NCBI GenBank assembly: GCA_048538215.1
Contig: JBLYPV010000001.1
Span: 397,499-461,498, forward strand
Source: Patescibacteria group bacterium
Lineage (GTDB): Bacteria; Patescibacteriota; Minisyncoccia; Phycocordibacterales; GCA-2747955
Length of the DNA stretch: 64,000 nucleotides
Direction: 5' to 3'
Shown here: in pieces, positions 1 through 64,000 of the stretch
Layout of the letters: every line of letters starts with the position of its first letter
Position numbering within the stretch: the stretch's first letter is position 1
Translations under genes and position numbers: made by a program
The notes under the pieces: generated by a model
What the model was told of the DNA's origin: nothing
Seen by the model: only the letters and a program-made list of their open reading frames with translations
Database searches by the model: none

Positions 1-2
1 AG

Positions 3-755
3 ATGCGCTTTGATCTCACAGAAGGATTCCCCGCTGTAACAAGCAAGAAACTTGCTTTCAAATCGGTGCTATCTGAATTGCTATGGTTTATCGAAGGCTC
101 TGGTGATGAGCGTCGGCTCTGTGAAATTCTGTATGGCTCTCGTGACGCTTCGAAACGCACTATTTGGACTGATAATGCCCAAGCCCCCTATTGGCTCGAC
201 CGAGGACTGGCACAATTTGAAGGAGATCTGGGGCGAGTATACGGTGTCCAGTGGCGTAATTGGACCAATAGTGATGGTGAAGTATTTGACCAGCTCAAAG
301 AGGTGATCGAGCGGATAAAAAAAGATCCTCACGACCGACGGCTTATTGTATCCGCCTGGAATCCAGGTGAGTTGCACAAGATGGCCCTTCCTCCCTGCCA
401 CCGTGATTTTCAATTCTATGTAGCAAATGGTGAGATTTCACTCCATATGAACCAGCGTTCTTGTGATATGTTTTTGGGAGTACCTTTCAATATTGCAAGC
501 TACTCAATGCTTCTTGCTATGATCGCTCAAGTAACAGGGCTTCGTGCTAAGGAAGCAGTCTTTACCTTTAATGATGCGCATATTTATCATAATCATTTCG
601 ATGCAGTACAACAACAACTCGAGCGCAGCCCCGGCGCCCTACCCACTCTCTGGGTAAACCCAGAGATACAAAGTATCGATGACTTTACTATGGATGATAT
701 TAAGCTCGAAAATTATACACCCCAAGAAACTATCAAAGCACCGATGGCTGTATAA
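3..755 (+). CDS. thyA: thymidylate synthase, 5-prime truncated at window edge
   Basis: Near full-length match to ThyA motifs: RFDL..GFP..TSKK, LLWFI.G, active-site PPCH, DAHIY. The N-terminal ~25 aa of a canonical ThyA are missing, so the gene starts upstream of the window. Confidence 0.9.
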   Translation: MRFDLTEGFPAVTSKKLAFKSVLSELLWFIEGSGDERRLCEILYGSRDASKRTIWTDNAQAPYWLDRGLAQFEGDLGRVYGVQWRNWTNSDGEVFDQLKEVIERIKKDPHDRRLIVSAWNPGELHKMALPPCHRDFQFYVANGEISLHMNQRSCDMFLGVPFNIASYSMLLAMIAQVTGLRAKEAVFTFNDAHIYHNHFDAVQQQLERSPGALPTLWVNPEIQSIDDFTMDDIKLENYTPQETIKAPMAV

Positions 756-784
756 GATACGCTCTATGATATAATCCTCATATT

Positions 785-1453
785 ATGGCACTATCAGACA
801 AGCAAATCTTGAAAGAAAAGAAAAAAGGTGACGTGGTGATTACTCCCTTTAATCGAGAAAATCTTAATACCTCAAGCTACGATGTGACTCTCGGAGAATA
901 TTTTTTCCGCGAGAAAACACACGATGGTATCCATCCTATCTACAACATCTATGATAAATCCCACACCGATCGAGTATGGGGCACCCGGGCCGAGCGTGCT
1001 TTGCAAGCTAAACAAGTATTTAAAGGCGTGGACTTTGACTATGTAGGCATTAAGCCTTCCGACCGGGTGATTCTTATGCAACCAGGCGAGACTATTTTGG
1101 CACATACCAGAGAATTTATTGGTGGCAAACACCATATTACTACCCAAATGCAAGCGCGCTCAACACTTGGACGAAACTTTATCGAGGTATGTAAATGTGC
1201 TGGCTGGGGAGACGTGGGCTATATCAATCGTTGGACTATGGAGATTACTAATAATTCTCGCTCACAGGTGATCCCCTTGGTAGTAGGGCGACGAGTAGCT
1301 CAGATTGTATTCCTGGAAACTGGTGAGATTCTTGATACTGATTACTCCAAAAGTGGTAAATATCAAACAAGTAATGACTTGGCTGTTCTCAAAAAGCAGT
1401 GGAAGCCAGAAGATATGCTACCCAAGGCCTATAAAGATCGGGATATTAAGTAA
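785..1453 (+). CDS. dcd: dCTP deaminase family (dUTPase fold)
   Basis: N-terminal ILSD..I..PF....SYDVTLG and ARSTLGR motifs typical of Dcd. Lies 30 nt after the thyA stop. Confidence 0.75.
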   Translation: MALSDKQILKEKKKGDVVITPFNRENLNTSSYDVTLGEYFFREKTHDGIHPIYNIYDKSHTDRVWGTRAERALQAKQVFKGVDFDYVGIKPSDRVILMQPGETILAHTREFIGGKHHITTQMQARSTLGRNFIEVCKCAGWGDVGYINRWTMEITNNSRSQVIPLVVGRRVAQIVFLETGEILDTDYSKSGKYQTSNDLAVLKKQWKPEDMLPKAYKDRDIK

Positions 1454-1573
1454 GAGCGCAGTTTTTCAGCTTACTTAGGGACCCGGTCCCTAAGTGGATA
1501 GTCTCTTCTTCTTCAAAACAAGAGACTATGCATTTAATTATGTACACGGTGTTGTGGTGCTATACTAAATACT

Positions 1574-1966
1574 ATGAAAAAAGAATTGGAGCAGTTATTG
1601 GAATTTCATCAGTCGTTTGGCGCCTACTGGCAAACAGAGGCCAATATTGATATTCCTGATGAGATTCGCCAAGTGCGTAAAACGCTAATTAGCGAAGAAG
1701 CAAAAGAGGTGTGTGAGGCCATTGATAACGAGCCACTAGAGAACATTGCTAAAGAATTGGCTGATTTACTATATGTGACATACGGAGCAATTATTAATTA
1801 TGGATTACAAGATAAAATAGAAGAAATATTTGCTGAGGTACACCGCAGTAATATGTCGAAGCTCGGTGAAGATGGTAAACCAGTGTTGCGCGAGGATGGT
1901 AAGGTGCTTAAAGGCCCCCATTATTCACCTGCAGATGTTAGATCTATATTGGAATCAAACAATTAG
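1574..1966 (+). CDS. MazG-like all-alpha nucleoside triphosphate pyrophosphohydrolase, candidate dUTP/dCTP pyrophosphatase
   Basis: 130 aa with the EE..E..D metal-binding helices (EEAKEVCEAID, ELADLLYVTYG, EVHRSNMSK) of the MazG/HisE superfamily. Extended -10 TGcTATACT sits 7 nt before the ATG. Confidence 0.6.
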   Translation: MKKELEQLLEFHQSFGAYWQTEANIDIPDEIRQVRKTLISEEAKEVCEAIDNEPLENIAKELADLLYVTYGAIINYGLQDKIEEIFAEVHRSNMSKLGEDGKPVLREDGKVLKGPHYSPADVRSILESNN

Positions 1967-2041
1967 CTAGGTATTTGGCAGTCTTTCATATAAGTTTCGT
2001 ATAAAAAAATGAAAGAGCTACCCAGTAGACTCACGACGAAT

Positions 2042-2070
2042 AAAAAAACGAGCAGATGCTCGTTTTTTAT
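2042..2070. terminator. bidirectional rho-independent terminator between mazG-like (+) and rplK (-)
   Basis: Hairpin ACGAGCA-GAT-GCTCGT flanked by an A7 run and a T6 run. Confidence 0.6.
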
Positions 2071-2080
2071 TACTTTTGTA

Positions 2081-2500
2081 TTACTTGATCTCTATTCCCA
2101 TACTCTTGCACGACCCCTCTATTACCTTTACTGCCTCATCTATTGAATGACAATTTAAATCAGGTATTTTTTTCTCGGCAATCTCTCGAGCTTGATCCAT
2201 AGTAATCGAGCCCACACGCTTGCTACTTGCTTTGGGTGATCCTGATTTGATTCCTGCTGCTTTTTTGATTAAGTGAGTGGTAGGAGTAGTCTTGTATGTG
2301 ACTTTAAAACTCCGATCATCAAAAACATTAATAAGCACGGAGATCGGCTCTCCCATTTTATCTTTTGTAGCTTCATTGAATTGATTGGTGAATTCACCAA
2401 TATTAATTCCCGCTGACCCCAAAATGGGCCCAATTGGTGGAGCAGGAGTGGCTTGCCCTCCTGGAGCTACGAGTCGTACTTTTTTGATAATTTCTGCCAT
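2081..2500 (-). CDS. rplK: 50S ribosomal protein L11
   Basis: Full-length L11 sequence: PPIGPILG, GINIGEF..FN, SFKVTYKTTPT. Confidence 0.95.
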   Translation of the reverse strand: MAEIIKKVRLVAPGGQATPAPPIGPILGSAGINIGEFTNQFNEATKDKMGEPISVLINVFDDRSFKVTYKTTPTTHLIKKAAGIKSGSPKASSKRVGSITMDQAREIAEKKIPDLNCHSIDEAVKVIEGSCKSMGIEIK

Positions 2501-2788
2501 AGTGTGATATTTAGTGCGCTTGAAGCTTTGCGCCTATTACTAAATGTGCGTAACAGTGCGAGTATTCTACCCTAGAATACAAAAATATCAAATTTATCCG
2601 CAGACTCAAAATCGTGTCACGAAAATTAAATTTTCCAATATATATATATATCGGAAGGATATATATTACGCTATTTTAGGTGTGCGGGATTGCCCAATAC
2701 ATAGACCTAGGATAATGGCAATAGACAAGCGCGTCGGGAGACGCGCTTGTTATTTTAATTTTTGGTTTTAATTTGTATACAATTCAAC

Positions 2789-3340
2789 CTAGATTGATTG
2801 TACTTGTAGAGAATCAAGCTCTACTTCTGTTTCTCGACCAAACATTGATACTGATACTTTTACCTTTCCTGTAATCGGATCAAAGCTTGTGATACTTCCC
2901 TCGGTATCTTTGAAAGGCCCATCAACAATAATTATCGGCTCGCCTTGGGTGAAGACTGATTCGTGTCTGGAGGTATCTTGCTTCATACGATTTACTATAT
3001 CGAGCATCTCTTTGTCGGTCACCGGTACTGGATTGACGCCCGTACCTACAAAGCCCGTTACTCGTGGAGTATTTCGCACGACATACCATGATTTGTCATC
3101 GACCACCATATCTACAAGGATGTAGCCGGGGAATACTTTTTCATCCTCCTCTACCCGCTTTCCTCCTTTGATTTTAATTGTCTTTTCGGTGGGAACAATG
3201 GCATCAAAAATTTTCTCTGTCATCCCCATTGATTCTGCCCGCTGTAGCAAATTACGCACAACAGCATCTTCGTATCCTGCGTAGGTATGAATAGCATACC
3301 AATTACGCATACCCCCTGTGTCTTGTTTTTGTGCTGACAT
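2789..3340 (-). CDS. nusG: transcription antitermination factor NusG
   Basis: WYAIHTYAGYE NGN domain plus KOW motif (GEPIIIVDGPFKDTEGSI). The ORF-track start at 3469 runs into secE in another frame; an internal ATG at 3340 gives a 183-aa NusG. Confidence 0.85.
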   Translation of the reverse strand: MSAQKQDTGGMRNWYAIHTYAGYEDAVVRNLLQRAESMGMTEKIFDAIVPTEKTIKIKGGKRVEEDEKVFPGYILVDMVVDDKSWYVVRNTPRVTGFVGTGVNPVPVTDKEMLDIVNRMKQDTSRHESVFTQGEPIIIVDGPFKDTEGSITSFDPITGKVKVSVSMFGRETEVELDSLQVQSI

Positions 3341-3345
3341 ATATA

Positions 3346-3522
3346 TTAAATAAGAGATTGAATAATTTCGGAGAAAAAGAAGTCGAAAATTCCGAGGTAT
3401 AGAGCGGTAGCAATAGAAAGTATTACTACAATTGTTGTAAGGGTGATGGTGGTGGCTTTGCTTGGCCATCTGACATGGCGCAATTCTGCACGCACATCAC
3501 GAAGATACTGGGTAATTTGCAT
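3346..3522 (-). CDS. secE: preprotein translocase subunit SecE (58 aa, absent from the >=60 aa ORF track)
   Basis: My translation is MQITQYLRDVRAELRHVRWPSKATTITLTTIVVILSIATALYLGIFDFFFSEIIQSLI. It has the SecE V..EL..V.WP motif and a single TM helix, in the conserved position just upstream of nusG. Confidence 0.65.
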   Translation of the reverse strand: MQITQYLRDVRAELRHVRWPSKATTITLTTIVVILSIATALYLGIFDFFFSEIIQSLI

Positions 3523-3656
3523 AAATATGTATTAACAATTCGATTAATTTTAAAAGCCCTCTGGGGGCTTAATAACTGAAATAATACTCTGAATTATGCA
3601 AAATGCAAGCCGATAGATTGTATCCTTTATTGCAGATTTTTTGAGAGGCTCTCAAA

Positions 3657-3693
3657 GTAGAATTTAGTGTCAGGTGCAAATAAATACTACCCT
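3657..3693. repeat. 37-nt hairpin motif, copy 1 (copy 2 at 21038-21074)
   Basis: GTAGaATTTAGTGTCAGGTGCAAATAAATACTACCCT matches the second copy at 36 of 37 positions. Arms ATTT...AAAT/TACTACC are self-complementary. Confidence 0.6.
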
Positions 3694-3739
3694 CTCTTGC
3701 TTGCTTTGGTGATGTGGATATCCGTAGGTGGTGAGGTGC

Positions 3740-6700
3740 CTATTCTTTTCTACTCTTGGTAATAATGTAGGTCATAGCAAGTGCCAATACAAGCCCTGCA
3801 TACAAACCAAAAGCGGTAGAGATACTTGATTGGTTAGCTAAGACTGCTACTCCGATAAGTGCCCCAGTGGGTAAAATAAGAATAATAGCAGTATGTATTA
3901 TCCAGCTCCATACACTCTTCCATGAGCCGTAAGCAAAGCCCTCGAATCGTCGATAGAGAAGTGGAATCATCGCGAGCGTGATGAAGACGCAAAAGAATAA
4001 ACCAAAGATAATAGCGTAAGCAATAGGCGCCCAAATAGCACTAGCATAGAGCAAAGGACTTACCCCAATAATAGTGGTGAGAGTGGTGAGCAGTATAGGA
4101 CGCAGACGCATCACTGATCCTTCGATTACCACCTCGCTGATTGTCCAATCTGGATGCGTAATCCTAAGCTCATTAAATACTGATACTAAAATCAAGGAAT
4201 TATTTACCACAATCCCAAAGAGCGCTATGGTGCCGAGCATTGCAGGAAATGACAAGCTATTGCCTGAAATAAAGAGCCCAATAAGCACCCCTGCTAGGGC
4301 ATAGAACAAGACCGACATCACGATCAAGACTTGTCGCCAGCGACCAAATTGAAGTATAAGAATTGCAAACATCAAAAACAATCCAGCTATAAGCGCTACA
4401 AATATCTCTTGGAATGATTCATTTTGCTCAGCTTGCTCACCGCCAAAGCTATAGACTACCCCGTCTGATACTAAGTCATCTAAATTGTGATTAAATTCTT
4501 TGCGAAGCTCCTCTTTATTAAAGCCGGCTTCAATATCAGCAGTAATACCTACAAAGCGATTGCCGTCTTGGTGGCGAATTACCGTATTAGCTTCTTGAAG
4601 CTCGATATCAATCATACTCCCCAAGCTAATAGCTACGCCTTGTGGATTTTTTACAGAAAGAGCACGGAGCTTATCTGGAGTGATGCGATTTGTTTGAGTA
4701 TCTGTAAGCTCATCGAATGCCAAGCTATTTTTGACCATCACTCGAACATCTTCATTACTTCGAGTAATGGTAAAGACCTCTATCCCCTCGGTAGCCCCCT
4801 GAATTGCTTGAGCAATTTGAAAAATACTAATCCCAAACCGACTTGCTGCACTTCGATCTACTATAATTGCAAATCCAGCAGTATTGCCCGGTAAGGTGGT
4901 ATTAACATTGTATACCCCAGGCACTTCACGCAAGGCTTGGGCAATCCGACGAGCATCTGGAGCAAGTATTGCTGTATCTTCTGAATTAAGTGTAATATCA
5001 ATAGCAGACCCTGTAGGTGGCCCACCCCCTCCCGAAATAAGCTCAGCATATTCAAAATCTGCCCCTTCAAGTACTCTCCGCAGATCACTCAAAAGCATCT
5101 CCCCCTCTGATACAAGCTCGCTCTTGATATTGAGAATAATATTGGCATACTGCTCACCTACTTCTACATTCTCACTGTATACAGAAGTCTTACCAATGGT
5201 AGTGACAAAAGACTCCAGATAATCATACTCCTGTAATTTTTGCTCCACTTTGCTCACTGCTTCGCTTGTTTGATCAAGGGTTGTGCCACTTTCAAGCTCA
5301 ATGGCAATATAGGCAAATTCAATATCTCCTGAAGGGAAAAACTCTGTTTTTACAAGCCCAAAGCCCACGAGCGCTAAAGAGGAAAAGGCAACGAGCGTAA
5401 TACCTACCTGAAATATTCGACGGATATGCGTATGATGGAGCAAAGTATGTAAAAGACGGCGATAGTAAGCATTAAGACGCTCAAAAAAACGAGTTGCCCA
5501 TGGAGTAGTATGACTCTGCACATAGTCGCGATTCTTTAAAAAACTTGCACACAAGACAGTCACAAAGCCGAGCGAAACTACCATAGCTGAAAGTAGCACC
5601 AAAATAACAGTAAAAGGAATACTACGGATAAATTGACCTACAATCCCTGAAAGGAATAGTAGAGGGAAAAAGACTGCCACTGTGGTCATCGTGCCTGCCA
5701 AAAGTGGTAAGCCAAATTCTCGTACCGTAGCGAGCGCGGCTTCTTGCCGACGCATTCCTTCAGCCACCTTGGTATTGATACCCTCTACCACAACAATTGC
5801 AGAGTCTACCAAAATACCAATAGAGAGGATGAGAGCAAAAAGAGAAATAAAATTAATGGTATTGCCCACCATAAGAAAAGCCACGAAAGCAAGCATAAAT
5901 GAAAGCGGGATGGATAGAGCTGCAATAAATGATTCGCGCAAGCCGACAAAAATCATCAGTACAGCCAAGACAAGGAGCATGGTCTGCAAGCCACTCTTGC
6001 TTAAATTACCCAAATCACGCTTGATACTTTCGCCCATATCGAACGTCACTACCGTATCTATTCCTTGAAGGGTGCTCTTCTCTAAACTTGCAAGCGTAGT
6101 ATTAATTTCATCAGTAATCCGAGTAATGTCGCCACCACTTGTCTTGCTCACATTGATGGTGACGGCCTGCTTAATCTCTCCTTTCCCAAGCCCCACTCGT
6201 GTAAAGGTATCGCGAGGGACAAAGCCTGTTTGTACGCGAGCAACATCAGAAACGGTAACGAGCGAATCGCCACTATATGCAAGCGGTATTCGGGGGATTT
6301 CTTCTTCTGAAAGGACTCGCGAAGCTACCTCGATAGGATAAGGTATATTTGCAATCTCCAAGGACCCCCCCGGCACGCTTATACTACTATTTGAAAGGAT
6401 GTTGATTATAGAATTGTAATCAAGCTTATATTGAGCGAGCCGTCGATTATCAATAAGGACTGACACCTCTTTGTCGGGGATACCATCAACCATCACTTGG
6501 GCTACGCCATTGATAGCTTCAATTTTTTCTACCACTTCATCTACTATTTGTTCGAAGCTAAAAAGTGGTAGCGATGATACGAGCGAAACACTCAAAATTG
6601 GCTGTGATGAAAAATCAATCTTACTTACCCGTGGATCATTGCCATCGGCTGGCAAATCTGGAATTGCTTGGTCGATTGCATCCTTAAGCGCATCCACACG

Positions 6701-7012
6701 CTCATCAATATCCTCACCTTGATTGAATGATACGGTAATACTAGAAATGCCTGATCGAGATACGGAAGTGTATTCATCTATTCCTTGTACGCCATCGATT
6801 TGCTTCTCAAGTGGATCAGTCACCAGTATTTCAACATCGCTAGCAGATGCTCCAAAATACGAAGTATTGACCACAGCAATGGGCAAATCAATTTCAGGGG
6901 CGGATTCTTTGGGAATCACCATAAGCGCGTAGCTTCCTGCTACAACCACAAGCGCCATTACAAAATAAGCAAACGCACGATTATCGAGAAAAAATTTCCA
7001 AATTGATAGCAT
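3740..7012 (-). CDS. RND family efflux transporter (AcrB/HAE1-like), 12-TM with two large periplasmic loops
   Basis: 1090 aa with typical RND N-terminus (FF..R.....V..L.V..G......PKE..P....P...V.T.Y.GAS) and repeated TM bundles. Confidence 0.9.
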   Translation of the reverse strand: MLSIWKFFLDNRAFAYFVMALVVVAGSYALMVIPKESAPEIDLPIAVVNTSYFGASASDVEILVTDPLEKQIDGVQGIDEYTSVSRSGISSITVSFNQGEDIDERVDALKDAIDQAIPDLPADGNDPRVSKIDFSSQPILSVSLVSSLPLFSFEQIVDEVVEKIEAINGVAQVMVDGIPDKEVSVLIDNRRLAQYKLDYNSIINILSNSSISVPGGSLEIANIPYPIEVASRVLSEEEIPRIPLAYSGDSLVTVSDVARVQTGFVPRDTFTRVGLGKGEIKQAVTINVSKTSGGDITRITDEINTTLASLEKSTLQGIDTVVTFDMGESIKRDLGNLSKSGLQTMLLVLAVLMIFVGLRESFIAALSIPLSFMLAFVAFLMVGNTINFISLFALILSIGILVDSAIVVVEGINTKVAEGMRRQEAALATVREFGLPLLAGTMTTVAVFFPLLFLSGIVGQFIRSIPFTVILVLLSAMVVSLGFVTVLCASFLKNRDYVQSHTTPWATRFFERLNAYYRRLLHTLLHHTHIRRIFQVGITLVAFSSLALVGFGLVKTEFFPSGDIEFAYIAIELESGTTLDQTSEAVSKVEQKLQEYDYLESFVTTIGKTSVYSENVEVGEQYANIILNIKSELVSEGEMLLSDLRRVLEGADFEYAELISGGGGPPTGSAIDITLNSEDTAILAPDARRIAQALREVPGVYNVNTTLPGNTAGFAIIVDRSAASRFGISIFQIAQAIQGATEGIEVFTITRSNEDVRVMVKNSLAFDELTDTQTNRITPDKLRALSVKNPQGVAISLGSMIDIELQEANTVIRHQDGNRFVGITADIEAGFNKEELRKEFNHNLDDLVSDGVVYSFGGEQAEQNESFQEIFVALIAGLFLMFAILILQFGRWRQVLIVMSVLFYALAGVLIGLFISGNSLSFPAMLGTIALFGIVVNNSLILVSVFNELRITHPDWTISEVVIEGSVMRLRPILLTTLTTIIGVSPLLYASAIWAPIAYAIIFGLFFCVFITLAMIPLLYRRFEGFAYGSWKSVWSWIIHTAIILILPTGALIGVAVLANQSSISTAFGLYAGLVLALAMTYIITKSRKE

Positions 7013-7016
7013 AGTA

Positions 7017-8567
7017 TTATATTTCTATCTCTGCTCCATCTTCGGTGGCTCGAGCACTAGCAACAATTGTCATACCATCTTCAAGCCCCTTTGTAACTTC
7101 TACATACTCACCATAGAGATCTGCCACCTCTATTGCTTGTGCTACTGCCACTCCAGCTTCCACCCGATACACATAAGGGAGCTCATTGCGTACAAAAATC
7201 GCTGAGATGGGCACTTTGATGCTCGTGCCCAGCTCTCGCGGACTAATAGCAAGCTCTACTCCCATACCAGATATTAGATTGGCGTCCTTGTGCGTCACCA
7301 CCGCTTGTACTGCCACCTCCCCGGTAGCCGTATTGACACTTGGTGAGATAGCCGAGATCCGTGCATCATAGCGATCATTGACGCGTACGCTATCTCCAAT
7401 AGCTATACGCAAAGCATCTTGGATACTAACGCTCGTATCAATCCTCAAAGCAGACTCATTTGAAATTGTGGCGAGGTGAGTGCTGGGCCCCACAAGAGCT
7501 CCAACCCGCACATCAATATCACTAATAGTGCCCGCTACTGGAGCGCTAATGACTGTGCGATTGAAAGCTAATTGTGCTGAATTAACCCGAGCCTTGGCCT
7601 GCGCAACATCGGCGAGAGCAATAGCGAGCTCTTCACTGCTAGCTCCGTCGAGAGCATCTTTTAAATTATTTTCTGCGGTAGTGAGCGCTTCCCCTGCTTG
7701 CTTGTACGCTCCCTCAGCATTTGCCAGAGAAGAGGATTGGGTGGAGATAACTTGGGATATGGCACGCAAAATGTTTAGATATGTATCTTTGGTAGGTGCA
7801 CTCATCTTGCCATCTGAAAAAGCTTGGATGTGTGCGATGAGATCATTGACCAGCCCTTGGTACTCTGTGAGGACTGCCTTGGTATCAGTGTAGCTAGCGC
7901 TTGATTTTGCTTGCTCGAGCTTGTTTTGTAGGGCGACCCGTGAAGCATCTAGTGGATATCTATCTGAGATAGGATCTGCAAGGATTGAAAGCCGAGCATT
8001 ATATTTTGTGCCATTGATAAAAAAATGTGCGTCGAGATTGTTTTGTAATGAATCTCCCACCGTGGCAAATATTGAATCCATAGTATTTTCAAAATTTGAT
8101 TTTGCCTGATCACGATTTGCTCGAGCTGATTGAACAGCGCTTTCTAGATTGGCAATATCTACCTCCCGAGCACCATCAACGATCTGTCGGTAGCGCGCCT
8201 CGGCACTTGAAAGAGATGCTCGAGCGCTTGAGAGCTCTTGCTTTTGCGAATCATTATTAAGTACAAGTAGTGTGCGGCCAGCTTGCACGGTGCTCCCCAC
8301 CTGCACACGCACTCCCTCGATAATACCCTGGATTTCTGGATAAATATCTACCTGTGAGATCGACACTACCTCTCCGTAGCTCGTGATGGGCTCTTGCTTT
8401 GTTTCTTCTCCTATAGTGATTGTTTTTACTGCTTGGGGCGAAGTAGCATCATCTACATCTTCGTCTTCAAGCTGAGGATTATTTTTGTTGGCGAATAATA
8501 AGCCCCCGACAATAAGTACAATGACGAGCGCAAAAATTATTTTCCATATGTGTTGCTGTATATTCAT
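7017..8567 (-). CDS. efflux membrane-fusion (periplasmic adaptor) protein with extended coiled-coil hairpin
   Basis: N-terminal TM anchor, biotinyl/lipoyl-like motifs (YGEVVSISQVDIYPEIQGIIEGVRVQVGSTVQAGRTLLVL ... VISAPVAGTISDIDVRVGALV). Ends 5 nt before the RND gene. Confidence 0.8.
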   Translation of the reverse strand: MNIQQHIWKIIFALVIVLIVGGLLFANKNNPQLEDEDVDDATSPQAVKTITIGEETKQEPITSYGEVVSISQVDIYPEIQGIIEGVRVQVGSTVQAGRTLLVLNNDSQKQELSSARASLSSAEARYRQIVDGAREVDIANLESAVQSARANRDQAKSNFENTMDSIFATVGDSLQNNLDAHFFINGTKYNARLSILADPISDRYPLDASRVALQNKLEQAKSSASYTDTKAVLTEYQGLVNDLIAHIQAFSDGKMSAPTKDTYLNILRAISQVISTQSSSLANAEGAYKQAGEALTTAENNLKDALDGASSEELAIALADVAQAKARVNSAQLAFNRTVISAPVAGTISDIDVRVGALVGPSTHLATISNESALRIDTSVSIQDALRIAIGDSVRVNDRYDARISAISPSVNTATGEVAVQAVVTHKDANLISGMGVELAISPRELGTSIKVPISAIFVRNELPYVYRVEAGVAVAQAIEVADLYGEYVEVTKGLEDGMTIVASARATEDGAEIEI

Positions 8568-8668
8568 AAGTATAAAACTACAAAATTATTGGACTATCAT
8601 AACACATTGACAAAAATAATAAAAGCTTGTTTGGATTATAAAAAGCCCCTTGGGGCTTTGTGCATGTA

Positions 8669-8742
8669 GGGTGCCTACCCGGAATCGAACCGGAATTACC
8701 AGGACCACAACCTGGTGTAATAACCGTTATACCATAGGCACC
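8669..8742 (-). tRNA. tRNA-His (anticodon GTG)
   Basis: Reverse complement folds as a cloverleaf: acceptor GGTGCCT/AGGCACC, anticodon arm CCAGG-TTGTGGT-CCTGG, T-loop TTCGATT. Followed by terminator hairpin AAGCCCCTTGGGGCTTT. Confidence 0.75.
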
Positions 8743-8815
8743 ATATTCTTTTGTGTATTATACCCTTGATGCTCTATGCTTGGTCCTGGGAGGACCACTC
8801 TGGATTACTACTTGG

Positions 8816-8843
8816 GTGTAATAACCGTTATACCATAGGCACC
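8816..8843 (-). repeat. partial duplicate of the tRNA-His 5-prime half (pseudo-tRNA fragment)
   Basis: GTGTAATAACCGTTATACCATAGGCACC is identical to 8715-8742. The downstream part diverges and has no T-arm or acceptor 3-prime strand. Confidence 0.45.
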
Positions 8844-8985
8844 ATTCGATCAGAAACTTTCGTTTCGTGTCGCGTATTATAGAGTATTTTATAGCTTTTT
8901 CAATCATTTAAAAATAAAAAGATGTTTGATAAAGGTTTACAGCTACCTTATAATGCTATGTATTAGTGAACTAATAATCTCAATT

Positions 8986-9534
8986 ATGAATGATCAACCA
9001 CGAACCCCAACACATGTGCCAGAAGTGATATTTTACACCAGAGTGCGAGACGAAAGCATCGGAGGCGACAATCCATATCGGTGGCAAGAAGTGACAAGTG
9101 ATGAGCTTTTTGCTCACAAGCGAGTACTGGTCTTTGCTCTCCCGGGAGCATTCACTCCCACCTGTGACGCTATGCATTTGCCTGGATACGAAGAGCACTA
9201 CAGTGAATTTCAGCAACAAGGAATAGATGCGGTGTACTGCCTCTCGGTAAATGATGCCTTTGTTATGAATGCTTGGGGTAAAAAATTAGGAGTAGATCGA
9301 ATAGAACTAATCCCTGATGGAAATGCAGAATTTACCACAAAGATGGGCATGCTCGTGAGCAAAGAAAATCTTGGTTTTGGTATGCGATCTTGGCGATACA
9401 GTATGCTCGTAGATAACAAGGAGATTATTAAAATGTTTATTGAGGACGGCTTTGGTGACAATGTAGACAGTGATCCTTTTGAGGTAAGTGATGCAGATAC
9501 CATGCTTGCCTACCTCAATAAGGAACAAGGATAG
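8986..9534 (+). CDS. peroxiredoxin, Prx5 subfamily (AhpC/TSA fold)
   Basis: LPGAFTPTC peroxidatic-Cys motif, CLSVNDAFVM, and overall collinearity with PRDX5-type enzymes. Start placed at the internal ATG; the track begins at TTG 8926. Confidence 0.85.
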   Translation: MNDQPRTPTHVPEVIFYTRVRDESIGGDNPYRWQEVTSDELFAHKRVLVFALPGAFTPTCDAMHLPGYEEHYSEFQQQGIDAVYCLSVNDAFVMNAWGKKLGVDRIELIPDGNAEFTTKMGMLVSKENLGFGMRSWRYSMLVDNKEIIKMFIEDGFGDNVDSDPFEVSDADTMLAYLNKEQG

Positions 9535-9666
9535 ACTGAGACATCTCCGTCTTTTAAGGTGAATGCTCGTAGAGCAAGAAAGTATGCCCTGGGGTGCAAC
9601 TCCCACACGTAGGCAAAGCAGTTTGCCTGCTCATTCGTACAAAAATACCCTTGCGGGTATTTATTG

Positions 9667-9751
9667 TGCGAATGGTGGGAGTTGAACCCACACGAGCGTA
9701 ATGCTCACTAGCCCCTCAAGCTAGCGCGTCTACCAGTTCCGCCACATCCGC
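9667..9751 (-). tRNA. tRNA-Leu (anticodon GAG), class II with long variable arm
   Basis: Reverse complement: acceptor GCGGATG/CATTCGC, anticodon arm CTAGC-TTGAGGG-GCTAG, long variable arm, T-loop TTCAACT. Followed on the minus strand by terminator AAATACCCGCAAGGGTATTTTT. Confidence 0.75.
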
Positions 9752-9755
9752 ATAT

Positions 9756-10085
9756 TTACTTTTTTATACCTGAAAGCTCCTCCCACGACAAATTAAAATA
9801 CCATTTGTAAGCAAAGAAGAAGCCGAGCTCAATGGGAATAGAAATCAAGATATACCACCAAATCCACGAAAGCTCTATACCACCGAGCGTAATCACTACT
9901 CCGCTATGCGCGTAGTTGGCAATAATAATCAAAATTTCAGCTAAAGACAAGCGTAAATCTACCGAGGCAATTTTGCTAAATTCTTTTCCGTATAATTGAG
10001 CATATGCAAAATATGCTACTAGATTAAAGAGTAGACTAATGAGTACAATATCAAGGGCTGGATTAAATATTTCTACAACCGGCAT
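9756..10085 (-). CDS. hypothetical small integral membrane protein (3-4 TM)
   Basis: ORF with hydrophobic helices and a W/Y-rich C-terminus; no family recognised. Confidence 0.4.
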   Translation of the reverse strand: MPVVEIFNPALDIVLISLLFNLVAYFAYAQLYGKEFSKIASVDLRLSLAEILIIIANYAHSGVVITLGGIELSWIWWYILISIPIELGFFFAYKWYFNLSWEELSGIKK

Positions 10086-10189
10086 AGAGCGTATGATATC
10101 ACATCGTGCCCTAGGAGCTATAAAATGGTCTGGAGCTTATAAGTAAAGCTATTGCGAGATATATATCTAACAAATGGGATTAAATTCAA

Positions 10190-10245
10190 AGTAAATAAAG
10201 ACGCCGATCTCGAGCGGTATCTTATTACCACCAGGGTCGGCGTCT
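10190..10245 (-). terminator. rho-independent terminator downstream of nrdJ
   Basis: Stem AGACGCCGA...TCGGCGTCT followed on the minus strand by a T-rich tract (CTTTATTTAC). Confidence 0.5.
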
Positions 10246-10278
10246 GATTCTTAAGCTAAGAGCTAGCCTATCTTTTAT

Positions 10279-12540
10279 CTACACTTCACAAGAGCCTGAA
10301 ACACAAGCGAGCTCCTTTGCTCCCTCTGTTTCATCGCTTCCCTCAAAAGCTACAATCCGAGAGAAATCAAACTTGGGCATTTTTTTCATAAGCTCTTCGT
10401 ATTTCTTTTTGCTGATTTCTTCATAGGGAGCAAGCTGATATACATGATCACTTCGTGGCAAGAATGAGAGCCCCCCTACCATATCCCAATGGCTGTAGAC
10501 CCAATTTCCTACCTCAATCCATTCATCATCCCCTACCGAAACTGTCACCGATGGATTGTGCTCAGTATAATTATTTTTGACCTTGAGCCAATGCTCGAGC
10601 TGAGTAATGGCACTTTGATCATCCTTGAGAATAGCCCCCTCTGGCGCCTTAACAGGAAATTCTAGTACAAAGGTATTGGCATTTTCTTTGCTCTGGCCAA
10701 CTTCCGGATGATAGGGCACACCTTGGGATGCAAGCATTTTAAATAGGCTGTCGGTAGCAGAGATACGAATGCGACGAATGTAATATGGAGCGTGTCGTGG
10801 ATGCATACCAGATGATGCATCTACTAATTGTGAGACGGTGCCTGATGGCTTGACACAAGTAATACAGGTGGATGGATTAACGCCAAATTTCTGAGCGTAC
10901 TGCTTATTGACCTTGATGGCCTCATCACGAAGCTTTTGCAAAAGCTTTTCATCGTGCACAGCTGGGCAATCCCATTGACCAGTGATAGATACTCCCAAGA
11001 GAGCCTCTTCTTCGCAATTCTTTTTCCACTCTTTGGAAAGATAGCCAAATTTGGTGAGAGAAGATTGGTAGGTACCAATAATGGTAGCCACCCGAATCTT
11101 TTCAAGTAAAGTCTTTTCTGTGTCATCTGGACGAGCCACCACCTCTGAAAGATTACAGAATTGCTTGCTCCGTAGGATAATCTCACCGCAAGGATTAGTG
11201 CCCGAGTCATCAACATGCTTTTTGAATGTTTCCCAGCGACGAGCTGGTAATTGCTTTTCAAGTCCGGCACGATTAAAAATACCTCGCTCTCCTGATCCTG
11301 ATTTCATCAAGGCAATCCACTCCTCAAGAAAATCAGTATTGCTAGGCTTTTCATTATAAATAGCACTATTATTTGCCATCATTCTCTGTGGAGCTGTATT
11401 CCAAAATTGTCCTGCTTTGGCATTGCGCATATCTTCATCATCTAAATCAGAGAGAGAGATGAGGGCGCTACGACGCACTCCTCCTGAGACAACGATTTCG
11501 CCAATTTTGCATACAATATCGTGTACATCAATATTAGATAATCGACGCCCCTGACGACTAAGCATCAAGCCACGAGTAAAAGCCATAAGCTTCATTAAAG
11601 GTGCAGGGCCGGAAGATTTCCCTCCCATTGTCTTGAGCCGAGCTCCTTCGGGGCGTAATTGTGAGTAATCTACATCTACATCCTTCCCCTCAAACCAGTA
11701 CTTGAGCGCAGAGACAAATGCGTCAGCCCATCCTTCTTTGCTATCTTTGACTACAATCTGTACCTTCTCGCCTGTTTGCTTTTTGATTTGTGGCAAACGC
11801 TGTACCTTGTCTGACTCTACAGAAAATCCTACTCCTGTACCACACATTGAAATATACATTATCTCACCAAAATCTTGTGGCTTTGATGGTGCAATAAATG
11901 AGCAATTATAGCCACATACATTTGTCTTACGAGCAGCATTTCCTGCCGACCACATCAAGCGCATAGAAGGCATCGACCACTGATTGAGAATATAGGTGCG
12001 CACGAGATTTTCATCTTTTCGTGAAAGCTTATCTCCAAGATTTTCTTTCATAAAATCAATATAGCGATCAACTGTTTCTATCCAAGTCTCGCGTCGCTTT
12101 TCGGCATCTATCCATTTTGAGTATGAGCGATAGTAGATAAACTCTGCCAGATCATTACGAAAATATTGCTTGGACTCTTTTGCTAGGCGCTCTACTTCTT
12201 TAGGCACTGGCCTGAGATGAGCTCGCTCTTCTTGACGAGCCTTGCGATAAAGAATGTACTCTTTGGCTACCTCTACCAAATCTGCAAGGATTAGCTCTTT
12301 TTCTACCGCGTCTTGAATCCCTTCGATATCGGGAATAAAATTTTTGTATCGTCGAGCTACCTTGTCTACTTCATCCCGCACTCGGCTCGCAATTACCTCT
12401 GCCTCATTTCTTGACCCTTTCTCCACCTTCTTCATAGCGCTCCAGATAGCATCGACTATCTTTGTCTCATCAAAAGCCACTATTGATCCGTCTCGCTTAC
12501 GGACTTCCTTGATTGCTTGTTTTGTTGCTGCTTTGACCAT
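10279..12540 (-). CDS. nrdJ: ribonucleoside-triphosphate/diphosphate reductase, class II (adenosylcobalamin-dependent), with N-terminal ATP-cone
   Basis: ATP-cone (VRKRDGSIVAFDETKIVDAI), catalytic-core motifs (NPCGEI, C-terminal CVSGSCE redox cysteines) and a 753-aa monomeric length typical of NrdJ. Confidence 0.9.
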   Translation of the reverse strand: MVKAATKQAIKEVRKRDGSIVAFDETKIVDAIWSAMKKVEKGSRNEAEVIASRVRDEVDKVARRYKNFIPDIEGIQDAVEKELILADLVEVAKEYILYRKARQEERAHLRPVPKEVERLAKESKQYFRNDLAEFIYYRSYSKWIDAEKRRETWIETVDRYIDFMKENLGDKLSRKDENLVRTYILNQWSMPSMRLMWSAGNAARKTNVCGYNCSFIAPSKPQDFGEIMYISMCGTGVGFSVESDKVQRLPQIKKQTGEKVQIVVKDSKEGWADAFVSALKYWFEGKDVDVDYSQLRPEGARLKTMGGKSSGPAPLMKLMAFTRGLMLSRQGRRLSNIDVHDIVCKIGEIVVSGGVRRSALISLSDLDDEDMRNAKAGQFWNTAPQRMMANNSAIYNEKPSNTDFLEEWIALMKSGSGERGIFNRAGLEKQLPARRWETFKKHVDDSGTNPCGEIILRSKQFCNLSEVVARPDDTEKTLLEKIRVATIIGTYQSSLTKFGYLSKEWKKNCEEEALLGVSITGQWDCPAVHDEKLLQKLRDEAIKVNKQYAQKFGVNPSTCITCVKPSGTVSQLVDASSGMHPRHAPYYIRRIRISATDSLFKMLASQGVPYHPEVGQSKENANTFVLEFPVKAPEGAILKDDQSAITQLEHWLKVKNNYTEHNPSVTVSVGDDEWIEVGNWVYSHWDMVGGLSFLPRSDHVYQLAPYEEISKKKYEELMKKMPKFDFSRIVAFEGSDETEGAKELACVSGSCEV

Positions 12541-12786
12541 ACTATAATGTGTTAGTTGCTAAAACTGCTCTCCGCCTAAGGGGTAGAAAAAACTACTTTT
12601 TATAAGTAGTCCTCTACTACGCCTGCCGAGTGGAATACGCCTTTAGTGATATTGGCTCAGTGATGAGCCTTTATTCAACCCGTATACTGATTATACGGTA
12701 TCGTCTCATATTTCCTAACCTCGATTTATCGCCATATTTTCCGCTTTTCCACAGAAAACTATGCACTTGATAACCACAGCTTTTCC

Positions 12787-12803
12787 ACATATTTTAAATA
12801 TGT
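12787..12803. promoter_or_regulatory. perfect 17-bp palindrome ACATATTTTAAATATGT about 250 nt upstream of nrdJ, candidate NrdR-box-like operator
   Basis: Seen in sequence; overlaps the second copy of an 11-bp direct repeat GCTTTTCCACA (12743-12753, 12779-12789). Confidence 0.3.
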
Positions 12804-12821
12804 CAAAATTGCTTATAAGAT

Positions 12822-12860
12822 AACAAAAAACCGCCTCTGGTGGGCGGAATTTTTGATTTT
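12822..12860. terminator. bidirectional rho-independent terminator after rplS
   Basis: CCGCC-TCTGGTG-GGCGG stem flanked by an A6 run and a TTTTTGATTTT tract. Confidence 0.65.
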
Positions 12861-12866
12861 GGGGCT

Positions 12867-13559
12867 TTAATTATCTTTATTTTCCTCTTCTTTTTCGGAT
12901 TCTTCAGATTCGCTAGATTCTGCCCTATCTATTGATTCTTCAGCGACAGCTTCTTTATCTTCTTCGACTACTGGCTCCTGGGGAGCTTCTTGAGAAGTAG
13001 CTTCCTCTACTGCCTGCTCTGCTTGGGGCTCTTCTACTACTTCTTCGCCGGTAAGCTCTGCTTGAGCTTGGGCCTCGGCGGCTTCGGCTACTTGAGCTTC
13101 TGCTTCTTGGGCGGCGACTCGTGCCTGCTCTTGCTCTTCTTGATACTCGGCATCAGAAAGTGTAGAGGTGTTGACGAAAGCTGCTCGACGCATTGCTCGC
13201 TTAATCTCCTTGGCCACTTTTTCACGAATGTGATATAGCTTGGCACGACGGACTTTGGCCCGCTTTACAATCTCAATCTTATCAATAGCTGGAGAGTAGA
13301 GTGGAAAAATTCGCTCAATCCCAATACCGTTTGAAACTTTGCGTACGGTAAAAGTAGCTCCTGGCTCACTCCCATGCTTGGAAGCGAGTACAAGACCTTC
13401 GAATACCTGGATACGGATACGCTCTCCCTTCTTTCCTTTTTCTTTTATTTTTTGGTGTACTTTAATCGTATCTCCTGCTTTGATGCCCAGTGCTTTGCGC
13501 TCGGGAGCATTCACTGAAGTAAAGCCAGGGATAGGATTGGTGTGTAGATTTGTTTTCAT
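12867..13559 (-). CDS. rplS: 50S ribosomal protein L19 with about 110-aa acidic E/A/Q-rich C-terminal extension
   Basis: Core [28 protein letters not shown]...[40 protein letters not shown] is canonical L19. Start placed at the internal ATG (MKTNLHT). Confidence 0.85.
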
Positions 13560-13750
13560 ACTGGTATATTTATGCGTGGGATGCGCGCACGATGTGCCAC
13601 AGAGCCACTTATGAGAGATAACGCGCGAAATTGTACCATCTCGCACACTATTTGCAAGAATGTGATTGGTACCTTCTTAGAGATAATGAGCGAGGAGTGT
13701 GATTTGTATAATACTTTTATTTTTAGTAAGCAAGTGGCACACGCTATATA

Positions 13751-13786
13751 AAAAGAAAAGGCCCGAGCTCGATAGGTACTCGGGCC
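13751..13786 (-). terminator. rho-independent terminator after ORF 13828-14142
   Basis: GGCCCGAG...CTCGGGCC hairpin preceded on the plus strand by an A-run, giving a U-tract on the minus strand. Confidence 0.5.
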
Positions 13787-13827
13787 TCGCTTTTCTTCGA
13801 AGACTTACTCCCGGATGGCGCGCGCCC

Positions 13828-14142
13828 TCAGGTGGGCGAAGCAAGACCGCGAGGCGGATTGACCCCCAAATTCTGCAGCGAAGAATGGATTTTCTTCTGC
13901 AAGCTAAGATTATTTTGCACAGCTGGGCTCTCGAACCAGCCCTTTTGCGCAAGGGTACCTATAACCATCCGCACCTTGTCTTGTATCTCTTTGGGCAGTC
14001 TTGCCTGCTTTTTCTTATTCGAGAGGAAATCCCAAAGGCCTTTCGACTCGCGGAATGCGCAATAGCCCTCAAGCTCTCTGCGGAGCTTGATAAAAAGCAT
14101 TGCGATCTCTTCCACCGACGGTGTATGCTCTTCTACAAACAT
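13828..14142 (-). CDS. hypothetical protein (104 aa)
   Basis: Strong SD GGAGGAG 8 nt before the ATG, own terminator, GC about 48 percent against an AT-rich background. Confidence 0.45.
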   Translation of the reverse strand: MFVEEHTPSVEEIAMLFIKLRRELEGYCAFRESKGLWDFLSNKKKQARLPKEIQDKVRMVIGTLAQKGWFESPAVQNNLSLQKKIHSSLQNLGVNPPRGLASPT

Positions 14143-14220
14143 TTTTTATCTCCTCCTGGCTACTTTCACTTATCTAACACTATACAACTCATAACCTCAC
14201 TATGCAATCTTAGCCATTAT

Positions 14221-14246
14221 AAAAGCGCGGTGTGACAACACCGCGC
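14221..14246 (-). terminator. rho-independent terminator after ORF 14275-14610
   Basis: GCGCGGTGT-GACA-ACACCGCGC with a U-tract on the minus strand. Confidence 0.5.
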
Positions 14247-14274
14247 CTCCTCATCTCTCACCTTGCCTGCAAGA

Positions 14275-14610
14275 TTACTCCTCGGCAATCTGCACTGTTT
14301 GATTCTCCATAAGACAATCTGGAGGATCCACCCCGACCGCGACCAGGGCCGGAATGATAATCTCAGCTAATTGTGGATGCAGACGTTCGTCGGAATTAGG
14401 ATAGTGCTTGCTCACATTGCTAAACCATCCTATTGCCTTGAGCTCCTCGAGCTTTGAACGAAAGAATTCACGATGCTCGGGATTTTCGGCCACCTCATCG
14501 CTGGAGAGCACCTCCCACAATTCGCCGGCATTATAGCTCGGGCTCATATGAGCCTTGATGTACTCATTGATTGATACGAATACATCATACAATGGAAACA
14601 CATCACTCAT
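14275..14610 (-). CDS. hypothetical protein (about 111 aa)
   Basis: Internal ATG 14610 preceded by GAGAGGAAA SD. Acidic protein, elevated GC; no family recognised. Confidence 0.45.
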   Translation of the reverse strand: MSDVFPLYDVFVSINEYIKAHMSPSYNAGELWEVLSSDEVAENPEHREFFRSKLEELKAIGWFSNVSKHYPNSDERLHPQLAEIIIPALVAVGVDPPDCLMENQTVQIAEE

Positions 14611-14661
14611 TTGATTTCCTCTCATTTCGCATTCAAACCAACTATACAAGCTCTGGTATAT

Positions 14662-15453
14662 CTATGCAAGATTGGTATCTAATATTTCTAAAGCTTGGCG
14701 CATATCTGCTGGCAACGGCGCTTCTACTTTGCATTCTATGCCTGCACAATTGGTAAAAGTAATAGATTGAGCGTGAAGTGCCTGGCGATGTAATCCTAGA
14801 TTGAATTCGGGAGCATTGCGCTTGCCTGCATATAGTAGATCAGCGACGATGGGATAATTAAGGTATTGAAGGTGTACACGAATTTGATGAGTGCGCCCAG
14901 TGTGTGGTAAGGCAACCAGGTGGGTGTAGCCATGACTCCCTATTTTATAACGACGAAGCACCTGAAAATCCGTGCTTGCTTCGCGCGTATTGCCACGAAT
15001 AGCTTTGGGAATGGCACTCCAACGGCCGAATGTTTTAGCTCGACCAATGGGCAATACTAGCTCATAGCTATCCTCTTTCATTGCCCCATATACAAGTGCT
15101 TCGTAGCGCTTGGTGATACTATGATTTTGAAATTGTGCCTTGAGATAAGCGTGCCCTGCGCTCGTTTTGGCAAGGAGCATCACCCCTGATGTATCACGGT
15201 CTAGCCGATGGACAATCCCCGAACGATCCATCACTATCCCCGTATCGCTCACTATAGGATCTTCCCCAATGCCTTGGGAATCTGGGTACTCCCGTAAGAG
15301 CCATTCAACAACCGTTGGGTATTGCTTTTCTTTTGGTCTGCTCTGAGAATACTTACCATCACTGTGTACTAATACGCCCGCTGGCTTATCAATCGCTAAC
15401 ATATCGGCATCTTCATAGAGAATGGTGATCTTGGCTCCTTCTTGCTCATTCAT
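14662..15453 (-). CDS. RluA-family pseudouridine synthase
   Basis: Catalytic motif HRLDRDTSGVMLLAK and LAIDKPAGVLVH. Confidence 0.85.
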   Translation of the reverse strand: MNEQEGAKITILYEDADMLAIDKPAGVLVHSDGKYSQSRPKEKQYPTVVEWLLREYPDSQGIGEDPIVSDTGIVMDRSGIVHRLDRDTSGVMLLAKTSAGHAYLKAQFQNHSITKRYEALVYGAMKEDSYELVLPIGRAKTFGRWSAIPKAIRGNTREASTDFQVLRRYKIGSHGYTHLVALPHTGRTHQIRVHLQYLNYPIVADLLYAGKRNAPEFNLGLHRQALHAQSITFTNCAGIECKVEAPLPADMRQALEILDTNLA

Positions 15454-15516
15454 ATCGTTTTATTATACATACTAATCAAATATCCGCCTCAAGGCGGATA
15501 TTTGATTGGTGCATTC

Positions 15517-15954
15517 TTAGCTGATATCGATGAGCTTTCGATTTTTTTCTACCTTGCTTGTCTTAGGAAGAATGATTTGCAACTCGCCATTTTCATGCTT
15601 TCCACTAATTGCTTCAATATCTACATTATCAGGAATGGAGAAAGATTGATTAAATGAGGCATAATTGTATTCATAACGAGAATACTTCTCAGACTCATCT
15701 GGTGTATTTTCTGTCTCTTGTGTGCAAGAAATATGCAACATACCATCCTCCACTTCTATTGTGCAATCATCCTTTGCTACCCCAGGGATACCAAGAGTGA
15801 TCAGATACTGATCGTCTTCTTCTTTGATATTAACCGCTGGCTTGGAAAAACGAGGACTCATATTTTGTATATAATCATTTCCAAAAAATTCATCAAAAAT
15901 TGATGGGAAGCGAGGAAATTGATTATTAAAATTATTCCATTTGATGAGATTCAT
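15517..15954 (-). CDS. small heat-shock protein, Hsp20/alpha-crystallin family
   Basis: Alpha-crystallin-domain motifs (PAVNIKEEDDQYLITLGIPGV....I.VEDGMLHIS ... G.LQIILPK). Confidence 0.9.
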   Translation of the reverse strand: MNLIKWNNFNNQFPRFPSIFDEFFGNDYIQNMSPRFSKPAVNIKEEDDQYLITLGIPGVAKDDCTIEVEDGMLHISCTQETENTPDESEKYSRYEYNYASFNQSFSIPDNVDIEAISGKHENGELQIILPKTSKVEKNRKLIDIS

Positions 15955-16024
15955 AGATATATAATGATTATAAGACTAATAATATGACAGTATACATATG
16001 GACTGTCTTGATATATTATTATAA

Positions 16025-16060
16025 TTGTGTAGCTACAATTGTCAAATTGTAGCTACACAA
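16025..16060. promoter_or_regulatory. 36-bp perfect palindrome TTGTGTAGCTACAATT-GTCA-AATTGTAGCTACACAA upstream of hsp20
   Basis: 16-bp arms, 4-bp spacer, 65 nt upstream of the hsp20 start codon. Candidate heat-shock operator; not CIRCE or HAIR consensus. Confidence 0.4.
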
Positions 16061-16063
16061 CAT

Positions 16064-16096
16064 ACAAAAAAACGGCATCCCTACTGTGGGATGCCG
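16064..16096 (-). terminator. rho-independent terminator after ORF 16187-16618
   Basis: CGGCATCCC-TACTGT-GGGATGCCG with a U7 tract on the minus strand. Confidence 0.55.
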
Positions 16097-16186
16097 CTCA
16101 TTACAGGCAAGGTTCTTATCCAAAGCTCTATCAGAAAAGGAGGAGCTTTCTTACCCTTTTATGGGCCCACTTGGGCCGACCTGCAT

Positions 16187-16618
16187 TCAATCGAAAGCAC
16201 TCTCGATCATATCGGGCACGATCACTCGCATAAGATTGTGTGCATCCTGATATTGCACTCCCATCTCTTTGGCAAGCGAATTAACCTCACGCTTGAGATT
16301 TTTACCCACCCGAACGGACTTATAAAGAAGAAGATAGGTGAGCACCGTGTAGGCCGTCTTGTAGCGTGCTTCGCTACAGAGATGAAAATCCGATGCGGAT
16401 TCATCATCTCTGACATCGGCCCAGACGGCACTCGCAATATCGTTGCAAAACTCCCACATACAGCAATCGGCATCCGTAATGGCCGGTGCGCTCCGCATCC
16501 AACTATTGATGCGATCGTGCAAAGAATCGACGGCCAGCTCGCCCACGGGCATTTTTTTTGCCTCATGAATAAGATATTTCCACGCCGTCTTCCCCAGTTC
16601 ATTCGTATAGCCCATCAC
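16187..16618 (-). CDS. hypothetical protein (143 aa); strand call uncertain against the overlapping plus-strand ORF 16025-16660
   Basis: Balanced composition, downstream terminator on the same strand, GC about 50 percent. The plus-strand alternative is H/R/I-rich and lacks signals. Confidence 0.4.
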   Translation of the reverse strand: MMGYTNELGKTAWKYLIHEAKKMPVGELAVDSLHDRINSWMRSAPAITDADCCMWEFCNDIASAVWADVRDDESASDFHLCSEARYKTAYTVLTYLLLYKSVRVGKNLKREVNSLAKEMGVQYQDAHNLMRVIVPDMIESAFD

Positions 16619-16828
16619 AAGCCCCCTAGCTACTGGCGAATTTTAATGCGCTCAATATGAGAGCAACCAGCTTTTATACTATAAGACTATTATTTGTATT
16701 TGTCAAAAATTGTAACATTGCAATTGAGCATTGAGTACTATTAGCCCTGCCTATGTGTGATACACTATATCTAGTATGGAATAATGCCATTCCTACAATT
16801 TGCAATTACAATATAAATAAAAAGTATT

Positions 16829-17431
16829 ATGAAAAAATTACTACTAATTATAGGAATCATCTGGATTGTGGGCTTTGCTGTTTACTACGCTCTCAATAGC
16901 GAAGATCCTCAAATAGACGCCGACCAAGATGCTACTACCGCAACGAGTACTGATGATGTAGCAAGCTCTAGTCGCCCTACTCCCCACGAAAATGAAGGAA
17001 ACGAAGATAACAATACTGACGAAGCAATGGCCCTGTATTGTGCCGAGCTCAAATCAAAGATCCCAGCCTCAGCCGATTGGACAATCATTACCAATATTAT
17101 AGATGGAGCAATCCTTAGCTCGGGAGATGAGCTACGGGGGTGTGTTTATAGTGTAAACGATTCCTATGGAGGATGGGCACCCTTTGAAGGGCAGATTGGC
17201 TCCTATGAAGTGAAGGCTAGCGATGGCACCTCCCTCGCTCGTGGCCCCTTGCCCACAATGGGAAGTGATTGGATGGCTCTTGCTACTCAAGGAGCATCAA
17301 TCCAATACCAAACTAATGTAGAATTTGATGCTTCTGGCTATACTGAAGGGACACTCACCCTGCACAATGAAAATGCATCGGGGCTAGCAGAAATGGATCA
17401 GACTGTAGTGGTAGATGTGACTTTCGAATAA
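16829..17431 (+). CDS. hypothetical membrane-anchored/secreted protein with Ig-like (Gmad2/GerMN-like) C-terminal domain
   Basis: N-terminal TM helix, acidic linker; domain assignment is tentative. Confidence 0.55.
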   Translation: MKKLLLIIGIIWIVGFAVYYALNSEDPQIDADQDATTATSTDDVASSSRPTPHENEGNEDNNTDEAMALYCAELKSKIPASADWTIITNIIDGAILSSGDELRGCVYSVNDSYGGWAPFEGQIGSYEVKASDGTSLARGPLPTMGSDWMALATQGASIQYQTNVEFDASGYTEGTLTLHNENASGLAEMDQTVVVDVTFE

Positions 17432-17488
17432 ACAAGACTCGTCGGACTAACTCATTTTTCTTAGTAAGATAAATGATATAATCGGGCG

Positions 17489-19585
17489 ATGGAATTATTT
17501 TTTTCGTATCTAGCTCTGCACACCTCCTACCTCTTTGTCTTCTCTATAGGGATCGGGCTTGGGCTTGGGGCTTCGGTGCTTGGCTATATACTCCTCCTTC
17601 GCATAAGACGCACTGGTAAAATTTCTTCTGATGAATACTCTATACTCCGCCTTGCTCGAAAAATAAGCTGGGCTGCTATTTGTATGTATGGTATTGCCGG
17701 CTTGGGGCTTTTGAGCCTTGCCTATGAATCTATGCTGGCTTTGGAGATTTTCTATGCCAGTATGACCATAGCTGGAATCTTTATTCTCAATGAACTATTA
17801 TTTTCTTGGCGCTTGATGCCTCGCATACAGCGTGCCTTGAACACAGAGCTTGATTTTGATGCTTGGTGGTCGGGTAGTCTTGCTCTTTCTATCATCTCAT
17901 GGGGATTTTTGACTCTCCACCACCTACTCTATCGCAGTGATACGGGATATTTTGCCTTTATGGCTCTCTATGTAGGGGCCATCACCCTCGCTCTTATCCT
18001 GAATAGGATTTTGTGTGCAAAAGGCCTCCGCTCGCTTGCGACTTCAATACAAAATAAAGCTATTTTTGGCTTTGCTGGACTAACACTTGCCTTGACTGGA
18101 GCTTGGTATGCAGATATCAGTATAATGAGCCATATAGAACAAGTACGGAATACTATCACCGAGTATAATGCAGAAAAAAGCTATACTCGAGATGACGTGG
18201 CAAGCCACAATGCTCCTGAAAACTGCTGGCTTATTATCGATGACAAGGTCTTTGATGCGAGCGAGGCTGCTCGACTACATCCAGCTATGTTTCACTGCGG
18301 GGAAGACGCTAGCCTTAATTATCATAAAAATCATGGGCCGAACATTCGTGACAAAATGATGCAATACTATATTGGCAATTTGCGTGAAGGTGATGAAGAA
18401 ACAAAAAAGAATGAGCCCAGCCCAACACCACATACAAGTAAGCCAATTGCGCCATTTCGTGAGCTCTATGTAGACGAAGGATCTTGGGATACTCGAGAGC
18501 TCCTCCTTGTCGTAGAGAAAGATGCAGAAAATATTTTGGCAATTGACGGATCGACACATACACGGGTAGGCCGTATACATGGAGTGGGCTATCAGCCTCA
18601 TACCTCGGTATTTTCTCAAGATGCACGCTATATGTATATTATCTCTCGTGATGGATGGCTCACTAAAATTGATTTGACTACCCTAAGCCCTGAGACAAGC
18701 GTGCAGGTGGGGATTGATTCTCGAGGGACTGCTCTCACCGATGATGATGCCTACATCGCTGTAGGCAATTATGAGCCGGGAAATCTCGTGATCCTCGATG
18801 CACACTCTATGGAGATCGTGCATACCATTGCTCTCGATCAAGAAGTAGGAGATGAGAAAATTAGCTCACGGGCTGGAGCGGTGGTGGAGCATGGCAATCT
18901 TATTATCGTCGCGCTCAAAGATGCCAATAGTGTATGGATCGTAGATACCGATCAGCCGGGCTTCCCCACAACTCACCGCTTTACCGATATTGGTGAGAAT
19001 GTGCCTGCCTTGCACGATGCCTTTCTCACCCCAGATGGAAGATACTATATAGTGGCATCTCAAGGCTCTAAGACTGCGTGGGTATTAGACCTCCATACCA
19101 TGGAAGCTATTGCAGAAATAGAGACAGGTGAGACCCCCCACACTGGACCTGGAGCTACATGGGGTAAGTATATCTATGTGCCCTCTCTTGGAGAAGGATT
19201 GATTACCGTCATTGATACTACTTCTTGGACTCCTGCGAGCTATATTAAAACGGGTGGGCCAGGGCTCTTTGTACGAAGCTACAGCAAAGATCCATCCTAC
19301 CCCTACATCTGGGCTGATACTGCCTTTGGGGATCATCACGATGAGATTTATGTCATAGATGGCAGAAGCAATAAAATTGTGAAAACCATTATCCCCGTGG
19401 AAGGTGAGAGCTCCTGGCACCCAGAATTTACCTACGATGGTAATTATGTATATGTGGTATCTCCAAGTGCTAACGAAATAGAAGTGTATGATGCGCATAC
19501 TTTTGAAATTGTGAAGCGCCTCAAGGCGGATATGCCATCGGCTATTTCAAATGTAGGGCTACGCATAGAAGAGCCGGGGCTCTAA
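17489..19585 (+). CDS. polytopic membrane domain + cytochrome b5-like heme-binding domain + YVTN/cd1-type beta-propeller fusion protein
   Basis: About 230-aa N-terminal TM region. Cyt-b5 signature HNAPENCWLIIDDKVFD.S....HPAMFHCGEDAS...HG with both axial His retained. C-terminal repeated blades (YVYVVSPSANEIEVYD...). Confidence 0.7.
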   Translation: MELFFSYLALHTSYLFVFSIGIGLGLGASVLGYILLLRIRRTGKISSDEYSILRLARKISWAAICMYGIAGLGLLSLAYESMLALEIFYASMTIAGIFILNELLFSWRLMPRIQRALNTELDFDAWWSGSLALSIISWGFLTLHHLLYRSDTGYFAFMALYVGAITLALILNRILCAKGLRSLATSIQNKAIFGFAGLTLALTGAWYADISIMSHIEQVRNTITEYNAEKSYTRDDVASHNAPENCWLIIDDKVFDASEAARLHPAMFHCGEDASLNYHKNHGPNIRDKMMQYYIGNLREGDEETKKNEPSPTPHTSKPIAPFRELYVDEGSWDTRELLLVVEKDAENILAIDGSTHTRVGRIHGVGYQPHTSVFSQDARYMYIISRDGWLTKIDLTTLSPETSVQVGIDSRGTALTDDDAYIAVGNYEPGNLVILDAHSMEIVHTIALDQEVGDEKISSRAGAVVEHGNLIIVALKDANSVWIVDTDQPGFPTTHRFTDIGENVPALHDAFLTPDGRYYIVASQGSKTAWVLDLHTMEAIAEIETGETPHTGPGATWGKYIYVPSLGEGLITVIDTTSWTPASYIKTGGPGLFVRSYSKDPSYPYIWADTAFGDHHDEIYVIDGRSNKIVKTIIPVEGESSWHPEFTYDGNYVYVVSPSANEIEVYDAHTFEIVKRLKADMPSAISNVGLRIEEPGL

Positions 19586-19600
19586 GTATATTTTGATGAA

Positions 19601-19632
19601 AAGAATCCTTAGACAAAACACTCTGTACAGAG
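19601..19632 (+). terminator. rho-independent terminator after 17489-19585
   Basis: AGACAAAACACTCTG-TACA-GAGTGTTTTGTCT. Confidence 0.6.
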
Positions 19633-19795
19633 TGTTTTGTCTACTAGCGTGCCCCCCACTAGGAATCGGTGTCAGCTCACCACAAATCGCCAAGGCTCTT
19701 TGGGTGGCTCCGCCTTTCGATTCCTGATGCGAGCAAAGCAGTTTGCTCGCTGTAGGGTGACTCAAAATAAAAAGCCGTTTGGCTTTTTATTTCTT

Positions 19796-19869
19796 GTCCC
19801 CCCACTAGGAATCGAACCTAGATCATAGGCTTAGAAGTCCCATGTTTTATCCATTAAACTATAGGGGGA
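19796..19869 (-). tRNA. tRNA-Arg (anticodon TCT)
   Basis: Reverse complement: acceptor TCCCCCT/GGGGGGA, D-stem GTTT/AAAC, anticodon arm TGGGA-CTTCTAA-GCCTA, T-arm CTAGG-TTCGATT-CCTAG. Anticodon assignment moderately confident. Confidence 0.6.
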
Positions 19870-19910
19870 TATGATGCGACCATTATACGAGTAGGAGAAA
19901 AAATCGCAAA

Positions 19911-20315
19911 TTATTTGCCTACATAGGCGAGCCAGGCTTGGTAGCCCCCCGCAAGTATTTTTACCTCTCTAAAGCCGAGCTCTTTGAGGAGGGGCACGAT
20001 CTGCGCTATATTTTTGCCATTGCGATCATAGATGAGATAGCGATTTTTGGGATTGAATGAGCCGAGCTCTGCTTCTAGGCTTGGCTCGTCTAGCGTAGTA
20101 CTGAGAGCGAAAGCCATAGAGCTGATGGTGCCTTGCTCCTGCTCTGTAGGAGTACGAAAATCAAGGAGGTGATATCCTTGGGCTTGTACTAGCCCTAGCT
20201 CCTCTGGAGATATATACTCGTATGATATATCTGCGGTATTGCTATAGACCAACAAGCCATAGAGTGATGCCCCGAGCACTACCATAACCAGACTTAATTG
20301 TTGTAAAAATTTCAT
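19911..20315 (-). CDS. secreted rhodanese-homology-domain protein, probably catalytically inactive (Asp replaces active-site Cys)
   Basis: Signal peptide; rhodanese fold motifs with LIYDRNGKN in place of the C(R/Q)xGxR loop. Confidence 0.65.
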   Translation of the reverse strand: MKFLQQLSLVMVVLGASLYGLLVYSNTADISYEYISPEELGLVQAQGYHLLDFRTPTEQEQGTISSMAFALSTTLDEPSLEAELGSFNPKNRYLIYDRNGKNIAQIVPLLKELGFREVKILAGGYQAWLAYVGK

Positions 20316-20318
20316 ATG

Positions 20319-20978
20319 CTATTGATTGATTATTGCCATTGCAAGGTGGTAGACCTGACTGATTTGCTCCTCGGGGCTTAGATGAGTAGTGTCGATAGTG
20401 ATACCTACGCTTTTGCTTGAGAGCAAATTCTCTGCATCTGCTTGATCACGCGGAAGAATGATATTGTGTAGCATTTCTTCTATTTTTATTTCGCTCGTAT
20501 CACCTGATTCTAGCGCCCGCCTACGAGCTCGCTCGTAAGGATCGGCATCGAGATAAATCTTGAGCTCTGCTTTGGGAGCAATAATAGTGCTCGCATCTCG
20601 CCCATCGAGCACATAGCCTCCTCCTTGGATGATGCGCTGGCAGGTCTTTGTGACTTTTGCTCGTACCGCACTGATACGGGCAAAGACGCTAGCTACATAT
20701 TGATTGACCTCTCGAGTGCGCAAAAGACTATCAGCAACTACCTCGCCATTGAGGGTAACCTGCCAATCGGGAGTAATACCAAGCTCGATTTCTTTGAGGG
20801 CATTTTTTAATTCATCACCATCACTGGTGATCCCCCGCTCGAGACAATACCAGGTGATAGCACGATACATTGCTCCTGAATCAATATATACATAGCCCAA
20901 GATATGGGCAACTCCACGAGCGGTGGTGCCCTTGCCACTACCAGCTGGGCCATCAATGGTGATGATGATCGGCTTCAT
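20319..20978 (-). CDS. cmk: cytidylate (CMP) kinase
   Basis: P-loop ITIDGPAGSGKGT and full-length collinearity with Cmk. Confidence 0.9.
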   Translation of the reverse strand: MKPIIITIDGPAGSGKGTTARGVAHILGYVYIDSGAMYRAITWYCLERGITSDGDELKNALKEIELGITPDWQVTLNGEVVADSLLRTREVNQYVASVFARISAVRAKVTKTCQRIIQGGGYVLDGRDASTIIAPKAELKIYLDADPYERARRRALESGDTSEIKIEEMLHNIILPRDQADAENLLSSKSVGITIDTTHLSPEEQISQVYHLAMAIINQ

Positions 20979-21037
20979 TGTGCTATTGTATCACGCTCCT
21001 TTCGGGAACACATAATTATTAGCTCTGCAAGCAAGGG

Positions 21038-21074
21038 TAGTATTTAGTGTCAGGTGCAAATAAATACTACCCTA
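21038..21074. repeat. 37-nt hairpin motif, copy 2 (copy 1 at 3657-3693)
   Basis: GTAGTATTTAGTGTCAGGTGCAAATAAATACTACCCT with a perfect 11-bp stem GGGTAGTATTT/AAATACTACCC. Lies 60 nt upstream of cmk in a divergent intergenic region. Confidence 0.6.
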
Positions 21075-21129
21075 GAGGTATTGCTCAATTACTAAAAGAT
21101 TGTAAAATAATTATAAAGGAGGATCGAAA

Positions 21130-21468
21130 ATGCATATAAATATCGGGACGATCCTGAAGGCAGCACTTGTGGCTATTTTCTTGCCCACACTTGCAAGCCC
21201 CTACGGCTCACTTACCCATTGGAAAAGTGAGAGCCCAAAGGAAGAACAAAGGGAATTTATCCTGATGGCCAATGGGCGCTCATTCTTTTGCGTGAAGGCC
21301 CAATGGGTGGAGCTCGTGGGGACTTCCTTTCAAGCTTTCATCACTCGGGATGAGATAATCATCGTGCCGAATACCCTGGTGGGGATCTCCTCTAAGCCGG
21401 GGTATTCCTTTGTCTGCTACGAAGGGAAAAAAATGATCGGCGGATTTATTCCGAAGCTTGCCGATTGA
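21130..21468 (+). CDS. hypothetical secreted protein (112 aa)
   Basis: Strong SD AAAGGAGG, signal peptide, strong terminator immediately downstream. Confidence 0.55.
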   Translation: MHINIGTILKAALVAIFLPTLASPYGSLTHWKSESPKEEQREFILMANGRSFFCVKAQWVELVGTSFQAFITRDEIIIVPNTLVGISSKPGYSFVCYEGKKMIGGFIPKLAD

Positions 21469-21476
21469 TAATCAAT

Positions 21477-21518
21477 ATGCCCGAGCGCGCTTGCGCGCTC
21501 GGGCATATTTTGATTTTG
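21477..21518 (+). terminator. rho-independent terminator
   Basis: ATGCCCGAGCGCGC-TTGC-GCGCTCGGGCAT followed by ATTTTGATTTTG. Confidence 0.7.
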
Positions 21519-21594
21519 TTGCGTTTGAGGACAAAAAATATATAATATTGCCACATACAAGATACAATTATTTTGTATGAGGTATGATTACACA

Positions 21595-21663
21595 TAGGTG
21601 ATTAGCTGGGGCTGGCTAGAGTAGTCCCCATTACAGATTAAAAATACCGGAAAGCTTTCCGGG
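21595..21663 (+). pseudogene. degenerate partial copy of tRNA-Val (5-prime two-thirds only)
   Basis: Shares GGTGATTAGCT, TGGCTAGAG, AGTCC, TTACA and CCGGAAAG blocks in order with the intact tRNA about 100 nt downstream. Lacks the T-arm and acceptor 3-prime strand. Confidence 0.45.
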
Positions 21664-21696
21664 ATATAAATGAGAGTAAGGTAGGCAATTATATAT

Positions 21697-21773
21697 GGGT
21701 GATTAGCTCAGTTGGCTAGAGCAGTCCGTTTACACCGGAAAGGTCGCAGGTTCAAGTCCTGCATCGCCCACCA
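21697..21773 (+). tRNA. tRNA-Val (anticodon TAC), CCA encoded
   Basis: Acceptor GGGTGAT/ATCGCCC, D-arm GCTC-AGTTGGCTA-GAGC, anticodon arm GTCCG-TTTACAC-CGGAA, T-arm GCAGG-TTCAAGT-CCTGC, 3-prime ACCA. Confidence 0.75.
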
Positions 21774-23313
21774 GAATTTGACTCGTTGGCTTTTGACCGA
21801 CGGATGCATGGGCGGCACGAAGTGCCGCCCATGCTGTTTGCCCTGATTTTTCCCCGTGAATGTGGTCGTCGCCTGCGGCGACGGCAAGGACTTTTCCGCC
21901 GAGGCGGAGGTTCGAGCCAAAGATTTCTTTGGCACAGACCTTTTTCACAAAAAGGTCTGCATCAGAAGCGATTGCGTCAAGACGTGAAGCGGCTTTTAGC
22001 CACTCTTGGAGCAGTTCGAGCCAATCTTCTGCCCTGCGTGAAAGAGAAGATATTTCTTCCTCAAGCGACTTCTTTTCGGAGAGCAGTTTGGCTTTCTCTT
22101 GACGATACGTAACGCGCTCAATATCCTGCTCTAAATAGCCGTCAAGAAGTCGCTGGAGTTTTTGCGAAATGGTTTGTATCTTTGCTTCTTTCTCTTTCAT
22201 GCGGGCAGACACCGACTGGGCGGAGTTCTTGTACTCGGCGATTGCCATGCGGTTCAGCTCCTCCGCCCAGTCGGTGGGCAAAGAAACTGATGTGATGAGT
22301 GATGATAACTGGCGATTCAATACTTTTTCTCGAACGGCAGACTCGGGACACTTCATGTCCTTTCGCTTCTTGGTGCAACGATAGTATGTGTACTCATGGA
22401 CATTGCCATTTTTCTGCCGTTTGAATTTATGCTCGCCAGTTATCATCATGCCGCAAGAAGCGCAGGAAATGAGTCCGCAAAACGGTTGCGGTTCGTTTTT
22501 GGACTTGCGGTCGGGTTGCCCACGACGCTTCAAAACTTCCTGCACTTCATCAAACAGTTTCTTTGCAATGATTGGCTCGTGCGCTCCTTCGTGTATCTCG
22601 CCAGCATATTTGAACAAACCAACATAGAACGGATTGGAGAGGATAAAAGCCGCTCGCGTCTTGGAGATTCTCTTTCCAGAACGCGTAGTGATATTGTGCT
22701 TCGCCAAAAAGATAGCCACATCTTCCAGCCGCATATCACCTTGTGCGTATTTCTCGAAAGCCAAGCGAATGACACGAGCAGATTTCTTTTCAACAACGAT
22801 GGTTTTTGTACGTGGGTCGTTTAAGTATCCGATTGGCGCTTGGCTTGGAAAGATACCCATACGGACTTTTTGGCGAAGTCCCCTTTTCGTGTTTTCGGAA
22901 AGAGAATCGACATAATATTTGCTTTGGACAAATGCCATCGACAACGTAAATTTTCCTTGCGGAGTATTTTCAAACCAGTGCGATGGGAATTTGAGGCTCG
23001 CAAGAGTACCGATGTCTAAAAAGTACACGATTTGTCCGCCGTCCACGGAATTGCGCGCAAGGCGATCGGGGTGCCAAGAAATGATGCCGTCTGCTTCACC
23101 ATTTTCTATTCGCCGCATCATTTCGCCAAAAATGGGACGGCCTGGAACTTTGGCGGTCTGTTTCTCCACAAACTCATCAACAATATGCAAACCTTCATTT
23201 TTGGCGAAAGTACGCAATTCCGTGACTTGAGCATCAATACTCAAGACTTGTTTGTCTTCAACATCGGTGCTCTTGCGAGCATACAAAAAGAATTTTTGCG
23301 GTGGCATAAGCAT
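21730..23313 (-). CDS. large serine recombinase (resolvase/invertase N-domain + recombinase domain + zinc ribbon + coiled-coil)
   Basis: N-terminal YARKST..DKQVLSIDAQ with catalytic Ser, zinc-ribbon CGLISCASCG...YYRCTKK, long coiled-coil. GC about 50 percent with GC3-rich codons unlike neighbours. The last ~60 codons read through IR1a and into tRNA-Val, so the functional C-terminus probably lies near 21916. Confidence 0.85.
   Translation of the reverse strand: MLMPPQKFFLYARKSTDVEDKQVLSIDAQVTELRTFAKNEGLHIVDEFVEKQTAKVPGRPIFGEMMRRIENGEADGIISWHPDRLARNSVDGGQIVYFLDIGTLASLKFPSHWFENTPQGKFTLSMAFVQSKYYVDSLSENTKRGLRQKVRMGIFPSQAPIGYLNDPRTKTIVVEKKSARVIRLAFEKYAQGDMRLEDVAIFLAKHNITTRSGKRISKTRAAFILSNPFYVGLFKYAGEIHEGAHEPIIAKKLFDEVQEVLKRRGQPDRKSKNEPQPFCGLISCASCGMMITGEHKFKRQKNGNVHEYTYYRCTKKRKDMKCPESAVREKVLNRQLSSLITSVSLPTDWAEELNRMAIAEYKNSAQSVSARMKEKEAKIQTISQKLQRLLDGYLEQDIERVTYRQEKAKLLSEKKSLEEEISSLSRRAEDWLELLQEWLKAASRLDAIASDADLFVKKVCAKEIFGSNLRLGGKVLAVAAGDDHIHGEKSGQTAWAALRAAHASVGQKPTSQILVGDAGLEPATFPV
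21769..21915. repeat. IR1a: 147-bp GC-rich inverted repeat (left copy), begins inside the last 5 nt (CACCA) of tRNA-Val
   Basis: Reverse complement is base-for-base identical to 23504-23650 by my manual alignment. Confidence 0.9.
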
Positions 23314-23503
23314 TAAAAGTTAGATTGCTAAACGGCTACTCAAAAAGCCGCCTTGGTGCAATCAATCTAGGCGAACCTAAACTGTCCAAGACGGCTTTTC
23401 GAGCCCGAACATTAAAAACCGCCCAGATTGATTGCAATACTATTGTAGCAAAAATACTTTTTGTATCCAAAGCAAATACTATGAACGCAATCGTCTTCTG
23501 ATG

Positions 23504-23650
23504 TCGAACCTCCGCCTCGGCGGAAAAGTCCTTGCCGTCGCCGCAGGCGACGACCACATTCACGGGGAAAAATCAGGGCAAACAGCATGGGCGGCACTTC
23601 GTGCCGCCCATGCATCCGTCGGTCAAAAGCCAACGAGTCAAATTCTGGTG
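23504..23650. repeat. IR1b: 147-bp inverted repeat (right copy)
   Basis: Perfect inverted match to 21769-21915. Overlaps IR2a by 3 nt. Confidence 0.9.
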
Positions 23651-23879
23651 TCTCTATTGTACCAAGCTCGAACTCATTTTGAACAGAACACCCGCCACGC
23701 GCCGCGCGCGTGGTGATGCAATGCCAAGTCGTACGCATTGGAGTACGCCTCGGCCCCGCCTTCACTCCGTTCCGGCGGGCGCACGCCCAAAATTTCCTTG
23801 CCACTTTTTACGGCTCCTCCCCACACCCCTCCGCCGCGAAGCGGAAAACAGAAAGGAAATTTTGGGGTGCGACGGCGCT
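23648..23879. repeat. IR2a: 232-bp GC-rich inverted repeat (left copy)
   Basis: Inverted match to 25638-25874 apart from one 5-bp indel (AAGGA). Contains palindromes CCACGCGCCGCGCGCGTGG and CGTCGCCGCAGGCGACG. Confidence 0.9.
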
Positions 23880-23977
23880 ACCTTCAAACATGGTGTGGAT
23901 AAGACAAGTGAGAAAATATGCTATTCTTAAAGTCAAAGGTCGTCAGCACATTTATTCAAAATTAATTCTTCAAACTT

Positions 23978-25030
23978 ATGATTAACTTTATATCATTGAA
24001 CCGTAAAGAAATCTTTGTCGGTTTTGTAGTTGCTATTATTTTAGCAATAGCTAGTATTACTTTTGTTTTTGCACAGAGTGCAACCGCGGAGACATCTGCG
24101 CGAGCAAAAGTGGAATTTAATCATCCAGTCTCATTATCTGAATTTGCTACGCTTGTTAAGCAAAACGGAATAATACCAACCGAGTTGCATTATACACAAG
24201 GTGAAATTCAGGGAGGGTACACAGTAGAATTAGGTAAGAGTATTGATGAGGCTCTGGAAGATTTTGCTGAAAAACATGAAACATTCCTTGCACTAGCAAT
24301 TTCGAAGACGGAACAACAAATTAGGGAGGAAAAGGATGAGACCATAAGGCAACGCGCATTAGCATCACTAGAACAGTTGCGTAATGCGAAAATCAAAAAC
24401 GATAACGATGGCTTGAAAATTGATGCGATTGAAACAAATGATAAACAATCCCTCAAAGCATTAGAGCAAACCGATCTTATCAAACAAATAGTGCCTCTGC
24501 AAAAAATAAGCCATAAGATTGGAGCACGAGTAACCAAAGCGTTAGACTCTGCCAAAAGAGCACTGATAGATGTTGTCTATGCAGGTGAATCTTGGGCGCC
24601 GTACGGTGGAGGATCTGATGTACAATACACCTATACTTACCAGACATTTTACTTCGATTACATAGGTGATTACGACAGCGATGACACCTATGAACACGAA
24701 ACGCAGGTGTATGACAACGACTTCGCCGATTATGATAATTACTGGAGTAGTAATATGCCCAATGCGTACAAGGACACTCAATTCCTTGATGATATTGACA
24801 ACTTCACAGTTGGAACATTCACCGCGTCATCGTTGAGCACATACTATCAGTACTACACCTACATGGCTCTTGAACATGAAACAGCAAACAGCGCGACTGT
24901 AAGAATTAAGGGACAAAAAGGTCATCGTTATCCCAGTTGGTGCTACTCGACATGGTGTGTATTCGCTGACGCAACCACAGGCTCAATGGCTGTATTCACA
25001 GCACCGGCGGGCATGAGTTGGCAATACTAA
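23978..25030 (+). CDS. hypothetical secreted/membrane-anchored protein, coiled-coil middle, Tyr/Asp-rich C-terminal domain (cargo gene)
   Basis: N-terminal TM/signal segment. No family recognised. A-T hairpin ACACAAAAAAA...TTTTTTTGTGT downstream. Confidence 0.6.
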   Translation: MINFISLNRKEIFVGFVVAIILAIASITFVFAQSATAETSARAKVEFNHPVSLSEFATLVKQNGIIPTELHYTQGEIQGGYTVELGKSIDEALEDFAEKHETFLALAISKTEQQIREEKDETIRQRALASLEQLRNAKIKNDNDGLKIDAIETNDKQSLKALEQTDLIKQIVPLQKISHKIGARVTKALDSAKRALIDVVYAGESWAPYGGGSDVQYTYTYQTFYFDYIGDYDSDDTYEHETQVYDNDFADYDNYWSSNMPNAYKDTQFLDDIDNFTVGTFTASSLSTYYQYYTYMALEHETANSATVRIKGQKGHRYPSWCYSTWCVFADATTGSMAVFTAPAGMSWQY

Positions 25031-25085
25031 ATTTTACTAGCTTCAAAACACAAAAAAATCGCTTAGCGGTTTTTTTGTGTTCGTT

Positions 25086-25114
25086 TTGTCTTAATTTGTT
25101 TAGACTGTTATAAT
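25086..25114 (+). promoter_or_regulatory. sigma70-type promoter TTGTCT-N17-TGtTATAAT driving a leaderless transcript of ORF 25121
   Basis: -35 at 25086-25091, extended -10 at 25106-25114. ATG begins 6 nt after the -10, with no SD possible. Confidence 0.45.
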
Positions 25115-25120
25115 TTACAT

Positions 25121-25345
25121 ATGATAGTTATTTTACGCTCCATTGGAGTACTGTTTATTCTATGTCCATTTTTTTTATATTGGCTAATTCACGGCGATTA
25201 CAATCGTTATTTATGGATTATAAACGGTCCTTTTCCATTCAGCCATTTCGGGAGCGGTCCTTTTCAACTTTCTGTTTTTGGTGGATTATTTTTAGTTGGC
25301 ATTTTATTTATAATAGGCTCCTTTTTTGTAAAAACTAAAAAGTGA
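25121..25345 (+). CDS. small 2-TM membrane protein (74 aa), cargo gene
   Basis: Two hydrophobic helices, basic C-terminus. Position after a secreted protein resembles immunity-protein arrangements (speculative). Confidence 0.5.
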   Translation: MIVILRSIGVLFILCPFFLYWLIHGDYNRYLWIINGPFPFSHFGSGPFQLSVFGGLFLVGILFIIGSFFVKTKK

Positions 25346-25637
25346 TTATTAATAGCATATTGTGGATAGCAACTTAGAGTGTTTACGAATGTATGGTTTT
25401 TACGAAACGCAAATTTTTTGAATGCCGTGGACTTGACCGAAACCACCAAGCGAACACGCGCAACACCGAGCAGGCCACACGAACGAATGTGAGCGGCCAG
25501 TGCGAGGTGCTTGCGAAGTGTGAGCGGACACAGAATTACCACACGCTCTCGCTATGCGAGCCTCGGCACGGCGCAAAGGACAAAGAAAGCGAAGCTTGGG
25601 AATTGTTAATGACCTTGCGGAGCTTTTGGAGGACTGA

Positions 25638-25874
25638 AGCGCCGTCGCACCCCAAAATTTCCTTTCCTTTCTGTTTTCCGCTTCGCGGCGGAGGGGTGTG
25701 GGGAGGAGCCGTAAAAAGTGGCAAGGAAATTTTGGGCGTGCGCCCGCCGGAACGGAGTGAAGGCGGGGCCGAGGCGTACTCCAATGCGTACGACTTGGCA
25801 TTGCATCACCACGCGCGCGGCGCGTGGCGGGTGTTCTGTTCAAAATGAGTTCGAGCTTGGTACAATAGAGACAC
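25638..25874. repeat. IR2b: 237-bp inverted repeat (right copy)
   Basis: Reverse complement aligns to 23648-23879. Confidence 0.9.
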
Positions 25875-25957
25875 AAATAAAAATCCCGCTAGGGATTTTT
25901 ATTTGGGGTGATGAAAAGCAGCATTGATGCTGCTTTGTCAGGACTTGCATGTTAATA

Positions 25958-26290
25958 CTATTGACCTAGCTCTAAATCCCAAACATAGGGAGTGACTCTC
26001 GTGCTACGAACAAACTGATCAATCTCTGACTGGGCGACCACTCCCCGAGAACGAAGAGCGACGAGTAACTGATAGATAATATGCTCAGTGACAACATTGG
26101 CGAATAGCGCCTCAGGTAAATATACTGATGAGCCATCGACTACAATGAATGCTTTGTCAGTAACACCCAACTCTTCTATCGCCTGTATGCACATGCTGTA
26201 TAGCTGTGTATCAAAAGCCTTGAGAAAAACCAAACACCCCTGGATGATTTGCTGGTATTGAGTATTGTCAGTGTGTATTTGCATAATCAT
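25958..26290 (-). CDS. hypothetical protein (110 aa), overlaps upstream HExxH gene by 23 nt
   Basis: Likely translationally coupled to 26268-26819. Two downstream hairpins (25868-25895, 25910-25935). Confidence 0.5.
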   Translation of the reverse strand: MIMQIHTDNTQYQQIIQGCLVFLKAFDTQLYSMCIQAIEELGVTDKAFIVVDGSSVYLPEALFANVVTEHIIYQLLVALRSRGVVAQSEIDQFVRSTRVTPYVWDLELGQ

Positions 26291-26819
26291 TAAAATATTG
26301 CTCTTTGAGCTGTGTATGACGACTCATATCGACCTCTTGCTCGAGGAGCGACTCACTACTCGCCTTGTCTGTACTTTCTACTTGTTGCAGAAAATCTATA
26401 AAAGATACTTTGCGACTCGCTATGTAATCTCGAAAGTAGTATGCACCCACTGTCTCGAGAAAAGCTATTTCATTATTGTAAGCACGTTCTTCGGCAAGTA
26501 TCTGGTCGCGATACTCTTCTGGATTTTCTTGGTAGTGTGCCAAGTGCGTAGCTTCGTGGATAAGACTCGCGGCCAGATAGCTCAGCGTGGTGGTATCGGC
26601 AATAAGCTGTACGATGGTATTACTATCTACAAAGGCTGCTCCACCTGCTCCGCCTGCCGATTCTTCACCTACGACGATATGCTCGGCGGCCCCGAGAATT
26701 TTTGAATATTTGCTATCAAGCTTTTCGGCGAGCTCAAGTGCACACACTACAAAATCTAAATCATCTTCGCGAGTGGCTGCGATGTGCATATGTTTATACT
26801 CTGCTTGATACAACTTCAT
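26268..26819 (-). CDS. putative HExxH zinc-metallopeptidase-like protein
   Basis: LIHEATHLAHY motif with a downstream Glu (EERAY) as a possible third ligand, gluzincin-like. Family otherwise unrecognised. Confidence 0.5.
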   Translation of the reverse strand: MKLYQAEYKHMHIAATREDDLDFVVCALELAEKLDSKYSKILGAAEHIVVGEESAGGAGGAAFVDSNTIVQLIADTTTLSYLAASLIHEATHLAHYQENPEEYRDQILAEERAYNNEIAFLETVGAYYFRDYIASRKVSFIDFLQQVESTDKASSESLLEQEVDMSRHTQLKEQYFNDYANTH

Positions 26820-26883
26820 GAATGTATTGTACTACAAGAGGGCACAACTTTCGCTGTGCCCTCGATTTTCTCGATTCGACCTC

Positions 26884-26967
26884 TTATTGACCCGGCCGAG
26901 GGCCATTGGGGTTGCCCGGCACATTGGGTGCCGATTGGCCCGGATAAGGACCCGGTTTGTCGCCCAT
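26884..26967 (-). CDS. candidate 27-aa Pro/Gly-rich small ORF
   Basis: My translation is MGDKPGPYPGQSAPNVPGNPNGPRPGQ. SD GGAGGTG 7 nt upstream, terminator hairpin GAGGGCACA...TGTGCCCTC downstream, GC-rich patch. Confidence 0.3.
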   Translation of the reverse strand: MGDKPGPYPGQSAPNVPGNPNGPRPGQ

Positions 26968-27484
26968 AAAAATCACCTCCTTCCTATTGATGAATAGGAT
27001 AGCTAATCTAGTAAAAATTGTCAATCATATAATCTGCTCTGATAAAGAGTGTAGATTCAAGCTATTCTTTTGATTTTCTTGTCGATTTCGTAGCAAATGA
27101 GGGTGAGGTTGTGCTGTTCTATGGGAATAGAGTTCCATGTAGAAACATCTCGCCCACCGCACATACAAAACAACGCGATGCGTTGTTTTTGTATTATATG
27201 CGACAGGCGATGGAGAAAGTATAACGATATGAGCTTTATACTAGTGCCAAGTACTGCATTGCTCACCAGATACATAAAAGTAAAATAAGAACCTTGTTTT
27301 GATTTGTACAATATAGGCATGGAAAATAATATTGCTTTTATAGATGGACTAAATAAAATGGAAATGAAAAAGGGCATTACTAGCACAGAAACTAATAAGG
27401 CCCTTTTTTCGTCTTACTACAGATACTAGTATACTTGTACTTAATAAAAAATAAATTCTTTGTTATTTGGGTAATTAGGGGTGT

Positions 27485-28240
27485 TTATTGGGGGCAATTT
27501 TTGGCGGGGCGGTAGCCAGCGGAGAGTGCTTCCTCTACGGTACAGAAATATCTATCTCCATCACTCCAGCGAAGGTATACGCGGGTGTAAGCATAGCAAT
27601 CGGGAGTGTAATATATATCACTTGAAGTGCCATAATCATTATTGCCCTTGATAAGACAATCCTCACGAAAAGGCTCGATATAATCATCATCTTTGGTACA
27701 AGCAGAGTGCCAGCCATAGCCATCTGATTTTGCCATACCCATCGAATTGTTGAGCAGGCGCTCATAGCGACGATCTGCCCCACGATTATTAGAAATTGCA
27801 TAGCCCTCTCTCACCATATAATTATTAACAAAAATATTATCTTTTTCGGCATCAGGATTATAAAGGAAGACATAGCGTAAGAGCCGATCGAATTCGTCTA
27901 TCGCGGTGGAATCTTTTTGAAGCATTACCTCGCGCCCCAAGACAAGAGATGAGAGCGCCTGAGCAGATTCTGCTCCGTAGCACTGACCAAGCTCTGGAGC
28001 ATTTATGCCCAAGAGGCGTACTTTGGCTCCATCATCAAGCTCGATAGTGTCGCCATCGAGTACGCGGGAGACCACATATAGATCTGTCTCATACTCATCG
28101 CCCAAGTGGCCACCCGTGGGCTCTTGGCGGGTGACATAGTAGCCCCCATAGCCACCCGCGGCGGCCACAAAAGCTAAGACTGCATACATTACACTACGAG
28201 TATAGGGAGCACGGCTACCAATACTTTTTTTGGCTGTCAT
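27485..28240 (-). CDS. membrane-anchored thermonuclease (SNase-like) with C-terminal Excalibur-like Ca-binding/Cys domain
   Basis: V.DGDTIELDDGAKVRLLGINAPE SNase motif; C-terminal DGDRYFC..EEA resembles the Excalibur DxDxDGxxCE motif. Confidence 0.8.
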   Translation of the reverse strand: MTAKKSIGSRAPYTRSVMYAVLAFVAAAGGYGGYYVTRQEPTGGHLGDEYETDLYVVSRVLDGDTIELDDGAKVRLLGINAPELGQCYGAESAQALSSLVLGREVMLQKDSTAIDEFDRLLRYVFLYNPDAEKDNIFVNNYMVREGYAISNNRGADRRYERLLNNSMGMAKSDGYGWHSACTKDDDYIEPFREDCLIKGNNDYGTSSDIYYTPDCYAYTRVYLRWSDGDRYFCTVEEALSAGYRPAKNCPQ

Positions 28241-28337
28241 AAAATAATTTTAGCATAGAGCAGAGTGAGATTGCAGTCATAAAACAACAAGCAGAAGTGG
28301 TGGCTTCTGCTTGTTGGCTTGAGAGATTTATGGAGAT

Positions 28338-28748
28338 TTATCTACGAAGCCCTGCCTCGAGAATAGGAAGCGATGCCTCGGTGGGCACATAGATTACATT
28401 ATTTGAGCCTGCTACACGATCAATCCATAAGTAGCGTAGGTATTCTTCATTGCCCTTGAGAGAGCCAGCGATAATCTCATTGGCTTCTTTTACTCCCTTT
28501 GCTCGCTCTACTTCTGCTTGGGCATCAAGCAGAGCGCTTTCCTTGCGTGCTTGTGCCTCTTGCACAGCTATTTGTCTATTCCACTCTGCCTCCTTGAGCT
28601 GAGCCTTACCAGCTAATTCCTTGCTCCAAACATTATACAGAGGAAGGATAAACATCAAAGCTGCAATGGTGCTCACGGTAACAATCGCTACGAGCCACCA
28701 TCGTACTTCTATTTGTTCGCTATTTTTTTGTGTGAAATATAAGCTCAT
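28338..28748 (-). CDS. membrane-anchored coiled-coil protein (SPFH/prohibitin C-terminal-like)
   Basis: One TM helix, then an A/E/Q-rich helix and an ...NVIYVPTEASLPIL tail. Confidence 0.4.
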   Translation of the reverse strand: MSLYFTQKNSEQIEVRWWLVAIVTVSTIAALMFILPLYNVWSKELAGKAQLKEAEWNRQIAVQEAQARKESALLDAQAEVERAKGVKEANEIIAGSLKGNEEYLRYLWIDRVAGSNNVIYVPTEASLPILEAGLRR

Positions 28749-28894
28749 ATTGATTTAGTAACTGCTAGTATAGCTTGATTATAGCACAAAAGATTGTTTA
28801 CTATCACTCATAATGCCAAGAATTTGACAAAGAATATTTACCGACTATAATGCGCGAGTCGCAACCCCACATATTACCTGAAAGGAGGTGGAAT

Positions 28895-29365
28895 ATGCGA
28901 TTTTTGATCTTTTATGGGCTCTTATGGTGGCTCTTTTCGCCTATCGTACTCTATGCAGAAACGCCTGGTATCCAAAGCTTTGCTCGCACTCATGCTCCGG
29001 CATACGCGCAAGCAGAAATCCAGCGATTCTACAGAGAGTCGGATAGCTTTACCAAGAAATTCATCCGCGAGAACTGGCCACGCGCTCAATCAGAAATGGA
29101 CACAGCTGGGATACCAAAGAAAGACCAGGTGGCTCTTTTTCGAATTGTGATGAAAGAAAGCACCTGGAACCACACGGCTCAAAATCCAGACTCGAGCGCC
29201 TATGGCTACTGCGGTACTATGCTCTCTGCTCACCGCAAAACACTCACGGCTGATTTCAAAACTAATCCTATAGCGCAACTGCTCTGGTGCCACTCGTATG
29301 CGATGAATCGCTATCATGGCTACCGGGCAGCGCTTCTGCACCACCAACGCAAGAATTGGTGGTAA
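28895..29365 (+). CDS. secreted lysozyme-like/lytic transglycosylase (SLT)-like protein
   Basis: Strong SD AAAGGAGG, signal peptide, motif VMKESTWNHTAQNPDSSAYGYCGTM resembling the SLT E-S...S-A-x-G...G-L-M-Q. Confidence 0.45.
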   Translation: MRFLIFYGLLWWLFSPIVLYAETPGIQSFARTHAPAYAQAEIQRFYRESDSFTKKFIRENWPRAQSEMDTAGIPKKDQVALFRIVMKESTWNHTAQNPDSSAYGYCGTMLSAHRKTLTADFKTNPIAQLLWCHSYAMNRYHGYRAALLHHQRKNWW

Positions 29366-29537
29366 GCAAAAAACATAGAGAAGTATGCGTATGGAAACAG
29401 AGCATACCAACAGGGCCAAGCCTCGGGATTACAACCGAGGCTTTATTTTTTTAATACAAAATCGCCCCGCAAAAGCTTGCGAAGCGACTGTGGTGCGCGT
29501 AGTGCTGATTTTCTGCTCAGGACTTGGCTTGTGATGA

Positions 29538-30383
29538 TTACACATCGGCACGAGCACGTGCTTCAAGATAGCTATCTACCGATGCTTTGATCTGACTCAA
29601 AGTGAAAGCTTGTGCACTCGGACTAGCACTGACTGAAGTGTTGGCGCTGGTGTGGCTTTGTAAGCTGGCTTCAAGCTCGCTCTTGGCATTCGTATTGCCT
29701 GAAACAAAGATAGACCACCAAGGATTGGAGACAATAGCGCGTATCTCTGTATCACTAGACGCTGTGTCGGCTTTTATTTTGGCGGTGCGATTGATGCCTA
29801 CATTGATAAAGCCAAAAAGCTTGCCCGAATCTCTAAAGCTAATCGCTACCTCATCATTGGATGCCTCTATTGCCTGGATGCGAACATCGCTTCGTGCCAA
29901 GCTATTAGCATATAGTGCTAAGTCCTCACTCGAATCAACTTCCGCTACTTGATCCACACTCTCTTGAGCATTTGAATCTATAGTAACGAGCTCGCCATCA
30001 ATACGAATAATTGCACTGGTATCACTCTGGGTGCGCGTATTGGCACTTTGTATATTCGCTATGGCTTCTACATCGAGACGGGGCTCTCCTTGGGCTTGTA
30101 TTTCTGCCTGTGCTCCTACTTGGGCACGAGCCGGCAAGACCTGCACCTCGAGTGGGCCAGATGCTTCGACCTCTACTGTAGGAAGACTAGCATTTTGATT
30201 GCTTGCTCTCGTATTGCTTACTGCTCTATTTTCTGTATGAGCTTGGGCTTCTCTATTTGCTTGATTCTCTTGGTCTCTCGAGGACAAGCTGAGATCAGCA
30301 TTCATAGAGGCTCCTACTTGTGCAAAAGCAGGGAGCGCTAAGGCCAAGAAAGCTACATATAGACTGCGGGTAATGTGTTTCAT
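29538..30383 (-). CDS. hypothetical secreted protein, low-complexity A/Q/S/N-rich
   Basis: Signal peptide MKHITRSLYVAFLALALPAFAQ; no family recognised. Confidence 0.5.
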   Translation of the reverse strand: MKHITRSLYVAFLALALPAFAQVGASMNADLSLSSRDQENQANREAQAHTENRAVSNTRASNQNASLPTVEVEASGPLEVQVLPARAQVGAQAEIQAQGEPRLDVEAIANIQSANTRTQSDTSAIIRIDGELVTIDSNAQESVDQVAEVDSSEDLALYANSLARSDVRIQAIEASNDEVAISFRDSGKLFGFINVGINRTAKIKADTASSDTEIRAIVSNPWWSIFVSGNTNAKSELEASLQSHTSANTSVSASPSAQAFTLSQIKASVDSYLEARARADV

Positions 30384-30526
30384 AGTATTGTTTGTTATAT
30401 CTGCCGTGCGCTCTGGGCTAATTGATAGTAAATTAATCATTTATAATATACGCACGACTCTTATATTATAAACACAGGGAACATATTGTCGCAAATAAGC
30501 TATCGACATAGATTGCTCATCCCAGG

Positions 30527-31531
30527 CTACACTACCCTGCGGACATCATCCTCTTTTGCTTGCTTGTCTAGGAGACTTTGGATTGATTCGACGGTGGCTT
30601 GGTAGATACGCTCGAGGGCTTCTTTGGTATTGAAGGCATTATGGGGGGTCACCAGGACTCGGGGATCGGCAATAAGCTCTTGATTAAGTGTGGCCATCTT
30701 GCCCGGCTCTCCCGACTCGAGGGCGTATTCATCTTCGAGCACATCAAGCGCTACTTGGGCAAGTATTCCCTTGTCGAGAGCCTCCTTGAGAGCAAAGCTG
30801 TCTACTACCTCGCCTCGAGAGGTATTGATAAATATACTCTGCGGATTCATTGCTTGAAAAATCTCTTGATTGATGAGGTGATGGGTGTGCTTGTTGTAAG
30901 GGAGGTGGATGGTGATGATATCACTCGATCGCACTGCCTCTGCTACTGACGATGCCCAGGTGAGATGGTACTCGTCTTCGAGTGCTCTATCTGGGTATAA
31001 ATCATAGGCAAAAATCTTCATTCCAAAAGCATTTGCTCGATGGATAACATTGTGCCCAATCTTGCCTACCCCGATGACGGCAATGCTTTTACCTGCTAAA
31101 TCAAAGCCCTGCAATTCTTTACTCCCTCGCCGAGAAAAATTGCCATCTGCTTGCACCGCTTGCTCTCCTTCAGGAATCCGACGAGCAAGCGCAAGCAGGA
31201 GCGCCCAGGTGTACTCGGCTACGGTGATTGCCCCGTAGGCAGGCACATTGTAGACTGCTATCCCCTGCTTTTTGCAGTATTCAATATCTATATGGTCATA
31301 GCCAGTGGATTGGGTGGCAATGGCTCGAAGATTGGGAAAAAGGGCGATAGTATCACTCGTCCATTCCGAATCAGTAAATGAAGATACAATCTCAATAGAT
31401 GCTCTATCAATAATCTCGCTGGGATCATATTCTTGGATTTCTTTTTCGTACCAATCAATGTCTTGTAGCCTTGAATCGAGATAAGCTCGCATTTCTTGAT
31501 TACTGGCTGAAAATATAGCAATGGTGCTCAT
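30527..31531 (-). CDS. D-isomer-specific 2-hydroxyacid dehydrogenase (D-lactate/hydroxypyruvate reductase family)
   Basis: NAD-binding GKSIAVIGVGKIGHNV, catalytic R/E/H positions (NTSRGEVVD ... HNAF). Confidence 0.85.
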   Translation of the reverse strand: MSTIAIFSASNQEMRAYLDSRLQDIDWYEKEIQEYDPSEIIDRASIEIVSSFTDSEWTSDTIALFPNLRAIATQSTGYDHIDIEYCKKQGIAVYNVPAYGAITVAEYTWALLLALARRIPEGEQAVQADGNFSRRGSKELQGFDLAGKSIAVIGVGKIGHNVIHRANAFGMKIFAYDLYPDRALEDEYHLTWASSVAEAVRSSDIITIHLPYNKHTHHLINQEIFQAMNPQSIFINTSRGEVVDSFALKEALDKGILAQVALDVLEDEYALESGEPGKMATLNQELIADPRVLVTPHNAFNTKEALERIYQATVESIQSLLDKQAKEDDVRRVV

Positions 31532-31626
31532 AATAGTATTGTATATAAGAGTGATGAAAATAAAAGTGCCTTCTTCGGTGCCTTTCCCTACTCTACCATA
31601 GGATGGACCCGCTCGGGCGAATAGAT

Positions 31627-32595
31627 CTATGAGGGGCTGGTATCTTTGGACTCACTATCGCTTGACTCTACAACTTGCGAATCAGATGCGGGTGATGGAG
31701 AGCTTTCGTGTAGATCTACTGATCTTTTTTCAAACCAACGACCAAAAGCGCCTGATGAGTGCGGATCATCTTGGGCTTTGTCTCTCTGCTTGTCTGCCTT
31801 ATAATCGCTGGGTGATGGGGTAGCTTTCTGAGATCTAAAGGTGGTGTGTGATAAGACGGGGGTGTCGCTCGGAGTATACTCACCATGTATCATAGTGTAA
31901 GCATTGGCAAGGGAAAGCGCATAAATAAAAGAATCTTCGTGGAGAATAGGTGGAATATACTGATGCAGATCGCACACATTGCGCCATATGCGCGCTGGGC
32001 GAGTAGGCACAAAGCATGCTTCTAATTCATCGGCTGTCGCTTCGGCAGATTCTGGGAGTGATCCTACGATACGATAGACACCATCTTCGGTGTGATCCTC
32101 AATGTATTCTCTCACGCTCTCGATGGCATAGACTGGTAGTGGATAGGGATAGCTCTCGTGCTCGCGCCCCCGATGCATTAGCACGACTAGATCGGGTAAT
32201 TGAAAATAAAGGAGCGGGACAGCGCTACCATCGGTGTCTTTGGTGAGCGTATCGAGGGCACGGGCACGCGCTAAGGTGATGACTTCGCGAAAGCCTCCCA
32301 CCTCGAAAACTTCACGCCAGCGTGCATCAATGGTGGCATCCCCCCATGAGCTAAAGGCGATGCGGTGAACCCCCGTTTTCTCCTGTAGATTGCGGACTGA
32401 TTGAGCAACTTGGGTAAATTCGATAATTTCTCCTGCCTTGACTGCATCATAGGCGATTGCCTGCTCACCCCAGGTGCCTACCCTATAATAGTGATTCGTT
32501 TTGTAGGGAGCGAGCACTATAAAACGCATAGTGGTGTCGCTCATTTCTATACCCACTACAGACTCTTTGGGAATACGCCTATGAGATCTCTTCAT
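31627..32595 (-). CDS. hypothetical protein with disordered S/D/P-rich C-terminus
   Basis: Start uncertain (internal MRFIVL...). No family assigned. Confidence 0.45.
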   Translation of the reverse strand: MKRSHRRIPKESVVGIEMSDTTMRFIVLAPYKTNHYYRVGTWGEQAIAYDAVKAGEIIEFTQVAQSVRNLQEKTGVHRIAFSSWGDATIDARWREVFEVGGFREVITLARARALDTLTKDTDGSAVPLLYFQLPDLVVLMHRGREHESYPYPLPVYAIESVREYIEDHTEDGVYRIVGSLPESAEATADELEACFVPTRPARIWRNVCDLHQYIPPILHEDSFIYALSLANAYTMIHGEYTPSDTPVLSHTTFRSQKATPSPSDYKADKQRDKAQDDPHSSGAFGRWFEKRSVDLHESSPSPASDSQVVESSDSESKDTSPS

Positions 32596-32604
32596 ACTCT
32601 TATC

Positions 32605-33246
32605 TTACACAAGGAAGAGATACAAGACAATGAAGACAACGAGGACAAGTGAGATGAGATTGGCGTGGGTAAAGTAGTATTCGACCATATCTTTTCCAAA
32701 GCGGGATGCTCCATAAGCAAATATACCAAAGCGTACGCACTTGCCCATAAATATCCCGATGGTCATTGGAATCAGGGCCCCACCCAAAAGCCCTACGGTG
32801 ACAGAGAAGGCGGTCGCGGGCATAGGGAAAAATGAGGTGATACCAGCTGAAGCTCCGAGCAAGATAAGATTGTTGGTGATAGTGTAATTTATCCCTTCGG
32901 CCAATTCACTACCAATCAATCCAGAGAGCCAGGAGATAGCATCGATACCAAAAAGAGAGACGATTAGACCTAAAGTAAAATATCCTACGGAGGCAAAGAA
33001 GGAGACCACGATAGTGTGATACCACCAAGAAGCAGTAGGATGGCGAAGCATATACATAGCAACTACCGCCTCGGTAGGAAGAACGACTAAAAATGCATCG
33101 ATGAGCCCCGTGATAGGCAATATCAGCCACTTGAATCGGCCTGTAAGGGTGCCATCGAGCCAGGCGTAAAAGCGGGTCTTTTGAAAATCTTCAAAGGCCT
33201 TTTGAATTTCTGATTTTTCTTTGTGGATGTTTGCTTCTTTGTGCAT
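32605..33246 (-). CDS. polytopic membrane protein, possibly DedA/TVP38 family
   Basis: 5-6 TM helices. Start moved to the internal ATG to avoid overlap with 33251-33784. Confidence 0.4.
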   Translation of the reverse strand: MHKEANIHKEKSEIQKAFEDFQKTRFYAWLDGTLTGRFKWLILPITGLIDAFLVVLPTEAVVAMYMLRHPTASWWYHTIVVSFFASVGYFTLGLIVSLFGIDAISWLSGLIGSELAEGINYTITNNLILLGASAGITSFFPMPATAFSVTVGLLGGALIPMTIGIFMGKCVRFGIFAYGASRFGKDMVEYYFTHANLISLVLVVFIVLYLFLV

Positions 33247-33250
33247 AGAG

Positions 33251-33784
33251 CTAGCTTGCGCGGGTGCCGGGAGTGATGTAGGTATCTGGCTCGAGAATAG
33301 AGAAACTCTCATCATCATTGACGGCAAAAATCATTCCATCTGATTCATAGCCGAATATCTTCTTGGATTCTAGATTGGTGACAAACATAGCTTGACGCTT
33401 GACTAAAGATTGCGGATCTTTGAAATAGGGAGCAATACCTGAAATGATCTGCCGTGGCTTTTCCTCGCCTACATCGACCATAAGGCGGAGTAGCTTGTCT
33501 GATTTTTCAATTGGGTCTACAGAAAGAATAGTGCCTACTCGAATTTCGCTACGCAAGAAGGTGTCGAAATCTATCTTGTCAAGAAAAGCTTCGCGTGCTT
33601 CTTCGAGCGCTTCGCTTGTGTGAGTATAGACATTTTCTACATAGCTACGCCCACTTGCTACTACTTCGCCTGCATATTCACGAGCGGTATCTTGCCATTT
33701 TTCTCCTTGCTCTTGTATCTCTTCTCTTAGTTCCTGCGCCTCTTTGCTCTTGAATATATTTTTGATGGATTGGATGATGCTCAT
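33251..33784 (-). CDS. tRNA-binding domain protein (CsaA/Myf/EMAP-like)
   Basis: EIRVGTILSVDPIEKSDKLLRLMVDVGEE.PRQIISGIAPYF....LVKRQAMFVTNLESKKIFGYESDGMIFAV matches the OB-fold tRNA-binding consensus. Confidence 0.75.
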   Translation of the reverse strand: MSIIQSIKNIFKSKEAQELREEIQEQGEKWQDTAREYAGEVVASGRSYVENVYTHTSEALEEAREAFLDKIDFDTFLRSEIRVGTILSVDPIEKSDKLLRLMVDVGEEKPRQIISGIAPYFKDPQSLVKRQAMFVTNLESKKIFGYESDGMIFAVNDDESFSILEPDTYITPGTRAS

Positions 33785-33935
33785 ACAATGATGTAAAAAT
33801 TAAAACATAATAACATTTGGATTATAGCATGAGTGGCTCTATTCGCTCTAGTGGATTTGTGTAGTGAGGGGGCTTGGGGTGGGGGGCGCGCCGAAGGCGC
33901 GCCCCCCTCCAAAAAGCTATTATTAAAACAAAGCG

Positions 33936-34367
33936 CTATTTGGATGAATCAAGGTATGACTGGAGAATAATGGCTGCTGCCTTGTCATCAATGCGCTCTT
34001 CACCTTTACCCTTTTGCCTCCGCTTGATATTGCGTGGGTTTTCACGCAGTGCTTTGCTCGTACCCCACTTTGCCTGACGAGAGGAGAATTGCTCGTTGTA
34101 TTGAATAATTGGAATACTAAGGAGCTTCTCTACTTCTTTTATAAAACTATCAATCTCTGATTGGATAAGATTATCTGTACCATCAAGGCCAAGCGACTTG
34201 CCAATAATAATTGCTTGGATTGCTTCTTTTTGTACGATATTGGCAATACAAGTGGGCGCCTCTTTTGAGGCAGGGATAATTTGATAAGGCATTGCCACCC
34301 TACCAGCACTATCTGATAGAGCGAGACCTATATGCTTGCTCCCATAATCAATGCCGAGGTATTTCAT
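33936..34367 (-). CDS. ruvX: Holliday-junction resolvase-like RNase YqgF/RuvX
   Basis: N-terminal LGIDYGSKHIGLALSD motif, about 140 aa. Confidence 0.85.
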   Translation of the reverse strand: MKYLGIDYGSKHIGLALSDSAGRVAMPYQIIPASKEAPTCIANIVQKEAIQAIIIGKSLGLDGTDNLIQSEIDSFIKEVEKLLSIPIIQYNEQFSSRQAKWGTSKALRENPRNIKRRQKGKGEERIDDKAAAIILQSYLDSSK

Positions 34368-34368
34368 C

Positions 34369-34590
34369 TTATTTTGATTTAATACTGCGAGCTACTGTAA
34401 TAATCAAAGCAAGCCCGAGAAGCCCGAGCCCCATAACGAGAAGCCCGAGTGCCTCATACGAATAGGGAGTATTGGATTGCAAAGCCATCGGAGAAAGACC
34501 TGGAGTGCCCTCGCTTAACTCTAATTGCTGTGCAAATGATGCATCACTCGGCTCAGCAAACTGTACTTGGGCTCGTATATCTCGATTCAT
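34369..34590 (-). CDS. small tail-anchored membrane protein (about 73 aa)
   Basis: C-terminal TM helix. The upstream part of the ORF-track translation lies in a GC-rich hairpin (34629-34672). Confidence 0.35.
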   Translation of the reverse strand: MNRDIRAQVQFAEPSDASFAQQLELSEGTPGLSPMALQSNTPYSYEALGLLVMGLGLLGLALIITVARSIKSK

Positions 34591-34708
34591 ATTTGTAGTA
34601 TAACAATAAAATAATAGATTGAGATAGGGGTGAGTGCTGGAGCCGGGGCGAAGCCCCAGCTCCAGCACTCGGAAAAATCACTCAGGTACTTCCTACTTTC
34701 TATAATAA

Positions 34709-35866
34709 CTACGAGTGATGGGTATGACTGTGTGGCGCTGATGTATCACCTTGCGGAGGATACTTGCGATAAAAAATTACTGCCAATACTGTCACAATGG
34801 GCACGGTAAGGACCAACCCAAAGGAGCCAATAATTGATCGTAAAAATTCGATTACAAATAATTCATTAGAAAGATGCATCGCAAGTGGCACTTCTTGTAT
34901 CCCCTGAGTGCTCTGCCTAAGAGGAGCAAAAACTATCAAAAATATAGGGAGTGCTACTGCGGTGTATGCCAAAACAAGAGTATTGACCAATGCGGCAGCG
35001 TGCTCACGCCCAACTTTCATCGCACGCGAAAAGAGCTGCCAAGCGCTTGACTCACGCATATCAATAGCAAATTCACGCACAAGGGCTGCCTGCATTACCG
35101 CCACATCATCTAAGACTCCCAGAATACCAATGATGATTCCTGCTAAAACGAGACGCTTGATGTCTAGTGTTGGCCCATAAAGTAATCCTAAAGTGCTCGC
35201 GTATTCCGACCCAGTGCCAGAAATGTCTCCAACAGTAAAGCTTATCAAAGCAAAACCAAGCGTAATCATAATTGCCAAGATACTTCCTATATAAGAGACG
35301 AGTGAGATAATACTTAGACCGTGAGTGATAAATATAGCAAAGCCGAGAATAAGCGCACTGATACCAACTCCGACATACAGTGGATCATACCCCGCCTGAA
35401 GAGCGGGAAGTAATATAAAGTATACTGATGCAATTGATACTACGAGAGCAATAAGTGAACGCAAGCCCTTTTTGCCTGCTACTCCTAAATATAGAATGAC
35501 AAAAATGATAAATACGAACCACATAGTACCCAGCCGGTCTACTTCTTTGATAAAGTAATCGTAAGTATTGGTCTCTGGATTGTAAGCAGGAGAAAAATAA
35601 ACCTTGTCACCAATCTCTAGCGGTGTGTAATCATTGTATACATCTCGTTTGAAACTCCCGTCGGGAAGCTTGATTTCTAATATTTGTATCTCCACTTCCC
35701 TCCCCTGAAAAATGGAATACTCGGTATCAATAATGCTACTGACTTGGCCATACAAGTAGTGCTCTTGCTCGTTTGGTTGAGCGCTAAGTGCCCAAAGGGG
35801 AAGTATGGCGGAAGACAAGAGGAGTAGGGCGAATAATTTTTTCATAATCTTGATTATAGCACTCAC
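34709..35866 (-). CDS. YibE/F-family membrane protein
   Basis: Signal peptide plus soluble N-domain, then about 7 TM helices with the GILGVLDDVAV motif typical of YibE/F. Confidence 0.6.
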   Translation of the reverse strand: MSAIIKIMKKLFALLLLSSAILPLWALSAQPNEQEHYLYGQVSSIIDTEYSIFQGREVEIQILEIKLPDGSFKRDVYNDYTPLEIGDKVYFSPAYNPETNTYDYFIKEVDRLGTMWFVFIIFVILYLGVAGKKGLRSLIALVVSIASVYFILLPALQAGYDPLYVGVGISALILGFAIFITHGLSIISLVSYIGSILAIMITLGFALISFTVGDISGTGSEYASTLGLLYGPTLDIKRLVLAGIIIGILGVLDDVAVMQAALVREFAIDMRESSAWQLFSRAMKVGREHAAALVNTLVLAYTAVALPIFLIVFAPLRQSTQGIQEVPLAMHLSNELFVIEFLRSIIGSFGLVLTVPIVTVLAVIFYRKYPPQGDTSAPHSHTHHS

Positions 35867-35886
35867 AATAATCTGGCTAGGCCCTC

Positions 35887-36690
35887 TTATATATCAGAGT
35901 GCTGACTGTTGTGCTCGTGATTGTCTTCTCCCTCATTAAAATGCGAATGTTCGAAAAGCTGATTGATCCCTGCGATAAGCACCATGCCGATACTAATCAT
36001 GGCTAGATGTGTGATTATGCTTTTCTTTGAAAGATGGTGATGATGTGGAAGTAAATCATGCAGTACAATATTGATAAAAAAGCCGGCTGAAAGTGCTAAG
36101 AGTAATCCTTGTAGGTAGGTCGTCTGTGTGAAGAATAGACCTAAGACAACTCCTATCAAAATAGTGCTCGAAACAGCAAAATTGTATAAGAGCGCCTTGG
36201 TGGTAGAATATCCAGCTTGCCGAAGTATAAAAAATTCTGATAATTCTTGTAGAAGCTCATGAGTAGCTATAGAGATAAACACACCAAATCCCACCCAGGG
36301 TGAGGCAAGAAAAGCAGGCACCAAGACAAGCCCATCGGCAACATTATGAATTCCATCTGCTATCAGAATTCTTTTACCACTTGAGTGGGTGACCTCACAT
36401 TCGCTATCATGATGATGGTGAAATTGTGGCCATACTTGCTTGATGGCCTGTACTAAAGTGTAGCCAATCAATACAAGTGCCATGGCGATGAGGAGTGATC
36501 CGAGCAAATCAATACTCTCAACAATAAGGTATACGGCACTCAATAGTAATACGCCTGCAGCAAATGATACTAAGTATGGTAGATTAGCATAAATTCTGCG
36601 ACCAATAGTGGCTTGTATGCTAATTACGCCAACAAGAGAGAGGAGCATAATGGAGAATGCGGCAAGAAAGATAAGGGAGATGGTGTCCAT
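35887..36690 (-). CDS. ZIP-family divalent metal (zinc) transporter
   Basis: His-rich loop (QFHHHHDSECEVTH), conserved HNVADGL and ATHELLQE helices. Confidence 0.8.
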   Translation of the reverse strand: MDTISLIFLAAFSIMLLSLVGVISIQATIGRRIYANLPYLVSFAAGVLLLSAVYLIVESIDLLGSLLIAMALVLIGYTLVQAIKQVWPQFHHHHDSECEVTHSSGKRILIADGIHNVADGLVLVPAFLASPWVGFGVFISIATHELLQELSEFFILRQAGYSTTKALLYNFAVSSTILIGVVLGLFFTQTTYLQGLLLALSAGFFINIVLHDLLPHHHHLSKKSIITHLAMISIGMVLIAGINQLFEHSHFNEGEDNHEHNSQHSDI

Positions 36691-36911
36691 ATATTCTTAA
36701 TATAATTACATATTATAATAATTTTGTGATTGTAGCAGTCATAGTATAGGATGCAAATCATTTCTAAATTAGAACTTGTATTTCTAGATTTAGAAAAAAT
36801 AATACCTAGTATCATACGCGAGAGTTTGATTTGAAACGTAAGCCAATTTATTATGCATTACTTGTTGCCAGCTATGTTTTTCTTGTTATAATGCCAGGCA
36901 CCATTCTATCT

Positions 36912-36998
36912 GGAGGTGTGGCAGAGAGGTCGAATGCACTGGTCTTGAAAACCAGAGACTGTGAAAACGGTCCGGGGGTTCGAATCCCTCCACCTCCG
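36912..36998 (+). tRNA. tRNA-Ser (anticodon TGA), class II
   Basis: Acceptor GGAGGTG/CACCTCC, anticodon arm CTGGT-CTTGAAA-ACCAG, long variable arm, T-loop TTCGAAT. Confidence 0.8.
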
Positions 36999-37145
36999 CT
37001 CGAAAAATATATTGGATCAAACCATATTTTGTAAGGGTTAAAGAAATTACTCACAAGAGTTACTATTTCCGTTTGACATTTGTTATTAGATAATGCTAAA
37101 TTGTCATCCAAGCTGTACATTAAAGTCAAATCGAAAGGAAAATAA

Positions 37146-37679
37146 ATGAGTATCCTCGACCTGTTCCTGCAGCTGGGGACCCTCAGCCCGCTCCGCTACG
37201 AAGCCGTAAAATGCGGTCATCGTAGCAAGCGTTGTGGCCGGGTCTCAGCATTTAGCTACGACCTGATGACAAAAATGCCCAAGAACGATAAGGGTTCCAT
37301 AGACTACTGCCTCGACTGCATCGGCAAAATGGCGATTCGGTGCGCATGGTGTAACAATCCAATTTTCATCGGTCAGCCAGTTACGCTCTACACACCACCG
37401 AGCGACTTCCAAATTCCTGCGCATGCCATTGTCTACAGCCAGGATCCTTTACGACTCGTCGGATGTCTCGGCTGGGATTGCGCCGACACAGGTGCAGCCC
37501 GAGCAGGCTTCTGGCTACCGGGCGAAAACGGCAAGGGGCGCGTCCAACGTATACAGACCGCCTACGATGCGCTTCTCAAATCAGAAGAACCATCGATAGC
37601 GATCGTCGACGATCTCAGCAATATAAAGGAATCCCCTGATTCGACACTTATTCTGCTCGAAAGCCAGAAAGTGGATTAG
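37146..37679 (+). CDS. GC-rich (about 55 percent) Cys-rich hypothetical protein, likely horizontally acquired
   Basis: Cys clusters CGHRSKRCGRV, CLDCIGKMAIRCAWC and CLGWDC suggest zinc binding. Lies immediately downstream of tRNA-Ser, with strong own terminator and SD. Confidence 0.55.
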   Translation: MSILDLFLQLGTLSPLRYEAVKCGHRSKRCGRVSAFSYDLMTKMPKNDKGSIDYCLDCIGKMAIRCAWCNNPIFIGQPVTLYTPPSDFQIPAHAIVYSQDPLRLVGCLGWDCADTGAARAGFWLPGENGKGRVQRIQTAYDALLKSEEPSIAIVDDLSNIKESPDSTLILLESQKVD

Positions 37680-37706
37680 GCTCCCTTATATTGAAAGCAC
37701 AATCCA

Positions 37707-37745
37707 AGAGGCGGCATCCTCCGATGCCGCCTCTTTTCTTTTTTG
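37707..37745 (+). terminator. rho-independent terminator
   Basis: AGAGGCGGCATC-CTCC-GATGCCGCCTCT followed by TTTCTTTTTTG. Confidence 0.75.
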
Positions 37746-37918
37746 AATCTAAAAAACAATTTTACTATACAACACTCAATCTCTACCCTGTTCGTAAGGG
37801 ATACAATTACATTCAAGCTATTTTAAAAATATTTAGCTATAAAATACATCGCACATCTTTATAATATAAGCAACCTATTTTTCTCACTATTTTAATAATT
37901 TTCTGATACCATATATCT

Positions 37919-38437
37919 ATGACTACACCCACACACTCTAAAAAGAAAAAAGCTGAGAAGCTAAGTAAGGATAAAATTATTGCATGGGAAGCTCCCGAAT
38001 ATCAGTATGTGCAAAAGACCAAAGATTGGTTTTGGGTGGTAGGCTCTATTGGTATTTTTGTATCTATCGGCTCTTTCTGGATGGACAATTGGTCTTTTGC
38101 CATTCTAGTACTTCTTGCCACCATAATACTTATATACTTAGCTATCCGTAAGCCACGCGCTGTGAATATTAAGTTAAATGTAAACAAAAAAATCATTACC
38201 ATCAATAAAGCACCTTACTATCTTTCCAATTATAAAGCTTTTAATATCAGTGAGTATTCTGGCAATCTACTTTTGCAATCAAAAAAGAAATTTGCTGCAC
38301 TTACTATTATTCCTCTACCCGAACAAGCTCCTATTGAGAAAATTACGACCATCCTAGAAGATGATCTCAATTTTGCACAAGACGAAAGCTTACATGAGCC
38401 CCTTCTCGAGGTAATACTGGGTAGATTAGGCTTCTAA
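37919..38437 (+). CDS. hypothetical 2-TM membrane protein
   Basis: Lys-rich N-terminus, two TM helices, soluble C-domain. Confidence 0.5.
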   Translation: MTTPTHSKKKKAEKLSKDKIIAWEAPEYQYVQKTKDWFWVVGSIGIFVSIGSFWMDNWSFAILVLLATIILIYLAIRKPRAVNIKLNVNKKIITINKAPYYLSNYKAFNISEYSGNLLLQSKKKFAALTIIPLPEQAPIEKITTILEDDLNFAQDESLHEPLLEVILGRLGF

Positions 38438-38489
38438 TTCTTGCAAAAGTACCTATGAAAGATATAATGCACGCACTTATTATTAAATT

Positions 38490-38561
38490 GCTCCCGTAGT
38501 TTAATGGATAGAATGAGGCTTTGCGGAAGCTTTGATGCAGGTTCGATTCCTGCCGGGAGCA
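38490..38561 (+). tRNA. tRNA, anticodon read as GCG (Arg); anticodon assignment tentative
   Basis: Acceptor GCTCCCG/CGGGAGC, anticodon arm AGGCT-TTGCGGA-AGCTT, T-arm GCAGG-TTCGATT-CCTGC. Followed by a 12-bp-stem terminator (CTAGTCTACTAG-TAT-CTAGTAGACTAG). Confidence 0.6.
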
Positions 38562-38833
38562 CACACTGGTATTCTAGTCTACTAGTATCTAGTAGACTAG
38601 CTTATTTTATAAATAAAAATTGTGAGAGTAATTAAATCCTAAGGGCCAAAAGGAGCTTTTCTCTGTCAGAAAAGCTTACAATGAGAGATCTCTAAAACGA
38701 TATCTCTCATTGTGCCTAATCGATTTCCCATTCAAAGCACAAAATAAAAAAGCTAAGAGCTTTTTTATTTTGTGCAGAAATTACTAGCTTCCAATCAGAT
38801 AGTCTTACAAGCCATAGCTTTGATATACATATC

Positions 38834-41800
38834 CTAGTTAGAAAGTGCTCCTCGACTATATTTTTTAAACACATCATACACTGGTCGTTTGACAGGCGTA
38901 TTCCCATCCAGTCTATAGAGACTCGAGTCATGTATGGTGATATCTCCGCCCTCTACTAGTTTAAAGTAATAGGCCTCACTGATACCAAGTGCATCTATAG
39001 CTTCCATATATTTAGGTAAGACTTCGACACGGAATTCCTCTGATTGAGGATCAGCCACTGGATGTGGCCCACCAAATTCACTTACCAAAATAGGAACATT
39101 TATTTCACTTTCTGCAAGATCCATATACGCACTCCACTGATCATAATCATCATATAGATGGATATCTGCTTCATCATACTTTGCATTATGTAATACATAG
39201 CCGATCTTGTCTACGATATCCCGATATAATTGTGAATGACATACGGTGTTGTAATCAGCCTTAGTCATATATTCGCCAGTATCCAAAATGAATCTATCCA
39301 CAAGATTACGACAGAATGAGATAACGCGCAGAGAAGCAGTAGTAAATCCTCCAAGCACTACTTCTGTCTGTGGGCTATATTTTTGTACTGCTTCATAAAG
39401 GATATTGTTTGCTACTACAAACTCTTCTGCGCTACCCGCATACCAATACTCTGCCTGCCATTCATTGCCAAATTGTATTTTTTCAATCTTATTTGGATAA
39501 CGCTTGAGAATATTCTCTACATATCGCTTGAATGCAGGAAGGTCCTTATACACACAAGACACCTCGCTTCGTGTATTACTACACGCCCAATCTGGCCCAT
39601 TTGATTCAATCGTAAGGAGTATATCAATATCATTTTTTTCTGCCCAATCAATCCGCTCATCCAAAGAGCTCCACTTGTAATCATTCTTTGATGGCTCTCT
39701 GAATTTCCAGTGTTCTGCAAATCTGATAAGAGAGATGCCAAGATCATCTAAAGCTTCTTCGGTAAAATCCATTTGGGATTTATCACCCACGGGAGGAAAT
39801 GACATACCCAATCTAACATTCATTTCAATACTTTCCTCCTCTTCACCTTCAGTATCTTCAGTATTTTCGGTATTTTCAGCAGAAAGTGCTCCATACTGCT
39901 TAAACACATCATAAGCCAAACGCTTGTGTGGCTCACCACCAGATTCATAAGCATACAAGCCAGTATCATAGCCAGAGCTTGTAATAGTATCTGCTCCTAT
40001 CAATTTATAGTAGTAGGCCTGATCTATATCAAGCTCATTAAGTGCCTCTATATACCTATGTATCATCAAGGCATGGAATTCTTCTGTTTTTGGATCAGCC
40101 ACTGGATGGGGCCCACCAAATTCACTGATAATAATTGGCTTGTTCGTCATTCGTGTTGCCATTTCAAAATAATCCGCCCATTGCTCTGGATCATCATAGA
40201 GATGAAGATCAAGCTCATCATATAGTGCATTATCTACCACATACGAAATTCTGTCTTGCAGATTGCGATACTCTTGAGAGGCACAAATAGAAGATCGCTT
40301 ATCTTTAGTAACATACTCACCTGAATTCAAGATAAAGCCATCCACTAAATTATTGCAAAATGAAGTATACCGTATTGAAGCTGAAGTGAATCCTCCCAAG
40401 ACCACCTTTGTCTGTGGGCTGTATTTTTGCACTGCTTCATAAAGGATATTATTTGCTACTACAAAATCTTGAGCATCACCCGCATACCAGAATCTAGCCT
40501 GCCATTCATTGCCAAATTGTATTTTTTCAATTTTATTTGGATAGCGTGCAAGAAGAGTTTCAATATATACCTTAAAATCATTAGGGTTACTAAATACACA
40601 AGATTGATTATTTTTCTCATTACTACAGGCCCAATCTGGCCCATTTGATTGAATAGTAAGAAGCAAATCAATGTTATTTTCTTCTGTCCAATTAATATGA
40701 TCATCCAAATAGCTCCAATTGAATTGACCCTCGCGAGGCTGGCTGTACTTCCAATCTTCTGCAAATCTCAATAAAGAAATATTCAAGTCATCAAGGGCTT
40801 CTTTGGTAAATGCTCGTTTCTCTTCATCATTTATTGGCGCAAAAGATATACCTAATTCAAAATTAATCTCTAGCTCATCTTCTTCATCAGCATCTTCATC
40901 AATATCTATTCCATTATCTGCCTTCTCTAAGAGAGATGCGAGGGTTCTCTTATTACCATCGAATCCACGATTTCCCAAACCATCTACCACTGATCGGTGC
41001 TTATCCAGTGCTCCTCTATTGACGGCAATTGATCGGCCATCCTTCAAAGTAATAATATAGTGATAAACACAGGCATCTATTGCACAATTTCCATCGACGC
41101 TTACATCGATAGTGAGGATGTCTCCAGTATCCCAGCTACTTGTAATACTAGGAGGAGTTTGGGGATTGCTTGGATTAAATGGAGTGGTTGGAGCTGTCCA
41201 ATCATTATAATCGGTAATACTAAAACTTTTTTTCTTCCACTTATTATCACTCCCGCAAACAAAGTATCCGCCTGGATTGGTATATCGTGTGCCCTTGGCG
41301 TCTATCACTACAGTAGCGAGCGCTCCTGATGAATAGTAATATCCTTTGCTATAGCAACCACTAGGAAGACTTGTTGGCAATTGATCGTTTGTTGGAGTAG
41401 TCGTATCCAGTACATTTTCTTGAGTACTCGTGGCCACTTCTTCCCATGTTCCATTATCGGCACATATAAAATAGCCATCGCTCGCGGTTTGCCGATTAAG
41501 AGAGCGATCGGTAATCGTGTCTAGCCGTGCACCTGTAGAGTAATAGTACCCACCACTATAGCACCCATCCATTTGGGAAATGTTTCTAGGGTTTGTAAGG
41601 TTGCCTCCTGCTCCGGAGGAATTATTATGTATCGTATTGAGCATGAGCCAATTTGCAGCACTCCACCCCTTGGTGCCATTCTCGTACTGTAATAGCCACC
41701 AGGTATAGCCTTCTGCTGTGCGTGGTCCGCTTACTACCTGTGCCCCTTCGCCTGCCTTCGCTACCGAAATCCGTGCTTGAGCTGGGAAAACGCGGACTGA

Positions 41801-42109
41801 AAGCGCATCAGTGGTACGCACCTGTGCTCCAATACCGATTTGTCCTGGTGAGGTGCTTGTATCTATTTCTGGAATATCACTTCTATTATTTTCAGAGGGT
41901 GAGCTTTCTTGTGAGCTTGGAAGTGGTGTATTACTCTGTGCTTCCTTAATTTGAATCAATAAACGATTAATAATATCGAGTAGATTACTAGAATTTGATT
42001 GCGCGTGGACTGTCCCAGCTGTAAATATAGCTAGCATAAACACGAGCGCTAAGCCCGACACAAACAATGAGCGACACCTCTTTGAGGCATATGAGTGATG
42101 TATATTCAT
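38834..42109 (-). CDS. large secreted protein: SH3b-like + Cys repeats + two tandem clan GH-A (GH5-like) TIM-barrel glycoside hydrolase domains
   Basis: Signal peptide. Each catalytic module has the GH-A acid/base motif IQFGNEWQ and nucleophile motif I(I/L)VSEFGG. The modules are separated by acidic linkers and are about 348 aa apart, a recent tandem duplication visible at DNA level. Confidence 0.75.
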   Translation of the reverse strand: MNIHHSYASKRCRSLFVSGLALVFMLAIFTAGTVHAQSNSSNLLDIINRLLIQIKEAQSNTPLPSSQESSPSENNRSDIPEIDTSTSPGQIGIGAQVRTTDALSVRVFPAQARISVAKAGEGAQVVSGPRTAEGYTWWLLQYENGTKGWSAANWLMLNTIHNNSSGAGGNLTNPRNISQMDGCYSGGYYYSTGARLDTITDRSLNRQTASDGYFICADNGTWEEVATSTQENVLDTTTPTNDQLPTSLPSGCYSKGYYYSSGALATVVIDAKGTRYTNPGGYFVCGSDNKWKKKSFSITDYNDWTAPTTPFNPSNPQTPPSITSSWDTGDILTIDVSVDGNCAIDACVYHYIITLKDGRSIAVNRGALDKHRSVVDGLGNRGFDGNKRTLASLLEKADNGIDIDEDADEEDELEINFELGISFAPINDEEKRAFTKEALDDLNISLLRFAEDWKYSQPREGQFNWSYLDDHINWTEENNIDLLLTIQSNGPDWACSNEKNNQSCVFSNPNDFKVYIETLLARYPNKIEKIQFGNEWQARFWYAGDAQDFVVANNILYEAVQKYSPQTKVVLGGFTSASIRYTSFCNNLVDGFILNSGEYVTKDKRSSICASQEYRNLQDRISYVVDNALYDELDLHLYDDPEQWADYFEMATRMTNKPIIISEFGGPHPVADPKTEEFHALMIHRYIEALNELDIDQAYYYKLIGADTITSSGYDTGLYAYESGGEPHKRLAYDVFKQYGALSAENTENTEDTEGEEEESIEMNVRLGMSFPPVGDKSQMDFTEEALDDLGISLIRFAEHWKFREPSKNDYKWSSLDERIDWAEKNDIDILLTIESNGPDWACSNTRSEVSCVYKDLPAFKRYVENILKRYPNKIEKIQFGNEWQAEYWYAGSAEEFVVANNILYEAVQKYSPQTEVVLGGFTTASLRVISFCRNLVDRFILDTGEYMTKADYNTVCHSQLYRDIVDKIGYVLHNAKYDEADIHLYDDYDQWSAYMDLAESEINVPILVSEFGGPHPVADPQSEEFRVEVLPKYMEAIDALGISEAYYFKLVEGGDITIHDSSLYRLDGNTPVKRPVYDVFKKYSRGALSN

Positions 42110-42343
42110 AAGTAATTAATTATACGATGCATGTTAAGAATACTTAAACAAAAAGCCATCCAACATTCTCCTATATGATTTTATTTATAACATACAATAA
42201 AGAAATTGCCATTTGAAATATAAAATAATTTAAATAACCAAGCTCCTTGTCACCAAAATATTTTGTTATCTACATCATGACAATTTCTTATTTTTTTAAA
42301 TATTTAAAAAACGAATAGTGGGACTACTCGATTATTACCTTAT

Positions 42344-42919
42344 TTACTTTGAAAGTAATTTGATAGCTTTGCGTACCTTTCCAGATGTATCAAGACCTTC
42401 CAAGCTACTATCTTTGAGAATCTCTTGAATATCGCGTGATCTATACCCAAGTGCTTCTAAAGCCTCAAATACCTCCAGGTCTTCATTATCAGTGTCTCGT
42501 GCTCCTGCCTCCTTCCAGCTTTCGTCTATTTTATTTTCAAGCTCAAGAATTATTTTCTCAGCATTTTTCTTACCAATACCCGACACCTTGGTAAGCACAC
42601 TACTCTCTTTTTTAAGTACCGCTTGAATCAAATTTTCTACTGTCGTGGCATTGAGAATACCGAGGGCTACTTTTGGCCCAATCCCAGAGATGGTAATAAG
42701 GAGCTCGAAAAGCTCCTGCTCTCGTAGAGTACTAAAGCCATATAAATCAAGTGCTTGCTCTCGGACAATGGTATGGATATAAAGGCTCGTATCCATCCCA
42801 ACAAGGCAAATTTCTAGGGTGCGTTCTGTAGCGTACACCACATAGCCCACCCCTCCCACATTAATAATAGTGCGTTTATCACTTGTATCCAATACCGTAC
42901 CAGTAAGATAGCCAATCAT
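42344..42919 (-). CDS. ruvA: Holliday junction DNA helicase subunit RuvA
   Basis: MIGYLTGTV...GGVGYVVYA OB-domain start, HhH motifs (ISGIGPKVAL), C-terminal domain III. Confidence 0.85.
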   Translation of the reverse strand: MIGYLTGTVLDTSDKRTIINVGGVGYVVYATERTLEICLVGMDTSLYIHTIVREQALDLYGFSTLREQELFELLITISGIGPKVALGILNATTVENLIQAVLKKESSVLTKVSGIGKKNAEKIILELENKIDESWKEAGARDTDNEDLEVFEALEALGYRSRDIQEILKDSSLEGLDTSGKVRKAIKLLSK

Positions 42920-42947
42920 AGATATAATACATAATAGCACATCCTGC

Positions 42948-43742
42948 CTACCTCTTGCCCTCAAAAATATCTAATACATCTTTGGCTGATTGCTCACCTA
43001 CAAATGATTCGAATAAATCCAAATTATCAAGCCGACGAAGCATTACAGCCGTAGCAAGCACGGTAGTCACAAAAGCCGATTTGAGGATAGATTCAAGAAT
43101 CAATCCATAAGAAGATACTGACGCAATGGCGATTACCAAAATTAAACAAAGAAAATAAATTACAAACCAAAGAAATTCTTGTATCCGCTCCCCATGTAAT
43201 GCTACGATATTTTTTCGATTCTGTTGCATCCCCGCTAAAATACGGCGTATGCTATCTGCCGAGATGCGCTCATTCGAAGAAAAATCCCGATCGACCGAGG
43301 CTTCACTAAGCAATGCATAGCTCCGTTTGAGGGTGGTAGACTTGTGAGTAATGTTCCAATCCCACGCACGATTCTCAATAATAGGATAGTAATGTTCTCG
43401 TGCAATTTGCTCAAAGCGGTCTTGATACTCCTTGCCAAAAGTACTAAATTCACGATACATCGCTGTAATGCCCCCATCAAATCCAGTAAGCTCGCGTGTA
43501 ATCTCACGATAGCGATTATTCTGCCGTTGAATAGAGAAGCCAACAAGGGTTGCAAACAAAAAAATCACCATTTGCAAATAGAGATTATCCAATGGTACTG
43601 AGAGCTTTAAATTAGGAAGTGCATAAAAAGCCAGGGCACTAGCGACAAAAAAAGAGACGACATATACAATAATGATGTGATTTTTCTCATACCGTTTGCG
43701 TTTGGTGTGAGCAAAGACCTCATCTATTGCTTTTTGCTTCAT
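42948..43742 (-). CDS. hypothetical polytopic membrane protein
   Basis: Start moved to the internal ATG so as not to overlap divergent rpsT. Confidence 0.45.
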   Translation of the reverse strand: MKQKAIDEVFAHTKRKRYEKNHIIIVYVVSFFVASALAFYALPNLKLSVPLDNLYLQMVIFLFATLVGFSIQRQNNRYREITRELTGFDGGITAMYREFSTFGKEYQDRFEQIAREHYYPIIENRAWDWNITHKSTTLKRSYALLSEASVDRDFSSNERISADSIRRILAGMQQNRKNIVALHGERIQEFLWFVIYFLCLILVIAIASVSSYGLILESILKSAFVTTVLATAVMLRRLDNLDLFESFVGEQSAKDVLDIFEGKR

Positions 43743-43764
43743 ATCGTGTATTATACCCGTCACT

Positions 43765-44034
43765 ATGGCTATTACCAAATCAGCAAAAAAGCGCATTAAG
43801 AGTAATGCAAAGAAGCGGGTTTTTAATCTACGCCGATTGCGTACCATGCGTGATCAAATTAAAAGCTTTAGCAAATCAGTACAATCAGGCGATACTGATG
43901 ATGCTCACAAGCAAGTAGCTCATCTCTACAAATCAATTGATAAAGCAGCTAAACGAGGAGTAATCAAGCAAAATACTGCAAATCGTAAAAAATCTCGCTT
44001 GAGCAAAATGCTTCATAAAAAAGAAAGTGCTTAA
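43765..44034 (+). CDS. rpsT: 30S ribosomal protein S20
   Basis: MAITKSAKKRIKSN..KR..N......R..IK ... NRKKSRLSKM is canonical S20. Confidence 0.9.
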   Translation: MAITKSAKKRIKSNAKKRVFNLRRLRTMRDQIKSFSKSVQSGDTDDAHKQVAHLYKSIDKAAKRGVIKQNTANRKKSRLSKMLHKKESA

Positions 44035-44036
44035 AT

Positions 44037-44080
44037 GCACACACAAAAAGCGCGAGCCGAGGCTCGCGCTTTTTGTGTGC
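44037..44080. terminator. bidirectional rho-independent terminator
   Basis: GCACACACAAAAAGCGCGAGCC-GAG-GCTCGCGCTTTTTGTGTGC. Confidence 0.7.
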
Positions 44081-44100
44081 ATCCAACAAGAATATTCGTT

Positions 44101-45144
44101 CTATTTTTCTATTTTATTAGCATAATACCCTTCTAGCTTTCCAATAGCTTCACGCGAGCTATACCCGTAGGAAAAATCCAGGTCTCGACTAATCTTACTC
44201 CCATCTACCACTATTGGATAAGCCATAAATCGCCACACTCCAGGCGCAGTAGCAATTTTCCCCCGCGTACCGTGCCACAGTACAAAGAATCCAAAGCGAG
44301 CAATCCACGCAGGCACAAAAATAGCTCGTTTCTTCATTAATTCTGCCATCATATAGCCATCAATAACATCATTTGGAGAAACAATATAAGAAGAAATCCC
44401 CTGATGTATTTTTTCGCTTGTAAGTCCACATTCTACAGCCTTAAAAATATCGTCTTCATGCACAAATTGTCGCCTCCAGTGTCCGATCACTGGCATAAAG
44501 GACAATAGCTTTTGTATCGGGCGAGGAATTGCTTTTTTATTGGCATCAGCGGAGAGAGCAGAGGCGAGTGAAAACTTACTCATCTGCACTCTTCCTCGTG
44601 GGCCGGTGACGGTAGAAGGCTTAATCATCAGTACTGGTATCTTTGCACTATGTATTTCATATAAATGATCCAAGAGTTTGTCTCCTTCATATTTATCATC
44701 AGCATAAGAATATCCTGTCATCCGAGTTGGTGATGATTCATCAAAAGGTAGATCAATCCGATTTTCCGGGCGAGCGCCATATTGAGAAATTGATGAAAAG
44801 TATACCAAGCGTTCTACCGATGGAGTAGTAAATGCATAGCTAAAGACTCGTCGAGATCCCTCTAGGTTCCACATGCGCACTGTCTCTCGTCCACCATACC
44901 AATCCCTAATTTGCCAAGCAGTATGCACAATATGGCTAATATTCACGCCCGATGGGATCTTTTCTTCCCAATTATCTGTTGCCAAATTAGCTTGTATCCA
45001 AGTAATTTTTTTGTGTTGAGAAAGATGGACTGGCCAAGGATCTTTATCTATACAAATGATGCGCTCTACCTCGCCACGCTCAGCAATACGCTCTGCAAGC
45101 ATTCCTCCAATATAGCCCGCACCTCCAGTAATAAGTATCTGCAT
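44101..45144 (-). CDS. NAD-dependent sugar epimerase/dehydratase (extended SDR)
   Basis: ILITGGAGYIG Rossmann motif, YxxxK catalytic pair. Confidence 0.85.
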   Translation of the reverse strand: MQILITGGAGYIGGMLAERIAERGEVERIICIDKDPWPVHLSQHKKITWIQANLATDNWEEKIPSGVNISHIVHTAWQIRDWYGGRETVRMWNLEGSRRVFSYAFTTPSVERLVYFSSISQYGARPENRIDLPFDESSPTRMTGYSYADDKYEGDKLLDHLYEIHSAKIPVLMIKPSTVTGPRGRVQMSKFSLASALSADANKKAIPRPIQKLLSFMPVIGHWRRQFVHEDDIFKAVECGLTSEKIHQGISSYIVSPNDVIDGYMMAELMKKRAIFVPAWIARFGFFVLWHGTRGKIATAPGVWRFMAYPIVVDGSKISRDLDFSYGYSSREAIGKLEGYYANKIEK

Positions 45145-45165
45145 AATTCTAGTATATCAAAGCTC

Positions 45166-46473
45166 TTATGATTTCATCCCCATTCGTTGAGCTAATTTTT
45201 TGAATGTCTTAAGAATGATTTTAATATCGAGCCAAAGAGAGATATTTTTAATGTAATATAAATCATAGGCAAGTCGGTCCAGTGCTTCTTCTTCATTTTC
45301 TGGTGCATGTGCCTGAATGACCTGTGCCCATCCTGTAAGCCCTGGCTGAGCAAGCAACCGAGCTTGTTGAAAAGGATTATGCCCCACCATAGCTTGGTGC
45401 TCATTGACCAAAATAGCACGAGGCCCTACCAAAGATACATCTCCTTTAATTAAATTGATGCATTGCGCAAATTCATCGAGCCTTGTTTTACGAAGCCACC
45501 TTCCTACCCGAGTAATCTTGTCTGCATTATTTTTTTCTTTCCACTTAGTATCATTGCTATACATTGAGCGAAACTTATAAAAATCAAATTCTTGCCCACG
45601 TAATCCTACGCGACGCTGTACAATATAAATTGATCCTCCATCATCAAGCTTGATTGCTATAAAAATAAAGGGATAAAGAATGATAACAATCCCCAAGAGA
45701 ATAAATCCTGCTACAACATCAATTGTGCGCTTGAGAAAACGATAGGTGCTCCCCCTACGAGTAATATGCTGGAGAAACCAATCGTGATCTATCCGCTCCA
45801 AATCAATTTTAGAATGCATCTCTTCGCGTAAATCGACAATATCAACAATATTAATATTAGAAAACATCAGTTTATATAAAATATCAATTCGCGGATAGCG
45901 ATCAAGGTCTACTAAAATTGTATCCGCTCGAGTATCAGAAAGTGCTTGATTGATTTCTTCCAAGCCTGCTTGAATAGAGAGCTCATCAGTGATCCGTACA
46001 TTCCATAGTGGCTCCCTATCAAACATTTCTCTCACATCGGCCGCCTGCCCTACCATAACAGCTCGAATGGGTGCTAGTGAAAATATCCGCAAGGATACCA
46101 ATTTCCAAAAAAACATCGCTACAAATAGCAAGCTCGCAAAAATGATCAAATTTGTCTTGGGGGAGATGCCTAGGGTAGGCAAAAAATAAAAGTGTCCCAG
46201 CATTATCACGGTAGCGAGAGCATGTGGTGGCACTAATAGCTCAAAAATATTTTTGGCAGTTGGGATAATCTGCCTACTATAAAATCCCGCTATATAAATG
46301 ATAATTTCATAGATAATAAAGAGCAGGAAAAAAGCACGAATGTGTTCTTCGTATGTTGCATAATCTATAAATTCAAAGTTACGCAATACAAGTGACAGGT
46401 AAAGTACCCCAAAAAAAGTGATGGCATCTCCTGTCACCATGCTCATCCCTTGCATTAGCCGGTAATGCGTCAT
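45166..46473 (-). CDS. polyprenyl-phosphate sugar (hexose-1-P) transferase, WbaP/bacterial sugar transferase family
   Basis: N-terminal TM helices plus the C-terminal catalytic domain ...RVGLRGQEFDFYKFRSM...DE..Q..N...GDMSLVGPR. Confidence 0.85.
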   Translation of the reverse strand: MTHYRLMQGMSMVTGDAITFFGVLYLSLVLRNFEFIDYATYEEHIRAFFLLFIIYEIIIYIAGFYSRQIIPTAKNIFELLVPPHALATVIMLGHFYFLPTLGISPKTNLIIFASLLFVAMFFWKLVSLRIFSLAPIRAVMVGQAADVREMFDREPLWNVRITDELSIQAGLEEINQALSDTRADTILVDLDRYPRIDILYKLMFSNINIVDIVDLREEMHSKIDLERIDHDWFLQHITRRGSTYRFLKRTIDVVAGFILLGIVIILYPFIFIAIKLDDGGSIYIVQRRVGLRGQEFDFYKFRSMYSNDTKWKEKNNADKITRVGRWLRKTRLDEFAQCINLIKGDVSLVGPRAILVNEHQAMVGHNPFQQARLLAQPGLTGWAQVIQAHAPENEEEALDRLAYDLYYIKNISLWLDIKIILKTFKKLAQRMGMKS

Positions 46474-46501
46474 AGTACTAATAGTATAACAGATTCATAC
46501 T

Positions 46502-48118
46502 TTATCTGTCTTTTGTAGATGAATGATCATTCAATTGGTAGCTCTCTTTACGAAAAGCTATTTGTCCCCGGCGATAGTAGTTGTAGCTTATAGCAATTCC
46601 AATAATAACAAACGCCATCCCATATATCTCCCAGCTTATATCATTCGTACTAGAACTAGCTTGAAACACACTCGCTTTCTGTGAGCCATCCATTGTTGGT
46701 AATTCAATCTCTGACAAAGCTTCTACCTTAGGGCTTTCGATGATCCCAGTGCTTTCACTACTCTGTCCTATGGGGACATAAGACACTGAGTGGGTATTCC
46801 CCATTACCATAGGATACTGAGCGCCGTATTGTTCGAGCACCTCCGTGTCAGAGTCTGCCGATGATAGAGCACCACTTCCTTGCTCTTGGGTATTTTTCTT
46901 GGCTTCGACCTGTGCTTGGAGGCGCTCCTTGGCTTGATTAATTGAGCTAATTAAATAGTCCTCCCCATCGATAAGCTCAAGTGTACTATAGCCATCCAAA
47001 TTAAATCCAAGAATATCTGAGTCAAGCCACATAGTATTATAAGCATTGATATAGCTATGATCTGGAAAACTATAGCCGGTATCTTCACTATCTGCTACGC
47101 TAATACGATAGCGAGAAAGCTCAAGATGATACTGAGAATTATTATGTATCCCCATGACGCCTGCTAGATCTGGGTGCATTACTATCTCCAAGGCAGGTGG
47201 GATGACCTTGATGGCTACCCTATCCACATCAGAATACTTGAGCACGCTGGCAGAAAAGGTGAGCGTATATTCGCCTGGATAGCGATAGCGATGAACAGCT
47301 TGGTTGCCTCTATCACTAGATCCATCACCCCAATTCCAACGAACAAGCGGATCCTTAATAATACCCCCCTCCAATCCATACACTTTCCCTACAAAATGAT
47401 AGCTCGCTCCTGCCATAAGCGTACGATCATTCCCCGCATCTGCTCGTATCTTTTTTGCTTCATAGCTATCGTAGAGCTCCAGATAGGTAACAGGCACCTC
47501 GACTTCATCTTCTATTGTCTTATCTTCCTCCTTATCGACTTCTTGATGTGAAGTATCTATATCTTCTTCTTTCTTTTCATCTTTATCCGAAGGAGCTTCT
47601 GTGTACTTTGCACGAATATTTGCCTCTCCCGGCGAAGCTTCCACCTCATACCACACATCTTCAATAAGCCCGATGCTATTACCATTACCATATCCGCCTG
47701 TTGCGGGGTCATAGCTTAGCTCAAATACTGTCTGGCCACTTGCATTTATCAGAGCTATTGCCTCTCCGGTATTTTTTAAAGAAAAAGCACTATCAAATAG
47801 TGCGCCACGATACTCTGGATATTTTTGTAAAAAGGCCTCTGGCTTATCTGCTACTATCCCATAAGTGCCCGGCTTGAGTATTTGCTCTCCATTTTCATAT
47901 ACACTGATCTTGTGATTGGTTCCCTGTTCGAAAAATCGATAGTCGGTAAATAGTATTTCCTCACTCCCTGCATTGTGTACCTCAATCCACTCATAGCCAC
48001 CATCGCTCCCCTCAGGGTTATAATGAACCTCTGTAATCCACACGCTCGCATTAGCACAAAATGGTAGTACGAAGCAAATAGTAAGTAGAAAAAATTCTAG
48101 CTTATTCCATCCTATCAT
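46502..48118 (-). CDS. lamin-tail-domain (LTD) protein, secreted with C-terminal TM anchor
   Basis: WITEVHYNPEGSDGGYEWIEVHN is the LTD signature. Signal peptide and C-terminal hydrophobic helix. Confidence 0.6.
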   Translation of the reverse strand: MIGWNKLEFFLLTICFVLPFCANASVWITEVHYNPEGSDGGYEWIEVHNAGSEEILFTDYRFFEQGTNHKISVYENGEQILKPGTYGIVADKPEAFLQKYPEYRGALFDSAFSLKNTGEAIALINASGQTVFELSYDPATGGYGNGNSIGLIEDVWYEVEASPGEANIRAKYTEAPSDKDEKKEEDIDTSHQEVDKEEDKTIEDEVEVPVTYLELYDSYEAKKIRADAGNDRTLMAGASYHFVGKVYGLEGGIIKDPLVRWNWGDGSSDRGNQAVHRYRYPGEYTLTFSASVLKYSDVDRVAIKVIPPALEIVMHPDLAGVMGIHNNSQYHLELSRYRISVADSEDTGYSFPDHSYINAYNTMWLDSDILGFNLDGYSTLELIDGEDYLISSINQAKERLQAQVEAKKNTQEQGSGALSSADSDTEVLEQYGAQYPMVMGNTHSVSYVPIGQSSESTGIIESPKVEALSEIELPTMDGSQKASVFQASSSTNDISWEIYGMAFVIIGIAISYNYYRRGQIAFRKESYQLNDHSSTKDR

Positions 48119-48187
48119 TCTCTCTACTATATCACTTGCATCCTAGAGTAAAAGTTGATTTATCCCAAGTCTAATTTAGATTGCCTA

Positions 48188-49801
48188 CTAGCTTTCTCCT
48201 ATCTGTTTAATAAAATCACTCAAATCATCATCTTTTTTTGCCTTGATATTCTTGTTCTCCTCTTTATTTGTTTTAGGAGCAGTGGAGGGGGTATTCTTTT
48301 GCTGAGCTATCTTTTCGTCTTGTGAATCGGGAAGATTTATATGGGCCAGCGCTTCTTTAAAATCGTGAGTCCCAGGCAAATCTACATCCTCTACCTTAGG
48401 CTTTGTTGCCCTTGGGGATTTTATTGTTTGCTTTCGCTTGCGATCAGGCATACCATTATTGGGCTTAATTGCGGGAGCACTCAAGCTTGCACTCATCCAA
48501 TTTGCAATTTCTTTTTCTACCTCTTCTCGTGAGCGAGCAAAATGAGCACGAGAATGAGCAATCACCTCTTGGCGCAAGCTTACTGCTGGTACTGGCAGTG
48601 GTGGTAAAGTACGCGCAGAAAATGGGGCTGATCCAGCTCCGTCAATCATCAGGGTAAGATATATTTGATAGCGATCGAGTGAGACAAAATCACTTGCCAA
48701 AAAGCGCATTCCAAATTCACGCTCAAATATTTCAGCATCAGTGGCCCCTACCCGAAAAGTAATCATCGTGCCTACATTGCCAAATACCGCCGCTCGCACC
48801 GTCTCAGGCATCTGCTCAATGTACTGATGGGCTAAGGTGAGATTGAGCTTATATTTTCTTGATTGTGAAAGAATATCAGCAAATGAATCATTGGCTAAAT
48901 TTTGGAATTCATCAATATAAAGATAGAAATTAGGCACTTGGCTCAATTCACCTTTACTCAAGCTGGCCCGTGACATCCCAGCCAAAAAGATTTTAGTCGT
49001 GAGCATCGATCCCAAGAGATTGGCATTTGCCTCACCCACCTGCCCAATCGATAAATTGACCAAAACAATCTTTTGCTCATCCATACACTGGCGTAGATCA
49101 AAAGAAGATTTACTCTGCCCTACAATATTGCGGATTACCGGATTAGAGGTAAATTGCCCAATTTTATTAAGAATTGCGCTATAAGCATCTCGCCGATAGG
49201 TATCCGACCAACTTGCATATTCTTGAGTCCAAAATTGCTTGACTACTGGGTCACTAATATTTGCTATCACCTTTTTTTGGAAAGGAATATCCACAAACAT
49301 ACGAGAAATTGAGAGCATGGTGCTATTAGGGTATTCCAAAAGAGCTAAAAGTGTATTGGATACTATGTGCTCCATTCTGTCGGAGAATGTCTCCTCACCC
49401 CATATTTTCTTAAAACTCGAAAGTAATCCTTGTGCCACAAGCGATCGCTTATCTGGGTCTACATCCTCCATTACATTAAAAGCCACTGGATGCTCAAAAT
49501 CAAAAGGAGCAATGTAGACTACATCGTCTACCCGATGAGCAGGGATATAATCCAAAAACGTATCTACTGCTGATCCATGTGGATCAATAAAGCACAAGCC
49601 ATTGCCATTTTGAATATCTTGGACTGCCAAATTTTCAAGCAGGGTAGACTTTCCCATCCCTGATTTACCAATCATATAAATATGCTTGGTGCGATCACTG
49701 TCTTTAATACCAAATTTTACTCGTTTGCCTCGCGCATCTGTCTCAGCAAAATAGGTAATATGGTCATCATTAGAACCAAGCTTGTTTGGATGAGTAAACA
49801 T
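48188..49801 (-). CDS. P-loop ATPase of the T4SS coupling-protein/FtsK-HerA superfamily (VirD4/TraG-like), no N-terminal TM
   Basis: Walker A MIGKSGMGKST, DPHG, Walker B-like YLYIDEFQNL, basic disordered C-terminus. Confidence 0.5.
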   Translation of the reverse strand: MFTHPNKLGSNDDHITYFAETDARGKRVKFGIKDSDRTKHIYMIGKSGMGKSTLLENLAVQDIQNGNGLCFIDPHGSAVDTFLDYIPAHRVDDVVYIAPFDFEHPVAFNVMEDVDPDKRSLVAQGLLSSFKKIWGEETFSDRMEHIVSNTLLALLEYPNSTMLSISRMFVDIPFQKKVIANISDPVVKQFWTQEYASWSDTYRRDAYSAILNKIGQFTSNPVIRNIVGQSKSSFDLRQCMDEQKIVLVNLSIGQVGEANANLLGSMLTTKIFLAGMSRASLSKGELSQVPNFYLYIDEFQNLANDSFADILSQSRKYKLNLTLAHQYIEQMPETVRAAVFGNVGTMITFRVGATDAEIFEREFGMRFLASDFVSLDRYQIYLTLMIDGAGSAPFSARTLPPLPVPAVSLRQEVIAHSRAHFARSREEVEKEIANWMSASLSAPAIKPNNGMPDRKRKQTIKSPRATKPKVEDVDLPGTHDFKEALAHINLPDSQDEKIAQQKNTPSTAPKTNKEENKNIKAKKDDDLSDFIKQIGES

Positions 49802-49914
49802 TAGCTCTATTGTACCCGAGAGCTAGCGAGTAACCAACAAAGCTACCTGTGGTATATGTATACAAAATAAAAAGCTTCTTTCTTTTCGCTTACTGTATTA
49901 TAATCAAAAAAGCT

Positions 49915-51066
49915 ATGAGCGATCGCTTGCAAATTATTATCCCCATTACTCTTTTCTATATTTGCCTTTTAGGTCTACCTTTGTTTGTGTCTGCTGATAC
50001 CTACGAGCCTCTGACCGCAAGTATCCCTGGTATGAAAGAAGCAGCCGAAATAGCATCTACCGGCAACTTCACCGAACTCATCAACACTATCTATAAACTA
50101 TCTATAGCCCTCTCTATAGCACTAGCAGTGATCATTCTAGTGATAGAAGGAGTCCGTTATAGTGCTAGTGCTATTCCAGGAGTTAAATCAGATATTAAAG
50201 AGCGTATCGCTCTTGTCTTTGGTGGATTAATTCTCTTAATTGGTGCTTATATGTTTCTTGCTCTTATTAATCCTATACAACTAGTAAATTTTGGTGACTT
50301 AGGTAAAAATAATATTCTCCCTTCTAATGTTGGTGTGGGGGTGGTTACGGATGCCACCGATCCTACAATCCTTGATGGGGTGGAGTTTGAGAGTGGTAAA
50401 ACAGGAGAAGAGGTAATGCAAGAAATATCCGAGCTATCCTGGCAGGAAACCCGGGAAATTGTAGCTGATAAAACTGACCTAGGCATCACTATAGATAGTG
50501 GCGGTACTATTGCAGAAGGTGATTATTCCCCCGTGAGCACAATAACTGTGAGTGAAGAAGGTCAACGTATTGTAGCTGCCGCTATTAAGCTATGTTCGGA
50601 TATACCAGAAAGTTGGGCAAGTAATACTGATTTGTATAAATTAATAGCCAAAGAAAGTAATGGCAAGATAGGTCTTTTAAATCACAAGTTTGATGATTAT
50701 AGAAAGCATGCTGGTCTTACATATGGTCGTATAGCAAGCGATATCCGTGGTAATTCATTTTACTACCAACATTGTTGCAGGGTTACCAAACAATCTACTC
50801 GTGAAGCACGAGAAAATGGTATACAAACGAGGTGTAATCCAAATACTCAATCACCTTTTATAGATCATGCTGGCGATTGTTTTTCTTCTGCTGGTATTGG
50901 TCAACTTACTGTTGCAAATATGGCCGAACGCCAACCAAGTGGTGTTCAAGGGTTTGGTGATACTTATGAGGAAATATGCGGTATGCTTCGATATATTAAA
51001 TATCGTCCAAATTATGGTACACCCGGCGCTGCGCTACAATTTCACCTAGAAAATAACTGGTACTAA
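49915..51066 (+). CDS. VirB2/TrbC-like pilin-like N-terminal domain fused to a putative cell-wall hydrolase (SLT/CHAP-like) domain
   Basis: Signal peptide plus two hydrophobic helices typical of T4SS pilins. The C-terminal 250 aa carries an ESNG...GLLN motif and conserved Cys/His; domain calls are tentative. Confidence 0.4.
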   Translation: MSDRLQIIIPITLFYICLLGLPLFVSADTYEPLTASIPGMKEAAEIASTGNFTELINTIYKLSIALSIALAVIILVIEGVRYSASAIPGVKSDIKERIALVFGGLILLIGAYMFLALINPIQLVNFGDLGKNNILPSNVGVGVVTDATDPTILDGVEFESGKTGEEVMQEISELSWQETREIVADKTDLGITIDSGGTIAEGDYSPVSTITVSEEGQRIVAAAIKLCSDIPESWASNTDLYKLIAKESNGKIGLLNHKFDDYRKHAGLTYGRIASDIRGNSFYYQHCCRVTKQSTREARENGIQTRCNPNTQSPFIDHAGDCFSSAGIGQLTVANMAERQPSGVQGFGDTYEEICGMLRYIKYRPNYGTPGAALQFHLENNWY

Positions 51067-51161
51067 GCAAATAATAAATTATAGAAAAATTAAAACAGCA
51101 TCATTATGCTGTTTTTCATTTTTTCTGGACGCACTATCTCGAGGCTCAGTCTTACTATTCT

Positions 51162-52226
51162 TTAGTCAGTAATACTCTCTCGATAGGGATCATTATCAAA
51201 TTTACTGGTATCTTGTTTGGAAATCTGCTCCTTAAGCAGTGTTTGAAAATCTTTCATTTTTTCTGGATCAGCTTCTATTGTGGGAGTAGCCATCTCTTGG
51301 CCCGCTCCTCCAGTAGGTGGCACTATCCCACTTCCTACAAATCCTGCTTGGGCTTGGGCTCCTGGATTAGCTCTTTGTTCTCCCCCCATAGATTGATATG
51401 CGTGCAAAGCGCTCGCTTGTTCTCGTGCTTCAATTTGAGCCTCTAAAGCTGTTTCACCAGCGTCAAAATTAATATCCACGCCTCGATTCTCGAGCCCAGT
51501 GGGTGAAATATGAGGTACTTCTTGCTTTGGTGATTCCTGGCTCTGTGTTTGTTGCTCTCCCCCGTCTATCGCCGGTGATTGATCAGCTTGGGCGCTCTTT
51601 GATGGCACAAACTCCAAAGAATCCGTATCTGTATGAGATACTTGATTGAGAGCATCTTGATTTTCTTCTATTACACTTTCTGTATCCTCCTGTTTTGTAT
51701 TACTATCTTCTATCACTATACCTTCTTGATCAAGAGCTTTTTCAAAATCAGTACCACTACTTACCATACCACTCTCCGTGTGTTTTAAAGCTTCTTCTAC
51801 AGAAATATCCTCAAAAGAATTATCCTTTTCCCCCTCTTTGCGGTATGGATTGGAGCTCGGAAGCGGTATTTCTACCTCCCCAAAGCGAGCTTCATCAGTA
51901 GATCGATACTGTATCTTACGCAAACTCTCACGAATACGAGAAAATACTTGTTCATCTACTTCAATAGCAATTTGCTCTGCTTGCTCCTGGCTCAAATTAA
52001 GCTGATCACGCAAATGGCGTACAAATTCATTACTTTTAATGAGCCCGAGCATGATCAAGCCACTGTACTCGATGAGAATACCAATACCATCAATGCGCAA
52101 ATTATGATTACGCCCGATTACTTCCAATTGCTTGACCATCGTATCCCCCGCGACTACTTTTTGAATATCTTCTGGTAATGCATCATAGCGCTCTTGAATT
52201 TGTTGTTTAGTGAATGGATTAGACAT
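51162..52226 (-). CDS. hypothetical protein with acidic disordered C-terminal half
   Basis: Structured about 110-aa N-domain, then an E/Q/S/D-rich low-complexity region. Confidence 0.45.
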   Translation of the reverse strand: MSNPFTKQQIQERYDALPEDIQKVVAGDTMVKQLEVIGRNHNLRIDGIGILIEYSGLIMLGLIKSNEFVRHLRDQLNLSQEQAEQIAIEVDEQVFSRIRESLRKIQYRSTDEARFGEVEIPLPSSNPYRKEGEKDNSFEDISVEEALKHTESGMVSSGTDFEKALDQEGIVIEDSNTKQEDTESVIEENQDALNQVSHTDTDSLEFVPSKSAQADQSPAIDGGEQQTQSQESPKQEVPHISPTGLENRGVDINFDAGETALEAQIEAREQASALHAYQSMGGEQRANPGAQAQAGFVGSGIVPPTGGAGQEMATPTIEADPEKMKDFQTLLKEQISKQDTSKFDNDPYRESITD

Positions 52227-52284
52227 AGTGGTATTGTAACAGATTACTAGATAGCTCTAAAAATACTTTTCCTCAGAGTAATAG

Positions 52285-54972
52285 CTAGGTTCTAATATTT
52301 ACATCTTCGGTGGCAACATCAGAAGCCAGCCCTTGTTCTGCAGCACTTTCTGCTTGATAGCCACGCTCGTATACATTCATAAGTGTAGCCTGATCCATAG
52401 AAGTGGTGGCCTCTCCTTTTGCCTGGAATTTAGCCTTAGCCACACCCACGAGCTGATCTTGAGCTCTCTTAGCCTCACGATTAGCAGAAGATTGTATAGA
52501 TTCAACCCAACGAGTAGCATCCTTAAGGCTTTTTTCAGCCCTCTCAATTTGAATATCTGATGCACTGCCAGATGATTGTAATAGCTCGAGATTTTGTTGT
52601 GCTTTATTGCGCTGTTTTACTGCATCTCTTGCCTTATCGGCATACTCTTCTTTGACATCGTGCAATGTGGTCATAAAATTATTCATTGCATCTTGATAAT
52701 TCTTAGAATCAAATACTTCCCGTGGTTTTCCGTCTGGTCCTTCCTGTGTTGAAGTAAAGGCATTTTTTACCAAGGCATCAAGATTTTTATACTCATTATT
52801 TTGTTTGAATTGCTCACCAAATTCCTTGATTGATTTTGTATTAATCATAAGCCCCATATCTTGATTCGTCAGATTACGAAGCAATTTATGGGAAATACTA
52901 TCCATTTTATTTATCTTATTACGAGCTTCGGCTGCCATTTGCTCGCGAGCATAAATTTGCTTATTTTTTGTGCCTTTTGTCTTTTTATCACCTCCTTCTA
53001 CAATTTCATATTTTTGTGCTGCCTCAGCATATCCACCTACGCCACCATCCAGTGTCCAGTTAAACCAGTTATCATTCTTTTCTAGAAGAGATTTATTTTC
53101 TGCGCGTAATCTGGTATTGGTACGATTCGCAAGCTCATCTGTATCAATCTGCTTTTCAACTTCTGAGCGCAAACTTTCTCGAGCAGCTTGCTCGGCCTGT
53201 TTAATTTCTTCTTGGTTTACCTGTCTTTTTGCCTCTAATTCTTCTCTCTTATTTTTGAATCCACCTCGTTCCTGTTCTAATTCAAGTAAACGCTTGGTAC
53301 GATTTGGCTTGAGCTTGGCTCGTTCATTTTCAATTTCATGTTGTCCACTAGCACCCCGCATCATAGCATCAAGTCCGCTATTAATCATCGACTGATGCTC
53401 TTCTTCCTCATATCTACCTCTGAGATTTTTAGACGTGTTATCTAGAGTATTCGTACGCAAATTCCCCTTACGAGTACGGCGAGCCACATTACTTTCTGCC
53501 ATGCCAAATTTAGCATTGGCGGCTGCATCACCTACCGTATATAGTACATTACCCAGTGCACGCTCGTGCCATTTATTTGATCGTAATTTTTCAGCTGTAT
53601 ATTCACTTTCTCGCGATAGGTGCCTCCCCCAATTACCTACAGAGGCACGCATCCCTCCACCAATCGTTTTCTTGCCTATCATTGCCCCTGCTCCTAAGGC
53701 ACCCCCAGCCGCTATACCGGCAACTCCCGTGATGCTACTTTGAATCCTACTTCCAATTCCACCTCCTCCTTCACACATTGCTTGGGCCTTACTATTAGCT
53801 ACACCAAGAATACCAAAAATAAAGCCCAAGTTGATCACAACGATAATCACTGTTTGTACTAAATCAGTAGTACCTCCCCCAAGGCCACTAGCCCCACCGA
53901 CTGGCCCGAGAATAAGGAGGAGGAGGTAGATTAAAAAGAGATAGACACAGACACAAAACGATTTATTAAACATATGACTCAACCAGGATTGAAAGCCATT
54001 GAGATTAGGAATAAAGTAGCTTACAAAAGCAAGTGGTGAGATGATAATCAAAATAATCAAATACAGAGTACGAGTGATAAACATAAATCCCGTCTTAAAC
54101 AAACTCCAGCCTGCTACCACCGCCACAGTAAGAATAATTACATTGAGTGCCATAACATAACCCTCACCCTTTGCAACAATGTCCTTAACCGTTTGTATTG
54201 AAAGAATACCATCTACATTACCTGATTCCACCAAAAGCAAGCTTCTAACAATCGGGGCCGATGGGCTTGACACATTAGCAAGGCTGATATCTGCTCCCCT
54301 ATCCCCGCTACCGACCCGCAAAGACTTACTTCCTAATTTTTCTGAAACAGCACTTTTGGAAGGTGTGGTTTCTGTAATCTGCGTATAAAAGAATTTACCC
54401 ATAATATTCCCTGCGTCAATAATTGCTCGCGAGAAAAAGAATGAAAAATTGAGCAGTAGAGCAATAATAATCAGCCGAGTGAGAACCTCTTTCCATCCCA
54501 TGTTGCCCTGCTTGAGAGAAAAGCCTGTAATCATCATCAAAGCCGCCGCGATAATCCCGAGAATAAAGGCCATATTGGCAAGATCACGCATAATTATCCA
54601 GGCATCCCTAATATAGGGCATATTATAGAATTCTGGATTAAGGGTAAAATTAATAAAAACATCAAATACAGCTCCTGCTCCAATTAAAATCAGAGCACTT
54701 AAATAGACAATCCCCCCCGTCAAACACGAGCCGATATAACTTGACCATGTATCACCACAAGTACCAATCTTAGGTATGGAAGGGTCCATTGATGCCCCCT
54801 TATCGCTTGTATCTGAGCTTCCAGTCTCTTGACCAGTTCCTACGTTTTGAATCCCAGCTGTGGGAGCTCCTGTGGTGGGTGTTTGAGCTTGAGCCATTAG
54901 TACCCCTACCCCAAAAAGCCCCACAAATAGGATACAAATTAACAGGAAAACTCTCTGTAAACGATGCGCCAT
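52285..54972 (-). CDS. giant polytopic membrane protein, VirB6/TrbL-like, with about 400-aa charged coiled-coil C-terminus
   Basis: Signal peptide, at least 8 TM helices, G-rich loops, long K/E/Q/R-rich C-terminal coiled coil. Confidence 0.45.
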   Translation of the reverse strand: MAHRLQRVFLLICILFVGLFGVGVLMAQAQTPTTGAPTAGIQNVGTGQETGSSDTSDKGASMDPSIPKIGTCGDTWSSYIGSCLTGGIVYLSALILIGAGAVFDVFINFTLNPEFYNMPYIRDAWIIMRDLANMAFILGIIAAALMMITGFSLKQGNMGWKEVLTRLIIIALLLNFSFFFSRAIIDAGNIMGKFFYTQITETTPSKSAVSEKLGSKSLRVGSGDRGADISLANVSSPSAPIVRSLLLVESGNVDGILSIQTVKDIVAKGEGYVMALNVIILTVAVVAGWSLFKTGFMFITRTLYLIILIIISPLAFVSYFIPNLNGFQSWLSHMFNKSFCVCVYLFLIYLLLLILGPVGGASGLGGGTTDLVQTVIIVVINLGFIFGILGVANSKAQAMCEGGGGIGSRIQSSITGVAGIAAGGALGAGAMIGKKTIGGGMRASVGNWGRHLSRESEYTAEKLRSNKWHERALGNVLYTVGDAAANAKFGMAESNVARRTRKGNLRTNTLDNTSKNLRGRYEEEEHQSMINSGLDAMMRGASGQHEIENERAKLKPNRTKRLLELEQERGGFKNKREELEAKRQVNQEEIKQAEQAARESLRSEVEKQIDTDELANRTNTRLRAENKSLLEKNDNWFNWTLDGGVGGYAEAAQKYEIVEGGDKKTKGTKNKQIYAREQMAAEARNKINKMDSISHKLLRNLTNQDMGLMINTKSIKEFGEQFKQNNEYKNLDALVKNAFTSTQEGPDGKPREVFDSKNYQDAMNNFMTTLHDVKEEYADKARDAVKQRNKAQQNLELLQSSGSASDIQIERAEKSLKDATRWVESIQSSANREAKRAQDQLVGVAKAKFQAKGEATTSMDQATLMNVYERGYQAESAAEQGLASDVATEDVNIRT

Positions 54973-55123
54973 TACAGCTTTACTATAGCACAGAAGTCCC
55001 CCCTAATAACAGTGAATTATCCTCGTTTTTTAGTATACTAGATAAACAATGTATTGCATTTTTTGTCAAATATAGTAGAATGGCTGGAAGTGAATCTTTT
55101 ACCCTTAAGAAAGGAGGTGCGTA

Positions 55124-55699
55124 ATGTTGCGCATTCTAATGATGATTGCTGGACTGCTCTTTTCGAGCGTCCAAGCTCAAGCCGCCACCGTCGCCCAAGT
55201 GTCGACGGGGATTACGGACAATACCCGGGCCGGACAAGTGCTTGCCCAGTGCTATAGTGAGTGGCTCAGGGGCAAGCCCAATCAGTGGCGGCTCGATGAC
55301 CCCATCTGTGTGCGAGCGTACTGGCTCATGAGCCAAGCCTACCACACAAAAAGCTACAAGAAACAACACGGTCAGGTCCTACTAATAATGGTAGACACCG
55401 GCAAACTCTACGAGAGCAACCCTGCATTTGCAGAGAAACTCGACGAGTTTACTGCTCGGGTCAGAAGCGGGGAGTTCCGAGAGGATCCCTATTCCGCTGA
55501 GCTCGAAAACAAGCTCCCCCGCACCACCACCGCCGCCGGCGCGCCCTGCGACGATGCCGGCTGGATGGGTTGTATTGGGGTCGAATTCCAGACTATCAGC
55601 ACCTGGTGTACTGATAGTCATGGAAATCGAGTAAAGGTATCAGATGAAGTGTGTCGGCAAACTCCCGACTACACACTTCATAAAAAAGCGCACTACTAG
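55124..55699 (+). CDS. GC-rich (about 56 percent) secreted Cys-containing hypothetical protein inside the T4SS-like cluster
   Basis: SD AAGGAGGTG, signal peptide. Composition is clearly foreign relative to the flanking genes. Confidence 0.5.
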   Translation: MLRILMMIAGLLFSSVQAQAATVAQVSTGITDNTRAGQVLAQCYSEWLRGKPNQWRLDDPICVRAYWLMSQAYHTKSYKKQHGQVLLIMVDTGKLYESNPAFAEKLDEFTARVRSGEFREDPYSAELENKLPRTTTAAGAPCDDAGWMGCIGVEFQTISTWCTDSHGNRVKVSDEVCRQTPDYTLHKKAHY

Positions 55700-55822
55700 T
55701 CTAGCCGAGCCACACGACCACCTAAGGAATATCTCCCCCGCTATGTCTCAGATGTGGCGGGGGTTTTCATTTATACTTTTCTATAATTTGGTAATTATCA
55801 GACTTATCACTATAATAGAGCT

Positions 55823-56254
55823 ATGCGTTATGAAGTGCCCCAATTTATTGAAATAGAAGACAAAATCGTAGGCCCTCTTACCTGGCGACAATTTGTCTAT
55901 GTTGCTGGTGGAGTAGGTGGTAGTGTTTTAGCCTGGTTTTTTCTACCAACTATTCTTGCGGTACCTATCGTAGTGGTCCTCCTTGCTTTAGGTGGAGCTC
56001 TTGCTTTTTATGAGCACAACAAACAGCCCTTTATCGTTTTACTCGAGGCCTTTATTAGCTACACTATGCGTAGCAAGCTCTATATCTGGCAAAAGCGCGC
56101 CCCTCAAGCATCTACTGAGGATCAAAATATCGAGAGCCAAGCAGAGGCAATAATCAATCCACAGCCTTATGTGCCAAAGCTTTCTGATTCCAAGCTCAAA
56201 GATCTCTCCTGGGCACTCGATATCGAAGCCCGTAATCGAGGCGAGGTGCTATAG
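55823..56254 (+). CDS. PrgI/VirB3-like small 2-TM T4SS protein
   Basis: MRYEVPQFIEIEDKIVGPLTWRQFVYV matches the PrgI-family start (vPk.i..ye.KI.G.lT.RQf.y), followed by two TM helices. Confidence 0.55.
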   Translation: MRYEVPQFIEIEDKIVGPLTWRQFVYVAGGVGGSVLAWFFLPTILAVPIVVVLLALGGALAFYEHNKQPFIVLLEAFISYTMRSKLYIWQKRAPQASTEDQNIESQAEAIINPQPYVPKLSDSKLKDLSWALDIEARNRGEVL

Positions 56255-56308
56255 AGTGTATATTGTGCTTTCGAGAATACCCTCAAAGCTGATATACTAT
56301 AGAAAGTT

Positions 56309-56944
56309 ATGGCAAGCCAAGCACAATCACAGAGTTTTGTTCCAATCAAAGAAATTCGAAATGGTACCGTCATCCTCGATGATGGATCTTTCAATACCAT
56401 TTTGCTCGTTACCTCCATGAATTTTGCACTCAAGTCCTACGATGAGCAACGAGCAGTGATGGGACAATTTCAAAATTTTCTCAATTCAATAGAATTTCCC
56501 ATACAAATTAGTATTCAATCGCGCCACCTCGATATTCGTCCCTATTTAGCGAGCCTAGAAGAGAAACGACGAGATGAACAAAATGATTTGATTAAGATGC
56601 AGATAAGTGAATATTCTCAATTCATACAAAATTTTACTGATTCAGTAAATATTATGGAAAAACGATTTTTTATCGTAGTTTCCTATACTCCTGCCATCTT
56701 AAATCAGGGTGGTCCCAAGAGCTTTGTTGAGACCCTTTTGGGAAAAGGGTCTTCAAATAAAATGCTGAGTGACGAAGAATTTGAAGAGACAAAATCCCAA
56801 CTCGAGCAACGCACAGATTTGGTAATCGGTGGTATTTCTCGTACTGGGCTCAAAGCCGTACGGCTTGGGACAGAAGAAGCTATTGAGGTTTTGTATCGTA
56901 TCTTTAATCCAGGCGAGAGCGAGAAGCCCGTACAGCTTAATTAG
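56309..56944 (+). CDS. VirB4-like N-terminal domain encoded as a separate 211-aa ORF
   Basis: PIKEIRNGTVILDDGSFNTILLVTSMNFALKSYDEQRAVMGQFQNFLNSIEFPIQISIQSR resembles the extreme N-terminus of Gram-positive-type VirB4 (TraE/PrgJ). Confidence 0.5.
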   Translation: MASQAQSQSFVPIKEIRNGTVILDDGSFNTILLVTSMNFALKSYDEQRAVMGQFQNFLNSIEFPIQISIQSRHLDIRPYLASLEEKRRDEQNDLIKMQISEYSQFIQNFTDSVNIMEKRFFIVVSYTPAILNQGGPKSFVETLLGKGSSNKMLSDEEFEETKSQLEQRTDLVIGGISRTGLKAVRLGTEEAIEVLYRIFNPGESEKPVQLN

Positions 56945-57020
56945 CTTGATAGGTATTAGTCACTCGCTACTGACAATTATCCCTTTTTTTTAAAGGCTAA
57001 TCATTTATACTAAGAATACT

Positions 57021-58826
57021 ATGGGATTGTTTGGCAAGAAAAAAAATAAAAATAAAAAAATAGATATCGCCCCGATTCTACCCAAAGAGATATACCAATC
57101 AGCCGTCTTAGACTTGAAAGATATTATTGCTCCTTCAGCTCTTGAGATACGCCCTAAAGAAGTGAGCTTGGGAGAGAAAATGCTCCGTACTTTTTTTGTT
57201 ATCTCTTATCCTAAATATCTTTCCGATAGCTGGTTTTCGCCAATTGTTAATCTAGATAAAGAATTTGATGTGTCTATCTTTATCCACCCCATTGATACCC
57301 AAACGGTCTTACGAAAATTCCAAAAGAAAGTGGCCGAGGTGCAGTCTCAGATTTATACCCGAGAAAAAAAAGGCTTAGTACGTGATCCACAGCTAGACTC
57401 TGCCTACACCAATCTCGAAGAATTACGCAACAAGCTTCAGCAAGCCACTGAAAAATTGTTTGATGTTGGTATCTACATTTCTGTCTATGGCAATAATGAA
57501 AAAGAGCTTGATAAGATTGAGTCCGAGATACGATCAATCCTTGAGTCAAAATTGATTTATGTCCGCCCAGCCACCTATCGACAAGAAGAGGGCTTTCGCT
57601 CTATCTTGCCCCTCAATCAAGACCATCTTCGAGTACACTCCAAGCTTAATTCTGCCCCCCTTTCTTCTGTTTTTCCTTTTGTTTCTTTCAATCTCTCATC
57701 AAATCAAGGAATTCTTCACGGTATTAATCGTCATAACAGTAGCCTCATTCTTTTTGATCGCTTTTCACTCCCCAATTATAATTCGGTGACATTCGCTACC
57801 TCTGGTGCAGGTAAATCATATGCTATCAAGCTCGAGATTTTGCGTACCCTAATGTTTGATACCGAGGTAATCGTCATCGATCCTGAGCGAGAATTTGAAT
57901 ATCTCGCTGAGGCAGTAGGAGGCAGGTACTTCAATATTTCACTTGCTTCAGAGCACCATATCAATCCTTTTGATTTGCCCGCACCTCGCCCTGATGAGTC
58001 TCGTGCCAATGTATTGCGAAGCCACATTGTTTCTTTGGTAGGACTTTTTAGATTAATGCTTGGTGGGCTCACCCCAGAAGAAGATGCCATCATAGACAGG
58101 GCTATTACCGAAACATACGCTCTTAAAGATATCACCCCTGATTCTAATTTTGAAAATAGCGAGCCTCCACTTCTTTCTGATTTTGAGCTGGTACTTGCGG
58201 GGCTTGAAGGGTCTGGATCTCTTGTAGCACGCATTTCTAAATATACTTCAGGTACCTGGTCAGGGTTTCTCAATATGGCTTCAAATGTAGATATTAATCA
58301 AAAAGTGGTAGTCTTTTCTATTCGTGATATGGAAAATGAGTTACGCCCAGTTGCGATGTATTTGATCACCCAATACATATGGAACGCCATCCGCCAAGAG
58401 CTACGCCGGCGACTTTTGGTAATCGATGAGGCCTGGACTATGATGCAATCCGAAGATGCAGCAAGCTTTGTATTTGGCATTGCCAAACGAGGACGAAAAT
58501 ACTATCTCGGGCTTGCCACTATCACCCAGGATGTGGCCGACTTCTTGGGCTCTCCCTATGGCGTGCCTATTATCACCAACAGTAGTATGCAATTATTACT
58601 CAAGCAGTCTCCCACTACAATTGACAGAGTACAGGAAACATTCCACCTCACCGACGAAGAAAAGTATCTCCTCCTTGAGGCTAATGTGGGAGAAGGAATC
58701 TTTTTTGCAGGTACTAAGCACGTGGCAATCAAAATTATCGCAAGCTACACCGAAGATCAAATCATCACCTCTGACCCTTCTCAAATTCTCGCCATCAAAG
58801 AAAGCAAAAAAATGCTTACTCAGTAG
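57021..58826 (+). CDS. T4SS VirB4/TraE-family ATPase (C-terminal 600 aa)
   Basis: CagE/TrbE/VirB N-domain (GEKMLRTFFVISYPKYLSDSWFSPI), Walker A FATSGAGKSY, Walker B LLVIDEAW, C-terminal motifs. Confidence 0.8.
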   Translation: MGLFGKKKNKNKKIDIAPILPKEIYQSAVLDLKDIIAPSALEIRPKEVSLGEKMLRTFFVISYPKYLSDSWFSPIVNLDKEFDVSIFIHPIDTQTVLRKFQKKVAEVQSQIYTREKKGLVRDPQLDSAYTNLEELRNKLQQATEKLFDVGIYISVYGNNEKELDKIESEIRSILESKLIYVRPATYRQEEGFRSILPLNQDHLRVHSKLNSAPLSSVFPFVSFNLSSNQGILHGINRHNSSLILFDRFSLPNYNSVTFATSGAGKSYAIKLEILRTLMFDTEVIVIDPEREFEYLAEAVGGRYFNISLASEHHINPFDLPAPRPDESRANVLRSHIVSLVGLFRLMLGGLTPEEDAIIDRAITETYALKDITPDSNFENSEPPLLSDFELVLAGLEGSGSLVARISKYTSGTWSGFLNMASNVDINQKVVVFSIRDMENELRPVAMYLITQYIWNAIRQELRRRLLVIDEAWTMMQSEDAASFVFGIAKRGRKYYLGLATITQDVADFLGSPYGVPIITNSSMQLLLKQSPTTIDRVQETFHLTDEEKYLLLEANVGEGIFFAGTKHVAIKIIASYTEDQIITSDPSQILAIKESKKMLTQ

Positions 58827-58871
58827 TCTTATTTATAAGTCGGAAAAAATAGTGCTCTCTATAGATACCTA

Positions 58872-60005
58872 CTAGCTATGAGTATAGAGCTCACTATGAG
58901 TACTCTGCCTATGTACTGGGCGATTATATTTACGCATCCCAAAGACCATACCCACAGCCAAAGCTTCTGCCACTAAGTGTGATCCTCCGTAGGACATAAA
59001 AGGGATGGTGATCCCTGTCACCGGCAAGAGCCCGATGTTGATTCCCGTATGGACCACAATGTGAGCAGTAAAGTAAATAGCAACTCCGCCAGCAAAAAGC
59101 ATTTCAAAATTAGTCTCCCCATACATACCAGACCGTGCTATCCGATATACAAGAGTAGCGTACAAGGCAAGGAGGGCAATCATTCCAATAAAGCCCCACT
59201 CTTCAGCAAAAGCAGCAATTATGAAATCTGTTTGATACTGAGGAAGAAATTGTAATCGCGATTGACTTCCATATCCTACCCCCTTGCCCCACAAGCCCCC
59301 AGATCCTACAGCAATGGTAGCTTGGAGAGCATTATATCCAGCCCCACGAATATCGGCTCCCGGATCAATAAAGCTCTCAATTCGCTCCTTTTGATAGGGA
59401 GAGAAAACAAAGATCCATAGTATCAACAATGCTACAAGCCCACTTCCTACAAGAAGCAATACTTGCTTATAATTGATACCAGATAAAAGCACCATCCCAA
59501 ACCATATTAAAAATAAAATAACCGCAGATCCAAAGTCTGGCTGAGATGCGACTAATATAAATAGTACTAAAGTATACATCCCGGAAATAATGAGGTGGCG
59601 TAATGCTTTAATTTCTATGTGTCGCCTAGAAAAGTACTTAGCGAGAACAATAATTAATACAACCTTAGCAAATTCTGCTGGCTGAAGAGCGAAAGAACCA
59701 AAAGAAAACCAGGATTGTGCACCAGAAAATACAGAGCCATAAATACTCAATAATCCCAAAACACCCACAATACCAGCATACAAGCTCATCACCACCCAGC
59801 TTTTACGTAAAAAGCGATAATTAAAAAAAGAGGCAAGCGTCATTACCGAAAATGCAATTCCAAGAAGGAGTACCTGTTTATCAAAGAGGGCATCTACGGG
59901 GCTATCGAAAGAATAGAGCACTAAAAGCCCCCACATTGCAATAATTGCTATGATACTATAGCTTATCCAATCAATACCATATGCGATACGCATTATTCCA
60001 GACAT
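58872..60005 (-). CDS. SEDS-family peptidoglycan glycosyltransferase (RodA/FtsW)
   Basis: 10 TM helices; PAEFAKV, large loop with GSQSRLQFLP...DFIIAAFAEEWGFIG. Confidence 0.85.
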   Translation of the reverse strand: MSGIMRIAYGIDWISYSIIAIIAMWGLLVLYSFDSPVDALFDKQVLLLGIAFSVMTLASFFNYRFLRKSWVVMSLYAGIVGVLGLLSIYGSVFSGAQSWFSFGSFALQPAEFAKVVLIIVLAKYFSRRHIEIKALRHLIISGMYTLVLFILVASQPDFGSAVILFLIWFGMVLLSGINYKQVLLLVGSGLVALLILWIFVFSPYQKERIESFIDPGADIRGAGYNALQATIAVGSGGLWGKGVGYGSQSRLQFLPQYQTDFIIAAFAEEWGFIGMIALLALYATLVYRIARSGMYGETNFEMLFAGGVAIYFTAHIVVHTGINIGLLPVTGITIPFMSYGGSHLVAEALAVGMVFGMRKYNRPVHRQSTHSELYTHS

Positions 60006-60009
60006 ATCA

Positions 60010-60765
60010 CTATTTTGTTAGTCGAGTGAATATTTCTACCCGCGCAATAAAATTATCGAATGGCTTGCGCCAAGAAAAGAAAACCGTACGCTCCCCCGTG
60101 CCCACCAAATGATCTACATAGGTACGAGAGATATGCTCTACATTTTCGTCCTGATTATATAATACTACTATAATTTCTAAGTCCTTTAGAGGGTCTACTC
60201 CTGTATTGCGCAGATCTACTTCAAGTGAAGGGCTCGTCTCAAGCTTATCAAGACGATAGCCAATCATTTCTACTACCTTACTCTGTGCTTCATCTTTATA
60301 CCAAGAATAGCCTTCCTCAAAAGTAAGATAGCTTCGTTCAATTTTTCGATTGTCGGTACTTACTGCTTGGTGGAATATTATCCGTCGCTCTCGCGGAGCA
60401 AGATCTATACTATCATTCACTTCTGCAACAAGCATATTGTCTTTATTAAAACCTCGAAGGGTGTACTGTAGGGTGGTACCAATTTCAAAATTAGGATTCT
60501 CTATATAAGCAGCCATATTATATACTCCTGGGCCTACCTCAAATGACCGTGCCCATACGATATTAGGGCTTGTAGCCTTAAAGGAACACACCTTCGTACA
60601 GGCCCCTCCACAATCTACGCCTTCTTCCAGACCATTCTGTTTACCATCAAAACAACTTGGTGGATTATATAATACGAAAAAATAGAAAAAGGCAGTAATA
60701 ATAATTAGACCCAAAATAAGGTAGGCGATGATGATAGCTTGTCGTTTGCGTCCCCAGGCACTCAT
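60010..60765 (-). CDS. hypothetical membrane-anchored protein
   Basis: N-terminal TM helix, Cys-rich segment CFDGKQNGLEEGVDCGGACTKVC, otherwise beta-rich. Abuts rodA/ftsW. Confidence 0.45.
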   Translation of the reverse strand: MSAWGRKRQAIIIAYLILGLIIITAFFYFFVLYNPPSCFDGKQNGLEEGVDCGGACTKVCSFKATSPNIVWARSFEVGPGVYNMAAYIENPNFEIGTTLQYTLRGFNKDNMLVAEVNDSIDLAPRERRIIFHQAVSTDNRKIERSYLTFEEGYSWYKDEAQSKVVEMIGYRLDKLETSPSLEVDLRNTGVDPLKDLEIIVVLYNQDENVEHISRTYVDHLVGTGERTVFFSWRKPFDNFIARVEIFTRLTK

Positions 60766-60804
60766 AGCTACAGTATACTACAAAAATATATCCTCCACGA
60801 GATA

Positions 60805-61971
60805 TTAATGTAAGGCATACAAAGCAGGCAGGCTCTTGTGAGTAAGATAGTGGATCATAGCTCCACCCCCTGTAGAAAGAAAATCTATGTGCTGATCCAG
60901 ATTATGTTCTCGAAGTAAATCGATGGTGTTACCTCCTCCTACTATTGATTCTCCTGAAATTTCTTTAATCTTTTCTGCCAAAGCAATAGTGCCTTGCTTA
61001 TACCCACCCTCAAGGTAGCCCAAGGGGCCATTCCACACAAGTAATGGAGCATCGATACGTGCATCAATAAAGTTTGTAATATCTTCTGTAGCTATATCAT
61101 AAATAGCATCATCAGGAGCAACAAGGGATATATCTTTGGTGCGCACCTCGCCTTTCGAATCTTCACATACGACCTGGCTAGGAAGTATCAAACGTGCATC
61201 ACCAAGCAAAAGATGAGCAAGCTCTTGTGTATCTTCATCAAGCTTATCTTCATATACCGAACGGCCAATTTCATATCCTGCAAGCTTATACAGTGTATTT
61301 GCTAGCGCTCCCCCTACATACACCGCCTCATATGAATCAAGTAGTTGGCGGATAAGTGGAAGCTTGGTAGAAGCTTTATTACCACCAATAATTGCCACCG
61401 ATCCCCTGCGTGGCTCAAGGGCTATTTGTAAATTTTCCACCTCTTCACTACAGGTAAATCCAGCAAGAGCACGGGTACATTTACGAGGAAGGGCATCAAG
61501 AGACATATGTTTGCGATGGCTTGCCGCAAAAGCCTCATTAATATATAGCTCTCCCAAGAGAGCTAGCTTGGAGGCCATATCTTCATCGTTTGCCTTTTCC
61601 TTATCTGTTGCACGTACATTGTCTAAGAGCACCACCGCTCCTGCCTCTGCCTGAGCAATCCATTCTCTAAGCTTCTCTAGCGAAGCATCAAAGTCTTGTG
61701 CAAAAAAATTTTCAAAGAAATCTAATTCTATCTCTTGCTTTAGTCGCTCGTAGACTGCTTGTAGGTGCTCTGTTTTCTCCCTACCTTGATGTGCAATAAT
61801 AATCACTATAGCTTCTTGATCCACTAAATAGTGCAAGGTGGGCAGTATGCGCTCAAGCCGATAATCGTCTGCAATTTCTCCTGTTTCAGTGAGTGGCACA
61901 TTTATACTTGCCCGTACAAATACTATTTTAGTTTGCCAATTCGATATCTCGCATATACTAGGTAAAATCAT
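60805..61971 (-). CDS. pgk: phosphoglycerate kinase
   Basis: N-terminal RASINVPL....I.DD.R....LPT, hinge and C-terminal GGGA motifs. Confidence 0.9.
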   Translation of the reverse strand: MILPSICEISNWQTKIVFVRASINVPLTETGEIADDYRLERILPTLHYLVDQEAIVIIIAHQGREKTEHLQAVYERLKQEIELDFFENFFAQDFDASLEKLREWIAQAEAGAVVLLDNVRATDKEKANDEDMASKLALLGELYINEAFAASHRKHMSLDALPRKCTRALAGFTCSEEVENLQIALEPRRGSVAIIGGNKASTKLPLIRQLLDSYEAVYVGGALANTLYKLAGYEIGRSVYEDKLDEDTQELAHLLLGDARLILPSQVVCEDSKGEVRTKDISLVAPDDAIYDIATEDITNFIDARIDAPLLVWNGPLGYLEGGYKQGTIALAEKIKEISGESIVGGGNTIDLLREHNLDQHIDFLSTGGGAMIHYLTHKSLPALYALH

Positions 61972-61983
61972 AAAGCAATTACA

Positions 61984-62763
61984 TTAGGATTTCTCCACAT
62001 TCTTACAAATCCGCTCAAGCTCTTGCTTATCAAGACTGGCTCGCCCCACAAGTACCCCATCAATACCTGGGACAGATGCTAAATCAGCTATATTATCTCC
62101 GTCTACTGAGCCCCCATATAAGACAGGAATGCGCTTGGCGCGATTAGTGCTCATATATGTACTCATAATTTTTTCAAGAAGCAGGTAGGTAGAAAATAAC
62201 TCATCCGCTGTTATGGCTCGCGTGGCTTTGCTACCGATTGCCCAAAGTGGTTCATATGCAATAGTGAGCAAGCCAAGCTTTGTTTTTTTATTGGCAAAAG
62301 GAGCCAATACTGTATTGAGTTGTGTCTCAAGCACATCAATATATTCGCCTGCACTATCACGCTCTTGTTCTCCAATACAAACTATCATTGGCATATTTTC
62401 ATATATAGCTTTTTTAATTTTTTTGCCGATACTTTTCTCATCTACTCCGAAATAGTGCCTCCGCTCTGAGTGCCCAATAAGTACTGCCTGTGCTCCTACA
62501 CTTCTTGCCATCTCTATAGATGTCTCTCCTGTATATGCTCCCTCTTCTTCATAAAAAATATTTTGTGCCACTATGGTAGGAGCTTTTCCTGTTCGAGAGG
62601 CGAGCGGAGAGAGATAAACGGTAGGTGGGGCATAGGAAAGTACAATCCCAGGGTATTTTGACTGTATGCGACCATAAGCCCTCTGTAATTTTTTTGCTTC
62701 ACTCAGGCTCTGTGGATTCATCTTCCAATTCCCTACAAGGATAAAACGATTGTCTTTCTTCAT
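61984..62763 (-). CDS. tpiA: triosephosphate isomerase
   Basis: GNWKMN, IGHSERR, AYEPLWAIG active-site motifs. Confidence 0.9.
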   Translation of the reverse strand: MKKDNRFILVGNWKMNPQSLSEAKKLQRAYGRIQSKYPGIVLSYAPPTVYLSPLASRTGKAPTIVAQNIFYEEEGAYTGETSIEMARSVGAQAVLIGHSERRHYFGVDEKSIGKKIKKAIYENMPMIVCIGEQERDSAGEYIDVLETQLNTVLAPFANKKTKLGLLTIAYEPLWAIGSKATRAITADELFSTYLLLEKIMSTYMSTNRAKRIPVLYGGSVDGDNIADLASVPGIDGVLVGRASLDKQELERICKNVEKS

Positions 62764-62784
62764 AATCTCTATTCTAGCACTTTC

Positions 62785-63993
62785 TTATGTGTGGAGCAGA
62801 CTAAGCACCTCATCAATTGCAATTTTCCCTTGATAGGCAAGGAGTAGTGCTCGGGGTAAGAGATATTCTTTTTGTGCGCGCTTAAGTGTGTGTTCAAATT
62901 GCACAAAGCTCTCTCCTGAGCGCTGTGAATCCGCTATCACCTCCCCTAAAGGCATAAGAGCCCGAGCATAGCTATAGCTATCCTTACGTGCACTTACTCG
63001 ATGATAGGCGCTCCGCCAATTAAACCATGAGTGTCTTCCTTTCTCTATGGGTACCTTCCAAACAATATCAGCCCAAGCATTTGGCACTATACTTTCACCC
63101 GAGCGTCTCACATAATCTTGAAAATAGGGGAGAGAGAGATAGCGTTCAATGCTTTCAATTTCATTCTTCTTAAGTGTTCGCTGTCTTATTTGTGTAGAAT
63201 CTGTATTAAGGGTAGAGAATCGATGAGTGATGAGATTATATGTGAGCACACGAGCAATTGATTCAGCTCTTACTCCCTGGGCGAGCAACCCACGCACAAT
63301 ACTAGCCACTCCTTGATCGGCTATTCCCACAAGCCACTTACGACAAGCAAGATTATATGCAGGAAGAATCAGACTAGCGTACAGAGGAGCTAAAATTATC
63401 GCATCATACCAATTATCCACTGCTTGTATATCCTTATCCGGTCGCTTGGAATATGTTAGCTGATCGATTCCATTCAAGTCATATTCAATATGTGCTTCAA
63501 GTATTACGCTACGTTTGATAGCTCCAATAGCCTGAGCAACCCTATACAATACAAAGCTTTTCCCTGATTGTGCCAGGCCACTGATAATAAGCATTCCTCG
63601 ATCCTGTCCAAAGGCGTGTACAAGTTCGTATACATTTTCGTCATCAAGCCCTGCTCGAACAAGTGCCACACTTGCAGGATTAGCTTCTGTATCCTCTATA
63701 CTACAACTTATCCCTTGCGAATGAGGCACAAAGGCAATTCTAAATCTGCGCGTACGATTATCTTTATCCAAGCCAGAGGCAATCACCTCTTGCATTTCTT
63801 CCACCTCATCGAGTGGTGTGTCGGATAGATAGCGGAGCTTGAGATACAGTGCGTATGCGATTGCATGAGGCAAATCTATGAGCGGATACTCTCTCTGGGA
63901 AATGGTAGCGAATACGCGTAGCCGATTGGCTTCTGTACGCAAGGTAATTCGAGATGCACACTTACTATCTCCTAAGGCAATGAGCTCTTGCAA
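62785..63993 (-). CDS. GspE/PilB-family secretion/pilus ATPase homologue with degenerate Walker A; N-terminus beyond the window
   Basis: RFRIAFVPHSQGISCSIE (RxS..P...GE..V.R) and MLIISGLAQSGKSFVLY in place of GPTGSGKTTTL. The ORF is open to the window edge. Confidence 0.55.
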   Translation of the reverse strand: MQELIALGDSKCASRITLRTEANRLRVFATISQREYPLIDLPHAIAYALYLKLRYLSDTPLDEVEEMQEVIASGLDKDNRTRRFRIAFVPHSQGISCSIEDTEANPASVALVRAGLDDENVYELVHAFGQDRGMLIISGLAQSGKSFVLYRVAQAIGAIKRSVILEAHIEYDLNGIDQLTYSKRPDKDIQAVDNWYDAIILAPLYASLILPAYNLACRKWLVGIADQGVASIVRGLLAQGVRAESIARVLTYNLITHRFSTLNTDSTQIRQRTLKKNEIESIERYLSLPYFQDYVRRSGESIVPNAWADIVWKVPIEKGRHSWFNWRSAYHRVSARKDSYSYARALMPLGEVIADSQRSGESFVQFEHTLKRAQKEYLLPRALLLAYQGKIAIDEVLSLLHT

Positions 63994-64000
63994 TAATTTC

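Follow-up and report, generated by a model that had tools for sequence, protein, structure and literature searches.

A gene pair for a predicted exported protein and a small membrane protein as cargo of a large-serine-recombinase element in a Patescibacteria genome

Two genes in the stretch of Patescibacteria DNA analyzed here (64,000 nucleotides, to be referred to as the window) are best explained as a two-gene accessory module that codes for an exported pre-pro-protein and a membrane partner and is carried as flippable cargo by a recombinase element (Table 1). We consider this explanation, taken as a whole, reasonably probable. The module would be the cargo of an element that encodes a large serine recombinase and is inserted at the 3' end of a tRNA-Val gene, and both promoters of the module would flip along with it. 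An element with the order tRNA-Val, attL, large serine recombinase, inverted intact attP, cargo and attR is supported.

Table 1. Features of the element and of its two cargo genes, in window coordinates or in residues of the 350-aa protein. A slash marks a junction or a cleavage site.
Feature	Position	Strand	Basis or remark
tRNA-Val(TAC)	21697-21773	+	ARAGORN, Rfam
Large serine recombinase, 527-aa ORF	21730-23313	-	Pfam, PHROG, NCBIfam
P' arm, outer copy, part of attL, 147 nt, G+C-rich	21769-21915		100% inverted repeat with 23504-23650
Internal intact attP, inverted orientation	23504-23879		P' copy 23504-23650; core CAC/GTG 23648-23650; P copy 23648-23859
attP sequence			GGTACAATAGAGA-CACCA-GAATTTGACTCG (short form GGTACAATAGAGA-CACCA-GAATTT)
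Candidate extended -10 promoter of 350-aa gene, TG-c-TATTCT	23919-23927	+	Within invertible segment; inferred
Gene for 350-aa exported (predicted) protein	23978-25030	+	ORF read; 124 close homologs; 681 clusters
Signal or anchor	residues 1-36		AlphaFold2 and sequence
Alpha/beta domain with helical hairpin, ~155 aa	residues 43-195		AlphaFold2
Low-confidence linker, terminating VYA/GESWAP	residues 196-202		AlphaFold2
Cys-bridged beta-sandwich (C322/C327), ~146 aa	residues 203-350		AlphaFold2
Intrinsic terminator 3' of 350-aa gene, 16-bp stem and T-run	25047-25081	+	Terminator scan
Small-gene promoter, TTGTCT (25086-25091), 17 nt, TG-t-TATAAT (25106-25114)	25086-25114	+	
Gene for 74-aa two-helix membrane protein (predicted)	25121-25345	+	ORF; unannotated in source genome
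G+C-rich spacer (~55%)	25346-25637		Composition
P arm, outer copy, part of attR, ends ...GGTACAATAGAGACAC/	25638-25874		Perfect over 25663-25874
Hairpin terminator AAATAAAAATCCC-GCTA-GGGATTTTTATTT	25874-25905		Chromosomal, 3' of attR

Both open reading frames of the preliminary description are present. The N-terminus of the 350-aa protein has a charged n-region (NRKE) followed by a 21-residue hydrophobic stretch, and residues 9-35 form a helix in the AlphaFold2 model, in agreement with the anchor or signal that had been proposed. AXA-like sites (VFA/QS and ATA/ET) are found in this region, and a cleavable signal and a signal-anchor are not distinguishable. The structure prediction that the description had recommended is confident (pLDDT 90.5) and shows two domains, predicted to be extracytoplasmic, with a pTM of 0.84 indicating defined packing between them. 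The suggested coiled-coil middle corresponds to a helical hairpin (residues 89-117 and 121-144), but this hairpin is packed within the alpha/beta domain and there is no extended coiled coil. Residues 201-350 are rich in Tyr (14%), Thr (11%) and Asp (10%), as had been described. The beta-sandwich contains an E-x-E-x-Q strand, and Y238, E239, E241, Y245, D266 and Q313 are invariant in the family alignment. Together with Q243, these residues form a polar cluster that may bind or cleave an extracellular substrate.

The 350-aa protein belongs to an uncharacterized family of 681 representative clusters, and profile, sequence and fold searches found no homology to a housekeeping family. Neither cargo protein matched Pfam, PHROG, NCBIfam or PADLOC, and the C-terminal domain, as first supposed, lies outside the families in these collections. 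No Pfam match recurred across 65 members of the family, and the family profile, run against PDB sequences, returned coiled-coil noise only. With Foldseek, neither the full 350-aa model (against PDB and BFVD) nor the first domain alone (against PDB) gave a match at E<1e-3. The best of the non-significant matches are generic Ig-like sandwiches (DsbD-N, cohesin, adhesins) and Dpo4 fragments. Several candidates were rejected. An RFC1 match (E 0.018) is weak and represents noise, and the Sigma_reg_C matches are weak, below the cut-off and confined to the first domain of two permuted relatives. A glutamic peptidase, a GH16-like enzyme and TasA/camelysin, considered for the E-x-E-x-Q strand, are not among the 50 best structure matches listed.

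Conservation across the family is highest in the C-terminal domain, which has 18 invariant columns, and it is the N-terminal half that varies. The family members of Proteobacteria and Nitrospirota have the first domain (profile positions ~25-160) at the C-terminus of a secreted protein of ~350 aa encoded upstream, and the beta-sandwich as a separate protein of ~210 aa. Both domains occur in reversed order within a single protein in L024 and L085. The two extracytoplasmic domains are probably obligate partners; they are fused here, encoded by two adjacent genes in other phyla and, in a few proteins, permuted. The short forms start with VFA/GEPWAP, AIA/REAWAP or VLA/GEPWAP directly after the signal peptide, and these starts align with VYA/GESWAP in the low-confidence linker of the 350-aa protein. 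Judging from this alignment, cleavage at A202/G203 would free a small Tyr/Thr/Asp-rich domain, and the product of the first gene would be a Sec-exported pre-pro-protein consisting of signal or anchor, alpha/beta domain and disulfide-bridged beta-sandwich. The alpha/beta domain would most likely serve as an intramolecular chaperone or inhibitor. In long members of the family, the unit is fused to PKD, He_PIG, RTX, CHB_HEX_C_1, Fn3_assoc, PA14, Golvesin_C and fn3 modules, and from these fusion partners the substrate of the released domain is probably a glycan or envelope polymer. The neighbors of the short-form loci in other phyla are housekeeping genes; these loci have no small membrane gene and give no functional hint.

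Trans-acting pro-regions are known for alpha-lytic protease and subtilisin, and the analogy with them is one of domain logic, not of homology. As in these proteases, a putative pro-domain (~155 aa here) precedes a putative mature domain (~146 aa), and it can be encoded separately yet accompanies the mature domain. The 350-aa protein differs from them in having no protease motifs and no fold match, its mature domain being a beta-sandwich with the E-x-E-x-Q strand.

The 74-aa protein has two hydrophobic helices, as the preliminary description stated. Its exact sequence is not present in the protein collection searched. The loop is invariant in the alignment (W-IHG-Y-RY-WII-GP-P---G--PFQ), and all 23 aligned homologs have a strongly basic C-terminal tail (KTKK, SRKK, RKRYPN and others). 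By the positive-inside rule, this basic tail places the loop H24-Q49 on the outside of the membrane, so the loop is predicted to be extracytoplasmic. There it would meet the product of the first gene, either for protection of the producer (immunity-like) or for docking. We infer this contact between the partners, and with it the biochemical roles of the pair considered below.

The two genes are separate transcription units, with the terminator located between them. The promoter of the small gene reads as had been claimed, 6 nt ahead of the ATG, and is the joint best match in the region in a promoter scan (10 of 12 positions, plus the TG). A terminator and an own promoter ahead of the small gene are kept in homologous loci, and hairpins equivalent to the terminator are present in L002 and L025. 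Upstream of the large gene, the candidate extended -10 element was not picked by the consensus promoter scan; it aligns with TGCTAAAAT upstream of homologous genes in L025, L030 and L031. The mRNA of the small gene is predicted to be leaderless, with the -10 box 6 nt from the start codon, and the same geometry (-35, 17 nt, -10, 6 nt, ATG) recurs in L025, L029, L030 and L031. This part of the earlier claim stands, but the layout is not peculiar to the cargo. A TATAAT-like box is found 5-9 nt ahead of the ATG in 19 of 45 long ORFs here, compared to 2.3% of control ATGs, and a Shine-Dalgarno motif in only two of the 45. The leaderless layout is the norm in this genome and is therefore uninformative about the cargo.

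Among the assessable lineages, 11 have a large protein of 46% or more identity, and in every one of them the small ORF immediately follows the large gene on the same strand. It is also beside the large gene in L091/92, L051/52, L060 and L036. In total, the pair is adjacent (by HMM matches) in 15 sequence-distinct lineages, all in one subclade, and the co-occurrence check that had been proposed thus came out in favor of the pair. Both are real genes under purifying selection, with dN/dS of 0.08-0.11 for the large gene and 0.11-0.19 for the small one. The small ORF, on whose conservation the preliminary description had made its reading depend, is therefore kept and evolves as a protein. The small gene is absent from 19 more distant lineages that have the large gene, and a homolog of the small protein without an adjoining large gene is found in one lineage (L088/89). 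Distant members of the family have neighboring small membrane ORFs, including a 103-aa two-helix protein, that are unrelated to the 74-aa protein by hhalign. A kinship with these 103-aa neighbors through a G-x-P-[FLI]-x-F motif was rejected, at an hhalign probability of 0.1.

The pair may act as an effector with its immunity protein, or as an enzyme or binding protein with its membrane dock. We regard each of these roles as quite possible, if short of likely, and some other role as possible too. A bacteriocin-like effector with a membrane immunity protein is plausible. Colicin-type, class III and pre-pro-bacteriocin loci likewise have an exported protein with a possible pro-region, then a small membrane protein with its own promoter. 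In contrast to those loci, the pair is not related in sequence or fold to any known family of bacteriocins, colicins or immunity proteins, and the candidate effector is highly conserved rather than variable.

In its strict form, this idea would make the pair a bacteriocin-like or polymorphic toxin, directed against bacteria or against a host, with a dedicated immunity protein, spread as a selfish addiction or competition module. The precursor-like architecture with its possible pro-domain, the small membrane-protein gene with its own promoter behind a terminator, the co-inheritance of the pair and its carriage by a mobile element are consistent with such a module, as are the different small membrane ORFs next door in other subclades and the small gene of L088/89, which is comparable to orphan immunity genes. 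However, the C-terminal domain is the most and not the least conserved part of the protein, with 18 invariant positions, and is under strong purifying rather than diversifying selection. The polymorphic toxin named in the preliminary description is defined by the opposite pattern, a C-terminal toxin domain that varies among close homologs behind a conserved N-terminal region for delivery, and is not supported. No models of toxins, secretion systems or defense systems matched, no secretion-system genes were found among the neighbors at ~100 family loci, and in place of a recognizable toxin domain or a link to a dedicated secretion system there is only the Sec-type N-terminus. Moreover, the modules fused to the unit within the family are of the glycan-binding or Ig-like types that are typical for adhesins and secreted enzymes, and the unit in other phyla lies among housekeeping genes with the small membrane gene missing. 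Homologs were not found in phage and plasmid records, and IMG/VR gave one match. The strict toxin is possible but on the unlikely side, and the broader explanation of an exported pre-pro-protein with a membrane partner is retained here.

The recombinase of the element has Resolvase, Recombinase and Zn-ribbon domains (Pfam E 4e-22, 2e-14 and 2e-8) and matches the phrog_95 integrase (1e-79). Its catalytic-serine motif (YARKST) is located at residues 11-16 of the full ORF, and the NCBI model (P0260) begins 23 codons late. The best NCBIfam matches are CcrB and XisF, both far below the cut-offs. More than 7,899 homologs are found at E<=1e-40; the best 120 of these are 70-95% identical, and all of the 120 with a named source are from Patescibacteria. 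The pair had been described as recombinase-flanked, but there is one recombinase gene only. The ORF at 23432-23716 is a partial inverted copy, made up of the last 147 nt of the recombinase gene and an att arm.

The attL, internal attP and attR sites have a CAC(CA) core in common, at the tRNA 3' end, and their arms match over 147 and 212 nt. With these attL/attR hybrids around a common short core, and with the recombinase domains and the catalytic serine, the element has the features of a large-serine-recombinase element. On its left side, the integration site consists of the 3' end of tRNA-Val (discriminator and CCA), with the attL junction ...ATCGCCCA/CCAGAATTTGACTCG. The coding sequence for the C-terminal tail of the recombinase extends into the outer P' arm, where a T-rich run comes after a 13-bp hairpin (GCATGGGCGGCAC-GAA-GTGCCGCCCATGC). 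Homologous recombinase genes read through the equivalent arm into their tRNA. The internal P copy is imperfect beyond 23859, up to 23879. In the internal attP, a promoter-like site with outward orientation (TTCAAA-16-TGgTACAAT, 23683..23656, minus strand) points across the att core towards the recombinase gene, and the outer P arm bears the same outward site (25839-25866). The chromosomal hairpin terminator would follow tRNA-Val in the empty site, as the right half of attB, with a predicted junction of ATCGCCCAC/AAATAAAAATCCC. An analogous terminator adjoins attR in L098 and L002.

L002, L025, L026 and L031 share the conserved P sequence, the terminus of which is identical in L098; the region of L096 equivalent to the inverted P copy of the window is 76% identical. 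Rfam found only the tRNA in the G+C-rich arms, and the spacer has no homolog in related loci by BLAST and no Rfam match at E<=1. The internal inverted attP could not be derived from any one event of integration, inversion or tandem insertion.

The cargo is bounded by 212-nt perfect inverted repeats (23648-23859 and 25663-25874), and with these inverted P arms on both sides it could flip. Both orientations are seen in a relative, where L003 is 100% identical to L001/2/4 with the cassette flipped at a 119-nt repeat relative to the common flanking genes; this comes from short-read assemblies, with contigs that break at the repeat. In addition, the orientation of the cassette with respect to attR in the window and L002 is opposite to that in L003 and L031. 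Such long inverted repeats, two orientations and a serine recombinase gene next to the cassette are in line with the phase-variable surface protein considered in the preliminary description, where inversion of the cassette by the recombinase would switch or alter the exported protein. However, the flippable segment includes the promoters of both genes (that of the large gene being a candidate), so inversion is no obvious on/off switch. The first 212-237 nt beyond each end of the cassette are identical, which leaves the local context unchanged, and inversion recombines no coding sequence. The repeats are att arms, and they flank also unrelated cargo and the recombinase gene itself. Phase variation is thus quite improbable as the function of the cassette. 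The locus is similar to invertons (Hin/Gin/Pin, Bacteroides Mpi, C. difficile RecV) in having a segment bounded by inverted repeats beside a recombinase gene, and both orientations in natural samples of a relative. It differs from them in that the repeats are 70-237 nt rather than ~10-30 nt, the enzyme is of the large integrase type rather than a small invertase, and the segment contains whole genes with their promoters, so that on/off logic is not visible; a change in promoter-gene linkage or coding sequence upon inversion, by which invertons are recognized, is not found, the flanks being identical over at least 212 nt.

The assignment of the pair as cargo, already made in the preliminary description, is borne out by L098, where the same frame of attL, recombinase, inverted attP, cargo and attR carries unrelated genes, for an AAA_18-like protein, a Peptidase_S51 protein and a 246-aa protein. 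The recombinase there is 77% identical, the target is tRNA-Tyr, and the 3-nt overlap of the repeat arms is repeated. The full two-repeat frame is confirmed in these two elements. In L094-L097, inverted repeats flank the recombinase and a tRNA abuts; the contigs of L094, L096 and L097 end within the repeat region, with the cargo unseen. The tRNA targets across the elements are Val, Tyr and Leu, at the discriminator-CCA end. The pair lies between P arms in the window and also in L001-4, L025/32, L028, L030 and L031.

That the genes are an ordinary chromosomal envelope pair, by chance next to a recombinase element and with repeats that are a by-product of decay or assembly, would agree with the lack of flanking repeats and recombinase gene around the pair in the sequence examined for L005-7, L026/27, L034/35 and L051/52 (it is therefore not always mobile cargo), with the wide occurrence of the large-protein family in non-mobile contexts and with the housekeeping genes that most recombinase homologs adjoin, but it is very unlikely in view of the P arms around the pair in six lineages, the different cargo in the same slot of L098, the repeat edges that are exactly the att core in two independent elements, one bounding repeat that is imperfect (97%), which makes an assembly artefact impossible there, and the pair of L005-7, which abuts the 3' end of tRNA-Tyr, the target type of the element, as expected if the element has decayed.

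A comparison will be made here with known large-serine-recombinase elements (phiC31/Bxb1-type prophages, SCCmec with CcrAB/CcrC, Tn4451 with TnpX, and the Anabaena XisF element). As in these elements, the recombinase is ~470-530 aa long and combines Resolvase, Recombinase and Zn-ribbon domains, the insertion is at a short core, attL and attR have arms in common with attP, and cargo is located beside the recombinase gene. Those elements have direct-repeat ends, and to our knowledge none of them has an internal attP. The present element, in contrast, retains an inverted intact attP between recombinase and cargo, and both of these modules are between perfect inverted repeats of 145-212 nt. Its target is the discriminator-CCA end of Val, Tyr and Leu tRNAs, and an excision factor was not identified in it, nor was an empty site or a circular form seen. 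If circular, the element would also resemble the yeast 2-micron plasmid (FLP/FRT) and isomerizing replicons, having two unique segments and inverted recombination sites, with flipping expected. Differences from the 2-micron plasmid are the serine instead of a tyrosine recombinase, the integration at a tRNA gene and the absence of an evident replication function. Nothing relevant on serine recombinases, inverted repeats or leaderless mRNAs of Patescibacteria was found in the literature collection searched.

A more far-reaching reading would join these observations. In it, the element represents an undescribed class of serine-recombinase elements that pervades the Patescibacteria, the retained attP keeps the integrated element active, and the cargo is a new effector-plus-immunity pair. 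We consider this joint reading improbable. The retained attP would flip the cargo, swap or delete it against neighboring tRNA 3' ends and perhaps give rise to a short RNA across the core, and the effector-plus-immunity pair would be used by episymbionts against hosts or competitors.

For annotation, the locus illustrates that a small gene was missed, that the recombinase model is truncated and that leaderless starts dominate the genome. The tRNA-targeting element that carries the pair is of a very common type. If the inverted-attP design is functional, it would be a new route for integrases to shuffle cargo, and would provide a set of recombinases that are compact and highly conserved and have a defined 24-nt site. 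The exported two-domain family of 681 clusters is a large and defined unknown, with confident models, no significant match to PDB or predicted viral structures, a co-evolving membrane partner and clear residues to mutate. Patescibacteria, whose genomes are tiny, live on other cells, and we know of almost none of their exported proteins and mobile elements with a known function. It is these exported proteins and mobile elements that are the likeliest tools of the episymbiont lifestyle.

The gene pair is carried by an element whose frame recurs in other contigs, in the order tRNA gene, attL, large serine recombinase gene, inverted intact attP, cargo and attR, with perfect inverted repeats of 145-212 nt around both modules (see the table; attL and attR are the element ends, attP the element site, and P and P' the arms of the attachment site). 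Comparison of the attL, internal and attR junctions identifies the internal site as an intact attP in inverted orientation. A terminator hairpin is located beyond attR, as expected 3' of a tRNA gene.

Features of the element, the gene pair and the compared loci (window positions unless a locus, L, or protein residues are named)
Feature	Position	Strand	Remarks
tRNA-Val partial copy	21587-21640		5' part of the gene
Frame	21697-25905		
tRNA-Val	21697-21773		
Large serine recombinase gene	21730-23313	-	ends inside outer P' arm
P' arm, outer copy	21769-21915		147 nt, directly after tRNA-Val
P' hairpin, two copies	21806-21834; 23585-23613		GCAUGGGCGGCAC-GAA-GUGCCGCCCAUGC, U-rich tail
P' arm, inverted copy	23504-23650		100% identical
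P arm, inner copy	23648-23859		212 nt; 3-nt overlap with inverted P' (23648-23650)
Promoter-like site, inner	23656-23683	-	outward, TTCAAA-16-TGgTACAAT; outer end of P arm; fires across att core
Likely extended -10, large gene	23919-23927	+	TG-c-TATTCT; aligns with TGCTAAAAT in L025, L030, L031
Large-protein ORF	23978-25030	+	350 aa; ORF call
Intrinsic terminator	25047-25081	+	16-bp stem, between the ORFs; terminator scan
Small-gene promoter	25086-25114	+	TTGTCT, 17 nt, TG-t-TATAAT; 6 nt from ATG; sequence reading and promoter scan
Small-protein ORF	25121-25345	+	74 aa; ORF call
P arm, inverted copy	25663-25874		100% identical, just past cargo
Promoter-like site, outer	25839-25866	+	outward; outer end of P arm
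attL junction			...ATCGCCCA / CCAGAATTTGACTCG
Internal junction (inverted)			...GGTACAATAGAGA / CACCAGAATTTGACTCG
attR junction			...GGTACAATAGAGACAC / AAATAAAAATCCC...
Frame, L098	5349-9614		426-kb contig, tRNA-Tyr, recombinase 77% identical
Recombinase-repeat portion	L096 1-2207; L097 498-2504; L094 8-1932		
Helix, large protein	residues 9-35		AlphaFold2
First (alpha/beta) domain	residues 43-195		helical hairpin 89-144; AlphaFold2
Linker	residues ~197-201		low confidence; AlphaFold2
All-beta sandwich	residues 206-350		AlphaFold2
Domains in two adjacent genes	L014, L016, L017, L019-L022		Proteobacteria, Nitrospirota
Domains in reversed order, one protein	L024 5785-6939; L085 3193-4386		one archaeal contig, one other contig

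The preliminary description had taken the pair as cargo of a recombinase-flanked segment. The segment does not lie between two recombinases. The pair is indeed cargo, located between the P arms, and in L098 the same frame holds unrelated cargo (an AAA_18-like protein, a Peptidase_S51 protein and a 246-aa protein). The perfect repeats of L098 are 198 nt around the cargo and 145 nt around the recombinase, with a 3-nt arm overlap, and its termini GGTACAATAGAGACAC and CACCAGAATTT are identical to those of the window.

More than 7,899 proteins are homologous to the recombinase at E<=1e-40. Identity is 70-95% for the best 120, and all those among them named by a source are from Patescibacteria. The public model of the gene, P0260 (504 aa), begins at codon 24 (MSIDAQ...) and leaves out 23245-23313 (minus strand). 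The conserved N-terminus FFLYARKSTDVEDKQ, with the catalytic serine, is lost in P0260 and kept in the homologues P0261 and P0320; the 527-aa ORF is preferable as a model.

In L094-L097, repeats of 118-171 nt flank the recombinase, and tRNA-Tyr or tRNA-Leu adjoins; the contigs of L094, L096 and L097 end inside the repeat region, and that of L095 starts about 75 nt ahead of the arm. P arms surround the gene pair in the window, L001-4, L025/32, L028, L030 and L031. The repeat in L025/32 is imperfect (97%) and therefore no assembly artefact. In L030 the recombinase is placed as it is in the window. An IS-like transposase insertion (L030 2845-3581) is found there between the right repeat of the cassette and a second, fragmented serine-recombinase gene (3689-4479), which places recombinase sequence on either side of the pair in this locus. 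In L005-7, L026/27, L034/35 and L051/52, the pair has no recombinase gene in the available sequence and no flanking repeats. The pair in L005-7 adjoins tRNA-Tyr at its 3' end, which would fit a decayed element.

The internal inverted attP could not be derived from any single recombination event. In L099 (6594-8616), a recombinase module without cargo, with 53-nt inverted arms, lies between a tRNA-Ile and a tRNA-Leu gene that converge. Recombination of an internal attP with the 3' end of a second tRNA would produce such an arrangement and is a candidate origin for this cargo-less version. The recombinase homologues of L094, L095, L098, L099 and L100 are repeatedly beside one housekeeping block (RbfA, IF-2, DUF4446, aminotransferase class V and ClpB); the recombinase-free pair of L005 is also near ClpB and the aminotransferase, beside tRNA-Tyr. 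The window element is placed differently, at tRNA-Val and beside cmk. The partial copy of this tRNA gene (21587-21607 against 21688-21708, 86% identical, running into D-arm-like sequence) is situated about 100 nt 5' of it and may be a pseudo-tRNA remnant.

The promoter-like site of the P arm is kept in L098 and L031. In the internal attP, this site followed by the P' hairpin points to a transcript of about 95 nt that would cross the attP core immediately 5' of the recombinase gene. The putative RNA has a fold z-score of -3.9 and matches no Rfam family. The 290 nt from the small gene to the P arm (25346-25637) are G+C-rich (~55%), match no Rfam family and are without a homologue in any of the related loci. 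Long ORFs over the spacer and repeats (for example 25393-25848 +, 25400-25876 - and 23412-23804 -) are probably translated non-coding repeat DNA.

The orientation of the cassette relative to attR varies among lineages. Moreover, L003 and L001/2/4, from different samples, are 100% identical, and the cassette of L003 is flipped at a 119-nt repeat relative to the same pilM-side flank. These sequences indicate natural inversion of the segment, in relatives at least, with the caveat of short-read assembly across repeats. The likely promoter of the large gene and that of the small gene are both within the invertible segment, and therefore the flip is not an obvious expression switch. The repeats seem to belong to the element as such rather than to regulate the gene pair.

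The ORFs of the pair, the composition of the C-terminal 150 residues of the large protein (Y 14%, T 11%, D 10%) and the promoter with its ATG spacing match the sequence as initially described, and the promoter is a joint best match within the region in the promoter scan. The large protein is 100% identical to NCBI MFW0871271.1 (locus tag ACKKL4_02350), from a 622,806-bp contig of a metagenome-assembled genome. It has 124 close homologues, and a profile search of 1.84 billion representatives gives a family of 681 clusters at E<=1e-3 and 361 at E<=1e-10. The exact small-protein sequence has no entry in a collection of 15 billion proteins, so the gene is unannotated in its source genome; only 14 relatives are called as proteins anywhere.

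With an HMM, the small gene is found directly downstream, on the same strand, in 11 of 11 assessable lineages with a large protein at least 46% identical, as well as in L091/92 (44% identical) and after a partial or frameshifted large gene in L036, L051/52 and L060. The proposed co-occurrence thus holds as adjacency in 15 lineages. The 19 more distant lineages of the large gene are without the small gene. In one lineage (L088/89), a homologue of the small protein occurs with no large gene adjoining. From unsaturated synonymous sites only, the small gene has a dN/dS of 0.11-0.19 and the large gene one of 0.08-0.11.

The geometry of a leaderless start is present as proposed for the small gene, and the spacing (-35, 17 nt, -10, 6 nt, ATG) is kept in L025, L029, L030 and L031, with leaders of 20-29 nt instead in L001, L026, L028 and L005. 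It is not special, however. Among the 45 non-overlapping window ORFs of at least 150 aa, 19 have a 5-of-6 TATAAT-like box ending 5-9 nt ahead of the ATG, compared to 2.3% of control ATGs, and only 2 have an upstream GGAG or GAGG Shine-Dalgarno motif. Leaderless starts are the norm of this organism, and therefore an ordinary feature here.

The large protein of the window has no match to Pfam, PHROG, NCBIfam or PADLOC models, no Pfam match recurs among 65 family members, and PDB sequences give only noise against the family profile. Its AlphaFold2 model, from a 65-sequence alignment, has pLDDT 90.5 and pTM 0.84. The helices of the supposed coiled-coil middle are present in the model, as a predicted hairpin within a globular domain rather than a coiled coil. 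Foldseek finds no match at E<1e-3 for the whole model in PDB and BFVD, or for the first domain modelled alone (pLDDT 90.4) in PDB. In the alignment, the invariant residues of the sandwich are P208, G211, F226, Y238, E239, E241, Y245, P261, Y264, D266, G279, Y292, Q313, G315, C322, C327, T333 and P343. In longer relatives, the two-domain unit is fused to PKD, He_PIG, RTX, CHB_HEX_C_1, Fn3_assoc, PA14, Golvesin_C or fn3. Adhesins and secreted enzymes that act on glycans typically carry such modules.

In Proteobacteria, Nitrospirota and further phyla, the sandwich stands alone as a protein of about 210 aa, beginning directly past the signal peptide (VFA/GEPWAP, AIA/REAWAP or VLA/GEPWAP). Immediately upstream is a gene for a secreted protein of about 350 aa, the C-terminal half of which matches the first domain of the window protein (profile positions ~25-160, E ~1e-9 to 1e-10). 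As fused, split and permuted forms all occur, the two domains work together. The permuted proteins have weak, sub-threshold Sigma_reg_C matches on the first domain. The window linker, VYA/GESWAP, falls in the alignment where the mature short forms begin. On this alignment the large protein would be a pre-pro-protein cleaved at A202/G203, and the first domain would act as a chaperone or inhibitor. All small-protein homologues have a basic C-terminal tail in the alignment, which would place the invariant loop outside, where the exported large protein is.

The pair may tentatively be read as an effector with its immunity protein. Pointing to this are the gene layout, the separate promoter of the small gene, transport of the pair by a mobile element, a small gene that occurs as an orphan, and a large protein built like a precursor. 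On the other hand, no part of the family is as conserved as the candidate effector domain, signatures of toxins or secretion systems are absent, the unit is fused to modules known from enzymes and adhesins, and most family members are without any such small gene. An enzyme or binder with a membrane dock is equally conceivable, and some other role for the pair only slightly less so.

No description of an inverted internal attP was found in the searchable literature. The element is a serine-recombinase integrative element in which the unfamiliar part is this site, which encloses both modules between long perfect inverted repeats; the cargo is a pair from an uncharacterised family, in a familiar layout.

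Follow-up and report, generated by a model that had tools for sequence, protein, structure and literature searches.

Does the T4SS-like gene cluster of a Paceibacteria-type genome belong to a conjugative element, or is it a fixed part of the chromosome that serves the cell itself? The window, by which we mean the whole 64,000-nt stretch of DNA that was analysed, comes from a 622.8-kb contig of an NCBI MAG. A preliminary description had placed in it a 10.6-kb block (48188–58826) of six genes, namely a coupling-protein-like ATPase, a pilin-like protein fused to a putative wall hydrolase, a protein with an acidic tail, an 895-aa VirB6-like protein, a PrgI/VirB3-like protein, and a VirB4 ATPase. 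All six were recovered where they had been placed, each with support from its family; a 211-aa TrsD-like ORF and a 191-aa secreted ORF had been overlooked. As a separate observation, the NCBI annotation already names these genes as T4SS components. The locus is a correct but largely ordinary example of the already described chromosomal, Gram-positive-style T4SS of CPR bacteria. Taken as a whole, it is very probably a Patescibacteria-clade, MPF_FATA-derived chromosomal T4SS used for exchange with a host cell.

Profile searches, the check proposed with the preliminary description, gave direct Pfam or NCBIfam support for VirB3, VirB4, and the T4CP. The VirB4 ATPase (57021–58826, plus strand; 601 aa) comprises the middle and C-terminal ATPase domains, has intact Walker motifs, and scored 365.3 bits against the NCBIfam model CD1110 (cutoff, 325). 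It covers positions 183 to 734 of this model, and the adjoining 211-aa ORF (56309–56944, plus strand) covers positions 2 to 120. The latter also aligned with positions 101 to 233 of the Mbov_0397 VirB4 model (E 3.7e-12) and with the TrsD model (E 0.0028), both from NCBIfam, as a TrsD/TraC-like, free-standing homologue of the VirB4 N-domain. N-domain homology and ATPase are thus carried by separate ORFs that differ in frame and lie 76 nt apart, and the TrsD-like gene is likewise a separate ORF in 75 to 78 of 80 relatives. A free-standing TrsD homologue beside virB4 has been described for Patescibacteria T4SSs (PMC12102498). The PrgI/VirB3-like protein (55823–56254, plus strand) matched PF12666 (E 1.3e-13; 51.8 bits, GA 27), has two TM helices within residues 27 to 64, and was found in 76 of the 80 relatives. 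Directly 5′ of its start codon lies a promoter-like site, TTGGTA-17-TATAAT (55788–55816, plus strand), a consensus match only, of a kind whose count equals the shuffle expectation.

VirB4 is 71 to 76% identical to its counterparts in 80 Paceibacteria/Parcubacteria MAG loci and 88 to 89% identical to those of the relatives L084 and L088. The best plasmid matches, of CD1110 type and from Firmicutes/Actinobacteria, reach 29 to 35%. The contrast between 71 to 89% across more than 80 MAGs and at most 35% for plasmids, a measure of similarity and not a tree, suggests that the protein falls within the Patescibacteria VirB4 clade. Between the window and L084/L088, PGK and TIM are only 47% identical, and the far higher identity of VirB4 between the same genomes therefore indicates strong purifying selection on the ATPase.

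The VirB6 assignment has support at the family level. The 895-aa protein (52285–54972, minus strand), an extended VirB6/TrbL-like polytopic membrane protein, has about eight hydrophobic or TM helices in residues 1 to 440, followed by a charged helical tail of about 450 aa of low conservation (even close relatives share only 33% identity with it). The window protein itself did not match Pfam TrbL; that threshold is reached by two homologues, P0144 and P0155 (the latter 33% identical across 91% of the query), the window protein matched the NCBIfam Mycoplasma ICE VirB6-like family (E 2.3e-6), and the five best PDB hits of its AF2 model in Foldseek were all R388 TrwI/VirB6, at E values of only 0.04 to 0.3. 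Alignment with PrgH by hhalign gave an E of 0.005 at low probability. The length of VirB6 and the pilin fusion had been called unusual, but both are the norm in the class, where VirB6 homologues have a median of 798 aa and the C-terminal extensions of pilins a median of about 194 aa. The neighboring acidic protein (51162–52226, minus strand) has a helical domain of about 100 aa at its N terminus, then a long low-complexity acidic stretch (residues 101–350 carry net negative charge), and an invariant DPYRE motif at the C terminus. It had no match in Pfam, in the PDB, or to pCF10 PrgF/G/L, and its homologues sit between the VirB6 and PrgI genes in the T4SS loci of relatives; it is a conserved T4SS-associated protein of unassigned role. 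The 191-aa orphan (55124–55699, plus strand; signal peptide MLRILMMIAGLLFSSVQAQA) had no homologue in any relative compared, and its membership in the T4SS is uncertain.

The mechanical ORF of the pilin protein begins at GTG 49849 and ends at 51066. The start is likely ATG 49915, which gives a VirB2-like protein (49915–51066, plus strand) identical to the 383-aa NCBI protein named "pilin" (P0121, 100%). It has a signal peptide and a two-helix hairpin, the hairpin being seen both in TM prediction and in the AF2 model. The score against Pfam T4SS_pilin was below threshold (17.1 bits against a GA of 26.6; E 0.0057), and a family HMM made from Paceibacteria pilins matched at E 8.5e-18. The pilin half of the supposed pilin–hydrolase fusion is thereby upheld; the hydrolase half is no more than inferred, as the extracellular domain at the C terminus, some 180 aa long, gave no catalytic-domain match. 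That domain (50521–51063, plus strand) resembles the C terminus of aggregation-promoting factors (Apf; NCBIfam AggPromo_Cterm, E 4.6e-5, 23.8 bits, below the curated cutoff of 40). It has 180 representative homologues at E ≤ 1e-3. Of 55 homologues, 51 matched AggPromo_Cterm; PG_binding_1, LysM, or PG_binding_3 domains also occur in homologues, and two of those sampled matched the Mycoplasma ICE pilin-like model. The tail has the conserved motifs ES..G and SSAGIGQL; by eye only, ES...GxGQL recalls GH23. Pfam returned no SLT, lysozyme, or CHAP domain in the tail, and neither a PDB sequence match, nor an hhalign match to PrgK, nor a Foldseek match was obtained. The tail presumably binds peptidoglycan or acts upon it.

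Outside the window on the same contig lies a paralogue, P0124, in which the 97-aa pilin core (50062–50352, plus strand) is 100% identical and the signal peptide and C-terminal domain differ. Inspection by eye found a LAS-peptidase-like motif in the tail of this second core-sharing pilin, and the pilin extensions of relatives are highly diverse. Two proteins of this genome share an identical core with unrelated signal peptides and C-terminal domains, and the Paceibacteria pilin hairpin could be a portable anchor or delivery module onto which varied wall-active "cargo" domains are recombined, a reading that we regard as doubtful. If true, chimeric pilins in or on the T4SS pilus would be a new way to present enzymes at the epibiont–host interface.

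The VirD4-like T4CP (48188–49801, minus strand; NCBI MFW0871295.1) passed three Pfam thresholds: TrwB_AAD_bind (33.1 bits, GA 20.5), T4SS-DNA_transf (25.4, GA 20.1), and TraG-D_C (25.8, GA 22). The TrwB_AAD_bind match spans residues 35 to 362, a P-loop NTPase with an inserted all-alpha domain, with Walker A at residue 45 and Walker B (FYLYIDE) at residue 292; the C-terminal tail is lysine-rich and then acidic. No hydrophobic segment that could serve as an N-terminal TM anchor was present in this protein or in its 120 best homologues. T4CPs without a TMD are known in some Gram-positive systems, for example pIP501 TraJ. The family has about 8000 homologues in Patescibacteria, in a conserved neighborhood of cell-envelope genes (FtsW, Bac_transf, epimerase, and glycosyltransferases). 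A T4CP gene lies beside the T4SS in one of the 80 loci compared, and directly beside it in two of the three sublineage genomes examined, the window and L084. Published counts put only 148 of 5,713 T4CPs beside a T4SS, and exaptation of the T4CP for another role may have occurred (PMC12102498). Repeated co-location in the sublineage would argue that the soluble T4CP truly works with the machine.

The cluster, which had been described as one block, instead divides into at least four or five transcription units, with both strands in use. A bidirectional terminator-like hairpin (51092–51115) separates the convergent pilin and acidic-protein genes, and a strong one (55735–55763, plus strand; 13-bp stem with 8 GC pairs, T-run) follows the 191-aa ORF. 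The typical Paceibacteria order, strongly conserved across 80 MAGs in agreement with PMC12102498, is KsgA ... VirB6, acidic protein, PrgI, TrsD, VirB4, F1, pilins, YidC, RnpA, DnaA, and DnaN. The cluster of the window instead has the T4CP gene on one side and ftsW on the other, and queries of the DnaA and DnaN families, taken from relatives, matched nothing in the window. In the close relatives L084 and L088, the T4SS is likewise beside ftsW, in collinear order (pilin, VirB6, acidic protein, PrgI, TrsD, and VirB4); relative to them, the block of VirB6 and the acidic protein is inverted in the window. Neither the window nor L084 contains three accessory families that are conserved beside virB4 in most Paceibacteria, F1 (∼340 aa), F9 (∼555 aa), and F10 (∼300 aa). 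The apparatus may be reduced here, or genes at other places in the genome may complete it.

These features match the Patescibacteria T4SSs described in PMC12102498, which also combine VirB4 and an adjacent TrsD homologue with PrgI/VirB3, VirB6, a VirB2-like pilin (PF18895 type), a wall-active partner, and a VirD4-like T4CP, and which are likewise chromosomal, with no relaxase found; the VirB4 of the window has high identity to Paceibacteria VirB4. Unlike the clusters of that type compared here, which lie beside dnaA/dnaN, the present one is next to ftsW with the T4CP adjacent; a position near dnaA/dnaN is typical of Paceibacteria but not obligatory. It also differs from other Paceibacteria in that a single pilin copy lies upstream of VirB6 and not downstream of VirB4, in the inversion, and in the missing accessory families.

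The Patescibacteria-clade T4SS (Quinonero-Coronel et al. 2025, PMC12102498) descends from the MPF_FATA conjugation machinery of monoderms. Our MPF_FATA comparison set comprised pCF10 (PrgH-PrgI-PrgJ-PrgK-PrgL/PcfC), pGO1/pIP501 (TrsD-TrsE), and the Mycoplasma ICE (Mbov_0395/0396/0397). PrgH-PrgI-PrgJ of pCF10 is collinear with the VirB6-VirB3-VirB4 order, pGO1 has a free-standing TrsD-type VirB4 N-domain protein as here, Mycoplasma ICE models were matched by VirB6 and VirB4, and passing the CD1110 family cutoff likens VirB4 to MPF_FATA conjugation systems. Unlike those systems, the cluster yielded no relaxase, no VirB8-like component such as PrgL/TraM, and no surface adhesin; VirB4 identity to the plasmids is just 29 to 35%, the T4CP has no hydrophobic N-terminal segment, VirB6 is about three times as long as the 266-aa PrgH of pCF10, and the system is chromosomal and core where theirs are mobile elements. 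The extended VirB6 proteins of Rickettsiales/MPF_FA (PMC12857230) also join a polytopic N-terminal core to a large hydrophilic C-terminal domain, at 700 to 900 residues, but here the tail is helical and charged, with low conservation, and the likeness is one of architecture. Lactobacillar Apf and LysM/PG_binding wall proteins share the C-terminal domain family of the last 180 aa of the pilin (23.8 bits against a cutoff of 40), with the difference that the N-terminal partner here is a T4SS pilin hairpin in place of a LysM or PG_binding module.

Could the cluster be a conjugative element, an ICE or the remnant of an integrated plasmid, whose T4SS moves DNA to other cells? VirB4, TrsD, PrgI, VirB6, and the T4CP all descend from monoderm conjugation systems, the T4CP has the "DNA-binding" all-alpha domain, and 103 of 3,035 Patescibacteria genomes, a minority, do carry relaxases (PMC12102498). 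Set against this, a scan of 49 window ORFs, the 20 largest other ORFs among them, turned up no relaxase within these 64 kb of a genome that measures at least 623 kb, and no integrase adjoins the cluster, as the preliminary description had stated. The sole recombinase among the scanned ORFs is a large serine recombinase (21730–23313) at a distance of 26 kb; the housekeeping genes between it and the cluster are syntenic in L086. The flanks (to the left, RuvA, a bestrophin-like protein, an epimerase, a sugar transferase, and an LTD/PKD protein; to the right, FtsW, PGK, and TIM) are the housekeeping genes they had been taken for and are syntenic with relatives. GC content is uniform with no anomaly at the cluster, which is present in every relative compared, and VirB4 is 71 to 89% identical across the class at fixed chromosomal positions. 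A conjugative element is therefore very unlikely, and synteny and the literature (PMC12102498) bear out the earlier view of a chromosomal CPR-type locus. A decaying, non-functional remnant is also very unlikely. The two-ORF VirB4, the inverted VirB6 block, and the missing accessory families would fit decay, but the first is the known TrsD arrangement kept by nearly all relatives, all ORFs and Walker motifs are intact, and VirB4 stays at 88 to 89% identity where PGK has fallen to 47%.

In view of the core-like behavior of the genes and of the searches that found no relaxase, the most likely use of the system is macromolecule exchange with the host of the presumed epibiont, by exporting effectors or taking up material from the host, and not the conjugation of a mobile element. 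The analysis establishes gene identities, chromosomal context, conservation, and the history of rearrangement; for assembly, pilus formation, substrate, and transport direction, we infer the following. The extended VirB6 and PrgI/VirB3 would form a membrane translocon, energised by the two-piece VirB4 (TrsD-like N-domain protein and 601-aa ATPase). The Sec-exported pilin would build, or anchor at, a wall-spanning or pilus-like conduit, with its Apf-like domain on the outer side of the membrane, probably binding or remodeling peptidoglycan there, and the soluble T4CP, without a membrane anchor, would probably feed or receive substrate. For the saccharibacterium Southlakia epibionticum, PMC12102498 and PMC12857230 summarize Wang 2023 as finding T4SS genes, and not the T4CP, essential for epibiotic growth; tubular structures, possibly T4SS pili, have been reported at a parasite–host interface (bioRxiv 10.64898/2026.06.21.733656).

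As a sub-case of our preferred explanation, it is tentatively possible that the machine imports host nucleic acids or nucleotides, with the T4CP pulling inward. Helicobacter ComB and archaeal Ced are analogues, Patescibacteria are without nucleotide biosynthesis, the 2026 preprint combines host-RNA feeding with possible T4SS pili, and a FEMS review speculates on uptake; VirB4 and the T4CP also matched the CedB DNA-import and CedD DNA-translocating ATPase models, but weakly and far under the cutoffs. Against this, in S. epibionticum, according to the same summaries, the T4CP is dispensable and comEC deletion does not affect viability. It is rather unlikely that the system exports effectors or breaches the host wall, with pilin-linked wall domains as tools, as in bacteria-killing T4SSs. 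The Apf-like wall-associated domain and the different C-terminal domain of the paralogue with the same core speak for it, as do the peptidase and lysozyme genes beside virB4 that are summarized as essential in S. epibionticum. However, Sec signal peptides on the pilin proteins mean that these need no T4SS for their export, neither catalytic activity nor a fold match was obtained, and the domain could equally open the bacterium's own wall in a VirB1 role.

The locus is no new kind of system. Patescibacteria T4SSs are thought to underlie obligate host dependence and are essential in the one genetically tractable species. The present locus indicates that their gene set is reducible, with F1, F9, and F10 missing from both the window and L084, and relocatable, from a dnaA-proximal position to an ftsW/T4CP neighborhood. 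It also provides handles for experiments, namely a genome that has its T4CP physically linked to the machine and a pair of pilins with an identical core and different extracellular domains.

The gene block at 48188–58826 encodes a member of the Patescibacteria clade of type IV secretion systems (T4SSs), a kind that has recently been well described. The preliminary description is thereby confirmed in what it observed and supported in how it read it. According to PMC12102498 (reviewed in PMC12857230), this clade is nested in MPF_FATA, is chromosomal and mostly without a relaxase, and includes TrsD, PrgI, VirB6 and VirB2-like pilins. ORF listing and translation gave nine ORFs on both strands, and the NCBI pipeline already names five of these genes correctly; NCBI proteins MFW0871295–302 are encoded on the same 622.8-kb contig. 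GC content is 0.40–0.45 across the whole block, with flanks alike, and none of the six tRNAs of the window lies inside it; nothing else was found from Rfam.

The preliminary description had read a two-helix PrgI/VirB3-like protein and a VirB4 ATPase, and both readings held in profile searches. PrgI (55823–56254, + strand, 143 aa) has two transmembrane helices and passed the PF12666 threshold (E 1.3e-13). VirB4 (57021–58826, + strand, 601 aa) scored 365 bits against a curated cutoff of 325 for the NCBIfam equivalog “VirB4-like conjugal transfer ATPase, CD1110 family”, covering model positions 183–734; the best plasmid VirB4 matches were CD1110-type proteins of Firmicutes and Actinobacteria at 29–35% identity. 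The 211-aa ORF upstream (56309–56944, + strand) matches CD1110 positions 2–120, positions 101–233 of a Mycoplasma ICE VirB4 model, and the TrsD model. Since the two ORFs cover separate parts of the model, full-length VirB4 homology is spread over two genes. Such a two-piece VirB4 could be read as a decaying pseudogene. The genes are in different frames and are separated by 76 nt that look like an ordinary intergenic spacer, and we dropped the pseudogene reading because the two-gene arrangement is kept in 75–78 of 80 relatives. The same TrsD arrangement is known for Patescibacteria and for the pGO1 subclass (PMC12102498).

The 895-aa protein (52285–54972, − strand), initially described as VirB6-like, is accepted here as an extended VirB6, a protein type described in a review (PMC12857230). 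About eight hydrophobic helices occupy residues 1–440 and are followed by a charged helical tail. Pfam gave no match to the protein itself, and its family profile no meaningful match in a sequence search of the PDB. It matched a Mycoplasma ICE membrane protein family (E 2.3e-6), 5 of 42 members of its own family matched the CD3337/EF1877 mobilome membrane family, and two homologues passed the Pfam TrbL/VirB6 threshold: P0144 and P0155, the latter 33% identical across 91% of the query. An AF2 model of residues 1–480 (pLDDT 74) had R388 TrwI/VirB6 as its five best PDB matches (probability up to 0.99, TM 0.43–0.45, E 0.04–0.3). Compared with pCF10, the protein holds the same gene position as PrgH, to which its family aligned weakly by hhalign. 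The 354-aa acidic protein (51162–52226, − strand) belongs to a family that sits between VirB6 and PrgI in relatives and combines a conserved N-terminal domain of ∼100 aa with an invariant C-terminal DPYRE motif; a PDB profile search and hhalign comparisons with PrgF, PrgG, and PrgL revealed no similarity. This DPYRE-motif accessory protein is among the mildly new points. The 191-aa secreted ORF (55124–55699, + strand) is an orphan, with homologues in none of the fetched loci.

The pilin-fusion ORF (49849–51066, + strand, 405 aa) likely starts at ATG 49915, yielding a 383-aa protein whose identical NCBI entry is named “pilin”. It combines a two-helix hairpin with a signal peptide, and matched Pfam T4SS_pilin weakly (E 0.0057) and an HMM of the relatives' pilin family strongly (E 8.5e-18); a profile search found no further pilin genes in the window. 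Neither Pfam nor the PDB offered a match for the C-terminal 180 aa. Searched exhaustively, this tail yielded 180 representative homologues, and 51 of 55 sampled matched NCBIfam AggPromo_Cterm (aggregation-promoting factor, Apf), many also carrying PG_binding_1, LysM, or PG_binding_3. These matches and partner domains indicate that the tail is a predicted wall-associated domain. Of the proposed fusion of a pilin to a wall hydrolase, the pilin and the wall association stand; hydrolase activity is something we only infer, and ES..G and GxGQL motifs can be made out by eye. AF2 modelled the fusion at low confidence (pLDDT 61.6, from an alignment of 7 sequences), and Foldseek matched this model to nothing in PDB or BFVD. 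Searching PDB sequences with the fusion and with the Apf-like domain profile yielded nothing meaningful, and hhalign detected no similarity of this domain to pCF10 PrgK. Two further mildly new points concern the pilins. Their C-terminal extensions in the class are long and very diverse (34 clusters among ∼50 sequences). A second “pilin” of 432 aa, P0124, encoded on the same contig beyond the window, shares a perfectly identical 97-aa core with the cluster pilin (window 50062–50352); its signal peptide and C-terminal domain are unrelated to those of the cluster pilin. An identical core with a different leader and tail suggests recent module exchange. Nothing in Pfam or the PDB matched the P0124 tail, in which an SxHx6D ... 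HV motif recalls, by eye, LAS/M15 zinc peptidases.

The coupling-protein-like P-loop ATPase of the preliminary description (T4CP; 48188–49801, − strand, 537 aa) was borne out: it scored above the gathering threshold for three Pfam models (TrwB_AAD_bind, T4SS-DNA_transf, and TraG-D_C) and carries a Walker A motif (residue 45) and a Walker B motif (residue 292); a sequence search of the PDB gave no meaningful match. The T4CP is predicted to be soluble, because a hydrophobic segment is absent from it and from all 120 best homologues. Its family is widespread in Patescibacteria (∼8000 scored homologues). As a rule the gene lies apart from the T4SS cluster, among cell-envelope genes near ftsW; of the 80 relative loci, just one has it less than 10 kb from virB4, and the published counterpart of this linkage is 148 of 5,713 (PMC12102498). 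Predicted solubility across all Patescibacteria family members examined is mildly new and apparently not discussed in the available text of that study. Directly beside the T4CP gene, 46502–48118 (− strand) encodes a secreted protein with lamin-tail (LTD) and PKD domains, and the order T4CP, LTD/PKD, sugar transferase, epimerase is constant in the close relatives L084–L086. LTD domains of some extracellular proteins have been reported to bind DNA. A functional link between the LTD/PKD protein and the T4CP is possible.

Transcription units were read from consensus scans alone. The pilin and acidic-protein genes converge on a bidirectional hairpin (51092–51115), VirB6 and the 191-aa ORF diverge from a 151-bp region (54973–55123), and a strong hairpin (55735–55763) lies 3′ of the 191-aa ORF. 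A 70-aa ORF overlapping a terminator is probably spurious. A consensus match, TTGGTA-17-TATAAT (55788–55816), places a −10-like TATAAT (55811–55816) only 7 nt ahead of the PrgI ATG (55823), so the PrgI–TrsD(–VirB4) transcript could be leaderless.

A VirB4 scan using one genome per species gave 80 loci (71–76% identity), all from Paceibacteria/Parcubacteria-type MAGs. Representative loci run UvrD, KsgA, ..., F10, F9, VirB6, acidic protein, PrgI, TrsD, VirB4, F1, pilin, pilin, then Jag, YidC, RnpA, DnaA, and DnaN. The T4SS of these relatives is thus next to replication origin genes, exactly matching the position given in PMC12102498. Three accessory families that carry no functional annotation are conserved beside the T4SS in loci L001–L080 (e.g., L008 2642–5656 and 11845–12894): F9 (∼555 aa) and F10 (∼300 aa, bacterial TSP3 repeats) lie upstream of VirB6, and F1 (∼340 aa) directly follows VirB4 in 78 of these loci; neither F1 nor F9 matches any Pfam family. 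F1, F9, and F10 are candidates for missing VirB8-like or wall-spanning parts. HMMs of F1, F9, F10, and a further family, F14, found no matches in the six-frame translated window or in L084.

The window block is flanked on the left by RuvA, a bestrophin-like protein, epimerase, sugar transferase, and the LTD/PKD protein, and on the right by FtsW, an unknown 251-aa protein, PGK, TIM, and a PilB-like ATPase. It belongs with L084 and L088 to a sublineage whose T4SS lies beside ftsW. In L084 (VirB4 89% identical), the order is FtsW, ..., VirB4, TrsD, PrgI, acidic protein, VirB6, and a 185-aa pilin, the genes from VirB4 onward reading toward FtsW, and then T4CP, LTD/PKD, sugar transferase, and epimerase, reading away. 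L088 (VirB4 88% identical) has the order T2SSE, TIM, PGK, 251-aa protein, pilin-Apf, pilin, VirB6, acidic protein, PrgI (inverted), TrsD, VirB4, FtsW. Relative to both, the window has the VirB6 and acidic-protein block inverted, with the extra 191-aa ORF at the junction; no convincing inverted repeats were found at the borders of the inversion. Among the three loci, VirB4 (88–89% identity) is far better conserved than FtsW (66–72%) or PGK and TIM (47%), which argues for strong purifying selection on VirB4, not decay. This ftsW/T4CP-linked, reduced, partly inverted layout is mildly new; the mildly new points leave the classification unchanged. The 251-aa protein, PGK, TIM, and PilB/T2SSE-like ATPase (62785–63993) form a conserved block at 60010–63993 (− strand). 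As the same block borders the T4SS in L088, this sublineage keeps its T4SS close to the type IV pilus ATPase.

A conjugation-type cluster might also belong to an ICE, and the preliminary description had instead placed it in the chromosome among housekeeping genes. The 20 largest other ORFs of the window include no relaxase, and the only recombinase found is a serine recombinase 26 kb from the block. The ICE reading was dropped because of the synteny and because the ORFs scanned include no relaxase or adjacent integrase. The serine recombinase (21730–23313, − strand) is large, with Resolvase, Recombinase, and Zn-ribbon domains, and abuts tRNA-Val (21697–21773), whose 5′ end is duplicated 101 nt upstream (21587–21607 versus 21688–21708). 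Two 29-nt GC-rich palindromes (21806–21834 and 23585–23613) bracket most of the recombinase gene. Possibly, 21587–23613 is a small element that integrated here, or the remnant of one; it is unrelated to the T4SS.

Other genes of the window also drew attention. A 698-aa protein (17489–19585, + strand) combines a cytochrome b5-like domain with a NirS-like (cytochrome cd1) heme domain (E 1.9e-70) and seems unusual for Patescibacteria, which are generally described as being without respiratory chains. At 3740–8567 (− strand), a 1090-aa AcrB-type RND transporter (E 3e-181) adjoins an HlyD-like membrane-fusion protein; AcrB-type pumps usually go with diderm envelopes, and this bacterium is presumed to be a monoderm. 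The 1091-aa product of 38834–42109 (− strand) gave several weak matches of glycoside-hydrolase type (GH42, GH10, GH catalytic core); its gene neighbors tRNA-Arg, where the GC content of the window is lowest (0.38).

A saccharibacterium cannot grow epibiotically without its T4SS genes but can without its T4CP (as cited in PMC12102498 and PMC12857230), and possible T4SS pili have been observed at a parasite–host interface (bioRxiv 10.64898/2026.06.21.733656). Judged from this literature, the system is likely a conduit for host interaction, serving uptake or export, rather than conjugation.
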